DNA of 50,802 nucleotides, from positions 1 to 50,802 of the forward strand of contig JBKOZS010000143.1 in assembly GCA_046726015.1 (NCBI GenBank). The letters are read 5' to 3'. Source of the stretch: Acidobacteriota bacterium. GTDB lineage: Bacteria; Acidobacteriota; Vicinamibacteria; Vicinamibacterales; 2-12-FULL-66-21. Positions within the stretch are counted from its first letter, which is position 1. Each line of letters starts with the position of its first letter. Shown here piece by piece: positions 1 through 50,802 of this stretch. The position numbers and the translations under genes were made by a program. The notes below the pieces were generated by a model, which worked only from the letters and a program-made list of their open reading frames with translations, did not search any database and was not told the origin of the DNA.

Positions 1-1
1 C

Positions 2-562
2 TTTACGCTCGTGGGAGCGACGACCAGGACGGGACTGCTGACAGCACCGCTGCGCGCGCGCTTCGGCATCGTCCATCGCCTTGATTTCTATACCGAGGAC
101 GACATCCTCGAGATCGTGATCCGATCGGCACGGATCCTGGGCGTGGCGATCGAGGCCGAGGCTGCGCGCGAGATTGCGCGGAGGTCGCGCGGCACGCCGC
201 GCGTGGCCAACCGGCTGCTGCGGCGCGTGCGCGATTACGCACAGGTGCGCGCGGATGGGCGCATCACCAGCGAGGTGGCCGGGCGCGCCCTGGCGCTGCT
301 CGAAGTGGACGAGCACGGGTTCGACGAGGTCGACCGGCGCCTGCTGCGGACGATTATCGACAAGTTCAACGGCGGGCCCGTCGGAGTGGCCAGCCTCGCC
401 GCGGCCCTGAGCGAAGAGCGAGACGCGCTCGAGGACATCTACGAGCCGTTCCTGATCCAGATCGGGTTTCTCGACAGGACGTCACGCGGCCGGGTGGCGA
501 CGGCGAAAGCCTACGAATACTTCGGACTGCCGCCGGTCGATCGCGACTCCCGGCTCTGGTAA
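2..562 (+). CDS. ruvB: Holliday junction branch migration helicase RuvB (5'-truncated by window edge)
   Basis: Open frame from nt 2 reads [23 protein letters not shown]...[20 protein letters not shown]...GGPVG...[10 protein letters not shown]...RTSRGR, which are RuvB C-terminal motifs. Confidence 0.97.
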
Positions 563-610
563 CCCCGCGCGCGCCAGGTAAGTCATAATTGATATTTTGC
601 TGTTTGCTCA

Positions 611-1618
611 ATGTCTTCTAATTCCCGTCTTCGTCCCGTCAAGATTGCCGGCCTGGCGACGTTTGTTCCTCCCCGCGTGCTGACCAATGCCGATCTCGAA
701 CGCATGGTCGAGACGAGCAACGAGTGGATCGTGCAGCGCACCGGTATTCGCGAGCGCCACATTGCCGACGCCGGCGTCGCAACGTCGGACCTCGCGGCCC
801 ACGCCGTGACCGCGGCGATGGAAGAGGCGGGCATCACCGCCGACCAGGTCGGCTTCCTCGTCGTCGGCACGACCACCCCCGACACGATCTTCCCGAGCAC
901 GGCCTGCATGGTGCAGGAGAAAATCGGCGCCCGGAAAGCCTGGGGATTCGATCTCGGCGCTGCCTGTTCCGGCTTCACCTATTCGGTGACCACGGCGATG
1001 CAGATGGTCGCGACCGGCGCACACGACTACGCGATTGCGGTCGGCGCTGACGTGATGTCGAGCATCATCGACTACACCGATCGCACCACGTGCGTGCTGT
1101 TCGGCGACGGCGCCGGCGCGGTCGTGCTCGCCCCTGCGAAGGAAGGTGAGCCGCACATCATCGACTTCGCGCACGAAATCGACGGCAGCGGCGGCCGGGC
1201 GCTGATGATGCCGGCCGGCGGCAGCCGCATGCCGGCGTCGCACGAGACGGTCGACAACCGGATGCACTACGTGAAGCAGGACGGGGCGGTGGTCTTCAAG
1301 TTTGCCGTCAAGAAGACGGAGGAGATCTCGCGGCGCTTGCTCGATCGGCACGGCATTGCCCCGTCACAGATCGACCTGTTCGTATCCCACCAGGCGAACC
1401 GCCGCATCATCGAAGCGTCGACCGAACGTCTCGGCCTGGACCCCAGGAAGGTCGTGATCAATCTCGAAAAGTACGGCAACACGACGGCCGGCACGATTCC
1501 GCTGGCGCTGGCCGATGCGCGCCGCGAGGGACGGCTGAAGAAGGGGGATCTCGTGCTGCTCGCGTCGGTCGGCGCGGGGTTCACCGTCGGCGCCGTTCTC
1601 CTGCGTTGGAGTCTCTAG
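611..1618 (+). CDS. fabH: Beta-ketoacyl-ACP synthase III
   Basis: Motifs WIVQRTGIRER, AACSGF (catalytic Cys), LFGDGAGA, HQAN (His) and YGNT (Asn). Confidence 0.95.
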   Translation: MSSNSRLRPVKIAGLATFVPPRVLTNADLERMVETSNEWIVQRTGIRERHIADAGVATSDLAAHAVTAAMEEAGITADQVGFLVVGTTTPDTIFPSTACMVQEKIGARKAWGFDLGAACSGFTYSVTTAMQMVATGAHDYAIAVGADVMSSIIDYTDRTTCVLFGDGAGAVVLAPAKEGEPHIIDFAHEIDGSGGRALMMPAGGSRMPASHETVDNRMHYVKQDGAVVFKFAVKKTEEISRRLLDRHGIAPSQIDLFVSHQANRRIIEASTERLGLDPRKVVINLEKYGNTTAGTIPLALADARREGRLKKGDLVLLASVGAGFTVGAVLLRWSL

Positions 1619-1647
1619 GGAAAGCTCCACGAACTACAATCCGTAAC

Positions 1648-2322
1648 GTGGCCAAGCGGCGCAAGCGGGACCCCGGCCGTATCTTTCTCCTCTCTCCGGC
1701 GAACTGCGGCGGGCCGCGGGCGAAGGTCGTCCTGTCGGAGCGCGCGACGTTCGATCTTGCGCAGCGTCTGCGCGGCAGGGAAGGGGCTGCGGTTGGCGAA
1801 GTCTTCGCCTTCATCAGTGGTCTCTACTTCAAGGGCAAGCTCGCGTATGCCCTCGAGTTCGCGCGGCCGCCCGAGCCGGGCGCGCCGCTGACCGGAAGTG
1901 GCGCGCTCGTCATCACGCCGTCCGCGGGACTCCGTCCGGCAGAAACGCGTGTGACTGCCGACGCGATTCGCGCGTTCGCAGCGGTCGATATCGCTGCTCA
2001 CGACCCACGCTATCGCGCGCCGCTCCTGGCGAGCGCCCGTGCGCTCGACGAAGAGATTGGCCCCGACTGCGATGTCGTCCTTCTCGGCAGCATCGCGTCC
2101 GCGAAATACGTCGACGTCCTCACCGGCGTCTTTGGGGCGCGCCTGCGGTTCCCTATTGCGTTCGTCGGCCGTGGCGACATGAGCCGCGGCGGATTGCTCC
2201 TGCGATCCGTGCGCGCCGGCGAGGAACTTGAGTACGTGCCCGTCGAAGGCGCGGTCCGCCACGGCCCCCGGCCGCCGAAGCTCGCGCCGATCAAAGGAAT
2301 TCTCGGGAGCGGCTGGAAGTAA
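1648..2322 (+). CDS. Conserved hypothetical protein, possibly a distant YaaA/DUF328-like DNA-associated protein
   Basis: The ORF track gives 1606..2322. GTG at 1648 is preferred because it avoids overlap with fabH and lies 7 nt after TACAAT. Motifs IFLLSPANC, FISGLYFKGK, LLGSIAS.KY, FVGRGDMSRGGLLLR. The stop overlaps the next start (TAATG). Confidence 0.75.
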   Translation: MAKRRKRDPGRIFLLSPANCGGPRAKVVLSERATFDLAQRLRGREGAAVGEVFAFISGLYFKGKLAYALEFARPPEPGAPLTGSGALVITPSAGLRPAETRVTADAIRAFAAVDIAAHDPRYRAPLLASARALDEEIGPDCDVVLLGSIASAKYVDVLTGVFGARLRFPIAFVGRGDMSRGGLLLRSVRAGEELEYVPVEGAVRHGPRPPKLAPIKGILGSGWK

Positions 2323-3242
2323 TGCCGGTAACCATCCCGGCTGCGGGTCATGCCACCCTGAAAGTCAGCGGGAAGGAAGTCCGGCTCACGAATCTCGACA
2401 AACTGTTCTGGCCCGAGAGACACATCAGCAAAGGCAATCTGATCCAGTACTACGCGGATGTTGCGCCGCTGCTGTTGCCGCACATTGAAGACCGCGCAAT
2501 GGTGATGAAGCGCTACCCGCACGGCGCGGCGGGGGAGTTCTTCTTCATGAAGCGCGCACCCGAGCCGCGTCCGCCCTGGATTCGGACCTGCCGCATTCCG
2601 CACGACTCCGGCAATGTCATCGACTTTCCGGTCATCGACGACCTGCCATCGCTGCTCTGGGTCATCAATCTCGGGTGCATCGACCTGAACCAGTGGTATG
2701 CGCACTGTGACGACGTGGATCGGCCCGACTACCTGCACTTCGATCTGGATCCGGGTTCGGCAACGTGGGCCCAGGTCCTCGAGTCAGCCCGCATCGTCCA
2801 CGATGCGCTCACCACGCTGAAGATGCCCGCGTATCCGAAGACGACCGGGTCGAAAGGCATTCACGTCTACGTGCCGATCGTGCGCGGCCCGGTGCAGAAG
2901 CAGGTGTGGACCTTCGCCAAGGCGCTCGCGCAGGAGCTGGCCGGCCGTCATCCATCGCTGATGACGTCAGAGTACAAGGTCGCGAAACGGCCCAAGGGGC
3001 GCGTGCTGCTCGACTACAACCAGAACGCGTGGGGAAGGACGCTGGCGTCGGTGTATTCGGTGCGGCCCACACCGTTTGCCGGCGTATCGACGCCGCTGAC
3101 GTGGAAGGAAATCGACAAGGGAGTCCGAATCGAGGATTTCCGGATCGACAACGTGCGGGCGCGGTTCAAGAAGACCGGAGACCTGTTCAAGCCGCTGCTG
3201 CTCAAGAGCAAGCGGGTGGATCTGGGGAGGTACGTCGGTTGA
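2322..3242 (+). CDS. ligD: Stand-alone LigD-type primase-polymerase (NHEJ Pol domain, AEP family)
   Basis: Motifs LTNLDKLFWP, KRYPHG...FFMKR, HFDLDP (DxD), KTTGSKGIHVY, LLDYNQN and YSVRP. No ligase or phosphoesterase domain. Confidence 0.9.
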   Translation: MPVTIPAAGHATLKVSGKEVRLTNLDKLFWPERHISKGNLIQYYADVAPLLLPHIEDRAMVMKRYPHGAAGEFFFMKRAPEPRPPWIRTCRIPHDSGNVIDFPVIDDLPSLLWVINLGCIDLNQWYAHCDDVDRPDYLHFDLDPGSATWAQVLESARIVHDALTTLKMPAYPKTTGSKGIHVYVPIVRGPVQKQVWTFAKALAQELAGRHPSLMTSEYKVAKRPKGRVLLDYNQNAWGRTLASVYSVRPTPFAGVSTPLTWKEIDKGVRIEDFRIDNVRARFKKTGDLFKPLLLKSKRVDLGRYVG

Positions 3243-3249
3243 AGCCCGG

Positions 3250-3299
3250 AAACGGGGACATTCGAACGTTGCACCCGCGAAAGTGTGAGTGTCGCCGTT
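3250..3299. repeat. Imperfect palindrome (REP-like or bidirectional terminator) between convergent genes
   Basis: Arms AACGGGGACATTC and GAGTGTCGCCGTT pair imperfectly. Confidence 0.5.
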
Positions 3300-3303
3300 C
3301 TGA

Positions 3304-5001
3304 CTACCGGCGCAGGGGCTGGGTGTTCGTTACCCCCCGGCCTTCCGTGATCGTGTAGAAGCGGCCGGCCTGCAGCGGACCTGCCTTGTCCTGCCGGCCG
3401 TTCGGCCACTCGACGATGACCTCGTCGGCGACGTCACGCCGCCCGAGGCCGAACGTGAGCGGCAGTTCTGACTGGGATAGATAACTCGAGCCCGTCCGGA
3501 CGAGGCGCGTGAGCCACGATGACCCGACGCGCACGCGGACGCGCGCGCCGATCGCGTCCCGATTCGCGCTACTGCCGCGGAGGCTCAGGCGAACCGACCC
3601 ATTCGAGACTGCAAGCCGGTTGCGATACAGGTGCGCCGGCCCGCCGTTCGTCGTGATCAGCACGTCGAGATCGCCATCGAGATCGATATCGGCAAACGCC
3701 GCGCCGCGCGCGACCTTCGGCGCGGCGAAGTCGGCGCCAATCTCGCGCGCGACGTCAACCAACTGCCCACGGTTGTTGTGAAACAGGTGCGGCGGTTCGG
3801 CGTAGGCCACCCGTCCGCTCTTCGCGGACAACCCATCGTCGATGTGGCCGTTGACGACGAGCAGATCGAGCAGGCCGTCCAGGTCCGCGTCGAAGAAGAA
3901 GCATCCGAAGCCGAGCGTCAGGCGCGTCGCCCTGCCGAGATCGGAATTCGGGGCACGGTCGGTGTAGTGCCCGGCGGTGGTCGGCGTGTAGAGACCGAGC
4001 ATCTCACCGGAAAAGTTCGTGACAACGACTGACGGGATGCCGCTGTTATCGAGATCAGCCGCGTCCGTGCCCATCCCCGCACGCGCGCGTCCGTCCTCGC
4101 TGAATGCGAGGCCCGCCTCGAGTGCCGTCTCCACGAAGCGCCCCTCATGGGTATTGCGATACAGCTTGTTCGGCTGGGTGTCGTTGGCCACGAACAGATC
4201 CGGCCACCCGTCGCGGTCGTAATCGAGCATGGTCACGCCCAGCGCCTTCGACGTGGGATCGAGCAGGCCCGCAGTGGCGGTGACATCTTCAAACGTGCCG
4301 TTCCCCTTGTTGCGAAACAGCCAGGAAGTCGCGCCGGGATATGCTTCGGGCGTGCAGTACGATTTGCGGGTACCGTCGGCGCTGCAGAAGATGTCAGTCT
4401 CGGGCGTCCATCGCACGTAATTGCAGATGAACAAGTCGACCAGCCCGTCGCGGTCGTAGTCGATCCACACCGCCGACGTGCTGAAGCCGCTTCGGCCGCC
4501 CAGGCCGGCGCGCGTTGTCACATCGACGAAACGCCCCTTGCCGTTGTTGTGAAAGAGATGGCTCTGTCCGACGGCAGTGATGAGCACATCGTCGTGGCCA
4601 TCGTTGTCGTAGTCCGCGGCCGACACGCCCATACCGTACATCGGAACGTCGAGGCCGGAGCCTGCCGTCACATCCTCGAAGCCGCCGCGGCCGTTGTTCC
4701 GGAACACGCGGGCAGTAGCTTTTTCCTGGCTGGCTGCACCGGGCCAGTCGGTCCCATTGGCGATGACGAGGTCCTGCCAGCCGTCGTTATCGATGTCGAC
4801 GAACGCCGCTCCGGATCCGAGCGCTTCGGGCAAATACTTGCGGCCGGCCGCGCCGGTGTAATGGGTAAACCGAATTCCCGCGGCCGTGGTGACGTCGGCC
4901 AATTCAAATCCCGCCGGGGACGTTGGAGCTTGCGCCTGCGCAATGGCGACTGCGGCCCCCGAGAGCACACCCAGAAACCCGACCCAGGAACGCAGGTTCA
5001 C
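3304..5001 (-). CDS. CRTAC1-family secreted protein (FG-GAP/VCBS repeats plus C-terminal ASPIC/UnbV domain)
   Basis: Repeated DxDNDGxxDL motifs and C-terminal DAIGARV...SYLSQS..LTFGLG. Start placed at GTG 5001, which gives a signal peptide (NLRSWVGFLGVLSGAAVAIAQA) and overlaps the regulator stop as GTGA. Confidence 0.88.
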   Translation of the reverse strand: MNLRSWVGFLGVLSGAAVAIAQAQAPTSPAGFELADVTTAAGIRFTHYTGAAGRKYLPEALGSGAAFVDIDNDGWQDLVIANGTDWPGAASQEKATARVFRNNGRGGFEDVTAGSGLDVPMYGMGVSAADYDNDGHDDVLITAVGQSHLFHNNGKGRFVDVTTRAGLGGRSGFSTSAVWIDYDRDGLVDLFICNYVRWTPETDIFCSADGTRKSYCTPEAYPGATSWLFRNKGNGTFEDVTATAGLLDPTSKALGVTMLDYDRDGWPDLFVANDTQPNKLYRNTHEGRFVETALEAGLAFSEDGRARAGMGTDAADLDNSGIPSVVVTNFSGEMLGLYTPTTAGHYTDRAPNSDLGRATRLTLGFGCFFFDADLDGLLDLLVVNGHIDDGLSAKSGRVAYAEPPHLFHNNRGQLVDVAREIGADFAAPKVARGAAFADIDLDGDLDVLITTNGGPAHLYRNRLAVSNGSVRLSLRGSSANRDAIGARVRVRVGSSWLTRLVRTGSSYLSQSELPLTFGLGRRDVADEVIVEWPNGRQDKAGPLQAGRFYTITEGRGVTNTQPLRR

Positions 5002-5657
5002 GGCTGTTCCACCAGCCCCTTCTTCACTGCCAGCAATACGAGTTCGGCGGTCTTGTGAAGGCCGAGCGTGTTCATCAGGTTTGTCCGGTGCACTGCCACC
5101 GTGTTGGCGCTCAATCCAAGAATCGCGGCGATCTCCTTGTTGGACTTGCCGACGGCGATCAAGCGCAGGACCTGGATCTCGCGGGCGCTCAGCCGCGAAA
5201 AGAGATCGTCCCCGTCGGTTCCCTCGGCGCCGCGAAGTCCCCGAATCGCCAGTGACGACAACTCGGGACTCAGGAACTGCCCGCCTCCCGCGAGCACGCG
5301 GACAGCCCGCGTGAGGTCGGTTTCGAGCGCGTTTTTCAGGATGTAGCCTTTGACCCCCGCGTCGAGCGCATTGCGGACGTACTGCTCGTCGGAATGCATG
5401 CTCAGGATCAGTATTCGGCACTCGGGACGCCGCCGCAGCATCTCGATTGCGGCGTGCAGCCCGTTGATCTCTGGCATCGCAAGATCCATGACGACAACAT
5501 CCGGCGAAAGCGTGCGCTCGAGTTCAATCGCCTCGGCGCCGCCGCTCGCTTCACCGGCAACGATGATGTCCGGCTCGTCTTCGAGAATGCGCCGGAATCC
5601 CTGTCGAACCAGGGCGTGATCGTCTGCAAGCAGTACTCGAATGCGCTTCGCGCTCAT
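4998..5657 (-). CDS. NarL/LuxR-family response regulator
   Basis: RVLLADDH, phosphoacceptor DLAMP, GYILK, and LuxR HTH LSAREIQVLRLIAVGKSNKEIA. The ATG at 5657 overlaps the kinase stop. Confidence 0.93.
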   Translation of the reverse strand: MSAKRIRVLLADDHALVRQGFRRILEDEPDIIVAGEASGGAEAIELERTLSPDVVVMDLAMPEINGLHAAIEMLRRRPECRILILSMHSDEQYVRNALDAGVKGYILKNALETDLTRAVRVLAGGGQFLSPELSSLAIRGLRGAEGTDGDDLFSRLSAREIQVLRLIAVGKSNKEIAAILGLSANTVAVHRTNLMNTLGLHKTAELVLLAVKKGLVEQP

Positions 5658-7006
5658 GAGACCGCGCCTCCCGCCGTGCGTGCCGCATCGACCACATGAG
5701 GCACGCGCACTTCCACCGCGAGCCCGCCGTCCGGTGGACGCCGAAGCCGCAGGTGTCCTCCCATCAACTCCGCGCGCTCGCGCATGCTGACCAGGCCGAG
5801 GCCACTGTCCACCGTGCGCACACGTCCCGCCGGAAGTCCCTGCCCCGCATCCTGGATCTCCAGTTCGAGCGCGCCCGTCGGGTCGCACGCGATTCGAACG
5901 CGCGCCTCGGTGGATCCCGAGTGGCGCCCGATGTTGCTCAGCGCCTCCTGCACGATGCGGTAAACATGAATGGCGAAATCCGGGGGGATCGTGGCGATAG
6001 GTCCTGCCGCGACGAGCGTGGTGCGAATGCCGGTCTGCTGTTCGAACTGCTCGACGCACCGCCCAAGCGCTTTCTCCAGGCCGAAGTCGTCGAGCACACC
6101 GGGGTGCAGCCACTGCGACTGCGCGCGGATCCGTTCGAGCGTCCCTTGCGCAATGCCGCGAACGCTTTCGAGTTCCTCCACCAGCGCCGTGTCGCGCGGG
6201 AGATGACGCCGCGCACGGCCGAGAAGCGTGCCAATTGCGGTGAGGATCTGTCCGAAATCATCGTGCAGTTCGCGTGATACAGAACGCTGCACATCCTCTT
6301 GCGCGCGCATCGTGTGCCTTGAGAGTATGCGAAGCTGCGCGGTGACGTCCCGGACGGCTTCGAAGGCGCGGCGGTTCGCAACCACGATCCATGCGCCCGA
6401 TACCGCAACGACGACGAGCAGCGCGCCGACGAGGACGAGAATCTCCGTCGCCACGCGGTCGTAGATGCTGCGGTTCGCCGCGGCCGCTTCTTCCTGCACG
6501 CGGTTGTTCGCGACCAGGAACTGGGCGACCATGCCGTCGAGCGCCCGCTGCTGGGCGATCAGGTTGCTGCGAATGAGCGCAATCGCGCCGGCATTGTCGC
6601 CGGCGCGCGCCAGGGAGAACATCCTGTCCACATCCGCCCAGTACGCCTGGTTCGTTTGCTCCAGCCGATGCTGCTGTGCAGGCTCTCGCGCCGCCGGCGC
6701 GAGCGTGCGCTCGAGTTCGATCGCCGCCTTCAGATCGCCGCGCAGACGCTCCAGCGCGGGCTGCCACGCAGACAGCGGGTAGGGTTCGGTCTGATCTGCC
6801 ATGTCGCGCATGGCGACCGCGAGCGACGCGAGATCGTTCTGGATACGAAGCAACTGCAGCGCGTCCTTACGGTTGCGATCGCTGATCGCGGTCTGCTGAT
6901 CCCGAAGATCCCGGATTTGGGTGAACGTATAGGCCCCGACCGCGGCGATCGTGGCCAGCGCAAGGGTGAGCCCTGCCAGCAGCAGGCGCGTCGGCGCGTG
7001 CCGCAT
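5654..7006 (-). CDS. Membrane sensor histidine kinase (HisKA_3/NarX-like)
   Basis: Two TM segments flank a periplasmic helical domain. Motifs RELHDDFGQ, QEALSNIGRHSG, DAGQG and GLGLVSMRER. The start could be 7048. Confidence 0.92.
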   Translation of the reverse strand: MRHAPTRLLLAGLTLALATIAAVGAYTFTQIRDLRDQQTAISDRNRKDALQLLRIQNDLASLAVAMRDMADQTEPYPLSAWQPALERLRGDLKAAIELERTLAPAAREPAQQHRLEQTNQAYWADVDRMFSLARAGDNAGAIALIRSNLIAQQRALDGMVAQFLVANNRVQEEAAAANRSIYDRVATEILVLVGALLVVVAVSGAWIVVANRRAFEAVRDVTAQLRILSRHTMRAQEDVQRSVSRELHDDFGQILTAIGTLLGRARRHLPRDTALVEELESVRGIAQGTLERIRAQSQWLHPGVLDDFGLEKALGRCVEQFEQQTGIRTTLVAAGPIATIPPDFAIHVYRIVQEALSNIGRHSGSTEARVRIACDPTGALELEIQDAGQGLPAGRVRTVDSGLGLVSMRERAELMGGHLRLRRPPDGGLAVEVRVPHVVDAARTAGGAVS

Positions 7007-7051
7007 GGTTGCGTCGGGCGTCTGGTCTGAACCGGCGGATGGGACCATGGT

Positions 7052-7076
7052 CGATGGCGGCGTTGTGGCGCCATCG
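7052..7076. terminator. GC-rich hairpin between treY and the kinase gene
   Basis: CGATGGCG-N9-CGCCATCG perfect 8-bp stem, with no clear U-tract. Confidence 0.3.
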
Positions 7077-7087
7077 TAACGCAGTTC

Positions 7088-10039
7088 CTAGCCGCTCACG
7101 AGCAGCGCGACAGGAAGGCGTTCGAACACCTGGCCGACGAAGAGCCAGGAGTGTTCGCCCGTGGTCACCGGCTTGACGGTCGCACCCGTAAAGGCATCGT
7201 GCCATGACAGCGTGCTGAGGAGAGGCGAGAGCAGCACGCGCGACGTCTTCCAACGGTCGCCCAGCGGCAACGGATGGTCGCGGTCGATCAGCGGCAACGT
7301 CAAGTGCGGGGCAACGGCGATGAGCGCGCGACCGTCGCTGTGCACGCGTGCGAACGCCAGCACCTGTGCCGGCACCGTCGACTCCACGTCGAGCGGCTCA
7401 TACGTTCCCTCGAGGAAGACATCCTCCCAGCGGCGGCGAAGCTGCAGAGCGGCGGCCGTCACGAACATCTTGATCGTTCCGTCAGCCCAGCGGTCGAGCA
7501 GGCAATCGATGGCGGCGCCGCGCGTTTCCAGTGGCATCGCCGCGATCTTCGTGCATTCGGCGAGCGCGGCTTCGCGACGCGCGAAGTCCACGGACCGGCG
7601 ATTGTCGGGATCCACCAGGCTGAATTGCCAGAGATCGGTGCCCTGGTAGAAATCCGGCACACCAGGCGATGCGATCTTCAGCACCACCTGCGCGAGCGAA
7701 TTGATCATGCCGCTCCGCGCGATGCGCTGCTGAAATGGCAAGAACGCGGTCAAGAACTTCCGGCCCGGCTCGCCTGACAGCACGCGTTCGACGAACCGCG
7801 ACACGCCCTCTTCGTACGCGACGTTCGGATTGATCCAGCTCGAATGCAGCTTGGCCTCTTTCACGGCCTTGTTCATGTAGGCCTGCAGCCGGGGAATCAG
7901 ATCCTCGGGGGCGGTAGCAGTGGATCCGTCCGGCGGCCAGACGCCGAGCAGCGCCTGGTAGAAACGATACTCGTCGTTGCGATCCGGAGTCGGCTCGCCA
8001 TCGACGATGGGCCGGAGGTTGCGATTCAGCCGCATCCAGCGTGAAACCTCGCGCCCCCATTCGTCCGGTATTTCCGACAACACGTCGATGCGCGTGCGCA
8101 CATCCTCGCCGGCCTTCGTATCGTGGGTCGCGGTCGCGAGCATCTCGTACGGCCAGTCCCGCCGCCGGAGCAGATTGAGCTCGTGAAAGTCGCGTGCGGA
8201 GCATCCGAAGCGCGACGGATCGCCCCCCACTTCATTGAGCGACAGCAGCAGGTTGTATCGATAGAACGCGGTGTCCTCGAGGCCCTTTGCCTGCAACGGT
8301 CCGGTGTACTGCTGGAGTTTCATCGCGAAGCGCAGACGCGCAGCGGTCTCGTCTTCATCGGCAGACGGATAGCCGAGACCGCGTCGATCCTTGTGCCCGA
8401 GGTTCACCGCATCGTCCGGATCTCGCGGGAGGACGACTTCGCGGAAGAAGTCGAAGATCGTCGCATCCATCGCAGGGTTGCGCCGCCGCGCTCGTACGAT
8501 GGCCTGTTCGACGACCATGCGATCTTCATGGGTCCAGCCCGGCTCGTTGACGTACGTCCGATAGGCGGGGAAGCAGGCCACGACTTCGACGATGGCATCA
8601 CGCAGACTGTTCAGTGTGAAGTCGCGCGATTTCCGGTTGCTTTCGCTGATCCGGTTCAGCATGTCGGCAAGCACGTTCAGCTCGCTCGCCATCGACGTAT
8701 CCATGATCAGTCGCTTCGTCCGGTAGAGGAGATCGTCGAAGCTTTCCGTCAAACCGGTCACCTTGGCGTAAACCCGGCGCATCCGGCGCGTGTTGGACGT
8801 GTTCACGAACAGGCCGTTGACCTGGTTCAGGAAGTTGTAGCCGGTGGTGCCATGCACGCGCCACGCGGAGGACAGACGTTCGCGTCCTGACAGAATTTTC
8901 TCAGCGACCACATACAACGGCGTCGCGCGCGCGCTTGCGGGCGTCTTCCATGCGGCCGCCGCGAGATCCTGGAGCATGTCGAAGTAGCGGGCCGGATCGA
9001 ACAGGCCGTCCGGATGATCGATCCGCACGCCCGTGACGCGCTCTTCGCGCAGCAGTCGCGCGAGCAGCTGATGGATCGCGCTAAAGACTTCGGGATCCTC
9101 GACACGAAGGCCGGCGAGACCATTGATATCGAAAAACCGACGATAGTTGATCTCGTGCGAGGCCGTGCGCCAGTAGGCGAGCCGGTAGGGCTGCTCCTCG
9201 AGCAGCTCGTGCAGTGCATCGAACGATTCAGGCCGTCCCGGCACGCCGTTGAACTCGCGAACCGCGTTCTCGATGTGCTCGTTAATCGGTCCGGATTGCC
9301 CGGTAAGGCGCTGGAGCCTTCCTCGCGCCACTTCGCTCTCGCGATAGCGCTCCTCCATTCCTTCGGGTGAGCTTTCCGTGTAGGGCGGTATCTTCTGCAG
9401 TGCGGTCGCAATGCTGAGGAACTCGAGCAGTTGTGGATTCGATGCACCGAGCTCCTGTGTCAGCTTCGTCAACCCCGTCCGATAGACTCGAGGCGCCTGC
9501 CGCGGATTGACCGGCACCGAGTGATCGAAGTAGCAGAGCACCAGTTGACCGTCGCGGAACTCCAGCTGCAGCTCGCCCCGCTCGAGCACCTGGCCGTACT
9601 GATCGCCAAGGATCGGCAGCAGCAGCTTCCGCCTCAGTTCCCGCTTGACTGGATACCAGTCGATGTCGAAGAAGCGCGCGGCCCGCGCGCTTGGCCCGTG
9701 CTCCAGGACGTCGCGCCACCAGGGGTTCGTGGCCGTGCTGATGCCCATGTGATTCGGGACGAAGTCGACGACGTGCTGGAGCCCGGCGTTGCGCACCGCG
9801 TCGGTGAACGCCGTATGCGCTTCGGCACCGCCAAGCTCGGGATTGATCTCGTTGTGGTTGTGGACGTCGTAGCCGTGCCGGCTGCCCGGTTCGGCCGTGA
9901 AGTACGGCGAGGTGTAGACGGCGCCAATACCGAGCCGTTGCAGGTATGGCACGACGTCTCGTGCAGCGGTCAGCGGAAACTCACCATGCACCTGCAGCCG
10001 GTAAGTGCTCGACGGTACGAATCGGGGGCGCTCTGGCAT
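7088..10039 (-). CDS. treY: Malto-oligosyltrehalose synthase
   Basis: Motifs STYRLQ, GSRHGYDV, DFVPNHMG, INYRRFFDI, RIDHPDGL, VAEKIL, THDTK and PGVPDFYQG. Confidence 0.96.
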   Translation of the reverse strand: MPERPRFVPSSTYRLQVHGEFPLTAARDVVPYLQRLGIGAVYTSPYFTAEPGSRHGYDVHNHNEINPELGGAEAHTAFTDAVRNAGLQHVVDFVPNHMGISTATNPWWRDVLEHGPSARAARFFDIDWYPVKRELRRKLLLPILGDQYGQVLERGELQLEFRDGQLVLCYFDHSVPVNPRQAPRVYRTGLTKLTQELGASNPQLLEFLSIATALQKIPPYTESSPEGMEERYRESEVARGRLQRLTGQSGPINEHIENAVREFNGVPGRPESFDALHELLEEQPYRLAYWRTASHEINYRRFFDINGLAGLRVEDPEVFSAIHQLLARLLREERVTGVRIDHPDGLFDPARYFDMLQDLAAAAWKTPASARATPLYVVAEKILSGRERLSSAWRVHGTTGYNFLNQVNGLFVNTSNTRRMRRVYAKVTGLTESFDDLLYRTKRLIMDTSMASELNVLADMLNRISESNRKSRDFTLNSLRDAIVEVVACFPAYRTYVNEPGWTHEDRMVVEQAIVRARRRNPAMDATIFDFFREVVLPRDPDDAVNLGHKDRRGLGYPSADEDETAARLRFAMKLQQYTGPLQAKGLEDTAFYRYNLLLSLNEVGGDPSRFGCSARDFHELNLLRRRDWPYEMLATATHDTKAGEDVRTRIDVLSEIPDEWGREVSRWMRLNRNLRPIVDGEPTPDRNDEYRFYQALLGVWPPDGSTATAPEDLIPRLQAYMNKAVKEAKLHSSWINPNVAYEEGVSRFVERVLSGEPGRKFLTAFLPFQQRIARSGMINSLAQVVLKIASPGVPDFYQGTDLWQFSLVDPDNRRSVDFARREAALAECTKIAAMPLETRGAAIDCLLDRWADGTIKMFVTAAALQLRRRWEDVFLEGTYEPLDVESTVPAQVLAFARVHSDGRALIAVAPHLTLPLIDRDHPLPLGDRWKTSRVLLSPLLSTLSWHDAFTGATVKPVTTGEHSWLFVGQVFERLPVALLVSG

Positions 10040-10042
10040 CTC

Positions 10043-10079
10043 AATCGAAGGAATCGAAGCGGAGTCGAAGGAGTCGAAC
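10043..10079. repeat. Degenerate ~9-nt tandem repeat (GGA.TCGAA) in the treZ-treY spacer
   Basis: aatcgaag gaatcgaag cggagtcgaag gagtcgaac. Confidence 0.5.
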
Positions 10080-10112
10080 GAGCATCAGATTCGTTATCGA
10101 AGGAACATCGGA

Positions 10113-11960
10113 TCACGACTGAATCGATTGAAAAATCACCGCTCCCGCACGAGAGAAATCGATGACCCGCCGTGCAAGATCGATGCGCGGCGGCTGCGGA
10201 TCCGACGCGAATGCCGCCTCCTCGGTCGTCAGCAAGGTTCGCCAGGGCCCCCCGTCAGCGAGGGCCGCGCGAAGATCGACACGGCCCGCATCGCGCAAGC
10301 GAGCGCAGATCAGGAACTGCGTACCGGGCTGCGACCGTCGAATGACGATCGTCACGTCGTCGATGGCATCGGCTCCGCAACTATACGTGGAGCTTGCTTG
10401 AAGTGCTGGATACGCCGCTCGGAGCGCCAGCAGCGCCCGGTGGAGCGCCAGGCTGGTCGCATGTCGAGGCAGGCCAAGGTCGTCCCAACGAAGCTTGCTG
10501 GCGTCGAACGTGTGATCCGCCTGCGGATTCGGGATCTGCGCGGCTGCGCCGGGCGTGGCGAATTCCGGAAAGTCCAGGAACTCTCGTCGCCGTCCTTCCA
10601 CGATCTGACACCCCAGCTGCGGCTCGAAATCGGTAAAGAACAAGAATGGCGTACTCGCCGCCCATTCCTGGCCCATGAAGAGCAGCGGCGTCATCGGCGC
10701 GACGAGCAGGATCACGACGGCCGCGCGCCAGGAGCCTTCATCGATCGTGTGATGTAACCGATCGCCGAGCGCGCGGTTCCCGATTTGATCGTGGTTCTGC
10801 ACGCAGATGACGGAGCGGCGCATCTCGACCTCGGACGGATCGGTTCCGCGCGGGCCTTCCGAGTGTTGGGAGTGCTGACCGACGAACAGCCAGCCCTGCC
10901 GCAGTGTGTCAGCGAGCTCGAGCGCCGTTCCGGCATAGTCCACGTAGTAGGCGTAGTTGTCGCCGGCAACCGCGCTGCGAACGACGTGATGGAGGTCGTC
11001 CGCCCACACACCGTCCACGTCCCAGCCGCCGCGCGAGCGGTCCATCACCATCTCGGCCAGGTTGCGATGATCCTCGGCGAAGACCAGCGGGCGCGGTTTG
11101 CGCGCGTCGTGCACCAGGCGCGTCAGCTCGGCGACGAACGGACGATCGCTCGTGTCGATCAGCGCGTGAGTGGCATCGAGCCGCAAGCCATCGACGTGGT
11201 ATTCGTGAACCCAGTGAAGCGCGTTGTCACTGAGCAGTCGCCGTACATGTTCGCAGCCCTTGTCGTCCAGGTTCACCGCATCCCCCCACGGCGTGGCATG
11301 CTTCGCCGTGAGAAATTCCGGGCTGAACTGCGGAAGGTAGGCTCCCTCGGGACCGAGGTGGTTGTAAACGACGTCGATGATGACGCCCAGCCCGATGGCA
11401 TGCGCGCGATCGATCAGCGCACGCAAATCTTCAGGCCGGCCGTACGCTCGCGATGGCGCAAAAAGTGATACGCCGTCGTAGCCCCAGTTTCGCCGGCCCG
11501 CGAAGTCCGCGACCGGCATCAGCTCGATTGCCGTGACACCGAGGTCGCGCAGATACTGAAGCCGTTCCGTCACCTCCGCAAAGGTGCCGCGCCCCGCGAA
11601 CGTGCCAACGTGGAGCTCGTAGATGACGACGGTTGCCGGATCGAGCCCCTTCCACGCCTGATCGGTCCAGGAGAAGCGCCGCGGGTCGATCACTTCCGAC
11701 CAGCCGTGAACGCCATCCGGCTGAAAGCGGCTCGCTGGATCGGGGCGCGGGTCACCGCCATCAATCGAATACGCGTAGCGGGCACCCGCGTCGACACCAG
11801 GCAGATCGATTTCCCAGATGCCATTCTCGCCGCGCGCCGGCCGATGGATCGTCGTGCCGGCTGCCGTGGCGATGTGTAGTTTCAGGTCACGTGGCGCGGT
11901 CGCCCAGACGCGAAACCGCGTCCCGCCTTCCGTCGGCACCGCGCCAAAAAACGGTCCCAC
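10113..11960 (-). CDS. treZ: Malto-oligosyltrehalose trehalohydrolase
   Basis: Motifs RPDPASRFQPDGVHG, YELHVGTF, NWGYDGV, DVVYNHLGPEG, GLRLDATHA, QNHDQIGNR and LFMGQEW. Confidence 0.96.
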   Translation of the reverse strand: MGPFFGAVPTEGGTRFRVWATAPRDLKLHIATAAGTTIHRPARGENGIWEIDLPGVDAGARYAYSIDGGDPRPDPASRFQPDGVHGWSEVIDPRRFSWTDQAWKGLDPATVVIYELHVGTFAGRGTFAEVTERLQYLRDLGVTAIELMPVADFAGRRNWGYDGVSLFAPSRAYGRPEDLRALIDRAHAIGLGVIIDVVYNHLGPEGAYLPQFSPEFLTAKHATPWGDAVNLDDKGCEHVRRLLSDNALHWVHEYHVDGLRLDATHALIDTSDRPFVAELTRLVHDARKPRPLVFAEDHRNLAEMVMDRSRGGWDVDGVWADDLHHVVRSAVAGDNYAYYVDYAGTALELADTLRQGWLFVGQHSQHSEGPRGTDPSEVEMRRSVICVQNHDQIGNRALGDRLHHTIDEGSWRAAVVILLVAPMTPLLFMGQEWAASTPFLFFTDFEPQLGCQIVEGRRREFLDFPEFATPGAAAQIPNPQADHTFDASKLRWDDLGLPRHATSLALHRALLALRAAYPALQASSTYSCGADAIDDVTIVIRRSQPGTQFLICARLRDAGRVDLRAALADGGPWRTLLTTEEAAFASDPQPPRIDLARRVIDFSRAGAVIFQSIQS

Positions 11961-11961
11961 G

Positions 11962-14900
11962 TCACACCAACTCCAGGATCCCCCGCAGCGGGATGCGAAC
12001 CCAATCGGGGCGGGTGTTCAACTCGTAGTTGAGCTCGTAGTAAGCCTTGCCGAGCAGGAACACATCGAGGAGCGTCGCGCGTTGCACGGGATCGAGCGGC
12101 AGAAACGACGAGCCCTCGGCAACTGACAGGTACCCTTTCAGGAAGGCAACGCTGTTCCAGGTCTGCCACGCGCGCGCCCACGGCTCGAGCCGGTCGAATG
12201 TCGAGTGCCGCGTATGCGTGTGAGCGAAAAGCGCCGCGTACGCAGCGTAGCTGAACGAACGCAGCATCCCGGCGACATCCTTGAGAGGCGACTCCTTGTC
12301 CCGCCGCTGCTCGAGCGGGCGCATCGGTTCCCCCTCGAAGTCCAGCAGGTAGAAATCACCCTCCGCCCAGAGGACCTGTCCGAGGTGATAGTCGCCGTGC
12401 ACGCGAGTGCGCGCGGTGGTGATGTCGAGGTCGCGTTTCGCCTGGAACCAGGCGATCACGTGCTCCGACCGCGCGATCAATTCGTGTGCGTTCGGCGCGA
12501 TGTCGGCGGGCAGGACCTCCAGCCGCTCTTCAATCAGCGCGATTGCGCGACGCGCCTGCGCGAGCGCGTCGGTGACGATCCGCCCCATGTGGTCGCGGGT
12601 GAACGGTTCCGGCGCGAATGCCGCCGTCCCGGAATCGGATGCGAGCGCGAGGTGGAGTTCGGCGGTCCGCCGGCCGAGCGTCTGTGCACTGTCGATGTAG
12701 GCGCCGGACAGATCGATGATCAGCGACGGCATCGGCTCGGCCGCAAGCGCGAGCAGGTGTGCCGACGGCAACAGCTCGTCGGCCATCGTGCCCTGGCCTT
12801 CGACCAGGTCGAAGAACCGTCCCAGCTCGCCCAGCGCGTGCCTCCAGCCATCGGCCTGGCTCCTGACGAATTCCTGCGCGACCGCAAGATGCGTCATCGT
12901 CTCGCCTGCCGGTTGATACTCGAGCGCGGCGGCCACCCTTGGCACGCGGCGGAATGTCCCGAGCCTGGTGAGCTGCTCGCCGATCTCGACATCGGGATTG
13001 GGTCCGGCCTCCACGTGACGGAACAACTTCACGATCAGGCGATCGCCGTAGGCGATTGACGTGTTGCTCTGTTCTGCTGACAGCCGGCGTGGCGGCAGGG
13101 GTCCGTCGCCGCGCACCGCTTCGAACTCGGTGGTCCTGTGTGCACGTACGATGCCGCGCTTGGTGTTCGCATCAGCACGATCGAGCATCTGCAGCAAGGC
13201 CGCGCCGAACGTCTCGTCGCCGATGGCGTCGGTGATCACGCCCTTGCGGGCGCCGGTCACGCGCGCCAGCGCGAGGTGGCTGGTGTTCGCAAGAAGAGCC
13301 TCCGCCGCGCCATCCGTCAGGATCGAGAGCGGCAGGAAATATCGCTGACGCCCGCCGTCGTGATACTCCACCTCGACCATCGTCAGGAACAGCGGATGCT
13401 GCCCGCGCCGGGCCAAGCCCCAATCGACGAGCCGCGCCGCGCGAATCGACCGCGCTTTGCCGCCGAACCATCGCTGGCGAAGCAGGAACGGTGCGAGGGC
13501 CTCCCGCTCGATCAGCGTGCGCACGTTGCCTTCGAGCAGCGTGTCCCACGCGACACCCATGAAGAACGCTGGCAGGTGATCAGGCGACGCCGTCGTCTCA
13601 GCCGCCAACCGCGCGCCGTGCGTCGTCGGCACCTGCTGCAGGCGGAACCAGTAAAACGAATACGGACTCAACGTGAGGAAATACGGCAGGTCGCCGATGC
13701 GAGGAAACTCGGTCAACCCGAGCATCTCCACCGGCGTCATCCCCTTGAACCTCGAGAGGTCCAGTTCCACTGGCTGAACGGAGCGTGCGAGGTTGGCGAC
13801 GCACAGGATCAGCTCATCGTCGTAGCGGCGAACGTACGTGAGGATCTTGCGATTCCGCGACGACAGGAATTCGAGCGTTCCCCGTCCGAAGACCTTCGAC
13901 TGCTTGCGCAGCCCGATCATCCGCTTCATCCAGTTGAGCAGCGAATAGGGCGTCCGCTCCTGGGCCTCGACGTTAATCGCCTGGTAGCCGTGGACGGCAT
14001 CCATGATGGGGGGCGCGTAGAGCTGCGCGGGATCGGCGCGAGAAAACCCGCCGTTGCGATCGCCGGTCCACTGCATTGGCGTCCGCACGCCATTGCGATC
14101 GCCCAGGTAGATGTTGTCCCCCATCGCGATCTCGTCGCCGTAATAAATGACCGGCGTGCCGGGCAGCGAGAACAGGAGCGAGTTCATCAGCTCGATGCGG
14201 CGGCGGCTGTTCTCCATCAGCGGCGCGAGCCGCCGCCTGATGCCGACATTGATCCGCATCTTCGGATCGGCCGCATACGCCTGATACATGTAGTCGCGCT
14301 CTTCGTCCGTCACCATTTCGAGCGTCAGCTCGTCGTGGTTCCGGAGGAACAGACCCCATTGACAGTTCTCGGGGATGTCCGGCGTCTGCCGCAGGATCTC
14401 CGTGATGGGATGCCGATCTTCCTGCCGGACGCCCATGAACATGCGAGGCATGAGCGGGAAGTGGAATGCCATGTGGCACTCGTCGCCTTCGCCGAAGTAC
14501 GGCCGCACGTCGGCCGGCCACTGGTTCGCTTCCGCAATCAGCATCCGGTCCGGGTAGCGTGCGTCGAGCGCGCTGCGAATCAGCTTGAGGATCGCGTGCG
14601 TTTCCGGCAGGTTTTCGCAGATCGTGCCTTCGCGCTCGATCAGGTACGGCACCGCATCGAGCCGTAGTCCGTCGACCCCGCGATCCAGCCAGAACTGCAT
14701 CACCTTGATCACCGCGTCGATGACGCGCGGGTTGTCGAAGTTCAGGTCCGGCTGATGATGAAAGAACCGATGCCAGTAGTACGCCTTCGCGGTGTCGTCC
14801 CACGACCAGTTCGACGTCTCGGTATCCGTGAAGATGATCCGGACCCCTTCGTACTTCCGGTTGGTGTCGCTCCAGACGTAGAACTCGCGTTCCGGCGATC

Positions 14901-15261
14901 CGGCCGGCGCGCGGCGCGCGGCCTGGAACCACGGATGCTGATCGGACGTGTGGTTGATGACCAGCTCGGTGATCACGCGGATCTCACGCTTGTGCGCTTC
15001 CTCCATGAAGCGTTCGAAGTCCTGCAGCGTGCCGTAGCTCGGATGGATGTTCTCGTAATCCGCGATGTCGTAGCCGTCGTCGCGGAGTGGCGACGGATAG
15101 AACGGCAGGAGCCACAGGCAGTTGACGCCAAGGCCCTGCAGGTAGTCGAGACGGCTGGTCAGCCCCGGGAAGTCACCGATGCCATCGTTGTTGCTGTCGA
15201 AAAATGCGCGGACGTGCGCTTCGTAGATGACGGCATCCTTGTACCAGAGCGCATCAGCCAT
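11962..15261 (-). CDS. treS: Trehalose synthase fused to maltokinase (TreS-Mak/Pep2)
   Basis: N-terminal GH13 domain: [46 protein letters not shown]-terminal kinase: [27 protein letters not shown] 15261 is preferred for its short overlap with the glgE stop; the track start is 15372. Confidence 0.95.
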
Positions 15262-17293
15262 GGTCGCGCGCTCGAGGGTCAATTGCGAGGATGTGCGCCG
15301 TGCGGACGCCGGGGTCGAGTCGGACGTAGTTCCACTCGCCGCGCCAGTAATAGGTTTCGTCGGAGAGGACATCGTGCGCCTCGAAGGTGTGAGTGGGGCC
15401 GGTGCGCCAGTCCTCGAGCGGCAGCTGGATCCAGCCGTGCTGCATGCTGAACGGATCCAGGTTGACGACGACGAGGACGATATCGGATCGGTCTTCGGTC
15501 CGCTTGCTGTAGCAGATCAACTGCGGGTTGTCGGTGCGGTGAAACGCAAGGCCGCGATCGGTCTGGAGCGCTGGATGCGCGTGACGCATCCGGTTGATGC
15601 GCGCGATCATTTCGGCAAGGCTCTCCGGGTGCTCGAAGTCGCGCGGCTTAATCTGGTACTTCTCGGAGTCGAGATACTCTTCGCTGCCCGGTTTCACGGG
15701 CGTGTTCTCGCACAGCTCGAAGCCGCTGTAGATGCCATAGCTCGCGCCAAGCGTGGCCGCCAGCACGAGTCGCGCCTGGAAGGCGGCGCGGCCGCCGTGC
15801 TGCAGGTACTCGTGCAGGATGTCGGGCGTGTTCGCGAACAGGTTCGGCCGCATGTATTCACGGACGTCGGTCTGCGTCAGCTCCGTGAAGTACTCGACCA
15901 GTTCGTCCTTCGAATTGCGCCAGGTGAAGTACGTGTAGGACTGCGAGAATCCCACCTTCGCGAGATGGCGCATGACTTTCGGACGCGTAAACGCTTCCGA
16001 CAGGAAGATCGTGTCGGGGTAGGTTTTCTTGATCCTGGCGAGCGCCCACTGCCAGAAGCGGAACGGCTTCGTGTGGGGATTGTCGACGCGGAAGATCTTC
16101 ACGCCGTGCGACGCCCAGAACTCGATCACGCTCGCGAGCTCCTGCCAGAGAGCGGACCAATCCTCGGATTCGAAATCGAACGGGTAGATGTCCTGGTATT
16201 TCTTTGGCGGGTTCTCCGCGTACTTGATCGTGCCGTCGGGGCGGTGCCTGAACCACGACGGATGCGCCTTGACGTAAGGATGATCCGGCGACGCCTGGTA
16301 CGCGATGTCGAGCGCAATCTCGAGGCCATGGCGCTCCGCCGCTTTCACGAAGCGATCGAAATCCTCGAGCGTGCCGAGGCCAGGCTCGACCGCCTTGTGC
16401 CCTCCCTCAGCGGCGCCGATGGCCCACGGGCTTCCAGGGTCTGCGGGCGCGGGCGTCAGCGAATTGTTGCGTCCCTTTCGAAAGCTGATCCCGATCGGAT
16501 GGATGGGGGGTAGATAGAGCACATCGAAGCCCATGGCCGCGACGTAGGGGAGCCGCGCCGCGGCTTCATCGAACGTCGCGCTGCGCGTTGGATCGGTGCC
16601 GGCCGATCGCGGAAACATCTCGTACCACGCGCCGAAACGCGCGCGCTCGCGCTCCACCATCACGGCAAACACGCGATCGCTTCGCGTCGCGCGGCCGCGA
16701 TCTTCGTGGCGCGCCATCAGGGCTTTGAGATCGTCCACAAGTGCGGTCGTCACGCGCGTGGCAGCGTCGGTGGCGGTATCCTCGAGCGCTGCCGCCAGGT
16801 CGGTGAGGCGCTTCTTGTCGTCGGCCCTGGCGCGGCCGGCCGCGTCGCGCAGCAGTGCCGCGCCTTCGAGCAGCTCGCTCGAGACCTCTTGTCCCGCCCC
16901 CACCTTCTTTGACAGCGCGAGCCGCCAGCTCTCGAACCGATCGATCCAGCCTTCGATCGTGTATTCGTAATCGATCATCTCGGCAATGCGGAACGTCGCA
17001 CGCCAGCGATCGTTTCCGATCGCCACCATCGGCGCCTCGATCCAGCTCTGCTCGCCCTGCCGCCTCCAGAGCACGACCACGGCCAGCGTATCGTGCCCGT
17101 CGACGAACACGTCCGCCTCGACGATCACGTCCTCGCCGGGCGTTCGCTTGATTGGGAACTGTCCGCCGTCCACCGCGGGCGCCACGTTCTCGATGACCAC
17201 GCGGCGGCGGAGCTGTGGATCCAGAGAGCGAAGGTCGTTGGTTGCGTTTGCGGTCGCGGTCGCCGTTGTCGAAGGTTGCGCTCTCTTTGCCAT
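15254..17293 (-). CDS. glgE: Alpha-1,4-glucan:maltose-1-phosphate maltosyltransferase
   Basis: Motifs [55 protein letters not shown] and NTPDIL. Confidence 0.96.
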
Positions 17294-17344
17294 CTTGCAA
17301 ATCGTCAATGAAATGTTTCAGTCACCGCCTGGAAATCCTGGAAG

Positions 17345-19510
<2,166 letters not shown>

Positions 19511-19584
19511 TGAGCGGTTGTGCACAGCAGACCTTCGTAACACGCCCGGCTCTGCCGACGCAACCGAGCTCAGCGCGGCTCTGG

Positions 19585-19600
19585 TGGCGCGTCGCTTGCT
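19585..19600 (+). promoter_or_regulatory. Putative sigma54 (-24/-12) promoter
   Basis: TGGCGCGTCGCTTGCT matches TGGCACG-N4-TTGC(A/T) with exact GG-N10-GC spacing, about 85 nt upstream of the DUF2383 gene. Confidence 0.55.
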
Positions 19601-19685
19601 CCTCTATCGAAGAAGCATGCCGCTCGGGTGTCAGGAAGTCCCGCATGCGGCAACCAAATTCCCATCGAAAGGTATGGTGCAAACA

Positions 19686-20132
19686 ATGGACACTGGCAAA
19701 GGCATTTCCACGTTGAACGATCTGATAGAGACCTGCCGGGACGGCGAGAACGGCTTCCGCACCGCGGCGGCAGGCGTGAAGGATCCGCATGTGAAGCAAC
19801 TGTTCGACCGCTTCGCGCGGCAGCGCGCCGAGATGGTCCGCGAGCTTCAGCAGGAAGTGCGGAGGCTTGGAGGCAACCCGGAGCAGAGCGGCAGCACCTC
19901 GGCGGCGCTTCACCGTGGCTGGATGAACATCAAGTCGCTCGTGACCGGCAGCGACGACAGCGCGATCATCGCCGAAGCGGAACGCGGCGAGGACGTCGCC
20001 AAAGCCGCCTACGCGAAAGCGTTGAAGGAGGATCTGCCGGCCGGCGCGCGAACCCTGATCCAGTCGCAGGCCGACATCGTCAAGCTCGCGCACGATGAAG
20101 TGCGCGCGCTGGAGAAGACGCACACGCGATAA
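19686..20132 (+). CDS. PA2169/DUF2383-family ferritin-like four-helix-bundle protein
   Basis: LNDLIETCRDGENGFRTAA, LGGNPEQSGS...LHRGWMNIKS and EAERGEDVAKAAY. Confidence 0.9.
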   Translation: MDTGKGISTLNDLIETCRDGENGFRTAAAGVKDPHVKQLFDRFARQRAEMVRELQQEVRRLGGNPEQSGSTSAALHRGWMNIKSLVTGSDDSAIIAEAERGEDVAKAAYAKALKEDLPAGARTLIQSQADIVKLAHDEVRALEKTHTR

Positions 20133-20141
20133 TCGTTGCGC

Positions 20142-20603
20142 ATGCAGTCACCTGCCGATCGGAACCTGGACACGCTTCGCCGATGGGCGGGGCTGCTCGA
20201 CAACGCGTTCCGCGTGCCTGGCACCAACATCCGTTTCGGCCTCGATCCGATCCTCGGCCTCGTGCCGGGGATCGGCGACCTGGCCACACCGGCACTTGCG
20301 GTACTGCTCCTGGTCCACGGGGCCAGGGTGCGCGTGCCGAAGATCGTGCTCGCGCGGATGGTCCTCAATGCGCTGATTGATTTCGTGGTGGGCGCGATTC
20401 CGGTCGTCGGGGACCTGTTCGACTTCGGGTGGAAATCGAACGTGTGGAACCTGGCGTTGCTCGAGCGTCACGCGCGGCCGGGCGCGCGCGCCACGCGCGG
20501 CGACTGGATCTTTGTCATCGGCTGCGTGACGATCGTGCTCCTCGCGGCGGCCATTCCGTTCGTGGTGCTGTTCTGGCTGCTGCGGAACGTGTCGTTGATC
20601 TAA
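20142..20603 (+). CDS. DUF4112-family membrane protein
   Basis: LLDNAFRVPGTNIRFGLDPILGLVPGIGD and GAIPVVGDLFDFGWKSN. Confidence 0.88.
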   Translation: MQSPADRNLDTLRRWAGLLDNAFRVPGTNIRFGLDPILGLVPGIGDLATPALAVLLLVHGARVRVPKIVLARMVLNALIDFVVGAIPVVGDLFDFGWKSNVWNLALLERHARPGARATRGDWIFVIGCVTIVLLAAAIPFVVLFWLLRNVSLI

Positions 20604-20652
20604 AGAGAGCAACGCCGCCGAGCGATCACTGAGAGCGCCGTGTCAATTACGG

Positions 20653-20712
20653 ATGACGAATGCCGAATGCCAATATCTGGAAATTCGGCATTCGGCATTC
20701 CGCATTTGGCAT
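20653..20712. repeat. Inverted arrays of 7-nt repeats (ATGCCGA / ATTCGGC)
   Basis: atgacga atgccga atgccaa ... attcggc attcggc attccgc atttggc at. Confidence 0.75.
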
Positions 20713-20755
20713 GGATGGCCAGGCTGTCTCTCTCTTTTCAGCAGCCTGCCACCGA

Positions 20756-21919
20756 TCAGTCCCCTAACAATTCAGCGACGGGTTGCAGTTCCTCGATGTG
20801 ATCCGACAACGCCTTCAGCATCATCAACATCGGCACGGCAAGCAGCGCACCCCAGACGCCCCAGACCCAGCTCCAGAACAACAGGCCGACGAAGATCGCC
20901 ACCGGGTTCATCCGCGCGGCGCGTCCCATGAGCGCCGGCATGAGTAGGAACCCTTCGAGGCTGGTGATCGCGAAGGCGACGGCGCACACGAGTATCGTCT
21001 GCGAGATGCTGTCGAACTGCGTGAACGCGACGACACCAAGACCGGCGGTCACGAGGATCGGTCCGACATACGGGATCGTGTTGAAGATGCCTGCCGCGAG
21101 CCCCCACACGATCCACTGGTCCAGTCCGAGGTACCAGAGCGCGACCATCGTGAGCACGCCGACCAGCGCGCTCGTCAACAGCTGCACGCGCATGAAGCTG
21201 GCGATCTGCACGTTGATGTCGTCGAGAATCTGCACCGTCAGCTTTTTCTGCCAGAGATGCGGCCCGGCAATCTTGACAATCTTGCGTTTGTACAGATCGC
21301 CGGCCGCGAGAAAGAAGTAGACCAGGAACAGGATCATCGCGAACTGGCCAATCGCGCCAATCAGCCCCGCGCTGCCCCAGTACAAGTAATCGCTCGCTTT
21401 GAATGCGGGCTCGACCACCTGCACCCTGGTGACGCCTGGTGGTGGTGGTGTGGTGGAGCCGGCCTGCTGCGACGCTTCCTGCGCCGTCCGTTCGAGTGAC
21501 GTCGCCGCTTTCTGCACCTGCTGCAGCGCGCCGTTCGAATCCTTCCTGTGCAGCCTTACGCGCTGCTGGATGCGTTGCGCGGCCTGCGGCACCTGTCCAA
21601 CGATCTCCATCACTTCATCGGTCAGGCTGTAGACGGCGCCTCCGAGCGCGCCGACGAGCAGGATCAACACCACCGCTGCGCCAACCGGGCGCGGCACCCT
21701 CACCCGCGCCAGTGCCGTGACAATTGGTTCCAGCGTGTATGCCATCAGGATCCCGAGGACGATCGGAATCAGGACGGACCGCGCGTAATACAGCATCCCG
21801 ACGATGGCGATCGTGGCAAGCGCCACCAGGGTCACGCTGCGGACGTCAGTCGGTACTTCGACGACCACGGGAGGCGCATCTTCGGGGCGAACTTCGTCAG
21901 GCGTCTGTGTGTCGGCCAT
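20756..21919 (-). CDS. AI-2E family transporter
   Basis: Multi-TM protein with FNTIPYVGP, EGFLLMPALMG, MNPVAIFVGLLFW and WGALLAVP. Start placed at ATG 21919. Confidence 0.92.
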   Translation of the reverse strand: MADTQTPDEVRPEDAPPVVVEVPTDVRSVTLVALATIAIVGMLYYARSVLIPIVLGILMAYTLEPIVTALARVRVPRPVGAAVVLILLVGALGGAVYSLTDEVMEIVGQVPQAAQRIQQRVRLHRKDSNGALQQVQKAATSLERTAQEASQQAGSTTPPPPGVTRVQVVEPAFKASDYLYWGSAGLIGAIGQFAMILFLVYFFLAAGDLYKRKIVKIAGPHLWQKKLTVQILDDINVQIASFMRVQLLTSALVGVLTMVALWYLGLDQWIVWGLAAGIFNTIPYVGPILVTAGLGVVAFTQFDSISQTILVCAVAFAITSLEGFLLMPALMGRAARMNPVAIFVGLLFWSWVWGVWGALLAVPMLMMLKALSDHIEELQPVAELLGD

Positions 21920-21970
21920 TACAATCTGAGCCGTGGGGTGCAAGATTAACGCCGAGGTTTGTGCTCTGCC

Positions 21971-23125
21971 ATGAAGGTTGCGGAGTTCGACTTTTCGCTT
22001 CCGGCAGAGCTTATCGCGCAGACACCGGTCGCGCGCGGAGCATCCCGCCTGCTCGTCCTCGGTCGCGAGAGCGGCAGCGTGGCGCACGCGCACGTGCGGG
22101 ATCTTCCAAAGTACTTACGTCCCGGCGACCTGCTGGTCGCGAACGACACGCGCGTCTTCCCCGCGCGCTTGCTCGGGCACCGGGTGCCGAGCGGCGGCGC
22201 CGTCGAATGCCTGTTGCTCGCACGGGAACCGTCGAACTTCGAGCCTCGGACCTCGGACGTCGGACCTCGACCCTCGGACCTCGAACCTCGACCCTCGGAC
22301 CTCGAACCTCGAACCTCGGACCTCGGCACGGGTCCCGATCACACCCAGTTCTGGACCGCATTGATGCACCCAGGGCAAAAGCTCAAACCGGGTGCGCTCG
22401 TGCGGTTCGACGGGCCGGCGGGCGTGCTGATGGCGGAGGTGCTCGAACGGCAGTACTTCGGGCGCCGCCGCATTCGTCTGTGGGTCGATTCCGGACCGGG
22501 CATCGACGCGCTCGTGGACGCACTCGGCCACGTGCCGCTTCCGCCGTATATTCATCGCGCCGACACGACGGAGGACCGGGACCGCTATCAAACCGTGTTT
22601 GCCGCACACCGCGGTTCGGTGGCGGCGCCGACGGCGGGCCTGCACTTCGACACGTCGCTGCTCGCCACACTCAATGCCGCCGGTATCGAACGAACGTCGG
22701 TGACCTTGCACGTCGGGTACGGCACGTTCAAGCCCGTTCGCGTCCAAAACGTTGAGGAGCACGAGGTCGATCTCGAGCACTACGAGATCAATGAAACCGC
22801 CGCCACGGCGATCAATCGCGCGCTCGACAGCGGGCGCCGTCTCGTCGCGGTGGGGACGACAACGACGCGGGCGCTCGAGGACGCGGCGCGCCGCGGCAAC
22901 GGCCGCGTCCCCGTTGGCGCCAGTGAGGCGCGCCTCTTCATCTATCCAGGGTTCGACTTCCGCGTCATCTCCGGCCTGATGACGAACTTTCACCTGCCGC
23001 AATCCTCGCTGCTGATGCTGGTGTCCGCCTTTGCCGGCCGCGAGCGCGTGCTGGCGGCGTACCGGGAAGCCGTCGAGCAGCGCTATCGCTTTTACAGCTA
23101 CGGCGACGCAATGTTGGTGATCTGA
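21971..23125 (+). CDS. queA: S-adenosylmethionine:tRNA ribosyltransferase-isomerase, with an in-frame repeat insertion
   Basis: Motifs FDFSLPAELIAQTP, NDTRVFPARL, PLPPYI, YQTVFA, AAPTAGLHF, LHVGYGTF, VGTTTTRALE, TNFHLPQS and YRFYSYGDAML. Confidence 0.97.
   Translation: MKVAEFDFSLPAELIAQTPVARGASRLLVLGRESGSVAHAHVRDLPKYLRPGDLLVANDTRVFPARLLGHRVPSGGAVECLLLAREPSNFEPRTSDVGPRPSDLEPRPSDLEPRTSDLGTGPDHTQFWTALMHPGQKLKPGALVRFDGPAGVLMAEVLERQYFGRRRIRLWVDSGPGIDALVDALGHVPLPPYIHRADTTEDRDRYQTVFAAHRGSVAAPTAGLHFDTSLLATLNAAGIERTSVTLHVGYGTFKPVRVQNVEEHEVDLEHYEINETAATAINRALDSGRRLVAVGTTTTRALEDAARRGNGRVPVGASEARLFIYPGFDFRVISGLMTNFHLPQSSLLMLVSAFAGRERVLAAYREAVEQRYRFYSYGDAMLVI
22228..22325. repeat. 14 tandem 7-nt units (consensus GACCTCG/AACCTCG) inside queA
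   Basis: accgtcg aacttcg agcctcg gacctcg gacgtcg gacctcg accctcg gacctcg aacctcg accctcg gacctcg aacctcg aacctcg gacctcg. Confidence 0.95.
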
Positions 23126-23136
23126 GACAATGCAGC

Positions 23137-23352
23137 AGCGCCTGCGGCCCGCGCGAGGCGACGTCCGCCTTCGCGCAAAGCGCTTCGGCGCGACAGCCTT
23201 CGGCTGGAGCTGAGAGTAGCGGGTGCACAGCGCGAGCGCGTGAGAGCCTTCAGCTGCCGCGTAGCCCGAATGGGCGGAGCGGCAGGCGTCGGGGGTGGGG
23301 CCCCGACGCCGTTGAGGAGGGGTGGGCCCCACGCGCATTGAATAATGCTGAC
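23137..23352. mobile_element. Composite palindromic MITE/REP-like element, related to 40687-40791 and carrying nested repeats
   Basis: 23137-23163 is the exact reverse complement of 40765-40791. 23319-23352 closely matches the reverse complement of 40687-40722. Extra hairpins lie between these ends. Confidence 0.75.
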
Positions 23353-23397
23353 TGAAAGTGCGAGACAGCTTTGGCGTTTGACGTTTAGCATTATCAC

Positions 23398-24339
23398 GTG
23401 CCGTTCTCCTACGACGACTTCGATCTCTCTGGTATTCACACCTATCCGCTCGCGTCGCGGCGGAGCAAGGCGAACGCGGCAGACTTTGCGAAGCCGTTCG
23501 CCCCCGGCACCGGCGTGCGGGGTCTCATCGACGCGATGCCGTCGATCCTGGCGGCGTCCGACTTCAAAACGGTCGTCACGGCCATGCGCGCAGCGCACGC
23601 CGGAGGGCGCGGGATCGTCTGGGGTCTCGGCGCGCACGTACTGAAGACCGGCTTGTCGCCAATCCTGATCGATCTCATGGAGCGCGGCTTCGTATCGGCG
23701 GTCGCGACCAATGGCGCCGGCGTCATTCACGACTTCGAAATCGCGATGTCAGGCTCGACGTCGGAGGACGTGGACGAAGCGCTCGGTCCCGGGCGCTTCG
23801 GCATGGCCGAGGAAACCGGCCGGTTGCTGAACACCGCCATCAACGACGGAGTAAAGGATGGCCTCGGTCTCGGCCAGGCCGTCGCTCGATACCTGCAGAA
23901 GGCCGCGCCATCGCACGCGCATCTCAGCATCATCGCCGCCGCGGCACGCCTCAACGTGCCAGTCACGGTGCACGTCGCGATCGGCACCGACATCATTCAC
24001 ATGCATCCCGCGGCATCCGGTGCCGCGCTCGGCGAAGGCAGTCTGCGCGACTTCCGCTATTTCGTGTCGAATGTCGCGCGCCTCGAGCACGGGGTGTATC
24101 TGAACTGCGGATCTGCCGTGGTGCTGCCCGAGGTATTTCTCAAGGCGGTGGCGCTCGCGCGTAACCAGGGCCGCTCCCTCGAGGGCCTGACCACGGTGAA
24201 CCTGGACTTCGTGCGGCTCTACCGGCCGCAGACCAACGTGGTATCACGGCCGGTTGCCGGTTACGGCAAGGGATACTCGCTCGTGGGCCACCACGAGATC
24301 ATGATTCCGCTGCTCGCGGCAGCACTCATCGACACGTAA
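23398..24339 (+). CDS. Deoxyhypusine-synthase-like fold protein (GSU2086-like family), function unknown
   Basis: Motifs GLGAHVLKTGL, ATNGAGVIHDFE, TSEDV, FGMAEETG, HVAIGTDIIH, GSAVVLPEVFLKA and GHHEIMIPLL. Confidence 0.8.
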   Translation: MPFSYDDFDLSGIHTYPLASRRSKANAADFAKPFAPGTGVRGLIDAMPSILAASDFKTVVTAMRAAHAGGRGIVWGLGAHVLKTGLSPILIDLMERGFVSAVATNGAGVIHDFEIAMSGSTSEDVDEALGPGRFGMAEETGRLLNTAINDGVKDGLGLGQAVARYLQKAAPSHAHLSIIAAAARLNVPVTVHVAIGTDIIHMHPAASGAALGEGSLRDFRYFVSNVARLEHGVYLNCGSAVVLPEVFLKAVALARNQGRSLEGLTTVNLDFVRLYRPQTNVVSRPVAGYGKGYSLVGHHEIMIPLLAAALIDT

Positions 24340-24341
24340 GA

Positions 24342-24433
24342 TCACCGGAGATCGGGGAGAGCGGAGAGATCGCTGTCATTCTCTCAAGAAAACAAAGCAG
24401 CCGCCCTCTCCGATCTCCGCGATCTCTCCGTGA
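24342..24433. repeat. Inverted arrays of ~9-nt repeats (GGAGATCG type)
   Basis: tcaccggagatcggggagagcggagagatcg ... ctctccgatctccgcgatctctccgtga. Confidence 0.65.
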
Positions 24434-24458
24434 TACGGCAGCAGGTGAAAGTAGACGA

Positions 24459-26747
24459 ATGCGCTTCGACCGCATCGGCCCGTATCGCGTGCTCGAACAG
24501 ATCGGGCGCGGCGGCATGGGCGAGATCTTCAGCGCCGAGGACGAGCGCCTCGGCCGCATCGTCGCCCTGAAGACGATATCTCGCGAGGTCGTCCCTGACG
24601 AAGATTCGCGGCGCCGCCTGCTCGCGGAAGCGCGCGCGGCGGCCGCGCTCTCTCACCCGTTCATCTGCACGATTCACGACGCGCTCGAGCATGACGGCCT
24701 GCCGGTGATCGTCATGGAGTACGTGCAAGGGGAAACGATTGCCGATCGCGTGACGGCGGGCCCGGTGCCCCCTCCGGAGATCTGCCGGATCGGGATCGAG
24801 GTTGCCGAAGCGCTGGCGATTGCCCATGCGCGTGGCACGATCCACCGTGACATCTCCGCGGCGAACATCATGCTCGCCAGCGACGGCCATCCGAAGGTGA
24901 TGGACTTTGGTCTCGCGCGCAGGCTGAAGGGCACGGCCGCGCCGAGCGCGACCGTCACCTCCTCGGACTTCACGGCCGGTATGGTCATCGGCACGCCGGC
25001 GTATGTGTCCCCGGAGGCCCTCCGCGGCGATTCGGTCGACGCGCGTTCGGACCTGTATTCGCTGGGCGTCGTCCTCTATCTGATGGCGGCCGGCCGGCTG
25101 CCCTTCATCGAGGAAACCACGACGGCGCTGGTTGCGTCGATTCTCACCCGTACGCCGGCAGCACCGCGCATGCTCGCGCCGTCGCTGCCGCCGGCACTCG
25201 ACGCGATCATCATGACGCTGCTCGAGAAGGAACCAGCGGCACGGTTCCAATCCGCTGGTGCGCTCGCGGCTGCGCTGTCCGAGGCGCTGTCCGACACCGC
25301 TTCCGCACCGGTCCTGCGCTCGGTGGCCGTGCTGCCGTTCCGCTCGCTCGGACAGGCAAGCGCAGGCGATGACGACCTCGGACTCGGGCTTGCCGACGCA
25401 ACGATCACCGAACTTGCCGCGGTACGCTCGCTGCTGGTGCGGCCGACGGCGGCAATCCTTCCGTATCAGGGCGGCGCCGTCGACCCGGTGCGTGCCGGCC
25501 GCGAGCTGTCGGTCGACGCGGTCGTCGACGGCAGCCTGCAGCGGCGAGGCGTGCAGGTGCGGGTCACGGCGCAGTTGCTCAGCACGTCGGACGGCCGTCC
25601 GCTCTGGGGCACGAAGATCGACGCGAACCTCGACGAGGTGTTTCGGCTGCAGGACGACGTGGCGCGGGAAGTCATGCGTGCGCTCGACATAACGGTCACC
25701 GCCTCCGACCAGCGCCGCCTGGAGCGTGGTCCGCGCGGCCAGGCCGCGGCGCGAGAGCATTACCTTCGTGGCCGCGTGCACATGACGAGCGAGTCGATCG
25801 AGAGCATGGATGCGGCGGTCGACGAATTTCAGAAGGCCATCGCGATCGACTCCTCGTACGCGGAGGCATACGTCGGACTGGCGACCGCGTTCAGTCGCAT
25901 GGCGTTCAGCTTCAAGCCGGACTCCGACTTTCACACGCGTGCTGAAGAGATGTGCGCGCGCGCGCTGGCGATCGATCGAACGTTGCCCGAGGCTCGGTTC
26001 CTGCGCGGATGGCTCGCCTGGACGCCGGCCGCGGGCTTTCAACATGAAGCCGCCATCCGGGACGTCAGCCTGGCGATAGCGGAACGCCCGGGACTCAATG
26101 AAGCGCACCACCTGCTCGGCATGGTGCTGCTTCACATCTCGCTGTTCGACGAATCGGTCCGCGAGCTCGAGCGGGCGCTGGCCATCGACCCGAACGACAG
26201 TAGTGCGTACATGCACCTCGGTTGGACGAAATACCTGGCGGGTGACCTTGCGGAGGCACTCGACATTTCGACGGAAGCGTGGCGCCGGAGCCCCTCGGCG
26301 TGGGCCGGTTATCAACTTGCGCTGGCACAACTGCAACTCGGGCGCCTCGATGCAGCAGAGAAGACCTGCACCGCCGCGGCGCGCCATGCACCGGACGACG
26401 TGCTGCAGTATCCGCTGCGCGGCCTGATCGCGGCGCTGCGGGGCGACGACGAGGAAGCGGAGCGCCAGATCGAACTGACCGTGCAACACCGGAAGGCGTT
26501 CGGGCACTACCACCATGCGCAGTACGATGTCGCCTGCATCTACGCGCGGCTGGGCCGCGCGGACGAGGCGATGCGATGGCTGACCGACGCCGCCCGCAAC
26601 GGATTCCCGTGCCACGGGTTCTTTGCGCGGGATCGGTTGCTGATGCCGCTGCGCGGCCGGCAGGATTTTGCGGCACTGCTGATGGAGCTGCAGACGGTCC
26701 GGGAGGGCTGCCGGCGGGCGTATTACGAGTCTCGGGAGTCGAAGTAG
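24459..26747 (+). CDS. Hanks-type Ser/Thr protein kinase with TolB-N-like domain and TPR repeats
   Basis: Kinase motifs IGRGGMGEI, VALK, HRDISAAN, DFGLA, GTPAYVSPE and SDLYSLG. SVAVLPF marks the TolB-N-like domain, followed by TPR helices. Confidence 0.92.
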   Translation: MRFDRIGPYRVLEQIGRGGMGEIFSAEDERLGRIVALKTISREVVPDEDSRRRLLAEARAAAALSHPFICTIHDALEHDGLPVIVMEYVQGETIADRVTAGPVPPPEICRIGIEVAEALAIAHARGTIHRDISAANIMLASDGHPKVMDFGLARRLKGTAAPSATVTSSDFTAGMVIGTPAYVSPEALRGDSVDARSDLYSLGVVLYLMAAGRLPFIEETTTALVASILTRTPAAPRMLAPSLPPALDAIIMTLLEKEPAARFQSAGALAAALSEALSDTASAPVLRSVAVLPFRSLGQASAGDDDLGLGLADATITELAAVRSLLVRPTAAILPYQGGAVDPVRAGRELSVDAVVDGSLQRRGVQVRVTAQLLSTSDGRPLWGTKIDANLDEVFRLQDDVAREVMRALDITVTASDQRRLERGPRGQAAAREHYLRGRVHMTSESIESMDAAVDEFQKAIAIDSSYAEAYVGLATAFSRMAFSFKPDSDFHTRAEEMCARALAIDRTLPEARFLRGWLAWTPAAGFQHEAAIRDVSLAIAERPGLNEAHHLLGMVLLHISLFDESVRELERALAIDPNDSSAYMHLGWTKYLAGDLAEALDISTEAWRRSPSAWAGYQLALAQLQLGRLDAAEKTCTAAARHAPDDVLQYPLRGLIAALRGDDEEAERQIELTVQHRKAFGHYHHAQYDVACIYARLGRADEAMRWLTDAARNGFPCHGFFARDRLLMPLRGRQDFAALLMELQTVREGCRRAYYESRESK

Positions 26748-26763
26748 GCTCGGGTTCGGGGCT

Positions 26764-26798
26764 TCCGCCTTCGCGGCTACGCTGCTACGGCGGACAAG
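26764..26798. repeat. REP-like palindrome TCCGCCTTCGC...GGCGGACAAG
   Basis: Related copies at 23163-23196 and 42796-42852. Confidence 0.65.
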
Positions 26799-26809
26799 CG
26801 GGACTCGTC

Positions 26810-26818
26810 TGCTATAAT
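26810..26818 (+). promoter_or_regulatory. Extended -10 promoter for the tRNA (and probably tilS-ftsH)
   Basis: TGCTATAAT fits TGn-TATAAT and ends 11 nt before the tRNA 5' end. Confidence 0.7.
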
Positions 26819-26829
26819 CGACGTTTCCT

Positions 26830-26906
26830 GCCGGTGTAGCTCAGTTGGTTAGAGCACGCGGCTCATATCCGCGGAGTCCGGGGTTCAAGTCCCTGCACCG
26901 GCACCA
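26830..26906 (+). tRNA. tRNA with CAT anticodon (most likely elongator tRNA-Met; tRNA-Ile2 not excluded)
   Basis: Acceptor stem GCCGGTG/CACCGGC followed by A-CCA, D arm TAGCTCAGTTGGTTAGAGC, anticodon arm CGCGG-CTCATAT-CCGCG, T loop GGTTCAAGTCC. The G1-C72 pair argues against an initiator tRNA. Confidence 0.95.
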
Positions 26907-26929
26907 TTCTTTTTCCTTTCGCTGACACA

Positions 26930-26981
26930 TGCTGAATACGGCGTGCTGACGATTCAGCATCCGGCATTGAGCATTCGGCAT
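26930..26981. repeat. Inverted 7-nt repeat arrays (ATGCTGA / ATTCAGC type) between the tRNA and tilS
   Basis: tgctgaatacggcgtgctga ... attcagc atccggc attgagc attcggc at. Confidence 0.6.
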
Positions 26982-26985
26982 CGAC

Positions 26986-28503
26986 ATGACGTTGCGCGCG
27001 AGGGTCCGGCGCACGATCCGTCAGCACGCGCTTGCGCGTCGCGAGACGCGTGTGCTGGTGGCGCTGTCGGGCGGTGCGGATTCGGTCGCGTTGCTGCACC
27101 TGCTGCGCGAGATGCAGGCGGCCGGGGATCTCGTCGTCGCCGGCGCGGCGCATCTGCATCACGGCCTTCGCGGCGCGGACGCCGACGCCGACGAGGCGTT
27201 CTGCCGTGCGCTGGCGGAACGGCTCAACGTGCCGTTCGTGGCCGCCCGTGCGGACGTCGCTGCGCTCGCACGCGAGCAGAAGCGCTCGATCGAAGGTGCG
27301 GCGCGTTCAGCGCGCTATGCGTTTCTCGAGCGCGCAGCGGACCAGCTCGGTGCGGATGTCATCGCGACGGCTCACACGCGGGACGACCAGGCCGAGACCT
27401 TCTTGTTACGGCTCCTGCGTGGCGCGGGGACCCGTGGACTCGCGGCAATCCGGCCGAGAGTTGGCCGGGTAATCCGGCCGGTGCTCGACGTGTCGCGATC
27501 GGACCTGAGGCGTTTTCTCGAGGATCGGGGGGAAGGTTTTCGCGAGGATGTCACGAATGCAGACGTGTCGATCCCGCGAAACCGGGTCCGGCATGAGCTG
27601 ATTCCGTACATCCAATCACGTTTTTCGCAGGGGGCGCCGGTGCGCCTCGCCCGGCAGGCGGCGCTCGCCAGGCAGGACGAAGAGTTTCTTCGGCAACGTG
27701 CAATCGAAAGTGCGGCTCGGATCGTCTTAAAAGGAAACGGCTTCGGCCTCGATGAAACCCGCGGAATTTCGAGGGCGGACGCAGGCGGGGGTCCTCCGGA
27801 CCTGGGTCCTCGAACGTCGGCCATCGATCCTCCGACCTCGGATCTCGGTATCGATCTGGATGCATCGGCGCTGGCGACGACCCCGCGGGCGCTCAGCTCA
27901 CGCGTGGCACATGACGTGCTGTCGCGGTTGGCGGGCACTCGCTCCATCAGCGCCCATCACGTCGATCGGTTACTGGCGCTCGCCGAAGGAGGCCGGGACG
28001 GGGAATCCGTCAGCCTTCCGGGTCATTACGCCCTGCGGCAGGGCGGGCTGATTCGGCTCAGGACCGGCCGGGGACCGACGCGCGAAGACGCGAACGCTTT
28101 CGCTTTTTCGTTGTCTATTCCTGGAGAGGTCGCATGGCTGCCCGACGGCTCGGCGATCACGGCCGAACGCCTCGATCCCGGTTCGAACGGGCGTCGCTGG
28201 GCCGCCAGAGGGGCCGAAGTGGGAATTGCCGCCGCGCCTCTGGCTCTGCCACTCGCGGTCCGGAGCCGCAGGCCGGGTGACCGGTTTCACCCGCTGGGCG
28301 CACCCGGCGAGAGAAAGCTTCAAGACTTCCTCGTGGACCGCAAGGTTCCCCGGGCCGAGCGGGATGCCCTGCCCCTCGTCGTGGACGGCCGGGATCGGAT
28401 TGTCTGGGTGGTTGGGCACTCGGTGGCGGAGGACTTTCGCGTCATCGACCCCTCGGCAGGCGTGTTACTCTTGAAAGTCAGGCGGTTAGGAGGCGTAGGT
28501 TGA
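26986..28503 (+). CDS. tilS: tRNA(Ile)-lysidine synthetase
   Basis: PP-loop [40 protein letters not shown], and C-terminal RRPGDRF...[13 protein letters not shown]. Confidence 0.96.
27792..27857. repeat. Degenerate 7-nt tandem array (GACCTCG family) inside tilS
   Basis: gacctgg gtcctcg aacgtcg gccatcg atcctcc gacctcg gatctcg, encoding [19 protein letters not shown]. Confidence 0.7.
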
Positions 28504-30434
28504 ACTCAACCCTCAAAAGCTTGCTGTTCTGGATGGTCCTGATCGTCGTCGGGGTGCTGATCTGGAACTTCTCGACGACCTTCCAGCGCAGCGAAGCGGC
28601 CATGCCGTTCTCCATGTTCCTGAAGCACGTGCAGGACAAGGAAGTTGCGTCGGTCACGATTACCGGCAATGAGATCACCGGTGTCCTGACGACCTCCGCC
28701 ACCGGCGACGGCAACACGAAATTCCGCACCTACGCGCCAACCCAGTACGAAGGGCTCGGCAATAAGCTGACGGACAACGGCGTCCAGATCACCGCGAAGC
28801 CGGAAACCACCAGCCCGTGGGCGACACTCCTGTACTCCTGGGCTCCGATCCTTTTGATGATTGGCTTCTGGCTGTTCATCATGCGGCAGATGCAGAGCGG
28901 CGGGAACAAGGCGCTGTCGTTCGGGAAGAGCCGCGCGAAGCTGTCGTCGAGCTCGCAGAAGAAGGTGACGTTCAAGGACGTGGCCGGCGTCGACGAAGCG
29001 AAGGAAGAGCTCCAGGAAATCATCGAGTTCCTGAAGGAACCGCAGAAGTTCCAGAAGCTGGGCGGCCGCATCCCGAAAGGCGTCCTGCTGATGGGGCCTC
29101 CGGGAACCGGCAAGACACTGCTCGCGCGCGCGGTGGCTGGCGAAGCAAACGTGCCGTTCTTCTCGATCAGCGGTTCAGACTTCGTCGAAATGTTCGTGGG
29201 CGTCGGCGCCTCGCGCGTCCGCGATCTCTTCGAACAGGGAAAGAAGAACGCGCCGTGCATCGTGTTCATCGATGAGATCGATGCGGTCGGCCGCCATCGC
29301 GGCGCGGGTCTCGGCGGCGGTCACGACGAGCGCGAACAGACGCTGAACCAACTGCTCGTCGAGATGGACGGCTTCGAGTCGAACGAGGGGGTCATCCTCG
29401 TCGCGGCCACGAACCGACCTGACGTCCTCGATCCGGCGCTTCTCCGTCCCGGCCGTTTCGATCGCCGCATCGTCGTCAACCGTCCCGACGTGAAGGGACG
29501 TGAAGGCATCCTCGCGGTCCACACGAAGAAGATTCCGTTGGCCGACGATGTGAACATTCACGTGCTGGCGCGCGGTTCGTCCGGCTTCTCTGGCGCGGAC
29601 CTGGCGAACCTGGTGAACGAGGCGGCGTTGAACGCTGCGCGTTATAACCAGAAGGTCGTGCGCATGCACGACTTCGAGTTCGCGAAGGATAAAGTCCTGA
29701 TGGGCTCGGAGCGCCGGTCGATGATCATCTCCGAGGAGGAGAAGAAGGTCACGGCGATCCACGAAGCCGGTCACGCGCTGCTTGCCGTCGTGCTGCCGCA
29801 CGCGGATCCGATCCACAAGGTGACGATCATTCCGCGCGGCATGGCCCTCGGCGTCACGATGCAGCTGCCGGAAGGCGACAAGCACAATTACACGCGGGAC
29901 TATCTGAACGATCAGATTGCGATCCTGCTCGGTGGCCGTCTCGCCGAGGAACTGACCAATGGCGGCATGACGACCGGCGCCGGCAACGATCTCGAGCGCT
30001 CGACCGAGCTCGCGCGCAAGATGGTCTGCGAGTGGGGCATGAGCGACGCGATGGGGCCGCTCACGTTCGGCAAGAAGGAAGAGCAGATCTTCCTCGGCCG
30101 TGAGATCGCGCAGCACCAGGATTACAGCGAGGACACGGCAATCCGCATCGATCACGAGATCAAGCGTTTCGTGACGAGCAACTACGAGCGCGCGAAGGAG
30201 CTGCTCGAGAAGCACAAGCCGGCATTGCTCCGCATCGCGGAGGAGCTGCTCTCGCGCGAGGTGCTCGATGCCGACCAGGTGCGCCGCATCATCGCGGGAC
30301 ACCCGCTCGAGGATCCGAAGCCGGCGGCCAGCCCGGTCGCTGCGGCGGAAGACGGCACGCGCAAGACGGCAAAGGAGCGGCCGGCCATCGTGCCGCCCAT
30401 CCCGCCGCTCAACAAGCCCCTTCCACAGGAATAA
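28500..30434 (+). CDS. ftsH: ATP-dependent zinc metalloprotease FtsH
   Basis: Two TM segments, Walker [38 protein letters not shown] and HEAGH. TTG start with a GGAGG RBS. Confidence 0.98.
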
Positions 30435-30440
30435 GCAACA

Positions 30441-30499
30441 GGTGCTCGGGGTGCTCAGGGTGCGAAAGGTGCGGAGGCACCTCGCGCACCCGTGACACC
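30441..30499. repeat. 9-nt GGTGC repeat array with a short inverted GCACC part
   Basis: ggtgctcgg ggtgctcag ggtgcgaaa ggtgcgga g gcacctcgc gcacccgtg acacc. Confidence 0.65.
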
Positions 30500-31376
30500 C
30501 CGTCGGCCGTATTCCATCCCGCTCCCGGGAAAACCCCCGCTGCAGCTTGGTGCCCGCACGCTCGTGATGGGCATCCTCAACATCACTCCTGATTCATTCG
30601 CGGACGGCGGACGGCATCTCGACGTCGATCGGGCCGTGGCGGCCGGCGTGCGCATGGTTGCGGATGGCGCCGACCTCCTCGACATCGGCGGGGAATCCAC
30701 GAGGCCCGGCGCGGATCCACTGCCTGAGGACGAAGAGTTGCGCCGCGTGCTGCCCGTGCTCGAGCGGCTCGCGTCACAGGTCGACGTGCCGATCTCCATC
30801 GACACCTACAAAGCGAACGTCGCGAGGGAAGCCGTGGCGCGGGGCGCCACGATCATCAATGACGTTAGCGGACTCCAGTACGAACCGGCGCTGGGCAGTG
30901 TGGCTGCCCGGACCGGGGCGGGATTGATCCTGATGCACACGCGCGGGCGCTCGCGGGGGATGTACGACCTGGCGGTGTATGAGGACGTGGCCCGCGAGGT
31001 GACCGCGGAGCTTGCGGCGGCAATCGAGCGCGCGACAGGCGCGGGTGTGTCGCGGGACGCGATCGTGATCGATCCGGGGTTCGGGTTCGCCAAGCGTGCG
31101 GAGCACAGCTATGAGGTACTTGCGCGTCTCGACGCGCTTGCCGCGCTCGACCGGCCAATCCTTTCAGGCCCGTCCCGGAAGTCGTTCCTGAGGGCCGCGC
31201 TCGGCGACCGTCAGCCGGATCAACGCGAGTGGGGAACCGCCGCCGCCGTCACGGCCAGTGTCATCTTCGGTGCGCACATCGTGCGTGTTCATGGCGTGAA
31301 GGAGATGGTCGACGTCGTGCGCGTTGCCGACCGAATTCGCGACGCCACGTCGGCCAACGCTACATATCTCCTCTGA
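30492..31376 (+). CDS. folP: Dihydropteroate synthase
   Basis: Motifs MGILNITPDSF, DIGGESTRPG, SIDTYK, INDVSG, IDPGFGF, SRKSF and RVHGV. Confidence 0.96.
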   Translation: MTPRRPYSIPLPGKPPLQLGARTLVMGILNITPDSFADGGRHLDVDRAVAAGVRMVADGADLLDIGGESTRPGADPLPEDEELRRVLPVLERLASQVDVPISIDTYKANVAREAVARGATIINDVSGLQYEPALGSVAARTGAGLILMHTRGRSRGMYDLAVYEDVAREVTAELAAAIERATGAGVSRDAIVIDPGFGFAKRAEHSYEVLARLDALAALDRPILSGPSRKSFLRAALGDRQPDQREWGTAAAVTASVIFGAHIVRVHGVKEMVDVVRVADRIRDATSANATYLL

Positions 31377-31424
31377 CTCATGCACCCGTTTCCCGCCACC
31401 GACAAGTCCGATTGTGAATGCGCG

Positions 31425-31440
31425 TGGCAGCAATGTTGCT
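31425..31440 (+). promoter_or_regulatory. Putative sigma54 (-24/-12) promoter
   Basis: TGGCAGCAATGTTGCT has exact GG-N10-GC spacing and lies about 55 nt upstream of the CsbD-like gene. Confidence 0.55.
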
Positions 31441-31494
31441 CGAGCCCCTTCGGCAGCGGCTCGAGATGTAGCTCGTTGCCCGAGGGAGGTAGTG

Positions 31495-31710
31495 ATGGGT
31501 GACATTGATCGCGATCGTCCGGATGATTCGAACGCGCCGCGCCACGAGCCAGGGTCCGTTGGGGAGGAAACGTCGGCGGCCGGCCAGCGCATCAAGGGCG
31601 CGACCGAAGACGCGATCGGCGAGATGACGGACGACGAGACGCTCGAGGAGAAGGGCGAACGGGAGAACGAGGCCGGCCGCGACCGGCAGGAGAAAAACGA
31701 CGCCGTCTGA
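31495..31710 (+). CDS. CsbD-like small general stress protein
   Basis: GGAGG RBS, then MGDIDRDRPDD...RIKGATEDAIGEMTDDETLEEKGERE, which fits the CsbD pattern KG..KE..G..T.D..L..EG. Confidence 0.75.
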   Translation: MGDIDRDRPDDSNAPRHEPGSVGEETSAAGQRIKGATEDAIGEMTDDETLEEKGERENEAGRDRQEKNDAV

Positions 31711-31725
31711 GTGGCTGGAGATCCG

Positions 31726-31752
31726 GGCGCGGCTTGCGGGCCGCGCCTCTTT
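31726..31752 (+). terminator. Intrinsic terminator-like hairpin after the csbD-like gene
   Basis: GGCGCGGC-ttgcgg-GCCGCGCC followed by TCTTT. Confidence 0.55.
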
Positions 31753-31834
31753 CGCAACGACGATCCGAAGACCAGCCTTGCCCGCCTCGTCTCGCTCTAC
31801 GTCTCCGCCCGCATGAGTTAAGCTACCGTCCGGG

Positions 31835-32641
31835 ATGCCGGATTATCTCGCCAACCTGTTGAGGCGCCCACCCGTCGGCTGGTGGGACATCCTCGACATC
31901 GCCATCGTGTCGCTCCTGATCTACGAGTTCCTCAAGTTGATCAGGGGGACGCGCGCGGTGCAGATGGCATTCGGATCGTTCCTGATCCTCGCGCTGTTCT
32001 ACCTGTCACGGCTGGCGCCGCTGCAGACGCTGAACTGGCTCATCCGCAATGCGCTCGTCTACGTCGCGTTTGCCGCGATCGTGATCTTCCAGTCCGACAT
32101 CCGCCGCGCGCTCGCGCACTTCGGCCAGGCACCGTTCTTCCGCTACCTGACCCGGCAGCAGGCGGCGGACGAGACGATCGAGGAGGTCGTTGTTGCCGCC
32201 ACGCTGCTGGCGCAGCACCGGACCGGGGCGATCTTTGCGATCGAACGCGAGATCGGCCTGCGGAACTACATCGAGAGCGGCATTCCGCTCGATGCGATGC
32301 TCACCTACGATCTGCTGGTGACGATTTTCAATCCGGGCTCGCCGGTGCACGACGGTGCGGTCATCTTGCAGGAAGGACGCGTCGCCGCAGCGGCCTGCTT
32401 CCTGCCTTTGACCGTCAACCCGCGCCTGAGCCGCGACCTCGGCACGCGCCACCGCGCGGCGATCGGCCTGACCGAAGAAAGCGATGCTGCTGCAGTGGTC
32501 ATCTCGGAGGAGACCGGTCAGATCGCGCTGGCGCTCGACGGTCACATCGAGCGCGGACTCACGCCCGACGAGCTTCGCGATCGGTTGCGCAACCTCGTTC
32601 TGCTGCGCCGCGGCCGCGCGCAGGCCAGCTACGAGGTGTAA
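31835..32641 (+). CDS. cdaA: Diadenylate cyclase CdaA/DacA
   Basis: Three N-terminal TM segments, IFQSDIRRAL, and DAC motifs HDGAV and GTRHRAA. Confidence 0.95.
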   Translation: MPDYLANLLRRPPVGWWDILDIAIVSLLIYEFLKLIRGTRAVQMAFGSFLILALFYLSRLAPLQTLNWLIRNALVYVAFAAIVIFQSDIRRALAHFGQAPFFRYLTRQQAADETIEEVVVAATLLAQHRTGAIFAIEREIGLRNYIESGIPLDAMLTYDLLVTIFNPGSPVHDGAVILQEGRVAAAACFLPLTVNPRLSRDLGTRHRAAIGLTEESDAAAVVISEETGQIALALDGHIERGLTPDELRDRLRNLVLLRRGRAQASYEV

Positions 32642-33551
32642 TGAAATATCATCCGTTCAGGCATCTCGGGCTGAAAGTGTTGGCCATCGCGCTCGCGACG
32701 CTTCTCTGGTTCACGGTCGCCGGCGAGCACGTCGTGGAGCGAAGCCTGCGGGTGCCGCTCGAGTTCCGCAACATTCCACCCGAGCTCGAAATGGTCGGGA
32801 ACCCGCCCGACAACGTTGACGTCCGCGTCCGCGGATCGTCTGCGCTCCTCAGCCGCGTCCAGCCAGGAGAAATCGTCGCGGTGCTGGATCTCTCGACGGC
32901 GCGCACGGGTTCGCGCCTCTTTCATATCCGCGCCGACGAGGTCCGCGCTCCGTTCGGCATTGAGGTGGCCCAGGTGGTGCCGCCGACGATTTCAATTGAA
33001 GTGGAGCGGTCCGCGCAGCGGAAGGTGCCGGTCGTTCCGGCCACGCAGGGCGAGCCTGCACCCGGATACGTCGTGGGTCGCGTCTCAGCCGAGCCGGCCA
33101 CCGTGGACATCGTCGGACCCGAGACCCGTGTCCGCCAGATTGCGGACGCGACGACCGAGCCGGTCTCGATTGCCGGGTCACGGACGCGCGTCCGCGACGT
33201 GGTGACGGTAGGTGTCGCCGATTCGTCCGTTCGCCTGGTTCAACCTCAGAGCGCAACCGTGATCGTCGAGGTATGGCCGGCGCCGATCGAACGAGGAGTG
33301 CCGGATGTGCCGGTGCGCTGGCGCAACCTGGGCGCTGGATTGCGAGCGCAGGTCTCGCCATCGCTCGTGCGAGTATCGGTTCGGGGAGGCCGCGACGCCC
33401 TCGCGTCGGTTGGCAACGACAGCATTCAAGCGTTCGTTGACCTTGCCGGCCTTGGAACCGGTCGATACAATTTGCGGGTTCAGGTGGATCCGGCCGAGAG
33501 TTTCGGGGTGACTGCGGTCGACCCCGCCGTGGTTTCGGTAACGATCAAGTG

Positions 33552-33552
<1 letters not shown>
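32641..33552 (+). CDS. cdaR: CdaR/YbbR-domain regulator of c-di-AMP synthesis
   Basis: MKYHPFRHLGLKVLAIALATLLWFTV followed by beta-rich YbbR repeats. The start overlaps the cdaA stop (TAATG). Confidence 0.88.
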
Positions 33553-34900
<1,348 letters not shown>

Positions 34901-34904
<4 letters not shown>

Positions 34905-35710
34905 ACATGGCGGGCCCTTCGACCCGGTCTTCGAGCTCGCCCAGGGCAGACGGGCCGCGTCTGAGCGTCAACGTCAACAAGGTTGCGACGCTGCGCAACT
35001 CCCGCGGCGGGGCGGTGCCGTCCGTGACGGACGCGGTTCGGGTCTGCCTCGATGCGGGAGCGCGCGGCATCACCATCCACCCACGCGCCGATCAGCGCCA
35101 CATCACCCGGACCGACGTCACCGCAATCGCCACGTTCCTGGGGCCGCACCGCCACGACGTTGAATTCAACATCGAGGGAGACCCGAGGCCCGATCTCGTC
35201 GAGATGGTGCGCGAGGTGCGCCCTCACCAGTGCACGCTTGTCCCGGTGCGTCCCGGCGAAATCACCAGCCAGGCGGGCTGGCCGCCCGAGACGCCGGTGA
35301 AGGAGCTGACGGCGCTCGTCTCCGATCTTCAGCAGCGCGGCATCCGCGTCAGCATGTTCATCGATCCCGAGCCTGCCGCGGTGAAATGGGCAGCATCGCT
35401 GGGCGCGCAGCGCATCGAGCTCTACACCGAGCCGTTCGCCCATGCGTTCAAGGAAAGCGAGGAGGCAGCCGACCGCAGCTTTCGACGCTACATCGAGGCT
35501 GCGAACCTGGCGCACGCGCTTGGCCTCGGCATCAACGCCGGGCACGATCTCGATCTCGACAATCTCGTCCTCTTCCGCACGCTGCCGCATCTCGACGAAG
35601 TCTCAATCGGCCACGCGCTGATCAGCCACGCGCTCTACGTTGGCCTTGATCGCTCGGTGCGGGATTACCTGGCGGCCTGCGCCGGGCAATCACCGGTCGG
35701 CGCACTATAA
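34901..35710 (+). CDS. pdxJ: Pyridoxine 5'-phosphate synthase
   Basis: Motifs LSVNVNKVATLRNSRG, HPRADQRHI, NIEG, IELYT, NAGHDL and EVSIGHALI. Confidence 0.96.
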
Positions 35711-35719
35711 TTAGTCAAC

Positions 35720-36343
35720 GTGTCAAAGGACGCCGTTGCTGTCGGGATCGCGGGTGTGTTTTTCGGGCTGCTCGTGGGCTGGATTATCGGCAGCCAGCAG
35801 GCAACCGGTGGCGCCCCACAACCGGCGGCTGCTCAAGCCACGAGCGGATCCGCTCCCGCAAGCTCACAGCAGCAACCGGCGCCACAGCCGGTCGACGAAT
35901 CGCGCGCGGCCGCGATGAAGACCGCGGCACAGCAGAACCCGAACGATGCTGTCGTGCGGGTGCAGCTCGGGGACATGTACTTCGACGCCGAACGGCTGCA
36001 GGAAGCGGCCCAATGGTACGAGGCGGCGCTGAAGATCAATCCGAAAGACGTCAACGCGAGCACCGACCTTGGCATCGCGTATTACTACATGAACCAGCCG
36101 GATCGTGCCCTCGTGCAATTCGAACACTCGCTGTCGATCGATCCGAAGCACTCGAAGACGCTGCTCAACCAGGGGATCGTGCGCGCGTTCGGCAAGCAGG
36201 ACCTGAAGGGCGCCACCGCGGCGTGGGAGAAGGTCCTGCAGGTTGCGCCGAACTCCGAGGAGGCCCGCGCGGCAAAGCAGGCGCTCGATGGGGTGCGCTC
36301 CGCGCACCAGAACCTCGACGCCGGCAGCGGCACCGGGCGTTGA
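35720..36343 (+). CDS. Membrane-anchored TPR protein
   Basis: N-terminal TM segment, Q/P/A-rich linker and three TPR-like repeats. TATAAT lies 8 nt before the GTG. Confidence 0.85.
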   Translation: MSKDAVAVGIAGVFFGLLVGWIIGSQQATGGAPQPAAAQATSGSAPASSQQQPAPQPVDESRAAAMKTAAQQNPNDAVVRVQLGDMYFDAERLQEAAQWYEAALKINPKDVNASTDLGIAYYYMNQPDRALVQFEHSLSIDPKHSKTLLNQGIVRAFGKQDLKGATAAWEKVLQVAPNSEEARAAKQALDGVRSAHQNLDAGSGTGR

Positions 36344-36344
36344 G

Positions 36345-36593
36345 ATGCTCCGCCTTCTCATCTTCCTGGTGCTCGTGTACTTCGTCGGCCGAGCGGTCTG
36401 GCGCCTGTTCCGCGGCATCGCCGAGGGCATGAGCGCATCGCGCGATCCACAGGCGCCGACAGCCGTCCCGCTCGTGCGCGACCCGGTGTGCGGCACGTTC
36501 GTCGTGCCCTCGCGCGCGCTGACCGCCGGCTCCGGCAACGACCTGCACTTCTTCTGCTCCGAACGCTGCCGCCAGGCATGGACGAAGCGGTGA
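36345..36593 (+). CDS. Small membrane protein with a YHS/TRASH-like metal-binding domain
   Basis: TM segment MLRLLIFLVLVYFVG, then VRDPVCGTFV...HFFCSERC. Confidence 0.8.
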   Translation: MLRLLIFLVLVYFVGRAVWRLFRGIAEGMSASRDPQAPTAVPLVRDPVCGTFVVPSRALTAGSGNDLHFFCSERCRQAWTKR

Positions 36594-37450
36594 TGGCGGT
36601 TCCCAGCGTCGCGAACCTCCGCGAAGACATCGTCGAAGTCGGACGCCGCATGTATGCGCGCGGGTACACCGCGTCGAACGACGGCAACATCAGCGTCCGC
36701 CTCGATGCCGGACGGTTGTTGATGACGCCGGCGAACGTCTGCAAGGGTTTCATGACCCCGCAGATGATGTGCATCACCGACCTCGAGGGACGGAAACTCG
36801 AAGGGGATCGCAATCCCTCCTCCGAGATGCAGATGCACCTCGAGGTATATCGGCAGCGGCCGGACGTCAACGGTGTGGTGCATGCACATCCGCCGATCGC
36901 CACCGGCTTTGCCGTCGCCGGGATCGCGCTCGACCGCGCGGTGCTGGCCGAGGTGATCACGACGCTTGGCAGCGTGCCTATTGCCGATTACGCGACCCCC
37001 TCGACGAAAGAGCTGCCGGAGGCGGTGCGCCGCTACATCAAGGCGCACGACGGCATGCTGCTCGCGAATCACGGCGCCCTGACGGTGGGGGGCGATCTGT
37101 TCTCCGCGTACTACAAAATGGAGACGATCGAGCACTTCGCAAAAATCAGTTTCGTCGCGCGGATGCTTGGCGGCGAACGGCTGCTCTCGCGGCAGGAGGT
37201 CGATCGGCTGCAAGGGCTTCGCGGCCGCTACGGCATCGCCGCTCCAGCACCAATCTGCGCGGATCCGGAGGCGTCGCAATCGGCCGACCAGGTCGCCTGT
37301 CAGACGGTGTTTGCGCCGCAGGGCGACGGCGAGCGGCTCATTCCCGATTACCGGGCTGGCGCTGGTGGAATAGGTCCGGACGGTGAAATTCGGCTAACAT
37401 ACCGCGAACTGTCAGCACTGATTGAGGCGGCCGTTCGAGAACTCAAGTAA
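36593..37450 (+). CDS. Class II aldolase (FucA/RhaD-like), BMC-associated, with a C-terminal encapsulation peptide
   Basis: Motifs NDGNISVR, PSSEMQMHL, VHAHPP and LANHG. An ~70-aa extension ends in LTYRELSALIEAAVRELK. Confidence 0.92.
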   Translation: MAVPSVANLREDIVEVGRRMYARGYTASNDGNISVRLDAGRLLMTPANVCKGFMTPQMMCITDLEGRKLEGDRNPSSEMQMHLEVYRQRPDVNGVVHAHPPIATGFAVAGIALDRAVLAEVITTLGSVPIADYATPSTKELPEAVRRYIKAHDGMLLANHGALTVGGDLFSAYYKMETIEHFAKISFVARMLGGERLLSRQEVDRLQGLRGRYGIAAPAPICADPEASQSADQVACQTVFAPQGDGERLIPDYRAGAGGIGPDGEIRLTYRELSALIEAAVRELK

Positions 37451-37491
37451 CGGCCGCCGGTATAGCAGCCAGTTGCCAGTCAGCAGTTCTG

Positions 37492-37529
37492 AGACTGGAA
37501 ACCGGAAACTGGAAACTGGAACTGGAAAC
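37492..37529. repeat. 7-nt tandem repeats (GAAACTG) upstream of the BMC-H gene
   Basis: agactg gaaaccg gaaactg gaaactg gaactg gaaac. Confidence 0.8.
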
Positions 37530-37542
37530 AAGGAGCAAGTAA

Positions 37543-37836
37543 ATGGGTGAGGCGCTCGGGATGGTCGAGACCAAGGGGCTGGTCGCAATGATTGAGGCGG
37601 CCGACGCGATGGTCAAGGCCGCCAAGGTGACCCTGGTGGGCTGGGAGAAGATTGGCGCCGGGTACGTGACGGCGATCGTCCGCGGTGACGTCGCTGCCGT
37701 GAAGGCTGCCACCGACGCCGGCGCCGCGGCGGCGCGCCGTGTCGGCGAGCTCGTGTCGGTCCACGTCATCCCGCGTCCTCACGCCAATCTCGAGGACACG
37801 CTGCCCATCGGGAAAGCCACGGCGAATACGAAATGA
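37543..37836 (+). CDS. eutM: BMC hexamer shell protein (EutM/PduA-like)
   Basis: [24 protein letters not shown], pore motif [15 protein letters not shown] and [16 protein letters not shown]. Confidence 0.96.
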
Positions 37837-37939
37837 CAAATGCCAAATGACAAATGCCGGACGAAACGTAATGAAGGCATTTAGCATTCGGCATTCGCCC
37901 TTCGAGAGCCTCAGCGCAGTCCTGAGCCATGTCGAAGGG
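37831..37939. repeat. Inverted 7-nt arrays plus a CCCTTCGA...TCGAAGGG REP-like palindrome
   Basis: aaatgac aaatgcc aaatgac aaatgcc ... ggcatttagcattcggcattc, then CCCTTCGAGAGCCTCAG...CTGAGCCATGTCGAAGGG at 37898-37939. Confidence 0.75.
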
Positions 37940-37950
37940 TCGGCATTGAC

Positions 37951-38220
37951 ATGATTCTCGCGAGGGTGGTTGGAACCGTTGTCGCGACGCGCAAGGACGA
38001 GCGGCTCGTGAGCAACAAGCTGCTCGTCGCCCGGCCGGTCGATCCCACTGGCAAGGCGGACGGCAATTACCTGGTTGCCGTCGATACCGTTGATGCCGGC
38101 TTCGGCGAAACCGTGCTGATCGTCAGCGGCAGTTCCGCCCGCATGGCATCCGGCATGAAAGACTGCCCTGTCGATGCCGTCATCGTCGGCATCGTTGACA
38201 CGGTTGAAGTACAGGATTGA
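37951..38220 (+). CDS. BMC pentamer vertex protein (EutN/CcmL family) 1
   Basis: MILARVVGTVVATRK...VAVDTVDAGFGETVL...DAVIVGIVD. Confidence 0.95.
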   Translation: MILARVVGTVVATRKDERLVSNKLLVARPVDPTGKADGNYLVAVDTVDAGFGETVLIVSGSSARMASGMKDCPVDAVIVGIVDTVEVQD

Positions 38221-38221
38221 T

Positions 38222-38488
38222 GTGCAGCTCGCGCGCGTGCTCGGCGAAGTGGTGGCGACGGTGAAGGACGAGAACCTGACGGGGTTCAAACTGCTGGTCC
38301 TGCAGCCGCTGTCCTCGTCGGGAGAGGCGGCCGGCCGTACGCTGGTCGCGCTCGATTCGGTCGGCGCCGGTGTTGGTGAGAACGTGTTCTTCGTCCGCGG
38401 CCGCGAAGCGGCGTTTCCTTTCTATCCCGCTGAGCCTCCGACCGACGCGTGCATCGTGGGCATCGTCGATCACTGGCACGTACCCTAG
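38222..38488 (+). CDS. BMC pentamer vertex protein (EutN/CcmL family) 2
   Basis: GTG start, QLARVLGEVVATVK...ALDSVGAGVGENV...DACIVGIVD. Confidence 0.93.
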   Translation: MQLARVLGEVVATVKDENLTGFKLLVLQPLSSSGEAAGRTLVALDSVGAGVGENVFFVRGREAAFPFYPAEPPTDACIVGIVDHWHVP

Positions 38489-38490
38489 CG

Positions 38491-38763
38491 ATGCAGATTG
38501 CGCGCGTGGTCGGCACGGTCGTCGCGACCCAGAAGAACCGCAAGCTCGAAGGCGCGAAGCTGCTGCTGGTGCAGCCGCTGACGCTGGATGACCAGCCGCG
38601 AGGGGTGACGCTGCTGGCGATTGACTCGGTTGGCGCGGGCGTGGGCGAGAAGGTGTTGGTCGTGATTGAAGGCAAAGCCGCCGGCCAGGCGCTTGGGAAA
38701 AAGGCGGCCGCGGTCGATGCCGCGATCATCGGCATCGTCGACGCGGTAGAGTACGAACGATGA
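38491..38763 (+). CDS. BMC pentamer vertex protein (EutN/CcmL family) 3
   Basis: MQIARVVGTVVATQK...AIDSVGAGVGEKVL...DAAIIGIVD. Confidence 0.95.
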   Translation: MQIARVVGTVVATQKNRKLEGAKLLLVQPLTLDDQPRGVTLLAIDSVGAGVGEKVLVVIEGKAAGQALGKKAAAVDAAIIGIVDAVEYER

Positions 38764-38987
38764 ACGAGGACGCGCTCCGGGCGCTCGTGCGCGACACCAT
38801 TGCGCGGCTCGGCACGTCGGGTCCGGGCGAACCGCCGTCGCCGCCGTTTGGTGCGAGTCAGCCGTTGCCGTTGGCGCGTCATGCGAGTCACTACCGCTAC
38901 ACGCTGACCAAAACCGACGGTCCGTGTCTCATCGAACCCTCGGTGCAGTGCAATCACTGCGGGTACTGCGAGAGTCACGGTCACTGA
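38760..38987 (+). CDS. Small BMC-associated protein with an N-terminal encapsulation-peptide-like helix and a C-terminal Cys/His cluster
   Basis: MNEDALRALVRDTIARL, Pro-rich linker, CLIEPSVQCNHCGYCESHGH. ATGA overlap with the previous gene. Confidence 0.8.
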   Translation: MNEDALRALVRDTIARLGTSGPGEPPSPPFGASQPLPLARHASHYRYTLTKTDGPCLIEPSVQCNHCGYCESHGH

Positions 38988-39014
38988 CGCCGGGCGTCAG
39001 CCTTCAGGCTTGAA

Positions 39015-39950
39015 GTGGGTTCCGTCCTTCTCACGCGCCGCATCCCGTCATCGGTTTTCTCGCAGCTCGAGTCGCGGCACACGGTCGACTTGAACGACCG
39101 CGATTCGCTTCCACCACCGGAACTGAAGAAGCGCCTGGCCGACAAGGACGCCGTCATCTGCGTGCTCACCGACAAGATCGACGCGTCGGTGATGGACGCG
39201 GGGCCGGCGCTCAAAGTGATCTCGAACATTGCGGTCGGATACGACAATATCGACGTGGACGCGGCGCGTCAGCGCGGCATCATCGTCACCAACACGCCGG
39301 ACGTGTTGACCGATGCGGTCGCGGAGCTCACGTGGGCGCTGATGCTCGGGATCGCGCGCCGCGTCGCTGAAGGCGATCGACTGATCCGCGCGGGTGAATG
39401 GAAGCGCTGGGGTCTCGACTTCATGCTCGGGACGGAGCTCCGGGGCAAGCAGCTCGGGATCATTGGGGCCGGCCGCATCGGCCGGGCCGTTGCCGCGAAA
39501 GCCCCGGCGTTTGGCATGAGCGTCGTGTTCTCGCGCCGTTCCGCCGATCCGGGCGACCCGCGTTACGTGTCACTCGACCAGCTGCTCATCTCGTCGGACG
39601 TCATCTCGATCCACACGCCGCAGACGCCACAGACGCGGCATCTGATCGACAAGAAGGCATTCGCACGGATGAAGCGATCGGCGCTTCTCATCAACACCGC
39701 GCGCGGGCCAATCGTGGACGAAGAGGCGCTGGTGTGGGCGCTCGGCGAGCGGCTGATCGCGGGAGCCGCCCTCGACGTGTACGAGAAGGAGCCAGAGGTG
39801 CATTCGGGCCTTCTGCGCTTCGAGAACGTCCTGCTCGCGCCGCACGTTGGCAGCGCCACACGCGAGACGCGCACCGCGATGGCGGAGCTTGCGGTCAAGA
39901 ACGCAATGGCCGTCCTGGCCGGCGATGAGCCACTGACACCCGTCACCTAG
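39015..39950 (+). CDS. D-2-hydroxyacid dehydrogenase (glyoxylate/hydroxypyruvate reductase, D-glycerate dehydrogenase family)
   Basis: Motifs AVGYDNID, TNTPDVLT, GAGRIG, INTARG, LDVYEKEP and PHVGSAT. Confidence 0.93.
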   Translation: MGSVLLTRRIPSSVFSQLESRHTVDLNDRDSLPPPELKKRLADKDAVICVLTDKIDASVMDAGPALKVISNIAVGYDNIDVDAARQRGIIVTNTPDVLTDAVAELTWALMLGIARRVAEGDRLIRAGEWKRWGLDFMLGTELRGKQLGIIGAGRIGRAVAAKAPAFGMSVVFSRRSADPGDPRYVSLDQLLISSDVISIHTPQTPQTRHLIDKKAFARMKRSALLINTARGPIVDEEALVWALGERLIAGAALDVYEKEPEVHSGLLRFENVLLAPHVGSATRETRTAMAELAVKNAMAVLAGDEPLTPVT

Positions 39951-39953
39951 GCG

Positions 39954-40649
39954 ATGCCGGCACGCAGATCCGCAACGGCCGCGCCCGTCACGCTCGTGAT
40001 GCGGCGGCTTGCCCGGGCGATTGACGGCCTCGACGAGCCCGCCGTCGAGAAGATTGCCAGGGACCAGCAGGAAGATCCGTTTCAAGTCCTCATCGCGACG
40101 ATGCTGTCGGCGCAGACGAGGGATGCGGTTACGCATGCGGCGTCGACGCGGCTGTTTCGCGTTGCGCGAACGCCGCGGTCGATGGCGAAGCTTGACGTGT
40201 CGCGGATCGAGGAGCTGATCTACCCGGTCAGCTTCTATCGCCACAAGGCGGTGCACGTCAAACAGACATGCGAGCAGATCGTGAGCCGCTTCGGCGGGCG
40301 AGTGCCGTCCACGATGGACGACCTGTTGACGCTGCCGGGGGTCGGCCGCAAGACTGCAAACCTGGTCCTGATCCTTGCGCACAGCAGCGAGGACAACATC
40401 TGCGTCGACACGCACGTGCACCGGATTGCGAACCGCCTCGGGTGGGTGCACACGCGTACGCCCGAAGAGACCGAGCACGCGCTCTATAAGGCGACCCGGC
40501 GTCGCTGGTGGCCGATCATCAACCTGTATCTCGTGACGTGGGGACAGAACGTGTGCCGGCCTGTTTATCCGCTGTGCCCGCAGTGCGTGCTGGCGGATGT
40601 GTGTCCGAAAATAGGTGTGACCAAGATAGGCAAGTTGGTGAAAGCATAA
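39954..40649 (+). CDS. nth: Endonuclease III (HhH-GPD, 4Fe-4S)
   Basis: Motifs LSAQTRD, LPGVGRKTAN, VDTHVHRI and CRPVYPLCPQCVLADVC. Confidence 0.93.
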   Translation: MPARRSATAAPVTLVMRRLARAIDGLDEPAVEKIARDQQEDPFQVLIATMLSAQTRDAVTHAASTRLFRVARTPRSMAKLDVSRIEELIYPVSFYRHKAVHVKQTCEQIVSRFGGRVPSTMDDLLTLPGVGRKTANLVLILAHSSEDNICVDTHVHRIANRLGWVHTRTPEETEHALYKATRRRWWPIINLYLVTWGQNVCRPVYPLCPQCVLADVCPKIGVTKIGKLVKA

Positions 40650-41338
40650 TGATCACATCCAACGACATGCGTACTTGGTGCTGCGCGTCGGCATTTCTCA
40701 ATGCGCGTGGGGCCCCACCCCCACGCGCTCGCGCTCGCCGGCGGCGCTTCGCGCCGCTTCACTCCGTCGCCTCGCGCGGGCCGCAGGCGCTTCTCATGCT
40801 GGGGTTCACATTGATTGTCACCCTGCCTTGGCCGGGATCGGCTCAAGACAAATCCCCTGGCGCAGGGCCAATCGTGGTCCTCGAAACAGCGAAGGGCACG
40901 ATCGAGTTCGAGACGTATCCCGAAGAAGCGCCGAAGACCGTGGCGCACATCCTGGAGCTCGTCAAGCGAGGCTTCTATAACGGGCTGCGGTTTCACCGCG
41001 CCGAACCGAACTTCCTGGTCCAGGTCGGCGATCCGCTGTCGCGTGACATGAGCCGCGAGGCGGCGTGGGGCCGCGGCGGCTCGGGGAAACCGATTGGCGT
41101 TTCAGAAGTGACGAAGAAACGCCGGCACCTGGTCGGCGCCGTTTCCATGGCGTATTCAGGCAGCCGGCGCACGGAGGCGGACAGCCAGTTCTTCATCACC
41201 CGCCGGCCGGCACCGGAGCTCGACGGCAAATACACGGTGTTCGGGCGCGTGCTGAAAGGACAGGAGGTTGTCGCGAAGATCCAAAGAGGCGACGTTCTTA
41301 GACGAGCGTATCTGAAGGACGAGGCGGCAAAATCCTGA
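40649..41338 (+). CDS. Secreted cyclophilin-type peptidyl-prolyl isomerase; signal peptide interrupted by an in-frame palindromic element
   Basis: Motifs APKTV, GFYNGLRFHR, VQVGDP, VSMA, SQFFI and LDGKYTVFGRV. The start is uncertain (40649, 40667 or 40796). Confidence 0.88.
   Translation: MITSNDMRTWCCASAFLNARGAPPPRARARRRRFAPLHSVASRGPQALLMLGFTLIVTLPWPGSAQDKSPGAGPIVVLETAKGTIEFETYPEEAPKTVAHILELVKRGFYNGLRFHRAEPNFLVQVGDPLSRDMSREAAWGRGGSGKPIGVSEVTKKRRHLVGAVSMAYSGSRRTEADSQFFITRRPAPELDGKYTVFGRVLKGQEVVAKIQRGDVLRRAYLKDEAAKS
40687..40791. mobile_element. 105-nt palindromic MITE/RPE-like element inserted in frame
   Basis: Its ends match the 23137-23352 element in reverse orientation. Its length equals 35 codons. 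Hairpins GCGCGTGGGGCCCCACCCCCACGCGC and GCGGCGCTTCGCGCCGC. Confidence 0.75.
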
Positions 41339-42245
41339 CGAGGCCCTTCAAGTCCGGATAGCGCTCGACGAATTCCTCAGGGTACTCGCCGTCGAGCGGC
41401 TGTCCGAGCTTGTGCTTGATCGTGGCGGCATTGGCGACGGACTTCGCTGAAAAATGATTGTTCGTGTAGAGGTAGGCCTTCTTCACCTCGCGTGACGCCG
41501 CGTCCGCAGCCTCGACGATCGGCTCCAGTTCGTCCGCCGTGTAGAGATAGTTGTAGCGATCCTCCGACTTCTCATGGCGCCACCACTGCCCGGCGTTCCG
41601 GCCGTGCAGCCGCATGTAATAAAACGTCCGCACGTTGGGGAGCAGTGTCTGCCTGATCGAGACGCGGAACTTCGGCTCGTCGATTTGGACGAGCGCCGCG
41701 CCGAACTCGCCAAGCACCGACAGCGTGCCCGCGGGATCGTCGCTGAAGCTCCGGTGCCGCAGTTCCACAGCCAGCTGGTAGTCCTTGAACGCCGTCAGCA
41801 GCCATTCCAGATAAGCGCGGTTGTTCCCTTCGTTCTTGAAGCTCGCGGGAAATTGCGCGAGGAGCGCGCCAAGCTTGCCCGCTTCCGCGAGCGGGTCGAT
41901 CGCACGGCGGAATTCGTCGATGTCCCGGTCGCCGAGTGACAGCGCATCAGCGCCGGCCGCCTTCGCGAACATCTCCGGATGCGTGAACTTCTGATACAGC
42001 TTCAGTGAGAATTCGAAATTCGCCGGTGTGCGTTCGGCCCAACCCTTTGTGGCCGCTGGTTTCGGGACGCCGTAGAAGCTCGAGTTGATTTCAACGGTAT
42101 CGAAGTGCTCGGCGTAGAACGCGAGCTCGTCGAAGGCGCCCTTCTTCTTTTTGGACGCGCCGGCACGAACCGGATAGAAAATGCCGTTCCAGGTCCCTCG
42201 ACCCGACGGGTAGTTCCAGCCGGAAGTGCCGACCCTCACACTCAT
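41298..42245 (-). CDS. DUF72-family protein
   Basis: MSVRVGTSGWNY, FDTVEINSSFY, LAQFPASF, AVELRH, YMRLHGRN, RYNYLY and YTNNH. Start placed at ATG 42245. Confidence 0.9.
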   Translation of the reverse strand: MSVRVGTSGWNYPSGRGTWNGIFYPVRAGASKKKKGAFDELAFYAEHFDTVEINSSFYGVPKPAATKGWAERTPANFEFSLKLYQKFTHPEMFAKAAGADALSLGDRDIDEFRRAIDPLAEAGKLGALLAQFPASFKNEGNNRAYLEWLLTAFKDYQLAVELRHRSFSDDPAGTLSVLGEFGAALVQIDEPKFRVSIRQTLLPNVRTFYYMRLHGRNAGQWWRHEKSEDRYNYLYTADELEPIVEAADAASREVKKAYLYTNNHFSAKSVANAATIKHKLGQPLDGEYPEEFVERYPDLKGLVRILPPRPSDTLV

Positions 42246-42269
42246 TTGAGCTTTCCGTATTCGTGCTTG

Positions 42270-42341
42270 TCGAAGCCGAACGTGACCTTTGATCCGCGGA
42301 CCAGGATCGGCCGCTTGATCAGGTTTGGATTCTCCATCATC
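42270..42341. repeat. 72-bp direct repeat, copy A (orphan 3' end of the arsC-like gene)
   Basis: Matches 42461-42532 with 2 mismatches. On the minus strand 42340-42242 reads MMENPNLIKRPILVRGSKVTFGFDKHEYGKLK*. Confidence 0.95.
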
Positions 42342-42344
42342 TTT

Positions 42345-42444
42345 TGCCGGGGGGCTTCGCCCCGCCGGACCCCCCTGCACGCTCGCTCGCGGGGCCCCCG
42401 TGCCCCGCGCCGCTCGCGTGGCTCGCTCGCTATCGCTTGCTCGC
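42345..42444. mobile_element. GC-rich multi-hairpin repeat element between the two 72-bp copies
   Basis: GGGGGCTTCGCCCCGCCGGACCCCC, GCGGGGCCCCCGTGCCCCGC and a GCTCGCTCGC-rich tail. Only one copy is in the window, so mobility is inferred. Confidence 0.5.
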
Positions 42445-42768
42445 AATGTAGGCGTCGCGATCGAACCCGAACGTGACCTTCGATCCGCGGACCAGGATCG
42501 GCCGCTTGATCAGGTTTGGATTCTCCATCATCAGATCGATGGCTTCCTTCTTTGATTTCGGCAGCGGACGCTCCTTGAACACCGGACTGCGCGTACTTAC
42601 GAAGTCGAGGAAACGGTCGGCGTCGATGTGTTTTTCGAGAAACGCCCGGTCGGGAGGTGTCTTGTTGATGTCGATCTGTTCCACGTCGATCTTGTGCTCG
42701 TCCAGGAAACTCCTGGCGTTCTTGCAGGTCGTTCAGGTCGGCTTCGAGTAGAAGGTCGGCTTCGCCAT
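42430..42768 (-). CDS. ArsC/Spx/MgsR-family thioredoxin-fold protein, probable selenoprotein (UxxC)
   Basis: ATG at 42768 reads MAKPTFYSKPT-TGA-TTCKNARSFLDEHKIDVEQIDINKTPP...MMENPNLIKRPIL. The TGA (42735-42733) occupies the first Cys of CxxC. Confidence 0.85.
42461..42532. repeat. 72-bp direct repeat, copy B (within the arsC-like gene)
   Basis: Matches 42270-42341 at an offset of 191 nt. Confidence 0.95.
42702..42716 (-). promoter_or_regulatory. Putative bacterial SECIS hairpin
   Basis: CCAGGA-GTT-TCCTGG starts 16 nt after the UGA. Its apical loop begins with GU, 22 nt after the UGA. Confidence 0.6.
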
Positions 42769-42783
42769 TTTCGCATTCTAATG

Positions 42784-42881
42784 GACCTCGGACCTTCCGC
42801 CTTCGCCGCGAAGCGGGGTTCCAGCTTTGCGCTTCGCGCTCCGGTGGACAAGACGGCGGACAGGCGGACCTCGGACCTCGG
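42784..42881. repeat. GACCTCG heptamers flanking TCCGCCTTCGC/GGACAAG REP-like repeats in the arsC-queE spacer
   Basis: gacctcggacct tccgccttcgc ... tccagctttgcgcttcgcgctccggtggacaag ... gacctcggacctcgg. Confidence 0.6.
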
Positions 42882-42919
42882 CGCTCGCGCATCGCGTAAA
42901 ATAGCTGATTGGGACTCTG

Positions 42920-43561
42920 GTGCTGACCGTCAACGAGATCTTCCATTCGATCCAGGGGGAGTCGACCCACGCCGGGCGGCCGTGTGTGTTCGTACGCCTC
43001 ACCGCGTGCGATCTGCGCTGCTCGTGGTGCGATACGCCCTATGCCTTCTATGAGGGCCGGAAGATGGCCGTTGACGAGGTCGTCGCGAAAGTGCGCGATT
43101 ACGGCTGTGACGTGGTCGAGATCACCGGCGGCGAACCGCTGCTCCAGAAGGACGTGTATCCCTTGATGGAGCGCCTTCTCTCGGAAGGCCATACGGTTCT
43201 GCTCGAGACCGGCGGGCACATCAGCGTCGAACAGGTGCCGCAGGGTGTGTTCCGCGTCATTGACGTGAAGTGCCCGGGCAGCGGCGAAGCCCGCAAGATG
43301 CACTGGCCGAACCTCGATCACCTGCGCGCCACCGACGAAGTGAAGTTCGTGATCAAGGATCGCGAGGACTACGAGTTCGCAAAGCGCGTGGTCGACGAGC
43401 GTCAGCTGGTTGGCCGGTGCGCTGCCGTGCTTTTCTCACCCGTTCACGGCGTGCTGGACCCGAAGCAGCTCGCCGAGTGGATCCTCGCCGACAGGCTGCC
43501 CGTTCGGCTGCAGCTGCAGGCTCACAAGTACATCTGGGATCCGCAAACGCGCGGCGTTTAG
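42920..43561 (+). CDS. queE: 7-carboxy-7-deazaguanine synthase (radical SAM)
   Basis: Motifs [18 protein letters not shown] (CX3CX2C), TGGEPLLQ and QLQAHKYIW. Confidence 0.93.
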
Positions 43562-43572
43562 GCTCACGTCTC

Positions 43573-44274
43573 ATGGCTCAGGGCTCAGGGCCTCTCAACG
43601 CCGTCGTCCTGCTCAGTGGCGGGCTCGACTCGTATACGGCTGCCGCGATCGCGAAGGCCGACGGCTATCAGCTCTTTGCCCTGACCATCGGCTACGGGCA
43701 GGTGCACGCTCGTGAGATCGAGGCCGCGCGCGATGTGGCGAAGGCGCTTGGCGCCGCGCGACACCTGGAGCTCGATGTGCCGCTATCGAAGATGGGCGGA
43801 TCAGCGCTGGTTGGCGATGGCGCCATCCCGAAGGACCGTGCGCTCGACGGGAATGACATCCCGGTCACTTATGTGCCTGCGCGGAACACCGTCTTCCTGT
43901 CCCTCGCCCTCGCGTGGGCCGAAGTCGTAAACGCGGAAGCCATCGTCATCGGAGTGAACGCACTCGATTACTCGGGGTACCCGGACTGCCGGCCCGAATA
44001 TCTGCGCGCATTCGAGCGGCTGGCGTCGTTGGCCACCAAGGCCGGCGTCGAAGGCCGGCCGCTCCGTATCCTCGCGCCGCTCATCAATCTCTCGAAGGCG
44101 GAAATCATCCGCAAGGGGCTCGCGCTCCGCGTCGACTACGGGCTCACTCACAGTTGCTACGATCCGTTACCCGACGGTACGCCGTGCGGCCGCTGCGATA
44201 GCTGCGTGCTGCGGGCCCGCGGCTTTCGCGAAGCCGGCGCCGACGATCCAGCCCTCATGCGGAGACGCGCGTGA
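43573..44274 (+). CDS. queC: 7-cyano-7-deazaguanine synthase
   Basis: Motifs [25 protein letters not shown] and SCY...CGRCDSC. Confidence 0.96.
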
Positions 44275-45452
44275 CCGACCGGCTCTACTATCACGACCCT
44301 TATCTTCGCGAGTTCGACGCCACGCTCCTCGATACGGTTTCGCACGAGGGGCAGACCGCGCTCGTCCTGGATCGGACGGCCTTTTATCCGACGTCGGGTG
44401 GTCAGCCTCATGACGTGGGCGCATTCCACGACGTCCGTGTTCTCGATGTCGTCGACACGGACGAGAAAGGCATCCTGCACATCGTCGACCGCGCGCCGTC
44501 GACGACGCGCCTGCATGGGACGATCGACTGGACCCGGCGGTTCGACCACATGCAGCAGCACACCGGTCAGCACGTGCTCTCTGCCGCATTCGATCGCCTG
44601 CTCGGTGTGCGCACCGAGAGCTTCCACCTGGGTACCGAGTACTCGACGATCGATCTTGCCCGCGACGTGACGGCGAATGAGGTCACACGCGCCGAACAGG
44701 AGGCAAACCGGATCGTGTGGGAGGATCGGCCGGTCGCGATCCGATTCGCGTCGTCGGACGAAGCCTCGTCACTCGGACTGCGCAAGGAATCCAGGCGGGA
44801 AGGGACGCTGCGCCTGATCGATATCGAAGGCTTCGATCTCTCAGCCTGCGGCGGCACGCATGTCTCGCGCACGGGAGCGATCGGCCTGATCGCCGTTGCT
44901 GCGACCGAGCGATTCAAGGGGGGATCGCGCGTGACGTTTCTCTGCGGCGGACGCGCGCTGGACGGCTTCCGTTCGCTTCGCGACATCGTTGCCGCCAGCG
45001 TGCGCGCAGTGTCTGTCGTGCCGCCGGAACTGCCGGCCGCGATTGAAAAGCTGCAGGGGGACGCGAAGGAGCTCCGGCGTCAGATCAAGGATTTCCAGGG
45101 GAAGCTGGCGTCGCAGGAGGCGGACACGCTGGCGGACGCTGCCGCCCCGCTTGGCTCGATGAAGCTGGTGACGGCGACGTTACCGGGCTGGGATGTCCTG
45201 GCCATCAAGACCGTCGCATCACGCATTACCGAACGTCCGGGTCATGTGGCAGCGCTGCTGTCCGAACCTGCACCTTCCGCGATCGTGATTGCCAGATCGG
45301 CAGATCTCAGCGTGGACTCGGGCGCCATCCTGAAGGCGTTGATCGCCAGACATGGCGGCAAGGGAGGCGGCCGCGCCGAGCTCGCGCAGGGAGGGGGAAT
45401 CACCGCGCCCGCGGCGGATGTGCTGCGATCGATCAGGGAGCTTCTAGAATAA
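44271..45452 (+). CDS. Alanyl-tRNA editing protein (AlaX-L) with DHHA1 domain
   Basis: Motifs [29 protein letters not shown] and C-terminal GGKGGG. Confidence 0.9.
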
Positions 45453-45456
45453 CCAC

Positions 45457-46266
45457 GTGTGGCGCTTCGTCGCATTGTTCCTGGCGCTCCTCGCCGGCGT
45501 CGCCGCAACGGTGTGGTATTACCGCACCCCTGACGTACGCGGCGTCGCCCGCGTCCGCAACGACGATCGCTGGATCGATGATCTTCAGAGCCGGGCCCCG
45601 AAAGACGCGGAAAGAGCGGCAGCCGAGCTCGAGCAGCGAGGGACGGCCGCGCTCCCGGTCATCCGCAAAACGCTCCAGGATCCCGGCGCTGATCCGCTGC
45701 GCCGCAAGGCTGCACTGAAGGCGTCCGGCCTCCTTGGTCCACGCGCTGCCGAAGCGATTCCCGATGTCGCAGCGCTGCTCGACGATTCCGACTACACACC
45801 CGAAGCCGCGTTGGCCCTGAGCTTCATGGGTTCTGCCGCGGTCGCTCCGCTGAACGAGGCATCCCGTTCGGAAGACCCGAACGTGCGGCGCGAAGCGCTG
45901 CGTTCCCTTGGCAAGCTTCGCGAACGCGCATCAATCGATCCCCAAATCGTCGTTCCGCGCCTTCTCGAGGCGCTCGACGACGTCGACCCATCGGTCCGTC
46001 ACGTCGCCGTGACTTACCTCGGGATCGTCCGCGACCGTCCGGAAGTGGAGGTCGCGGGGCTCATCAAGGCGCTGGACGATGAAGAAGCCGACGTTCGGCA
46101 GGCAGCGGCCGTCGCTCTGGCCGAGTACGGTGCGCTGGCCGAACCCGCAGTGCCGGCGCTGAGGAAGGCGGCGAGGGATCCCGACGAAGACGTCCGGCGC
46201 GAAGCCGGGCGAGCGCTCGTGACCATCGCGGAAAAGAAAAAGGCGGCGGTGGCTAGCGGCGGGTGA
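45457..46266 (+). CDS. Membrane-anchored HEAT-repeat protein
   Basis: N-terminal TM segment and repeats of the form L..D.D..VR..AA.ALG. Confidence 0.85.
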   Translation: MWRFVALFLALLAGVAATVWYYRTPDVRGVARVRNDDRWIDDLQSRAPKDAERAAAELEQRGTAALPVIRKTLQDPGADPLRRKAALKASGLLGPRAAEAIPDVAALLDDSDYTPEAALALSFMGSAAVAPLNEASRSEDPNVRREALRSLGKLRERASIDPQIVVPRLLEALDDVDPSVRHVAVTYLGIVRDRPEVEVAGLIKALDDEEADVRQAAAVALAEYGALAEPAVPALRKAARDPDEDVRREAGRALVTIAEKKKAAVASGG

Positions 46267-47761
46267 AATTCGCCAAGGTCTCGACGGCGAGATCCGAGAT
46301 CCAGTTCACGGTGGTCGCGGGAATCGTGAAACTGTTGGCCACGATCGAGAACGCCAGCGTCTCGCCATCCCGCGTGCGCACGTAACCGGACAGGCTGCGC
46401 ACGTTCGCAATCGATCCTGTTTTCGCGATCGCGTTTCCTTCCGCGCGCGTCTTTTTCATCCGCGACACGATCGTCCCCTCTTTTCCGGCAACCGGCAGCG
46501 ACGCGACGAACGCGTCCTTGTGCCGCGGGTCCGCGTGCATGCGTTCGAGGATGGTGACAATGAGGTTCGCGGTGAGGTAGTCGTAGCGCGACAACCCGGA
46601 GCCGTCATATTGGACGTAAGTGCTCTGCGGGACGCCCCACGATGAGAGCAGCGTGCGCGTGGCGATGCGGCCGCCTTCGGTCGTGCCGAGTCCACCCTTT
46701 GCCGCACCTGCAGCCTTCAACAGCGTTTCCGCGTACAGGTTCTGGCTGACCTTCATCAGCACCGTGGCAATCTCGCGGAGGGGCGGCGACTGCGACTGCA
46801 CGAGCACGCGGCGTGTATCTGGGGCGGGCAGATCGAGCCGGTCGTCGCCGTCGACTGCGTCTGCGGTCACGTCGATCCCGCGCGCGACCAGCGCGTCTTT
46901 CAGCGACTGCGCGAAATACAGCGTTGGATTGACGACGGCGACGTCGCGCGTCGTCGGCTGAGCATCGACCGCAACGCTGCCGGTCACCGTCAGGATGGGA
47001 ACGTCGACCCGCCGCTCGAAATCAATCGTGGCCGCCGATTGTGCGGCCGCCGTGTAGGCATGATTGACAACCTGGAGGCCGGACCCGGGCGCGAGATCGA
47101 GCAGGACCGGATCTCCTTCCTTGGCCCCCGGACGCACGGTCAGGCCAGCGACGTTTTCATTGAATTCGAGCGCGCCGACTGGCGCCGCATAGCCGTACTG
47201 GAGATAGTCCCAGGACCATCCTGCGCCAAGCCCCTGTTCGTCGAACGCGTTGTCGTCGCCGACGATGGCGCCATCGATGCGGGTAATGCCGGCCGATTTC
47301 AGGGCGTTCGCCCACTCGTCGAGCACGAGCGCCGCACGTCTGTTTCTCGTATTGATCGTCGGATCTCCCGAGCCGCGGACGATCAGATCCCCCTTCAAGA
47401 CGCCGTTCTCGATCGCGCCCGCCGTCTCGAGTGTCGTTGTAAAGGAGTAGTCCCAGCCGAGCGTTTCAGCAGCGGTGGCCAGCGTCAGGATCTTCATGTT
47501 CGACGCCGGCATCACGAGCGTGCGCGCGTTGTGCTCGAAGAGCACTTTTCCGGAGTCAAGCGACCGTACCTCGACGCCCCAGATGGCCTGGTTCATGACC
47601 GGGGCGCCAAAGACACGTGCGAGATCGGCGGCGAGTTCCCGCTCAGCCCGTGGATTGGTGGTGGGGCCTTTGTGCGTAGCACAAGCCGTGGAGGTCAGGA
47701 GCACCGCGAATAAGCCGGGTCTGAAGACCCGGCCTGCAACGCGTCGCTTGGTCGCTGCCAT
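46253..47761 (-). CDS. dacB: D-Ala-D-Ala carboxypeptidase/endopeptidase (PBP4, peptidase S13), probable lipoprotein
   Basis: PASNMK (SxxK), GSGDP, SQN (SxN), DGSGLSR and AKTG. Lipobox-like LLTSTAC. Confidence 0.93.
   Translation of the reverse strand: MAATKRRVAGRVFRPGLFAVLLTSTACATHKGPTTNPRAERELAADLARVFGAPVMNQAIWGVEVRSLDSGKVLFEHNARTLVMPASNMKILTLATAAETLGWDYSFTTTLETAGAIENGVLKGDLIVRGSGDPTINTRNRRAALVLDEWANALKSAGITRIDGAIVGDDNAFDEQGLGAGWSWDYLQYGYAAPVGALEFNENVAGLTVRPGAKEGDPVLLDLAPGSGLQVVNHAYTAAAQSAATIDFERRVDVPILTVTGSVAVDAQPTTRDVAVVNPTLYFAQSLKDALVARGIDVTADAVDGDDRLDLPAPDTRRVLVQSQSPPLREIATVLMKVSQNLYAETLLKAAGAAKGGLGTTEGGRIATRTLLSSWGVPQSTYVQYDGSGLSRYDYLTANLIVTILERMHADPRHKDAFVASLPVAGKEGTIVSRMKKTRAEGNAIAKTGSIANVRSLSGYVRTRDGETLAFSIVANSFTIPATTVNWISDLAVETLANFTRR
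47714..47737. repeat. REP-like palindrome inside the dacB 5' end
   Basis: The minus strand reads GCAG-GCCGGGTCT-TC-AGACCCGGC, a 9-bp perfect stem. Confidence 0.65.
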
Positions 47762-47765
47762 CGCG

Positions 47766-49070
47766 CTATTTCAGCGCGTCCAGGGCCTTGCCGAACCCGT
47801 CGAGGGTGGCGGTGTCGATCTTCGCCGCGCCGTTGTCGCCATCGCGGCGCGCGAAAGCGTCCGATCCCTGGCGCCCGAACGCGACGCGTTCCTCTTTCTT
47901 GCCGTCCTCGTATTTGATCGTGACGGTGAGTTCCGGCTTATCGAGCGCGGTGGTCTTCTCGACGAACCCTGTGGCGCGCGCGCCGGTCAAGGAGGAGAGC
48001 AGTGCGTCCACTTTCGTCGCGTCCGCATCCTTTGCCGCGGGCGCGACCTGCTTCCACTTGTCGCCCGCCTTCTCGAACGCGAGCGTCTGGCCGTTGCGGA
48101 TCGCTTCGACGCGTGTCGTGTTGAACGCCCGCGCATCGAAGATGTCCTTGACCCGGAACTCGTCGGCCGGCTTCTTCAGCTCGTCGACCAGCGCGGATTC
48201 AACGGTGAACACGATCGGCCGCGAGAGATCCTTCGCGTAGAACGTATTGTTGTCGGCGGCCTTGCCGATGACCAGCCCAGCCTGCGAGCTGCCGGATCCG
48301 AGGCGGACCGTAACTGACGGCTTGTCGAGGCCGTACTGCTTCAGATCCTTCGGTTCAGCGGCGGCAATCGTTTTCATCTGCGCCGTGTTGATACGGCCGA
48401 TGAGCCCGTCGATGGCACTCAGGTCCGCACGTGCATCGACCGGTGACTTGATGCGCCAGTCGGACCCGCTCTTCGCAAGCTTCACGGATTGAACGCCAGA
48501 CGTGAGGTCGACCGAACCGATCTTGTCGCGGTCGATCTTCACGATGCTCTTGTCGCGAAGATCGAACGGCGATTTGTTGAAGGTGGAATCGAGGTACGAC
48601 GAAATGAGGAATACGCGCGGCTTGTCCGGCAGCTTCGCGTACAGGTCGGTTCCCGAGGGCGTCTTCTGCCCGACGAGCAGCCGATGGTCCTGTCCACCAG
48701 CCTTGAATGTCAGGTCGAGCCGCGGCGGATCGAGGCCGTACTGCTTGAAGTCGGTGGCCTGCTCGTCGACGACGCGCTGCACTTCGAGCGACGCGAGGTT
48801 CGACGTGATGCCGGACAGTTCCCCCGGATCCGCCTCGACGGCGACCGGCTGCGTCAACTGCCATATGTCCGACTTCTTTTCGACGGTGGAGGTCTCACCT
48901 TTCTCGGATTTCACCGTGACGCGTTCGATCTTGTCCGACTCGACGCCGGCGAAGACTTTCTCGTTCTTCTTTCCATCGCCCGGCTCACGCTTCGATTCAA
49001 CGAAGTACAAATAGGCGCCGAGACCGGCAGCGATCAGGACCAGGACCAGTACGGATCGGAGGCCGCGCAT
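47766..49070 (-). CDS. DUF4340-domain membrane-anchored protein
   Basis: N-terminal TM segment and repeated W...P...AD, YGLD.P and LR.K modules. Confidence 0.85.
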   Translation of the reverse strand: MRGLRSVLVLVLIAAGLGAYLYFVESKREPGDGKKNEKVFAGVESDKIERVTVKSEKGETSTVEKKSDIWQLTQPVAVEADPGELSGITSNLASLEVQRVVDEQATDFKQYGLDPPRLDLTFKAGGQDHRLLVGQKTPSGTDLYAKLPDKPRVFLISSYLDSTFNKSPFDLRDKSIVKIDRDKIGSVDLTSGVQSVKLAKSGSDWRIKSPVDARADLSAIDGLIGRINTAQMKTIAAAEPKDLKQYGLDKPSVTVRLGSGSSQAGLVIGKAADNNTFYAKDLSRPIVFTVESALVDELKKPADEFRVKDIFDARAFNTTRVEAIRNGQTLAFEKAGDKWKQVAPAAKDADATKVDALLSSLTGARATGFVEKTTALDKPELTVTIKYEDGKKEERVAFGRQGSDAFARRDGDNGAAKIDTATLDGFGKALDALK

Positions 49071-49071
49071 G

Positions 49072-50664
49072 CTAGCGCCTCCGCCACCAGGTCTGCACGC
49101 CCGCGAGCAGGATCAGGCCCGGGACGATCAGCACGGTCAGGTAGAAGATGAGCCGCGCCTTATCTGCCGTCATCGTGACGCGGCGGTCTTCGGGATCGCG
49201 CGGCCGGATGGCAATCAGGTTTTCCTGTTGCGCGAGCCAGTTCACCGCGTTCAGGAACAGGTCGCGATTGCCCGAGACGCCGAGCGCGGCATTGCTCGCG
49301 AAATCCGAGTCGCCGAACACGACCAGCCGCGTCTCAGGCTTCCTGGCATTCGGTTCCTCCATGTTCGGCTCCGTCTTGGGTTCCGGTTTTTGCGCCTCGG
49401 CGATTGGTGCGGAGACCGCCGCCGCAAGCGCCACCGGCCCGCGCTTATCCGCATCGTCCGCCTTGGCCGGCTGGCCGCTGGTCAGTCCCTTGATGTCCGT
49501 TTCGGCCCAGCTGCTCGGCCCCGTTTCGACGATGGATTGCGCATTGCGGCCGTTCACGCCGCCTTCCACCGGCGAGACCGAGCGGGCAAGCGGAAACGCG
49601 GTCAGCATGCGGAAGTTGTCGGTGATCGGGTGCGGTGGATAGCTGGCCGCGACCGGTGTCGATTCGCCGGCGCCGAACAACTGACCCATGCCGCTGACGT
49701 CGAGCACGACGTCGTTCCCGACGTTGATCGCCCAGTCTTTCGCCAGCGCCTCGAGCGCGGTGAGCCGGGGCTGATCCGGCTTGAGCACCGGGTCGAGCAT
49801 CAGCATCACCTTGCCGCCGCGCGTCAGGTACGCCTTGAGCGCATCCATTTCGGGTGGCAGCAGGTCCGTCTTCGGTCCCGCGATGATGACCACGTCGGCG
49901 TCGGTCGGCACGGCGGTGTGCTGTGCCAGCACCAGCTTGTCAGTGACGAAGTTGCTCGAGGTGAGCGCGGTGTTGATCGCGTTGTAGCCGCTTCGCTCGG
50001 AGCTGACCGTGTCCTTCTCGCCGTGACCCTGGACGAAGTACACCTTGGGCTGCCGTCCCTGGATCACCTTGATCAGCGCGTTCGTGAGCTCCTGTTCCCC
50101 TTCGGACGTCACCTTCTCCTGGCGTCCCTTGTACTCCAACACCACCGTGCCGGAGCTCGTGATGCCGTACTGCTGCGCGGCAACCGGCGTCTTCTCCGGG
50201 TCGATGTACTCGACCGACACCTGCTTGCTCGCATACGTGTACTCGTCGAGACGATCGCGGAACCGTTCGAACTCGTTGCTCAGCGCGAACACTTTGAGCC
50301 GCACGGGCTCCTTCAGATCCCCGAGCACTTTGCGCGTTTGCTCCGACAGCGAGAACTGCTTGGCGGCCGTCAGGTCCCAGCGCTTGTTGTGTCGCGCACC
50401 GAGGTAGTTGATGGCGGCGAGGATGCCGAGCACGAGGAGGATGCTGGCCGCGGCGAGGGTGCCGAATCGTGCCTGCCGGCCGGCGAACGCCTGGCCGATC
50501 TCGCGCCATTGGCTGAGGATGTAGAGCAGCGTGCACACGAGACCCGCGATCGCGAGCGCGTTGTAGTACTGCTGCCATTCGGGTTTCGTAAAACGGATCG
50601 CCACCGCCGTGAAGACGAGGACGACGCCGAGCCACCCGAGCAAGCCGAGGATGCGTTTCAACAT
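49072..50664 (-). CDS. GldG-family ABC transporter auxiliary protein
   Basis: Motifs RWDLT..KQFSLSEQT, YFVQGHGE, IIAGP, VVFGDSDF and GNRDLFLNAVNWL, plus a C-terminal TM segment ending WWRRR. Confidence 0.88.
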   Translation of the reverse strand: MLKRILGLLGWLGVVLVFTAVAIRFTKPEWQQYYNALAIAGLVCTLLYILSQWREIGQAFAGRQARFGTLAAASILLVLGILAAINYLGARHNKRWDLTAAKQFSLSEQTRKVLGDLKEPVRLKVFALSNEFERFRDRLDEYTYASKQVSVEYIDPEKTPVAAQQYGITSSGTVVLEYKGRQEKVTSEGEQELTNALIKVIQGRQPKVYFVQGHGEKDTVSSERSGYNAINTALTSSNFVTDKLVLAQHTAVPTDADVVIIAGPKTDLLPPEMDALKAYLTRGGKVMLMLDPVLKPDQPRLTALEALAKDWAINVGNDVVLDVSGMGQLFGAGESTPVAASYPPHPITDNFRMLTAFPLARSVSPVEGGVNGRNAQSIVETGPSSWAETDIKGLTSGQPAKADDADKRGPVALAAAVSAPIAEAQKPEPKTEPNMEEPNARKPETRLVVFGDSDFASNAALGVSGNRDLFLNAVNWLAQQENLIAIRPRDPEDRRVTMTADKARLIFYLTVLIVPGLILLAGVQTWWRRR

Positions 50665-50666
50665 CG

Positions 50667-50801
50667 CTAGCCTCGCCACCTTTCGGAATCGACCGACTTG
50701 GCGGTCAGGAAGAGCCCGAAGGTGATCAGGCTGGCGTAATACAGCACATGCTTCGTGTCGATGATGCCCTTCGAGAAATCATCGAAGTGCTCGGTGATGG
50801 A
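50667..50801 (-). CDS. GldF-like ABC-2 permease, C-terminal fragment cut by the window edge
   Basis: Manual translation: SITEHFDDFSKGIIDTKHVLYYASLITFGLFLTAKSVDSERWRG*. Confidence 0.8.
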   Translation of the reverse strand, partial: SITEHFDDFSKGIIDTKHVLYYASLITFGLFLTAKSVDSERWRG

Positions 50802-50802
50802 C

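What the first reader, a model, noticed from the sequence alone, without database searches (positions are those of the whole stretch)
35706..39950. Minimal, functionally unassigned bacterial microcompartment operon
Seen, on one strand after a TATAAT: TPR protein, YHS/TRASH protein, class II aldolase with encapsulation peptide, one BMC-H, three distinct BMC-P, a small peptide/Cys protein and a D-2-hydroxyacid dehydrogenase. There is no aldehyde dehydrogenase, alcohol dehydrogenase, PduL, acetate kinase, BMC-T, transporter or regulator, and the locus sits among housekeeping genes. Established: canonical metabolosomes need an AldDH core, and aldolase plus triple-pentamer loci resemble the Planctomycete/Verrucomicrobia fucose-rhamnose BMC. 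I recall an acidobacterial BMC type being catalogued bioinformatically without a demonstrated function. Inference: a constitutive organelle for sugar-phosphate cleavage and aldehyde or 2-oxoacid handling, possibly with satellite loci.
Basis: partly seen in the sequence, partly recalled or inferred. Interest (0 to 1): 0.8.

Follow-up and report, generated by a model that had tools for sequence, protein, structure and literature searches.

The report
Acidobacterial ACI microcompartment main locus
This is the main gene cluster of a protein-shelled metabolic organelle that was already catalogued in soil Acidobacteria in 2021 but whose chemistry has never been tested.

Summary
The locus matches, feature by feature, the "ACI" bacterial microcompartment (BMC) type of Sutter et al. 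2021 (PMC8217296). It has a class II aldolase with a C-terminal encapsulation peptide, one BMC-H, three BMC-P, proteins of unknown function and a 2-hydroxyacid dehydrogenase.

The "missing" aldehyde dehydrogenase sits on another contig of the same genome (C274), just after a second BMC-H. That is the satellite arrangement published for ACI. The nearest relatives are Vicinamibacterales (Acidobacteria subdivision 6) MAGs.

What I add to the catalogue:
- No phosphotransacylase of either family and no BMC-T were found in five closed genomes of the order.
- The dehydrogenase at 39015-39950 and the 75-aa Cys protein are accessory and have been lost in several lineages.
- The 75-aa protein has an encapsulation-peptide-like N-terminal helix, a linker and a conserved Cys3-4/His knuckle.
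- The CoA-acylating aldehyde dehydrogenase has a conserved C-terminal helix plus a 45-aa domain of unassigned fold.

The likely mechanism is inferred, not shown. A ketose-1-phosphate is cleaved to DHAP and a short aldehyde, which is trapped and oxidised to an acyl-CoA. The substrate is unresolved, and rhamnose/fucose isomerases do not track the BMC. This is an ordinary member of a known, functionally open type.

The parts
35720..36343 (+). Membrane-anchored TPR protein (207 aa). It is a co-oriented neighbour and has not been shown to be a BMC part.
   Evidence: TPR_2 E 1.7e-16. The hydrophobic N-terminus is visible in the translation. It lies upstream of the aldolase in the 80 close loci and in L095, L086 and L087.
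36345..36593 (+). Small membrane protein (82 aa) with a C-terminal Cys motif. It is PP0621-like and weakly YHS-like. Its stop codon overlaps the aldolase ATG by one base.
   Evidence: NF041023 scores 28.4 bits, below the cut-off of 45. Pfam YHS gives E 0.2.
36593..37450 (+). Class II (metal-dependent) aldolase-family enzyme of 285 aa. It is the presumed signature enzyme.
   Evidence: PF00596 E 1.5e-49. No NCBIfam equivalog reaches its cut-off; the best are OtnC at 144.6/250 and FucA at 126.9/264. The best solved relative is DrdA (6btd) at 102 bits. The catalytic Glu (PSSE) and the HxH and NHG metal ligands align.
37382..37447 (+). C-terminal encapsulation-peptide-like amphipathic helix of the aldolase (last 22 residues).
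   Evidence: The match runs to residue 284 or 285 of 285 in all 80 close loci. The motif ITLTRxELxxLIxxAV is at the C-terminus of 16 of 16 distant ACI-like aldolases. A C-terminal EP on BMC aldolases is described in PMC4594438 (passages) and PMC8217296.
37451..37542 (+). Spacer before BMC-H. It holds 5.3 copies of the heptamer ACTGGAA (37494-37529) and an AAGGAG Shine-Dalgarno.
   Evidence: The fold is no better than shuffles (z -0.88).
37543..37836 (+). BMC-H shell hexamer protein (97 aa).
   Evidence: PF00936 E 2.8e-30. The EutM equivalog scores 144.5 bits, above its cut-off of 133. It is 72% identical to the satellite BMC-H.
37837..37950 (+). Structured spacer (two hairpins) between BMC-H and BMC-P1. 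It is not conserved.
   Evidence: MFE is -42.7 kcal/mol, z -3.58, with 0 of 200 shuffles as good. In most relatives BMC-H and P1 abut or overlap, and elsewhere the spacer is 30-258 nt.
37951..38220 (+). BMC-P paralogue 1 (vertex pentamer).
   Evidence: PF03319 E 1.3e-31.
38222..38488 (+). BMC-P paralogue 2 (GTG start).
   Evidence: PF03319 E 3.2e-26.
38491..38763 (+). BMC-P paralogue 3.
   Evidence: PF03319 E 4.3e-29. One natural in-frame fusion of a P3-type BMC-P with the next gene exists (P0122).
38760..38987 (+). 75-aa accessory protein. It has an EP-like N-terminal helix (residues 3-18), a disordered linker and a C-terminal Cys/His knuckle (C56, C64, C67, C70, then H73 and H75).
   Evidence: - 2180 homologue clusters, all named hypothetical, with no Pfam family.
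- Invariant residues are C56, P60, C64, C70 and G74.
- The AF2 model shows a helix, a disordered stretch and a small hairpin/knuckle, mean pLDDT 70.7.
- The N-terminus aligns to the N-terminus of the diol dehydratase gamma chain (E 0.14). The Cys motif aligns to the structural-zinc motif of MDR dehydrogenases (E 0.011). Both come and are leads only.
39015..39950 (+). D-2-hydroxyacid dehydrogenase of the glyoxylate/hydroxypyruvate reductase kind (311 aa). It has no terminal extension and is an accessory gene.
   Evidence: - PF02826 and PF00389. Glyoxylate reductase scores 334 bits against a cut-off of 455.
- Solved glyoxylate reductases match at E 1e-80, end to end.
- It is present in 56 of 65 close loci that span P3 to nth.
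- No orthologue was found in 4 of 5 nearly closed genomes, four single-contig and one of four contigs.

Best explanation
The region is the main locus of an ACI-type bacterial microcompartment in a Vicinamibacterales (subdivision 6) acidobacterium.

Shown:
- The shell genes are one BMC-H and three distinct BMC-P here, plus a second BMC-H elsewhere. No BMC-T was found.
- The cargo genes are a class II aldolase with a C-terminal encapsulation peptide here, and a CoA-acylating aldehyde dehydrogenase on contig C274. The dehydrogenase carries a C-terminal amphipathic helix and a conserved 45-aa end domain.

Inferred:
- A ketose-1-phosphate enters through the hexamer pores. The aldolase splits it into DHAP, which leaves, and a short reactive aldehyde (acetaldehyde, glycolaldehyde or lactaldehyde).
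- The shell retains the aldehyde until the dehydrogenase converts it to an acyl-CoA with NAD+.
- No phosphotransacylase or alcohol dehydrogenase belongs to the system. So acyl-CoA/CoA and NADH/NAD+ must either cross the shell or be recycled by accessory parts.
- In this genome the accessory parts are a glyoxylate-reductase-like 2-hydroxyacid dehydrogenase (a possible NADH sink) and a 75-aa EP-tagged Cys/His metal-binding mini-protein (a possible lumen scaffold or cofactor site).
- The TPR and YHS-like membrane proteins upstream are probably only operon neighbours.
For: Identity as ACI:
- The passages of PMC8217296 read list the ACI features. These are a PF00596 aldolase with a C-terminal EP, a PF00389/02826 hydroxyacid dehydrogenase, a BMC-P triplet, at least one BMC-H, proteins of unknown function, and an AldDh consistently on a satellite locus. 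ACI is found only in Acidobacteria, mainly subdivisions 4 and 6.
- All of these features are present.
- The 80 best related loci are all Acidobacteriota or Vicinamibacterales MAGs, several labelled gp6.

Satellite locus:
- On C274, BMC-H is at 98-388 and AldDH at 389-2137.
- In the closed genomes looked at, the satellite lies 0.6 Mb or more from the main locus.
- Of 162 genomes with a strong AldDH match (E <= 1e-130), 159 also have BMC-P. This is from a phylum sample of 401 genomes.

AldDH type:
- A 69% identical orthologue (identity) scores 591 bits on TIGR02518, acetylating acetaldehyde dehydrogenase, cut-off 620.
- The window genome's own protein matches solved 3k9d at E 2.6e-144 and 5j78 at 1e-137. 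PduP-type structures match only at 1e-43 to 1e-53.

Encapsulation signals:
- The aldolase C-terminal helix is conserved in 80 of 80 close and 16 of 16 distant loci.
- The AldDH tail is conserved in 20 of 20 orthologues, with a modelled helix and a domain of pLDDT 95-97.

Aldolase chemistry: the catalytic Glu and the His ligands align with DrdA.

Minimal core:
- PF06130 and PF01515 gave 0 hits in 5 of 5 closed genomes and 0 in the window's own genome.
- Each of the 5 closed genomes has exactly 2 PF00936 domains.
Against: - No experiment exists for any ACI BMC. Four literature searches found nothing beyond the catalogue.
- The aldolase reaches no curated equivalog cut-off. Its best NCBIfam hit is a decarboxylase, OtnC, so aldol cleavage itself is an inference.
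- The 2-hydroxyacid dehydrogenase has no encapsulation peptide. It is missing from 9 of 65 close loci and has no orthologue in 4 of 5 nearly closed genomes. So it cannot be the general NAD+ recycler.
- The 75-aa protein was found in only 82 of 401 genomes, against 162 with the strong AldDH.
- It is unknown how NAD(H) and CoA would cross a shell that lacks BMC-T.
- Expression could not be examined.
- The whole neighbourhood is syntenic within the order. Adjacency there says little about function.
Confidence: 0.8

Rival explanations
1. A PVM-like fucose/rhamnose organelle. The aldolase cleaves L-fuculose-1-P or L-rhamnulose-1-P, lactaldehyde goes to lactyl-CoA, and the 2-hydroxyacid dehydrogenase plays the part of the lactate/malate-dehydrogenase-like PvmO.
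For: - PMC8217296 notes that the same aldolase family occurs in PVM and GRM5, which process these sugars, and proposes a carbohydrate role for ACI.
- The BMC-P triplet is shared with PVM. PvmO (PF02866) is listed as a PVM part in Supplementary Data 6.
- FucA-type models are among the best aldolase hits.
Against: - RhaA (PF06134) gave 1 marginal hit (26 bits) in 41 genomes of the order.
- Fucose_iso_C was found in only 17 of 41. The one in the window genome sits in a genome that also has AraD and ribulokinase.
- BMC-P was found in 37 of 37 order genomes sampled.
- No PTAC or acetate kinase partner is in the locus.
- No sugar kinase, isomerase or transporter recurs next to the 11 distant ACI-like loci whose neighbours I scanned (L086-L102, 103 of the 217 ORFs picked from 21 loci).
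Confidence: 0.15
2. A housekeeping salvage organelle. The aldolase cleaves 5-deoxyribulose-1-P (and perhaps 5-methylthioribulose-1-P) made from radical-SAM and polyamine by-products. The acetaldehyde released is captured as acetyl-CoA.
For: - The best solved relative of the aldolase is DrdA, the 5-deoxyribulose-1-P aldolase (6btd).
- The AldDH is of the acetylating acetaldehyde dehydrogenase kind.
- The genome has MtnA. This is the only class II aldolase-family gene that is neither AraD nor MtnB.
- The BMC is universal in the order sample and embedded in housekeeping operons.
Against: - DrdA leads only narrowly, with 102 bits against 95 and 89 for other family members.
- The genome has the canonical MtnB/MtnC route for methylthioribulose-1-P.
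- The flux of this salvage path is small, which makes an organelle seem costly.
- No DrdK- or DrdI-type genes were found beside any locus scanned.
Confidence: 0.15
3. A glycolaldehyde organelle. Ribulose-1-P or xylulose-1-P is cleaved to DHAP and glycolaldehyde, which goes to glycolyl-CoA. The glyoxylate/hydroxypyruvate reductase links this to glycolate and glyoxylate metabolism.
For: - The dehydrogenase is closest to solved glyoxylate reductases (E 1e-80).
- The ribulose-1-phosphate aldolase model NF053831 hits the aldolase at 102 bits.
- Glycolaldehyde is reactive enough to justify a shell (established knowledge, not tested here).
Against: - That model's cut-off is 300 bits, and several other models score higher.
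- The dehydrogenase is dispensable and has no encapsulation peptide.
Confidence: 0.12
4. The aldolase-family enzyme is not an aldolase here. It would be a decarboxylase or epimerase of the same fold (OtnC-like or AraD-like). The organelle would then handle an acid-sugar phosphate, and the AldDH would act on a different aldehyde source.
For: The best NCBIfam hit is 3-oxo-tetronate 4-phosphate decarboxylase at 144.6 bits. The second-best solved relatives are 6voq and 6vop, deposited only as "Aldolase".
Against: - The score is far below that model's cut-off of 250 bits.
- The decarboxylase reaction as I recall it yields DHAP and CO2 and no aldehyde. That would leave the tightly co-occurring AldDH without a substrate.
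- The catalytic Glu of the aldolases is kept.
Confidence: 0.08

Closest known systems
ACI bacterial microcompartment type (Sutter et al. 2021, Nat Commun 12:3809, PMC8217296; passages and Supplementary Data 6 read)
   Same: The host phylum and subdivision match. So do the PF00596 aldolase with a C-terminal EP, the PF00389/02826 dehydrogenase, the BMC-P triplet, BMC-H, the unknown proteins and the AldDH on a satellite locus.
   Different: Nothing defining differs. Points I did not see in the passages read:
- No PTAC of either family and no BMC-T in five closed genomes of the order.
- The dehydrogenase and the 75-aa protein are dispensable.
- The architecture of the 75-aa protein and of the AldDH tail.

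Supplementary Data 2, which holds the locus diagrams and descriptions, could not be read here and may cover some of this.
PVM (Planctomycetes/Verrucomicrobia) fucose/rhamnose BMC
   Same: It has a class II aldolase with a C-terminal EP as signature enzyme, three BMC-P paralogues, and a 2-hydroxyacid-type dehydrogenase in the locus (PvmO in Supplementary Data 6).
   Different: PVM encodes its AldDH (PvmJ), PTAC (PvmB) and acetate kinase (PvmG). Here the AldDH is remote and of the AdhE-N/acetylating kind. No PTAC is found, and the rhamnose and fucose isomerases do not track the BMC.
Canonical metabolosome core (PDU/EUT): signature enzyme, AldDH, PTAC, AlcDH
   Same: It has a signature enzyme that can make an aldehyde, a CoA-acylating AldDH, and encapsulation peptides on both.
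   Different: No PTAC was found in the locus or the genomes searched. No AlcDH lies in either locus; the genomes were not searched for one. The shell has no BMC-T. The locus has no regulator or transporter.
DrdA, 5-deoxyribulose-1-phosphate aldolase of Bacillus thuringiensis (PDB 6BTD; PMC6079011, passages and section 9 read)
   Same: It is the best solved relative of the aldolase. The metal ligands and catalytic Glu align.
   Different: The score is only 102 bits. DrdA has no C-terminal extension and is not BMC-associated. Here there are no drdK or drdI neighbours.
N-terminal encapsulation peptide of BMC-associated PduE (PMC4594438, passages read)
   Same: The 75-aa protein begins with an 18-residue amphipathic helix followed by a poorly conserved linker. 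The profile aligns to the first 41 residues of the diol dehydratase gamma chain.
   Different: E is only 0.14. What follows the linker is a 35-aa Cys/His knuckle, not an enzyme subunit.

Membership tests
ACI BMC type | Host is an acidobacterium, mainly subdivision 4 or 6 | tested here: met
   The 80 best related loci (72-92% aldolase identity) are all Acidobacteriota or Vicinamibacterales MAGs, some labelled gp6. The window's own record is unnamed.
ACI BMC type | PF00596 class II aldolase with a C-terminal encapsulation peptide | tested here: met
   PF00596 E 1.5e-49. The C-terminal amphipathic motif is conserved in 80/80 close and 16/16 distant loci.
ACI BMC type | Hydroxyacid dehydrogenase (PF00389/PF02826) in the locus | tested here: met
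   Both domains are at 39015-39950. Note that 9 of 65 close loci lack it.
ACI BMC type | Triplet of BMC-P and at least one BMC-H | tested here: met
   There are three PF03319 genes and one PF00936 gene in the locus. No other PF03319 gene is in the genome.
ACI BMC type | AldDH on a satellite locus | tested here: met
   C274 carries BMC-H at 98-388 and AldDH at 389-2137. The same arrangement holds in 5 of 5 closed genomes.
ACI BMC type | AldDH phylogenetically close only to MIC3; shell proteins score on the catalogue's ACI HMMs (BMC Caller) | not testable with these tools
   The catalogue's HMMs and trees are not on hand. Only the HMM names were read.
Canonical metabolosome (AldDH + PTAC + AlcDH core) | CoA-acylating PF00171 aldehyde dehydrogenase with an encapsulation peptide | tested here: met
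   PF00171. TIGR02518 scores 591 bits on an orthologue. The catalytic Cys aligns with 3k9d. The C-terminal helix is conserved.
Canonical metabolosome (AldDH + PTAC + AlcDH core) | Phosphotransacylase (PduL PF06130 or Pta PF01515) | tested here: not met
   There are 0 hits in the window's own genome (88% complete) and 0 of 5 closed genomes of the order for each family. The controls rang.
Canonical metabolosome (AldDH + PTAC + AlcDH core) | Alcohol dehydrogenase for NAD+ recycling | tested here: inconclusive
   None lies in the main or satellite locus. The genome was not searched for PF00465 or PF00107.
PVM BMC | Fucose/rhamnose feeding enzymes and AldDH, PTAC and acetate kinase encoded with the shell | tested here: not met
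   None of these is in the locus. RhaA gave 1 marginal hit in 41 genomes and Fucose_iso_C was in 17 of 41.
YHS/TRASH domain proteins (for 36345-36593) | Significant match to the YHS profile | tested here: inconclusive
   Pfam YHS gives E 0.2 and 12 bits against a cut-off of 30.3. PP0621 scores 28.4 bits against a cut-off of 45. The Cys pattern is YHS-like by eye.

The most novel reading that the evidence does not exclude
The ACI organelle is a constitutively made, stripped-down "housekeeping" metabolosome: two hexamers, three pentamers, an aldolase and an acylating AldDH, with no PTAC, AlcDH or BMC-T. It would dispose of a universal by-product sugar phosphate such as 5-deoxyribulose-1-P and capture the acetaldehyde as acetyl-CoA. 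The 75-aa EP-tagged Cys3-4/His mini-protein would be a new kind of lumen component. It could be a metal or Fe-S site bound at or near the pentamer vertices that replaces the missing cofactor-recycling enzymes, or a nucleator of the cargo core.
Probability: 0.1. Interest if true: 0.7.

Novelty: already known. Interest (0 to 1): 0.33.

Why it matters
Acidobacteria are among the most abundant soil bacteria. In my samples the BMC-P triplet was found in 208 of 401 genomes of the phylum and in 37 of 37 of this order. So this organelle is a common feature of soil carbon metabolism, yet its substrate is unknown.

Its core lacks the phosphotransacylase, and no alcohol dehydrogenase or trimeric shell protein is encoded with it. 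Textbook metabolosomes are thought to need all three. Working out how it recycles NAD+ and CoA would test the general model of BMC function.

The locus itself is an ordinary member of a type catalogued in 2021 and adds no surprise of its own.

Tried and rejected
- **Expression.** The look-up of sequencing runs listed no RNA holder. The 8 DNA runs held shares of 0.15 or less, so no reads were laid.
- **Riboswitch or RNA element.** Rfam at gathering threshold found only a tRNA at 26830-26903. Nothing was found in 35500-39100 at E <= 1.
- **Promoter.** The TATAAT at 35706 was not called. The 2 promoter-like and 6 terminator-like sites in 33000-41500 are at shuffle level.
- **Spacer RNA.** The BMC-H/P1 hairpins fold well, but the spacer is absent or of variable length in relatives. 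I rejected it as a conserved regulator.
- **Fold of the 75-aa protein.** Foldseek against the PDB gave 0 matches at E <= 10. The protein atlas gave only acidobacterial hypotheticals. Pfam gave nothing at E <= 10.
- **Fold of the AldDH end domain.**
  - Foldseek gave no match at E <= 0.001, and VIA wide gave a best Z of 4.7.
  - A profile search of PDB sequences gave nothing meaningful.
  - The weak PduM (PF15953) hit appeared in 1 of 4 orthologues at E about 0.1 and is treated as chance.
- **Fused forms of the 75-aa protein.** One longer protein was found, a BMC-P fusion. A single case may be a lost stop codon.
- **Complex prediction (BMC-P3 with the 75-aa protein).** The job was never accepted because the queue was full, so there is no result of any kind.
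- **Context scan.** Of 217 neighbouring ORFs picked from 21 distant loci, only the first 103 (L086-L102) were scanned. No recurrent kinase, isomerase, transporter or regulator appeared. Single cases were a Rex-like gene in L088 and a PfkB kinase in L096.
- **Supplements.** Supplementary Data 2 of PMC8217296 (PDF or large zip) could not be read.

Full report
**What is in the sequence**

Between 35720 and 39950 nine ORFs lie head to tail on the + strand.
- A TPR protein with a hydrophobic N-terminus (35720-36343).
- An 82-aa protein with a hydrophobic N-terminus and a C-terminal Cys motif (36345-36593).
- A class II aldolase (36593-37450).
- One BMC-H (37543-37836).
- Three BMC-P (37951-38220, 38222-38488, 38491-38763).
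- A 75-aa protein (38760-38987).
- A D-2-hydroxyacid dehydrogenase (39015-39950).

Pfam and NCBIfam confirm the families. The small "YHS/TRASH" protein is only weakly supported. PP0621 scores 28.4 bits against a cut-off of 45, and Pfam YHS gives E 0.2.

Gene junctions are tight. The PP0621-like stop overlaps the aldolase ATG. P1/P2 and P2/P3 are 1-2 nt apart. P3 and the 75-aa gene overlap by ATGA. The only spacers are 92 nt before BMC-H and 114 nt after it.

The surroundings are housekeeping genes: tilS, ftsH, folP, a DisA_N (cdaA-like) gene, ybbR, glmM and pdxJ upstream, and endonuclease III and a cyclophilin downstream.

**The missing core enzyme is elsewhere in the genome**

The window is contig C143 of a 6.04-Mb, 341-contig assembly that is 88% complete.
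- PF03319 occurs only in the window.
- PF00936 occurs twice, in the window and on contig C274.
- On C274 (15,012 bp) a 96-aa BMC-H at 98-388 is followed at once by a 582-aa aldehyde dehydrogenase at 389-2137.

The dehydrogenase is of the CoA-acylating kind.
- An orthologue from a relative, 69% identical, scores 591 bits on TIGR02518 (acetylating acetaldehyde dehydrogenase, cut-off 620). It scores 525 bits on the AdhE model and only 221 bits on the PduP/EutE-type model.
- The window genome's own protein matches solved 3k9d at E 2.6e-144 and 5j78 (acetylating acetaldehyde dehydrogenase) at 1e-137. PduP-type structures match at 1e-43 to 1e-53. The active-site Cys region aligns.

**It is the catalogued ACI type**

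I read passages of Sutter et al. 2021 (PMC8217296). They describe ACI as follows.
- It has 125 members, all in Acidobacteria, mainly subdivisions 4 and 6.
[quoted passage not shown] - The function is unknown, and a carbohydrate role is proposed.

Every one of these features is met here.

The paper's Supplementary Data 6 lists ACI-specific HMM names for the aldolase and the dehydrogenase. Supplementary Data 2, which holds the locus diagrams, could not be read.

Four full-text searches found no later experimental work on this type.

**Relatives**

A scan of one genome per species with the aldolase found 566 related stretches. The 80 best (72-92% identity) are all Acidobacteriota or Vicinamibacterales MAGs.
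- In 25 of these 80 loci all 14 genes from ybbR to the cyclophilin appear in the same order and strand.
- The other 55 show sub-strings of the same order. These arise from contig ends or from single genes under my 50% coverage threshold. No locus shows another order.
- Because the whole neighbourhood is syntenic, adjacency inside the order says little about function.

In a sample of 401 genomes of the phylum:
- BMC-P was found in 208, mostly as three copies, and in 37 of 37 genomes of the order, own genome included.
- The AldDH was found at E <= 1e-80 in 182 genomes.
- Of the 162 with E <= 1e-130, 159 also have BMC-P. The three exceptions are G213, G253 and G295.
- These tallies include one unpublished genome, G152.

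The 43 BMC-P genomes without an AldDH match include a second BMC type with its own AldDH inside the locus (L089, L094, L100, L105, L106, L112, L115, L118).

In the single-contig genomes looked at, the satellite lies 0.6 Mb or more from the main locus.

**What the core is**

Five single-contig genomes of the order each have exactly two PF00936 domains, one per locus. So they have no BMC-T.

PduL-type and Pta-type phosphotransacylases were found in none of the five, nor in the window's genome, while the control genomes rang.

The dehydrogenase at 39015-39950 resembles solved glyoxylate reductases end to end (E 1e-80). It has no room for an N- or C-terminal extension. It is also not constant.
- Among 65 close loci that hold both P3 and nth on one contig, 56 have it, 8 have only the 75-aa gene and 1 has neither.
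- Four of five nearly closed genomes (four single-contig, one of four contigs) have only 40-43% paralogues.
- In G073, P3 is followed directly by nth.

The 75-aa protein family was found in 82 of 401 genomes, and in 30 of 37 of the order, always next to BMC-P. It was not found in five of seven genomes of family f4.

The constant set is therefore the aldolase, two BMC-H, three BMC-P and the AldDH.

**Encapsulation signals**

- *Aldolase.* Its last 22 residues form an amphipathic motif. The aldolase match runs to residue 284 or 285 of 285 in all 80 close loci. The motif recurs as ITLTRxELxxLIxxAV at the C-terminus of 16 of 16 distant ACI-like aldolases. This fits the published C-terminal EP of BMC aldolases (PMC4594438, passages).
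- *AldDH.* Its tail is conserved in 20 of the 22 orthologues fetched. For the other 2, my script picked the wrong strand, and I dropped them.
  - The tail has a Pro/Ala linker, an amphipathic helix, a second linker and a 45-aa end domain.
  - The end domain has invariant F, V, E, V, A, I and a TP-A motif.
  - AF2 models the helix, and models the end domain as a small alpha/beta unit at pLDDT 95-97.
  - No fold relative was found.
- *The 75-aa protein.* It has 2180 homologue clusters, all unnamed.
  - AF2 gives a helix at residues 3-18, a disordered linker and a small hairpin with a Cys knuckle.
  - C56, P60, C64, C70 and G74 are invariant. E59, H66, C67 and G68 are nearly so.
  - Its profile aligns at the N-terminus to the first 41 residues of the diol dehydratase gamma chain (E 0.14). 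BMC-associated orthologues of that chain carry an EP there (PMC4594438).
  - At the C-terminus it aligns to the structural-zinc motif of two MDR dehydrogenases (E 0.011 and 0.087). These are leads, not proofs.
  - One natural fusion of a P3-type BMC-P with this protein exists.

**Substrate**

The aldolase keeps the catalytic Glu and the His metal ligands seen in DrdA, but it reaches no curated cut-off.
- The best NCBIfam hits are OtnC at 144.6/250, FucA at 126.9/264 and ribulose-1-P aldolase at 102/300.
- The best solved relatives are DrdA at 102 bits, 6voq at 95 and pneumococcal FucA at 89. 6BTD is DrdA according to PMC6079011.

The genome's two other family members are AraD (next to ribulokinase) and MtnB (next to acireductone synthase). 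MtnA is also present.

In 41 genomes of the order, RhaA gave one marginal hit and Fucose_iso_C was found in 17. So the classical rhamnose and fucose routes do not track a BMC that is universal there.

I scanned 103 of the 217 neighbouring ORFs picked from 21 distant loci. That covered eleven of the loci (L086-L102), and all eleven sit among housekeeping genes with no recurrent kinase, isomerase, transporter or regulator.

The aldehyde could be acetaldehyde, glycolaldehyde or lactaldehyde. I cannot choose between them.

**Verdict**

But it is a member of a BMC type catalogued in 2021, with its AldDH on the published kind of satellite locus.

The mechanism I commit to is ketose-1-phosphate cleavage followed by aldehyde capture as acyl-CoA inside a minimal shell. 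Cofactor exchange would go across the shell, or be helped by dispensable accessories.
- Membership of the type is close to certain.
- The aldolase/AldDH logic is likely.
- The substrate and the roles of the two accessory proteins are open.

Noticed in passing
window 37494-37529: There are 5.3 tandem copies of the heptamer ACTGGAA in the spacer just upstream of the BMC-H Shine-Dalgarno. The region is not unusually structured (z -0.88).
   Followed up: partly
window 37834-37953: Two strong hairpins lie between BMC-H and BMC-P1 (-42.7 kcal/mol, z -3.58). In relatives this spacer ranges from none (genes overlapping) to 258 nt, and the long versions are also highly structured. This looks like a variable inserted element rather than a conserved regulator.
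   Followed up: yes
L125 (own contig C274) 1994-2134; alignment A3: The ACI aldehyde dehydrogenase ends in a phylum-wide conserved 45-aa alpha/beta domain with the motif FVCExDV...TI(I/V)TPxARD. AF2 gives it pLDDT 95-97, and it has no Pfam family or fold relative.
   Followed up: yes
P0122 (metagenome protein, 174 aa): This is a single natural in-frame fusion of a P3-type BMC-P with the 75-aa Cys protein. It hints that the small protein works at the pentamer, but it may be no more than a lost stop codon.
   Followed up: partly
window 31835-34904: The BMC locus lies directly downstream of a DisA_N (c-di-AMP synthase-like) gene, ybbR, glmM and pdxJ. This order is kept in the 80 close relatives.
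   Followed up: no
window 7091-19543 (- strand): A run of five alpha-glucan genes sits here. They include a trehalose synthase/maltokinase-like fusion, GlgE and branching/debranching-type amylases.
   Followed up: no
L089, L094, L100, L105, L106, L112, L115, L118: A second BMC locus type occurs in other Acidobacteriota families. Its order is BMC-H, BMC-P, AldDH (27-34% identical to the ACI one), an optional further BMC-H, then two more BMC-P. These genomes lack the ACI-type AldDH.
   Followed up: partly
L088 11883-12641 (-); L096 10749-11756 (-): There are two single-case neighbours of ACI-like loci. In L088 a Rex-like redox-sensing repressor (CoA_binding + Put_DNA-bind_N) lies just upstream of the aldolase. 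In L096 a PfkB sugar kinase sits where the aldolase would be.
   Followed up: no
L117 (G347) about 12880-15300: In one family with six BMC-P genes, the ACI-like locus is followed by an ORF that looks by eye like an RnfC/PduS-type protein. After it come a 182-aa ORF that begins like a BMC-domain protein and two further BMC-P. These were seen only as translations.
   Followed up: no

What the first reader, a model, noticed from the sequence alone, without database searches (positions are those of the whole stretch)
38760..38987. 75-aa microprotein: encapsulation peptide fused to a Cx7Cx2Cx2Cx2HxH metal site
Seen: an N-terminal amphipathic helix NEDALRALVRDTIARL, a Pro-rich linker, HASH, and a terminal CLIEPSVQCNHCGYCESHGH. 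The gene is translationally coupled to the third pentamer. I do not recognise a named family. Inference: a lumenal Fe-S or Zn protein acting as a redox carrier, metal store or cargo scaffold, and a likely signature gene for this BMC type.
Basis: partly seen in the sequence, partly recalled or inferred. Interest (0 to 1): 0.7.

Follow-up and report, generated by a model that had tools for sequence, protein, structure and literature searches.

The report
Small cysteine protein of ACI microcompartments
This is a real, strongly conserved 75-residue gene of the Acidobacteria-specific "ACI" bacterial microcompartment, joining a targeting-type helix to a tiny cysteine knot that probably holds a metal; a 2021 catalogue already noted this protein type and its function is still untested.

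Summary
The ORF at 38760-38987 (+) is real: 75 aa, ATG overlapping the TGA of the third BMC-P gene. It has 2184 short homologues and no Pfam or NCBIfam match.

The locus is the ACI-type microcompartment of Sutter et al. 2021. [quoted passage not shown]

In every locus I mapped, the gene lies directly downstream of the P3-type pentamer gene: 80/80, 30/30 and 24/24.

Across the phylum only C56, E59, C64, C70 and G74 are invariant. C67 and the terminal His vary, and H73 is not conserved.

The gene is not universal. Seven of 37 same-order genomes keep the locus and the aldehyde dehydrogenase but lack it.

No fold or family match tells zinc from iron-sulfur.

Best reading: a lumen-targeted metal knuckle made together with the third pentamer, probably a structural adaptor. 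A mini-ferredoxin is the main rival.

The parts
38760..38987 (+). The 75-aa gene (stop included): small encapsulation-peptide/Cys protein of the ACI-type microcompartment
   Evidence: ORF list; sequence; 2184 homologues; 207 cluster representatives
38766..38810 (+). Residues 3-17: predicted N-terminal helix, read as an encapsulation peptide
   Evidence: AF2 helix 3-17, pLDDT about 90. L6, R7, V/I10, R11 and I/V/L14 are conserved. The hydrophobic pattern resembles the aldolase C-terminal helix of the same locus. Sutter 2021 Supplementary Data 2 calls it an N-terminal EP. A hydrophobic-moment test was not significant.
38811..38879 (+). Residues 18-40: Pro/Gly/Ser-rich variable linker
   Evidence: pLDDT about 60. 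Length and sequence vary among homologues, which range from 40 to 118 aa.
38880..38984 (+). Residues 41-75: conserved Cys domain (HxSH ... C56 xxE59P ... C64 xxC67 xxC70 xxxG74 H75-end)
   Evidence: Conservation counts. pLDDT 82-93. The chain ends exactly 5 residues after the last Cys in 138 of 141 representatives that have CxxCxxC.
38491..38763 (+). Third BMC-P (pentamer) gene, P3 type; its stop overlaps the start of the small gene
   Evidence: PF03319 E 4.3e-29; ATGA overlap; adjacency in 80/80, 30/30 and 24/24 loci
38222..38488 (+). Second BMC-P gene (start inferred at GTG 38222)
   Evidence: PF03319 E 3.2e-26, with the match starting at residue 18 of the longer ORF
37951..38220 (+). First BMC-P gene
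   Evidence: PF03319 E 1.3e-31
37543..37836 (+). BMC-H (hexamer) shell gene
   Evidence: PF00936 E 2.8e-30
36578..37450 (+). Class II aldolase with a C-terminal helix of EP type (start uncertain; the ORF opens at 36488)
   Evidence: PF00596 E 1.5e-49; C-terminal extension after the Pfam match; ACI description
39015..39950 (+). D-2-hydroxyacid dehydrogenase of the locus, with no terminal extension
   Evidence: PF02826 E 3.1e-57 and PF00389 E 5.9e-33, matching residues 4-310 of 311. It lies within 400 nt downstream of the small gene in 69/80 loci.

Best explanation
The gene encodes the small accessory protein of the ACI-type bacterial microcompartment.

Shown:
- It is a real, strongly conserved gene.
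- It always lies immediately downstream of the P3-type pentamer gene, here with an ATGA stop/start overlap.
- It is found only in such loci in everything examined.

Predicted:
- An N-terminal helix (residues 3-17).
- A floppy Pro-rich tether (18-40).
- A compact 35-residue C-terminal knot (41-75).

Inferred mechanism:
- Ribosomes finishing P3 restart on this gene, so it is made in low, pentamer-like amounts.
- The helix acts as an encapsulation peptide. It carries the protein inside by binding the inner shell surface or bundling with the similar helices of the aldolase and the aldehyde dehydrogenase.
- The knot folds around one metal centre held by the three invariant cysteines (C56, C64, C70) plus a fourth, replaceable ligand. 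In this subfamily that ligand is C67. In others it may be a neighbouring Cys or a His.

I consider a structural, zinc-type knuckle most likely. It would present a rigid, conserved face (HxSH, E59-P60, H66, Y69, and the fixed G-H carboxyl end) to a partner protein. The protein would then work as a tethered adaptor or organiser at the inner shell face rather than as an enzyme. By gene linkage the best partner candidate is the P3 pentamer. A cargo without its own targeting helix, such as the hydroxyacid dehydrogenase, is the second candidate. The protein is accessory: some relatives keep the whole organelle gene set without it.
For: - Real and conserved.
- Locus identity: Pfam hits match the ACI description in Sutter 2021 (main text passages; Supplementary Data 2). 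That supplement names this protein type, its EP and its conserved cysteines, and suggests metal binding.
- Architecture: AF2 gives helix 3-17, then a low-confidence linker, then a confident C-terminal part.
- Linkage to P3: 80/80 loci, 30/30 including the window itself, and 24/24 loci from other acidobacterial families. This includes loci where aldolase, BMC-H or the dehydrogenase are elsewhere (L110, L117, L118, L133, L134).
- Coupling: stop/start overlap in 52 of 78 loci.
- Metal-site logic: three invariant Cys plus invariant E59 and G74, with C67 about 90% conserved. The C-terminus sits exactly 5 residues after the last Cys in 138/141.
- Zinc-type lean: the profile's only near-threshold PDB hits are the structural-zinc loop of medium-chain alcohol dehydrogenases (5vm2 E 0.048, 1e3j E 0.13), aligned Cys on Cys. 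A distant family member independently touches L-idonate 5-dehydrogenase at the same loop (E 0.026).
- No electron-conduit shell protein was detected in this genome.
- Accessory status: 7 of 37 same-order genomes lack it. In the 4 of these 7 whose locus I fetched, the locus is intact. All 5 of the 7 that I searched still carry the aldehyde dehydrogenase.
Against: - No experiment exists, and neither encapsulation nor metal binding was tested.
- The similarity to the alcohol-dehydrogenase zinc loop is not significant. hhalign gives 8.7% probability, and the fourth Cys of that loop has no counterpart.
- CxxCxxC with Gly after the second Cys also fits 4Fe-4S ferredoxins. Five of 115 members touch Fer4-type Pfam models, but only at E 0.13-0.55.
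- The helix's hydrophobic moment (0.35) is no higher than that of shuffled sequences (mean 0.33; 43% reach it).
- Distance-matrix correlation with P3 (r 0.41) is only slightly above P1 (0.35) and P2 (0.31), and below aldolase (0.475).
- Natural loss in 7 genomes shows the organelle genes persist without it.
- No solved fold matches the model.
Confidence: 0.42

Rival explanations
1. Encapsulated mini-ferredoxin. The knot binds a [4Fe-4S] or [3Fe-4S] cluster through C64, C67, C70 and the remote C56. It relays electrons inside the lumen, for example between NADH-linked enzymes and the shell.
For: The subfamily has a C-x7-C-x2-C-G-x-C motif, with all four Cys near-invariant. In distant members the Cys lost is the middle one of the triad. 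From my recollection of P. furiosus and D. gigas ferredoxins, not from any call, that is the ligand dispensable in 3Fe/4Fe ferredoxins. There are weak Fer4-type Pfam touches in 5/115 members. Fe-S proteins are known in microcompartments: the MNdh/BMC-T(SE) module is reported 7 times in ACI (passage of PMC11626177).
Against: No Fer4 hit reaches significance, and the window's own protein has none even at E<=10. There is no C-P signature. About 35 residues is well below the size of known ferredoxins (my knowledge). Some family members have only three Cys and no His (L126). This genome (87.9% complete) shows no tandem BMC-T shell protein. The two PF01512 matches lie on contigs C4 and C57, where no BMC-domain match was found. 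No redox partner is conserved beside the gene.
Confidence: 0.3
2. Lumenal metal chaperone or buffer. The Cys3(+1) site holds Zn(II), or another ion, loosely. It supplies the metal-dependent class II aldolase, or other cargo, once sealed inside the shell.
For: The locus's signature enzyme is a class II aldolase. That this family is zinc-dependent is established knowledge, not tested here. The fourth ligand is variable and Glu59 is invariant, which could suit exchangeable binding. Sutter 2021 remarks that metal binding may matter for this locus type.
Against: In family f70 the small gene sits in loci where no aldolase was found in the 2.5-3.6 kb held beyond BMC-H (L115, L116, L135). One site per 75-aa chain at pentamer-like expression would be a poor store. 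Genomes without the small gene keep the aldolase.
Confidence: 0.1
3. Metal-free thiol protein. The cysteines act as redox-active thiols or disulfides, or carry a persulfide or acyl group inside the lumen. This could substitute for a missing core function: no PTAC was found in this genome.
For: A CxxC pair is present. PF06130 (PTAC) was not found in this 87.9%-complete genome, so CoA recycling in this organelle is unexplained.
Against: This is pure speculation with no precedent that I know of. The CxxC pairing is lost in family members with Ser at position 67. The invariant Glu-Pro and the fixed C-terminus suit a folded knot better than a carrier arm.
Confidence: 0.05
4. Ribosomal peptide precursor: an N-terminal leader with a Cys-rich core that enzymes modify.
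For: Short length, a conserved N-terminal helix and a Cys-rich C-terminus. The inserted domain of the long forms weakly resembles flavin-dependent Cys decarboxylases (Foldseek E 0.4; VIA Z 6.2).
Against: The conserved neighbours found by tblastn are shell genes, a dehydrogenase and endonuclease III. I did not scan the flanks for modification-enzyme families. The last residue is His, Phe or Tyr, not Cys. The Z values are below what the tool itself calls meaningful.
Confidence: 0.02

Closest known systems
[quoted passage not shown]
   Same: Same locus type (class II aldolase with a C-terminal EP, hydroxyacid dehydrogenase, BMC-P triplet, BMC-H). Same size, N-terminal helix and C-terminal cysteines. 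Same phylum.
   Different: Nothing essential: this is a member. Added here: four Cys in this subfamily but three family-wide; invariant Glu59 and Gly74; a fixed C-terminus; strict adjacency to the P3-type pentamer gene; natural losses; 130-187-aa forms with an inserted domain.
Encapsulation peptides of metabolosome cargo (defined in Sutter 2021, Introduction: a ~15-20 aa amphipathic helix joined to a cargo terminus by a flexible linker)
   Same: A predicted 15-residue helix, then a disordered Pro-rich linker, at the N-terminus of a protein encoded among shell genes.
   Different: The 'cargo' is only about 35 residues. R7 and R11 are nearly invariant, which is more sequence conservation than a generic hydrophobic pattern needs. 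Targeting is untested.
Structural-zinc loop of medium-chain alcohol/polyol dehydrogenases (PDB 5vm2, 1e3j; Pfam ADH_N PF08240)
   Same: A local motif (I/V)-E-P-x3-C-x2-C-x2-C aligns Cys on Cys.
   Different: Not significant (E 0.026-0.13; hhalign probability 8.7%). There is no GroES-like domain. The loop's fourth Cys, 7 residues downstream, is replaced by the chain end, while a Cys 7 residues upstream is invariant. This is analogy, not membership.
4Fe-4S ferredoxin domains (Pfam Fer4 PF00037, Fer4_2 PF12797, Fer4_4 PF12800) and the Fe-S electron module MNdh/BMC-T(SE) of microcompartments (PMC11626177, passage read)
   Same: CxxCGxC spacing with a remote Cys, in a microcompartment context.
   Different: No significant model match, no Cys-Pro, far smaller, and no partner module in this genome.
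The ~260-aa unknown protein with a CDxxDxCSCGC motif in BUF2 loci (Sutter 2021 Supplementary Data 2)
   Same: Another family-less, Cys-motif protein encoded between shell genes and presumed to bind metal.
   Different: Different size and motif, no EP reported, different phylum. No sequence relation was tested.

Membership tests
ACI-type BMC small EP/Cys protein (Sutter 2021) | Encoded in an ACI main locus: pfam00596 aldolase, pfam00389/02826 dehydrogenase, BMC-P triplet, BMC-H | tested here: met
   Pfam hits for all of these flank the gene on the same strand. The same order is seen in 73/80 related loci for aldolase and BMC-H, and 69/80 for the dehydrogenase.
ACI-type BMC small EP/Cys protein (Sutter 2021) | Very short, about 80 aa | tested here: met
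   75 aa. The median of 116 full-length representatives is 81 aa.
ACI-type BMC small EP/Cys protein (Sutter 2021) | Three conserved cysteines in the C-terminal domain | tested here: met
   C56, C64 and C70 are invariant in the 29-sequence cross-family alignment. C67 is an extra, about 90% conserved.
ACI-type BMC small EP/Cys protein (Sutter 2021) | N-terminal encapsulation peptide | tested here: inconclusive
   A helix at 3-17 plus a disordered linker is predicted, and the hydrophobic positions are conserved. The hydrophobic-moment test is not significant. Encapsulation itself is not testable here.
ACI-type BMC small EP/Cys protein (Sutter 2021) | Restricted to Acidobacteria | tested here: met
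   All 80 loci kept from a scan of 185,579 species genomes carry Acidobacteria, Acidobacteriota or Vicinamibacterales titles. Only the best 80 of 199 relatives were shown.
4Fe-4S ferredoxin domain (Pfam Fer4 clan) | Significant match to a Fer4-type model; CxxCxxCxxxCP signature | tested here: not met
   The window protein has 0 families even at E<=10. Five of 115 members match only at E 0.13-0.55. No Cys-Pro follows the triad.
4Fe-4S ferredoxin domain (Pfam Fer4 clan) | Binds an iron-sulfur cluster | not testable with these tools
   Needs anaerobic purification, UV-vis, EPR, and iron and sulfide analysis.
Medium-chain dehydrogenase structural-zinc loop (ADH_N, PF08240) | C-x2-C-x2-C-x7-C loop inside a GroES-like ADH_N domain | tested here: not met
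   hhalign against an ADH_N segment from this genome gives 8.7% probability over 21 columns. PDB profile hits have E 0.048 and 0.13. No ADH_N hit in Pfam.
Ribosomally made modified peptide precursor | Conserved modification-enzyme gene next to the precursor | tested here: inconclusive
   tblastn mapping with 9 locus proteins found only P3 upstream and, downstream, the dehydrogenase or endonuclease III. I did not scan the flanks for modification-enzyme families.

The most novel reading that the evidence does not exclude
The small protein is a partner specific to one pentamer paralogue. Its metal knot and fixed G-H/F carboxyl end dock on the lumenal face of the P3 pentamer, while its helix bundles with cargo helices. 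Cargo would thus be tied to the vertices. This would give the unexplained BMC-P triplet a first functional distinction between its members.
Probability: 0.12. Interest if true: 0.7.

Novelty: new member of a known kind. Interest (0 to 1): 0.3.

Why it matters
The ACI microcompartment is confined to Acidobacteria. Sutter et al. 2021 describe that phylum as making up as much as 60% of soil bacterial communities. The organelle's substrate and function are unknown.

This small protein is its most locus-specific component, so it is a practical marker for the locus type. It is also a cheap first target for bench work: 75 residues and one metal question. Its constant pairing with one of three pentamer paralogues bears on an open puzzle that the catalogue states itself: why many microcompartments encode three BMC-P genes.

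The basic observation is not new. It is in the 2021 supplement. Earlier reports of this scan reached the same reading for homologues in seven other genomes.

Tried and rejected
- **Homology with the aldehyde dehydrogenase tail.** I asked whether the ~50-aa domain after the EP of the satellite aldehyde dehydrogenase is related to the Cys knot. The tail (contig C274, 389-2137) has a single Cys, no Cys motif and an unrelated sequence. Rejected.
- **Fold searches of the 75-aa model.** Foldseek against PDB gave 1 match at E 8.1. VIA-align wide gave nothing at Z>=2. No information.
- **ESM Atlas.** Only the family's own unnamed clusters appeared.
- **Fused forms.** A search for longer proteins with residues 36-75 found one protein of 150 aa. 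Two listed proteins that join a BMC-P start to the small protein's end (P0132, P0199) look like frameshift or assembly products. I did not use them.
- **Mirror-tree on 71 loci.** r with P3 is 0.41, P1 0.35, P2 0.31, BMC-H 0.19 and aldolase 0.475. Partial r for P3 is 0.15. This is too weak and too confounded by kinship to count.
- **P3 residues in genomes without the small gene.** Seven positions differ, but the four genomes are close kin. Not interpretable.
- **Dehydrogenase-adaptor idea.** The dehydrogenase has no extension. However, the small gene occurs without an adjacent dehydrogenase (9/80 loci; family f40 loci), and the dehydrogenase occurs without the small gene. Neither supported nor excluded.
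- **RNA evidence.** No RNA holder was listed.
- **Terminator and promoter scan.** Nothing relevant around the gene.
- **Complex prediction, P3 plus the small protein.** The four-copy job met a full queue repeatedly, and then the tool was declared unavailable. Nothing was folded, so the P3-binding idea is untested.
- **Literature after 2021.** Searches for ACI, microcompartment, Acidobacteria and Vicinamibacter found no characterisation of the ACI organelle or of this protein in the held library. Subscription journals are not covered.

Full report
**Observation**

The window has an ORF at 38760-38987 on the + strand: ATG start, 75 codons. Its ATG overlaps the TGA of the preceding gene as ATGA.

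On the same strand, in order, Pfam finds:
- a class II aldolase (PF00596, E 1.5e-49);
- one BMC-H (PF00936, 2.8e-30);
- three EutN/CcmL pentamer genes (PF03319; 1.3e-31, 3.2e-26, 4.3e-29);
- the small ORF, with no family;
- a D-2-hydroxyacid dehydrogenase (PF02826, 3.1e-57).

The genes further out are housekeeping: TilS, FtsH, FolP, GlmM and PdxJ upstream; endonuclease III, cyclophilin, DUF72 and QueC downstream.

**It is a real gene**

- 2184 of 2186 candidate proteins of 41-132 aa match at E<=0.01. All are unnamed or 'hypothetical', and none has a Pfam domain.
- An exhaustive phmmer run over 1.84 billion cluster representatives gives 207 hits at E<=0.001 and 46 at E<=1e-10.
- One listed hit, P0148 (820 aa), is a repeat protein and was set aside.
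- NCBIfam has no model for the protein. The ESM Atlas returns only the family's own unnamed Acidobacteriota clusters.

**It is already in print**

The locus matches the 'ACI' type of Sutter et al. 2021 (PMC8217296). I read main-text passages and the ACI entry of Supplementary Data 2.

That entry says the main locus has a pfam00596 aldolase with a C-terminal EP, a hydroxyacid dehydrogenase and three proteins without known homologues. [quoted passage not shown] It adds that metal binding could be important for this locus type.

The entry also places the aldehyde dehydrogenase on a satellite locus. I found that locus in this genome on contig C274: BMC-H followed by a 582-aa aldehyde dehydrogenase with an EP-like helix and a further C-terminal domain.

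Four literature searches found no later work on the ACI organelle or this protein in the held library. Earlier reports of this scan on homologues in seven other genomes reached the same reading. They are not independent evidence.

**Anatomy**

AlphaFold2 with a 115-sequence alignment gives mean pLDDT 79.5. The model has a helix at 3-17 (about 90), a low-confidence stretch (about 60) and a confident C-terminal part (82-93) with a few bridges and a short helix.

I aligned the 149 representatives to a family HMM without selecting on cysteines. The counts are:

| Residue | Conserved |
|---|---|
| L6 | 120/136 |
| R7 | 133/136 |
| R11 | 132/138 |
| H41 | 119/145 |
| S43 | 134/145 |
| C56 | 146/147 |
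| E59 | 145/146 |
| P60 | 141/146 |
| C64 | 141/143 |
| H66 | 131/143 |
| C67 | 143/143 |
| C70 | 143/143 |
| G74 | 139/139 |
| H75 | 129/138 |
| H73 | 49/141 |

The 'HxH' of the finding is therefore not a conserved pair. The chain ends exactly five residues after the last Cys in 138 of the 141 representatives that have CxxCxxC.

The helix shares its hydrophobic spacing with the aldolase's C-terminal helix. Its hydrophobic moment, however, is not above shuffled controls (0.35 against a mean of 0.33). The EP assignment therefore rests on predicted structure, conserved pattern and the catalogue's own call.

**Wider family**

- A profile of the window's subfamily hits 40 of 401 sampled Acidobacteriota genomes, including 30 of 37 in the same order.
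- PF03319 hits 208 of the same 401 (this tally includes one genome, G152, flagged as unpublished). All 40 profile hits are among the 208.
- After adding distant forms to the profile, 91 of 401 genomes match. The only hit outside the PF03319 list is a marginal one with an internal stop (G244, E 0.008).

The distant forms keep the plan of helix, spacer and Cys tail but vary:
- several end in Gly-Phe or Gly-Tyr instead of Gly-His;
- some have Ser at position 67;
- family f31 has CC or CS at positions 64-65.

Invariant across 29 sequences from all these groups are only C56, E59, C64, C70 and G74. This agrees with the catalogue's 'three conserved cysteines'.

Families f31 and f70 have 126-187-aa versions with an inserted domain, seen as about 75 residues in the f31 model. 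In the f31 model that domain is predicted with pLDDT about 95. It has no Pfam match in the five long forms scanned (three f31, two f70). It makes a weak NCBIfam touch to a hypothetical ethanolamine-utilisation protein family (TIGR02536, E 0.01). It has weak fold similarity to half of the flavin-dependent decarboxylase fold (Foldseek E 0.4; Z 6.2), below the level the tool calls meaningful.

**Context**

The gene lies directly downstream of a BMC-P gene on the same strand in all 80 loci kept from the species-genome scan. In the mapped loci the upstream gene is the P3 type: all 30 loci from the phylum sample, one being the window itself, and all 24 loci fetched from other families.

This holds even where only P2/P3 or P3 alone accompanies it (L110, L117, L118, L133, L134). 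Other neighbours are less constant: aldolase and BMC-H in 73/80, the dehydrogenase within 400 nt downstream in 69/80, and endonuclease III directly downstream in 9/80. Stop/start overlap with P3 occurs in 52 of 78 scorable loci.

The gene is not universal. Seven same-order genomes, at least four of them assembled as a single contig, have no match with either profile. In the four I fetched, the aldolase, BMC-H and BMC-P triplet are intact, three also have the dehydrogenase adjacent, and only 55-130 bp follow P3. Five of five such genomes still carry the full-length aldehyde dehydrogenase, as do five of five genomes that have the small gene.

**Which metal?**

No computation settles it.

For iron-sulfur:
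- The CxxCGxC triad with a remote Cys resembles ferredoxins.
- The Cys that is lost in relatives is the middle one.
- Fer4-type Pfam models are touched by 5 of 115 members, but only at E 0.13-0.55, and not by the window's protein.

For zinc:
- The family profile's best PDB hits are the structural-zinc loop of medium-chain dehydrogenases (5vm2 E 0.048; 1e3j E 0.13), aligned Cys on Cys.
- A distant member independently touches L-idonate 5-dehydrogenase at the same loop (E 0.026).
- hhalign against such a loop from this genome reproduces the register but gives only 8.7% probability. This is a resemblance, not homology.

Other points lean my estimate towards a zinc-type structural knuckle:
- the small size of the domain;
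- the replaceable fourth ligand;
- the lack of a tandem-domain BMC-T shell protein in this 87.9%-complete genome; the two PF01512 matches lie on contigs without a BMC-domain match.

My rough weights are 45-50% zinc-type, 30% Fe-S, and the rest other.

**Mechanism proposed**

Shown: gene, conservation, position, overlap.

Predicted: helix, tether, knot.

Inferred:
- coupled translation gives pentamer-like low abundance;
- the helix brings the protein inside;
- the knot, stiffened by a metal bound to C56, C64 and C70 plus one further ligand, presents a conserved face and a fixed carboxyl end to a partner.

Gene linkage points to the P3 pentamer as the first candidate partner. I could not test this. 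The complex predictor allows at most four copies of a chain, its queue was full, and then it was withdrawn. A mirror-tree comparison was inconclusive.

**Verdict**

It is a further member of a protein type noted in 2021 and still uncharacterised. Interest is modest.

Noticed in passing
window 36243-36593 (+): A small protein just upstream of the aldolase, with an N-terminal hydrophobic stretch and a Cys-containing C-terminal motif. It makes a weak match to the NCBIfam PP0621 family (E 1.5e-6, below cut-off). It is syntenic in 69/80 related loci. It may be one of the 'unknown' ACI proteins, or it may just be conserved local gene order.
   Followed up: partly
window 38984-39000: A perfect 8-nt inverted repeat (CTGACGCC / GGCGTCAG, 1 nt between the arms) spans the stop codon of the small gene, 15 nt before the dehydrogenase start. 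It has no T-run and was not listed by the terminator scan.
   Followed up: partly
own genome contig C274, 83-2137 (locus L145): Satellite locus: a second BMC-H, followed 1 nt later by a 582-aa aldehyde dehydrogenase. The enzyme carries an EP-like helix near its end and a further ~50-aa C-terminal domain, as the 2021 catalogue describes.
   Followed up: partly
loci L125-L132, L135, L115, L116 (other acidobacterial families): Homologues of 126-187 aa carry an inserted alpha/beta domain, about 75 residues with pLDDT about 95 in the f31 model, between the N-terminal helix and the Cys tail. There is no Pfam match. There are weak touches to TIGR02536 'eut_hyp' (E 0.01) and to half of the UbiX/EpiD-type flavoprotein fold (Z 6.2).
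   Followed up: partly
G325 and G334 (loci L106, L108): Two single-contig genomes of the same order show only two BMC-P genes, with the P2 type missing, yet keep the small gene right after P3.
   Followed up: no
G044, G073, G110, G198, G258, G351, G367 (loci L120-L123 for four of them): These same-order genomes have no match to the small gene. The four fetched loci are otherwise complete, with 55-130 bp after P3. This is a natural knock-out set for comparison.
   Followed up: partly
own genome (87.9% complete): No PduL-type phosphotransacylase (PF06130) was found. Only two BMC-domain genes were found. How this organelle would recycle CoA is open.
   Followed up: no
loci L111, L112 (family f40): A gap of about 430 bp between the first and second BMC-P genes could hold another small unknown gene of the locus.
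   Followed up: no
window 38286-38984 (-): A 232-aa ORF on the opposite strand overlaps P2, P3 and the small gene. Given the conserved + strand genes and the high G+C content, I read it as a non-coding artefact.
   Followed up: no
proteins P0132, P0199: Database proteins that join the start of a P3-type BMC-P to the tail of the small protein. They are probably frameshift or assembly products rather than true fusions.
   Followed up: no

Follow-up and report, generated by a model that had tools for sequence, protein, structure and literature searches.

The window analysed here, the whole stretch of 50,802 nucleotides, carries on its minus strand a reading frame that starts at ATG 42768-42766 and is broken by a single stop, TGA 42735-42733, at codon 12. 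The ordinary ORF listing contained just the 84-aa tail of this frame (42430..42684, minus strand), beginning at an internal GTG at 42684. When the TGA was translated as selenocysteine (Sec, U), the product read MAKPTFYSKPT-U-TTCKNARSFL..., with NLIKRPIL further on, and the motif at the interruption became U12-T-T-C15. A first-pass annotation of the same DNA had extended the 84-aa fragment to ATG 42768 through one TGA, and the frame was found exactly so; the peptide it had given and the intact NLIKRPIL were both present in the translation. Its warning that standard pipelines would truncate the gene was borne out, as ORF calling returned 84 aa only. The features of the locus are collected in Table 1.

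Table 1. Features at and around the predicted selenoprotein gene, with positions in the window.
Feature	Position	Strand	Details
Predicted ArsC/Spx-family selenoprotein CDS	42430..42768	minus	112 residues with TGA translated as U; ATG at 42768, TAG stop at 42432-42430
Predicted Sec codon UGA, residue 12	42733..42735	minus	First position of the U-x-x-C redox motif
TGC codon of Cys15	42724..42726	minus	Resolving partner in the U-x-x-C motif
Putative SECIS hairpin	42702..42716	minus	6-bp stem CCAGGA/UCCUGG, apical loop GUU; 5' arm CCAGGA 42716-42711, loop GTT 42710-42708, 3' arm TCCTGG 42707-42702
-10-like box TAGAAT	42775..42780	minus	Probable promoter for a leaderless transcript; 6 nt before the ATG, the interval free of Shine-Dalgarno sequence
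DUF72 (PF01904) gene	41298..42245	minus	Downstream; conserved, predicted operon partner; Pfam 190.7 bits
Duplicated 3' fragment of the selenoprotein gene	42242..42340	minus	32-codon ORF; direct repeat
G+C-rich repeat element	42341..42429	minus	Between the selenoprotein gene and the duplicated fragment

A TAGAAT -10 box 6 nt before the ATG, already pointed out in the first-pass annotation, was found at 42780-42775 and is conserved in relatives. Of the 91 loci with an assigned start, at least 66 have TAnnnT at 5-9 nt ahead of the start codon, and only 8 have an SD-like motif. A consensus scan of 42150-42950 returned no sigma-70-type -35/-10 pair and no -35 match. Since the TAnnnT box is conserved close to the start and SD-like motifs are rare, the sequences suggest that most members of the family probably have leaderless mRNAs. 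A contig from a metatranscriptome library covers 42701-42768, which is not proof of transcription.

The immediate neighbours of the gene encode DUF72, QueE, QueC, and cyclophilin. Across 30 loci, the DUF72 gene was directly downstream on the same strand in every one, with the selenoprotein stop overlapping or abutting the DUF72 start in most relatives, and a QueE-like radical-SAM gene followed by queC was divergent upstream in 25. A search of the 2 kb around the gene at 9 more distant loci of the phylum found neither DUF72 nor QueE. The window also contains a 72-nt direct repeat (42270-42341 and 42461-42532, 97% identical, spacing 191 nt). The duplicated fragment is 83% identical to residues 78-107 of the selenoprotein, its tail is similar to the end of the gene in relatives without the insertion, and it retains an ATGA overlap with the DUF72 start, which we read as ancestral. 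Core motifs of the repeat element occur 7-11 times in the genome, and similar insertions were seen at the same site in two relatives (loci L023 and L030). The public read data consisted of four runs with short contigs, mostly from relatives or from the dispersed repeat, the best of them holding 0.41 of the sampled words. The repeat element was heavily covered by short public contigs from many samples, and no public contig in the four runs spans the stretch or bridges the 191-nt duplication. One public contig (X1, record 5), which may derive from the source sample, covers the Sec codon unchanged.

Conservation of the TGA codon in relatives

The genomes of relatives were searched with the protein as query and with translation continued through stop codons. 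The set comprised 61 genomes from the same genus, family, and order, counting the window's own; a match was obtained in 50, and 47 of these matches were full length with exactly one TGA inside, at identities down to 57%; the orthologues are 57-90% identical, with one internal TGA each. The other three were a gene without the stop (G023), a frame-shifted copy (G057), and a distant Cys paralogue (G041). The TGA was confirmed at the same codon in 46 of the 47 sequences; the 47th (G048) was not placed by the motif search. A second, independent route via named contigs, whose records are titled Vicinamibacterales or Acidobacteriota metagenome-assembled genomes, yielded 59 loci, 57 with TGA and 2 with TGC. 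After removal of duplicates from the 106 loci examined, 93 distinct orthologous loci from Vicinamibacterales or Acidobacteriota genomes remained, and the Sec codon was TGA in 91 and TGC in 2.

The 11 codons 5' of the TGA vary in their third positions and the peptide is kept. Synonymous variation together with a kept peptide before the TGA indicates that translation of the frame takes place both before and after the stop. In a sample of the phylum (151 genomes), 16 matches were obtained at E ≤ 1e-15, 9 with one TGA, reaching down to 37% identity, and 7 with none. For 7 of the 9 loci, six of them outside the order and one (G188) within the same order, the TGA was confirmed to occupy the first position of the xxC motif.

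The best 120 proteins from a large protein database were nearly all 108-116 residues, that is, full length, and all 12 full-length proteins inspected had Cys at the Sec position (70-85% identical where identity was listed). That the inspected database proteins are Cys forms is to be expected, as gene callers can predict only Cys forms whole. The alternation of TGA and Cys that the first-pass annotation had proposed to look for was therefore observed, with 91 TGA and 2 TGC at one codon and Cys in 12 of 12 inspected database proteins.

The hairpin downstream of the TGA

The first-pass annotation had described a CCAGGA-GUU-UCCUGG hairpin at bacterial SECIS distance. The hairpin was found, its stem beginning 16 nt and its loop 22 nt after the TGA. 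As given in the text of a 2026 review, a bacterial SECIS has a loop of 3-9 nt with G in the first two loop positions, a stem of 4-16 bp, a distance from UGA to loop of 16-37 nt, and an energy of at most -7.5 kcal/mol (PMC13188914). The present hairpin falls within these limits, with a GUU loop, 6 bp, 22 nt, and -8.6 kcal/mol (18-nt hairpin); the bare 15-nt stem-loop of the commonest variant reached only -4.9 kcal/mol. The folding energy of a 71-nt stretch was unexceptional (z = -0.70), 53 of 200 shuffles folding at least as well, and energy was rejected as evidence on this ground. The significance of the hairpin comes from comparison with relatives, namely from conservation of the TGA and from pairing, and not from folding energy.

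Over 45 distinct Sec-form sequences, 96.3% of the cells in the six pairs were standard. In slid controls, with the partner shifted by 1-3 columns, 24-64% were paired, and none of 500 shuffles reached 96.3%, a control that overstates significance since the sequences are kin and one pair only is clearly compensatory. The fifth pair (27-33) was A-U in 30, G-C in 13, and G-U in 2 of the 45 sequences, and at locus L124 the sixth pair was changed to G-C. More distant Sec forms in the phylum had different stem sequences at the same place, two of them with a GGUC loop. In both Cys forms, other codons occupy the stem site and the stem cannot form. The hairpin is thus kept and co-varying in the Sec forms and missing in both Cys forms, the pattern that the first-pass annotation had suggested checking.

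Codon choice within the stem was also biased. Each of 89 Sec forms had AGA or AGG as the Arg codon of the 5' arm, with AGT as the following codon in 76, compared to genome-wide frequencies of 7.0% of Arg codons for AGA and AGG together and 5.2% of Ser codons for AGT. This choice of rare codons is an argument independent of the pairing statistics.

Selenocysteine machinery and the reading of the UGA

Sec replaces the catalytic Cys in thioredoxin-fold proteins, and its use needs SelA, SelB, SelC, and SelD. The source genome (G000) is a metagenome assembly of 6.04 Mb in 341 contigs, 87.9% complete. It encodes a tRNA-Sec with anticodon TCA (C283:5720-5813; Rfam RF01852, 59.6 bits versus a cut-off of 47; ARAGORN SeC(tca)), selA on contig C90 (542.6 bits versus 267.9), and selD on contig C258 (358.9 bits versus 125). 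The selD gene has its own in-frame TGA at the active-site position and runs off the contig end. The search for the machinery proposed in the first-pass annotation was thus answered in part: tRNA-Sec, selA, and selD are in the genome, and neither TIGR00475 nor the SelB-wing domain PF09107 nor a same-genus SelB in tblastn recovered selB from the 87.9%-complete assembly. No selB was adjacent to selA, and the matches of the selB search in this genome were TypA, IF2, LepA, and EF-G loci only. In the relatives, selB scored above the cut-off in 12 of 12 genomes searched, including all four of the same genus. A strong second match in the same search (144-182 bits), presumably EF-Tu, was present in 9 of the 12 relatives and missing in the source genome. 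Since all 12 relatives have selB and the source genome also lacks this second match, we attribute the selB gap to the incomplete assembly. The first-pass annotation had set against its own reading a genome devoid of Sec machinery, with close homologues that all carry TGC or TGT; neither part applies here.

Read-through of the UGA by a route other than Sec, through near-cognate Trp or Cys insertion or general reassignment of TGA, would suit a Sec pathway that is incomplete in the assembly for want of selB. However, TGA is the commonest stop in the genome and ends 838 of 1531 long ORFs, which excludes a general reassignment. The genome has tRNA-Sec, selA, and a Sec-containing selD, with selB in all 12 relatives searched. 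Moreover, Cys was the only other residue seen at the site, and the SECIS-type hairpin was conserved only in the TGA forms. Such read-through is very improbable. We regard it as extremely improbable that the UGA is a real stop yielding an 11-residue peptide, an 84-residue protein from GTG 42684 without the redox motif, or both. An internal GTG does exist, and a missing selB would agree with termination; however, the region from ATG to GTG is conserved as protein with synonymous variation and holds the invariant T-T-C15 and the start of the first helix, the internal GTG encodes Val and is not kept as a start codon in relatives, and the Cys forms are full length. Several observations might suggest that the TGA arose by nonsense mutation, that it is an error of sequencing or assembly, or that the gene is a pseudogene: the 84-aa ORF call, a metagenome assembly fragmented into 341 contigs, a 3' gene end rearranged by the repeat insertion, and the frame-shifted relative G057. 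This reading is scarcely credible, since independent assemblies share the TGA at this codon in 91 of 93 distinct loci, the peptide is conserved on both sides of the TGA, and the codon is unchanged in a public contig (X1) that may come from the source sample.

Together, comparison of the sequences makes it very probable that the locus is a genuine Sec-encoding gene for an ArsC/Spx-family thioredoxin-fold protein with Sec in place of the first active-site Cys. The selenoprotein reading of the first-pass annotation is supported by the conservation of the TGA, the hairpin, and most of the Sec machinery. By the standard bacterial pathway, the UGA at codon 12 would be read by Sec-tRNA(Sec), which SelA and the Sec-containing SelD would make, and SelB would dock on the CCAGGA-GUU-UCCUGG hairpin and deliver it. 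The conserved -10 box and the missing ribosome-binding site make a transcript start on the ATG or directly beside it probable, and the mRNA probably runs on into the adjacent DUF72 gene.

Function, partner gene, and known selenoproteins

The protein scored 54.1 bits with Pfam ArsC PF03960 (cut-off 24) and 81.7 bits with NCBIfam TIGR01617 (arsC_related, Spx/MgsR family; cut-off 75.05). In an AlphaFold model built from 40 sequences (mean pLDDT 89.6), residue 12 was located immediately before helix 13-24, the usual CxxC site of the thioredoxin fold. The Sec codon aligned with Cys10 of Spx and Cys15 with Cys13 of Spx, and C15 is an invariant column of the protein alignment. The placement of the TGA at the first Cys of the family CxxC, as the first-pass annotation had it, agrees with this alignment and with the Cys found in homologues. 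The best PDB matches of the model were Spx (3l78, 1z3e, and others), YffB (1rw1, TMq 0.81), and E. coli ArsC (1i9d, TMq 0.75). From its family and fold, the protein is most likely a small selenol/thiol oxidoreductase or redox sensor, cycling between the selenol/thiol and selenenyl-sulfide states.

Alternatively, the protein could be a Spx-like transcription regulator and not an enzyme, binding the RNA polymerase alpha-CTD and sensing oxidation via U-x-x-C. We assign this a minor, though real, chance. Spx 3l78 was among the best sequence matches (E = 3.2e-13), Spx entries were among the top-ranked fold matches, and the model above its cut-off, TIGR01617, is named 'Spx/MgsR family'; the U-x-x-C motif aligns with C10-x-x-C13, and the S-T-R-S stretch with Spx Arg60 is kept. 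However, the Spx-specific models were far below their cut-offs (NF002459, 49 versus 123; NF009885, 34.8 versus 152; NF009210, 30.1 versus 159). Arg52 aligns with Gly52 of Spx 3l78, an alignment that lies beside a 2-residue gap and is moderately certain. As reported in the text of one study, the Spx G52R mutant is defective in RNA polymerase alpha-CTD binding, and the characterised Spx proteins are conserved amongst Gram-positive bacteria (PMC2801614). Furthermore, YffB, the best structural match (TM 0.81), is not a regulator. A glutaredoxin-coupled arsenate reductase, ArsC proper, is less likely than a Spx-like regulator and on the whole improbable. The Pfam family is ArsC, the fold matches E. 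coli ArsC at TM 0.75, and database neighbours are often labelled as arsenate reductases; however, TIGR00014 gave 41.9 bits versus a cut-off of 106.05, no ars genes were noted among the immediate neighbours, and the ArsC selenoprotein of TIGR00014 appears in the text of the 2026 review as UxxS and not UxxC (PMC13188914).

For the selenol/thiol protein preferred here, the conserved DUF72 partner is the best lead to the substrate. DUF72 is described as a TIM-barrel family of unassigned function; for its Thermotoga member, the prediction from computation is an endonuclease-IV-like DNA-repair enzyme (PMC3828134, PMC4939058). We propose, as a doubtful possibility, that the selenoprotein and DUF72 form a dedicated two-gene module in a leaderless operon, kept throughout the order, in which the Sec-Cys centre would reduce, activate, or redox-gate the DUF72 enzyme. 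If this were true, DUF72 would gain its first link to a function, and an ArsC/Spx-type selenoprotein would have a substrate. The locus in any case draws a link between an ArsC/Spx-type redox protein and DUF72.

Ordinary gene calling truncates the gene or misses it. Its product scores above the cut-off of TIGR01617, which does not model selenoproteins, and falls short of NF041106, the model for ArsC selenoproteins, so the same mis-call is likely in about 90 genomes of Vicinamibacterales and other Acidobacteriota; a dedicated family model would mend these calls. The orthologues also offer a natural set of Sec/Cys pairs with and without the SECIS element, and they indicate that an abundant, mostly uncultured soil lineage retains the selenocysteine trait.

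Compared to Spx of Bacillus and Streptococcus (1z3e, 3l78), the present protein has the same fold, length, motif position (UxxC at 12-15, CxxC at 10-13), and conserved Arg60 region. It differs in carrying Sec for Cys and in having Arg at the Gly52 position, with about 26-32% identity and scores short of the Spx-specific NCBIfam models. YffB (PA3664, PDB 1rw1), which superposed best of all (TMq 0.81, rmsd 2.6 Å, 30% identity), has C-D-T-M where the present protein has U-T-T-C, and is without the second cysteine. With NF008107 'ArsC family reductase', the present protein scored 41.2 versus a cut-off of 121.

ArsC-type selenoproteins have been described before. A 2006 survey mentions 'ArsC-like' selenoproteins in Deltaproteobacteria in its text (PMC1794560), and the texts of 2022 and 2026 reviews list an 'arsenate reductase, UxxS' and an 'arsenate reductase-like protein, UxxC' (PMC9312934, PMC13188914), the UxxS type being assigned to TIGR00014 and the UxxC type to NF041106 in the latter (PMC13188914). 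By its description, NF041106 'ArsC family (seleno)protein' resembles the present protein in ArsC family, UxxC motif, and length (about 107 residues); however, the present protein is not a member, at 30.1 bits versus a cut-off of 85. The TIGR00014 selenoprotein ('ArsC 1' of the Sargasso Sea and Global Ocean Sampling sets) is described as belonging to the same superfamily with Sec at the nucleophilic position, as here, and as having UxxS, whereas the present protein has UxxC and scored 41.9 bits versus 106. The terms 'Spx', 'TIGR01617', 'PF03960', 'MgsR', and 'Vicinamibacter' are absent from the 2026 review (PMC13188914), whose supplements may list the family, and 'Spx', 'TIGR01617', and 'PF03960' are absent from the BSepDB paper, whose database or supplements may do so. 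A literature search on Vicinamibacter and selenoproteins returned nothing that was judged related on title and start of abstract.

Among the closest descriptions is that of 'Arsenate reductase 2' (cd03032, UxxC, 42 sequences) in the text of the 2008 Global Ocean Sampling selenoproteome (PMC2398784). As far as that description goes, the two share an ArsC-superfamily thioredoxin fold, Sec as the first residue of UxxC, and Cys homologues. They differ in origin, the former coming from marine metagenome reads and the present gene from soil and rhizosphere Vicinamibacterales genomes, in a comparison made by description only. We take cd03032 to be the Spx-type subgroup of ArsC, which would fit the best NCBIfam match, TIGR01617. 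The present gene may therefore belong to the same family as 'Arsenate reductase 2', as that source describes it, or to a sister family. General knowledge of selenoproteins is left unchanged, and specialists will find no surprise in it: an ArsC/Spx-type UxxC selenoprotein is an already known kind, and what is seen here is its conservation across an order of uncultured soil Acidobacteria.

Duplicated end of the selenoprotein gene and its neighbourhood

Two copies of the final ~72 nt of the selenoprotein gene were present on the minus strand, at 42461-42532 and 42270-42341; they were 97% identical and lay 191 nt apart. In the second copy the ancestral tail was still present, as was the ATGA overlap with the start of the DUF72 gene. 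The C-terminal tail of the full-length selenoprotein gene was newly acquired. In two relatives (L023 and L030), an insertion related to the G+C-rich repeat element between the copies occupied the same site, with no duplication. The duplication could be a true rearrangement, or it could reflect two strain variants joined in a chimeric assembly; no contig bridging it was found among the public contigs.

Features in the window and in the genome assembly it comes from (G000; C258, a contig of that assembly; L016, the locus extracted from it)
Feature	Coordinates	Strand	Remark
Region with the duplicated gene end	42242-42532	minus	direct repeat
G+C-rich repeat element between both copies	42341-42429		
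Cyclophilin-type peptidyl-prolyl isomerase ORF	40508-41338	plus	PF00160, 136 bits
selD, itself a selenoprotein gene	G000:C258:8697-9626 (L016 1483-2433)		in-frame TGA at the active-site position

Short dispersed repeats flanked the selenoprotein gene on both sides (42341-42429 and 42783-42890). Across the genome, the G+C-rich hairpin element was represented by 7-11 copies of its core, and the 12-mer GGTCCGAGGTCC was found in 102 copies, often in tandem, with two of them immediately upstream of the selenoprotein gene. These flanking repeats look like REP-type intergenic elements. The cyclophilin-type ORF converged with the DUF72 gene, their 3' ends overlapping at 41298-41338, and its long N-terminal extension, as listed, is probably spurious.

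Sec machinery and completeness of the assembly

The selD gene of the window's genome was cut off by the end of its contig, and selB was not found in the assembly. Nor did the assembly yield the strong second match to the SelB model (TIGR00475), presumably EF-Tu, that was seen in nine of the 12 relatives. Its size was 6.0 Mb, against 7.2-7.4 Mb for genomes of the same genus that were 91% and 99% complete. A sizeable share of the genome is probably unassembled.

Start region and Sec forms among orthologues

A Shine-Dalgarno-like motif replaced the start-proximal -10 box in a minority of orthologues (L038, L053, L061-L064, and L111), several of which belonged to other families of the order; the leaderless arrangement of the selenoprotein gene therefore seems to be lineage-specific. 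The orthologue of one genome of the same order (L069, G057:C3:985903-986824) was split across two frames, with two TGA codons in the first piece. Either a frameshift or an error of assembly accounts for this split, and the copy is possibly decaying. More distant Sec forms from other orders of the phylum (such as L136 in G140 and L140 in G073) were 37-51% identical and placed UGA at the same motif position. Their stem sequences were unrelated, and two of them had a GGUC apical loop, which resembles the SECIS loop of E. coli fdhF.
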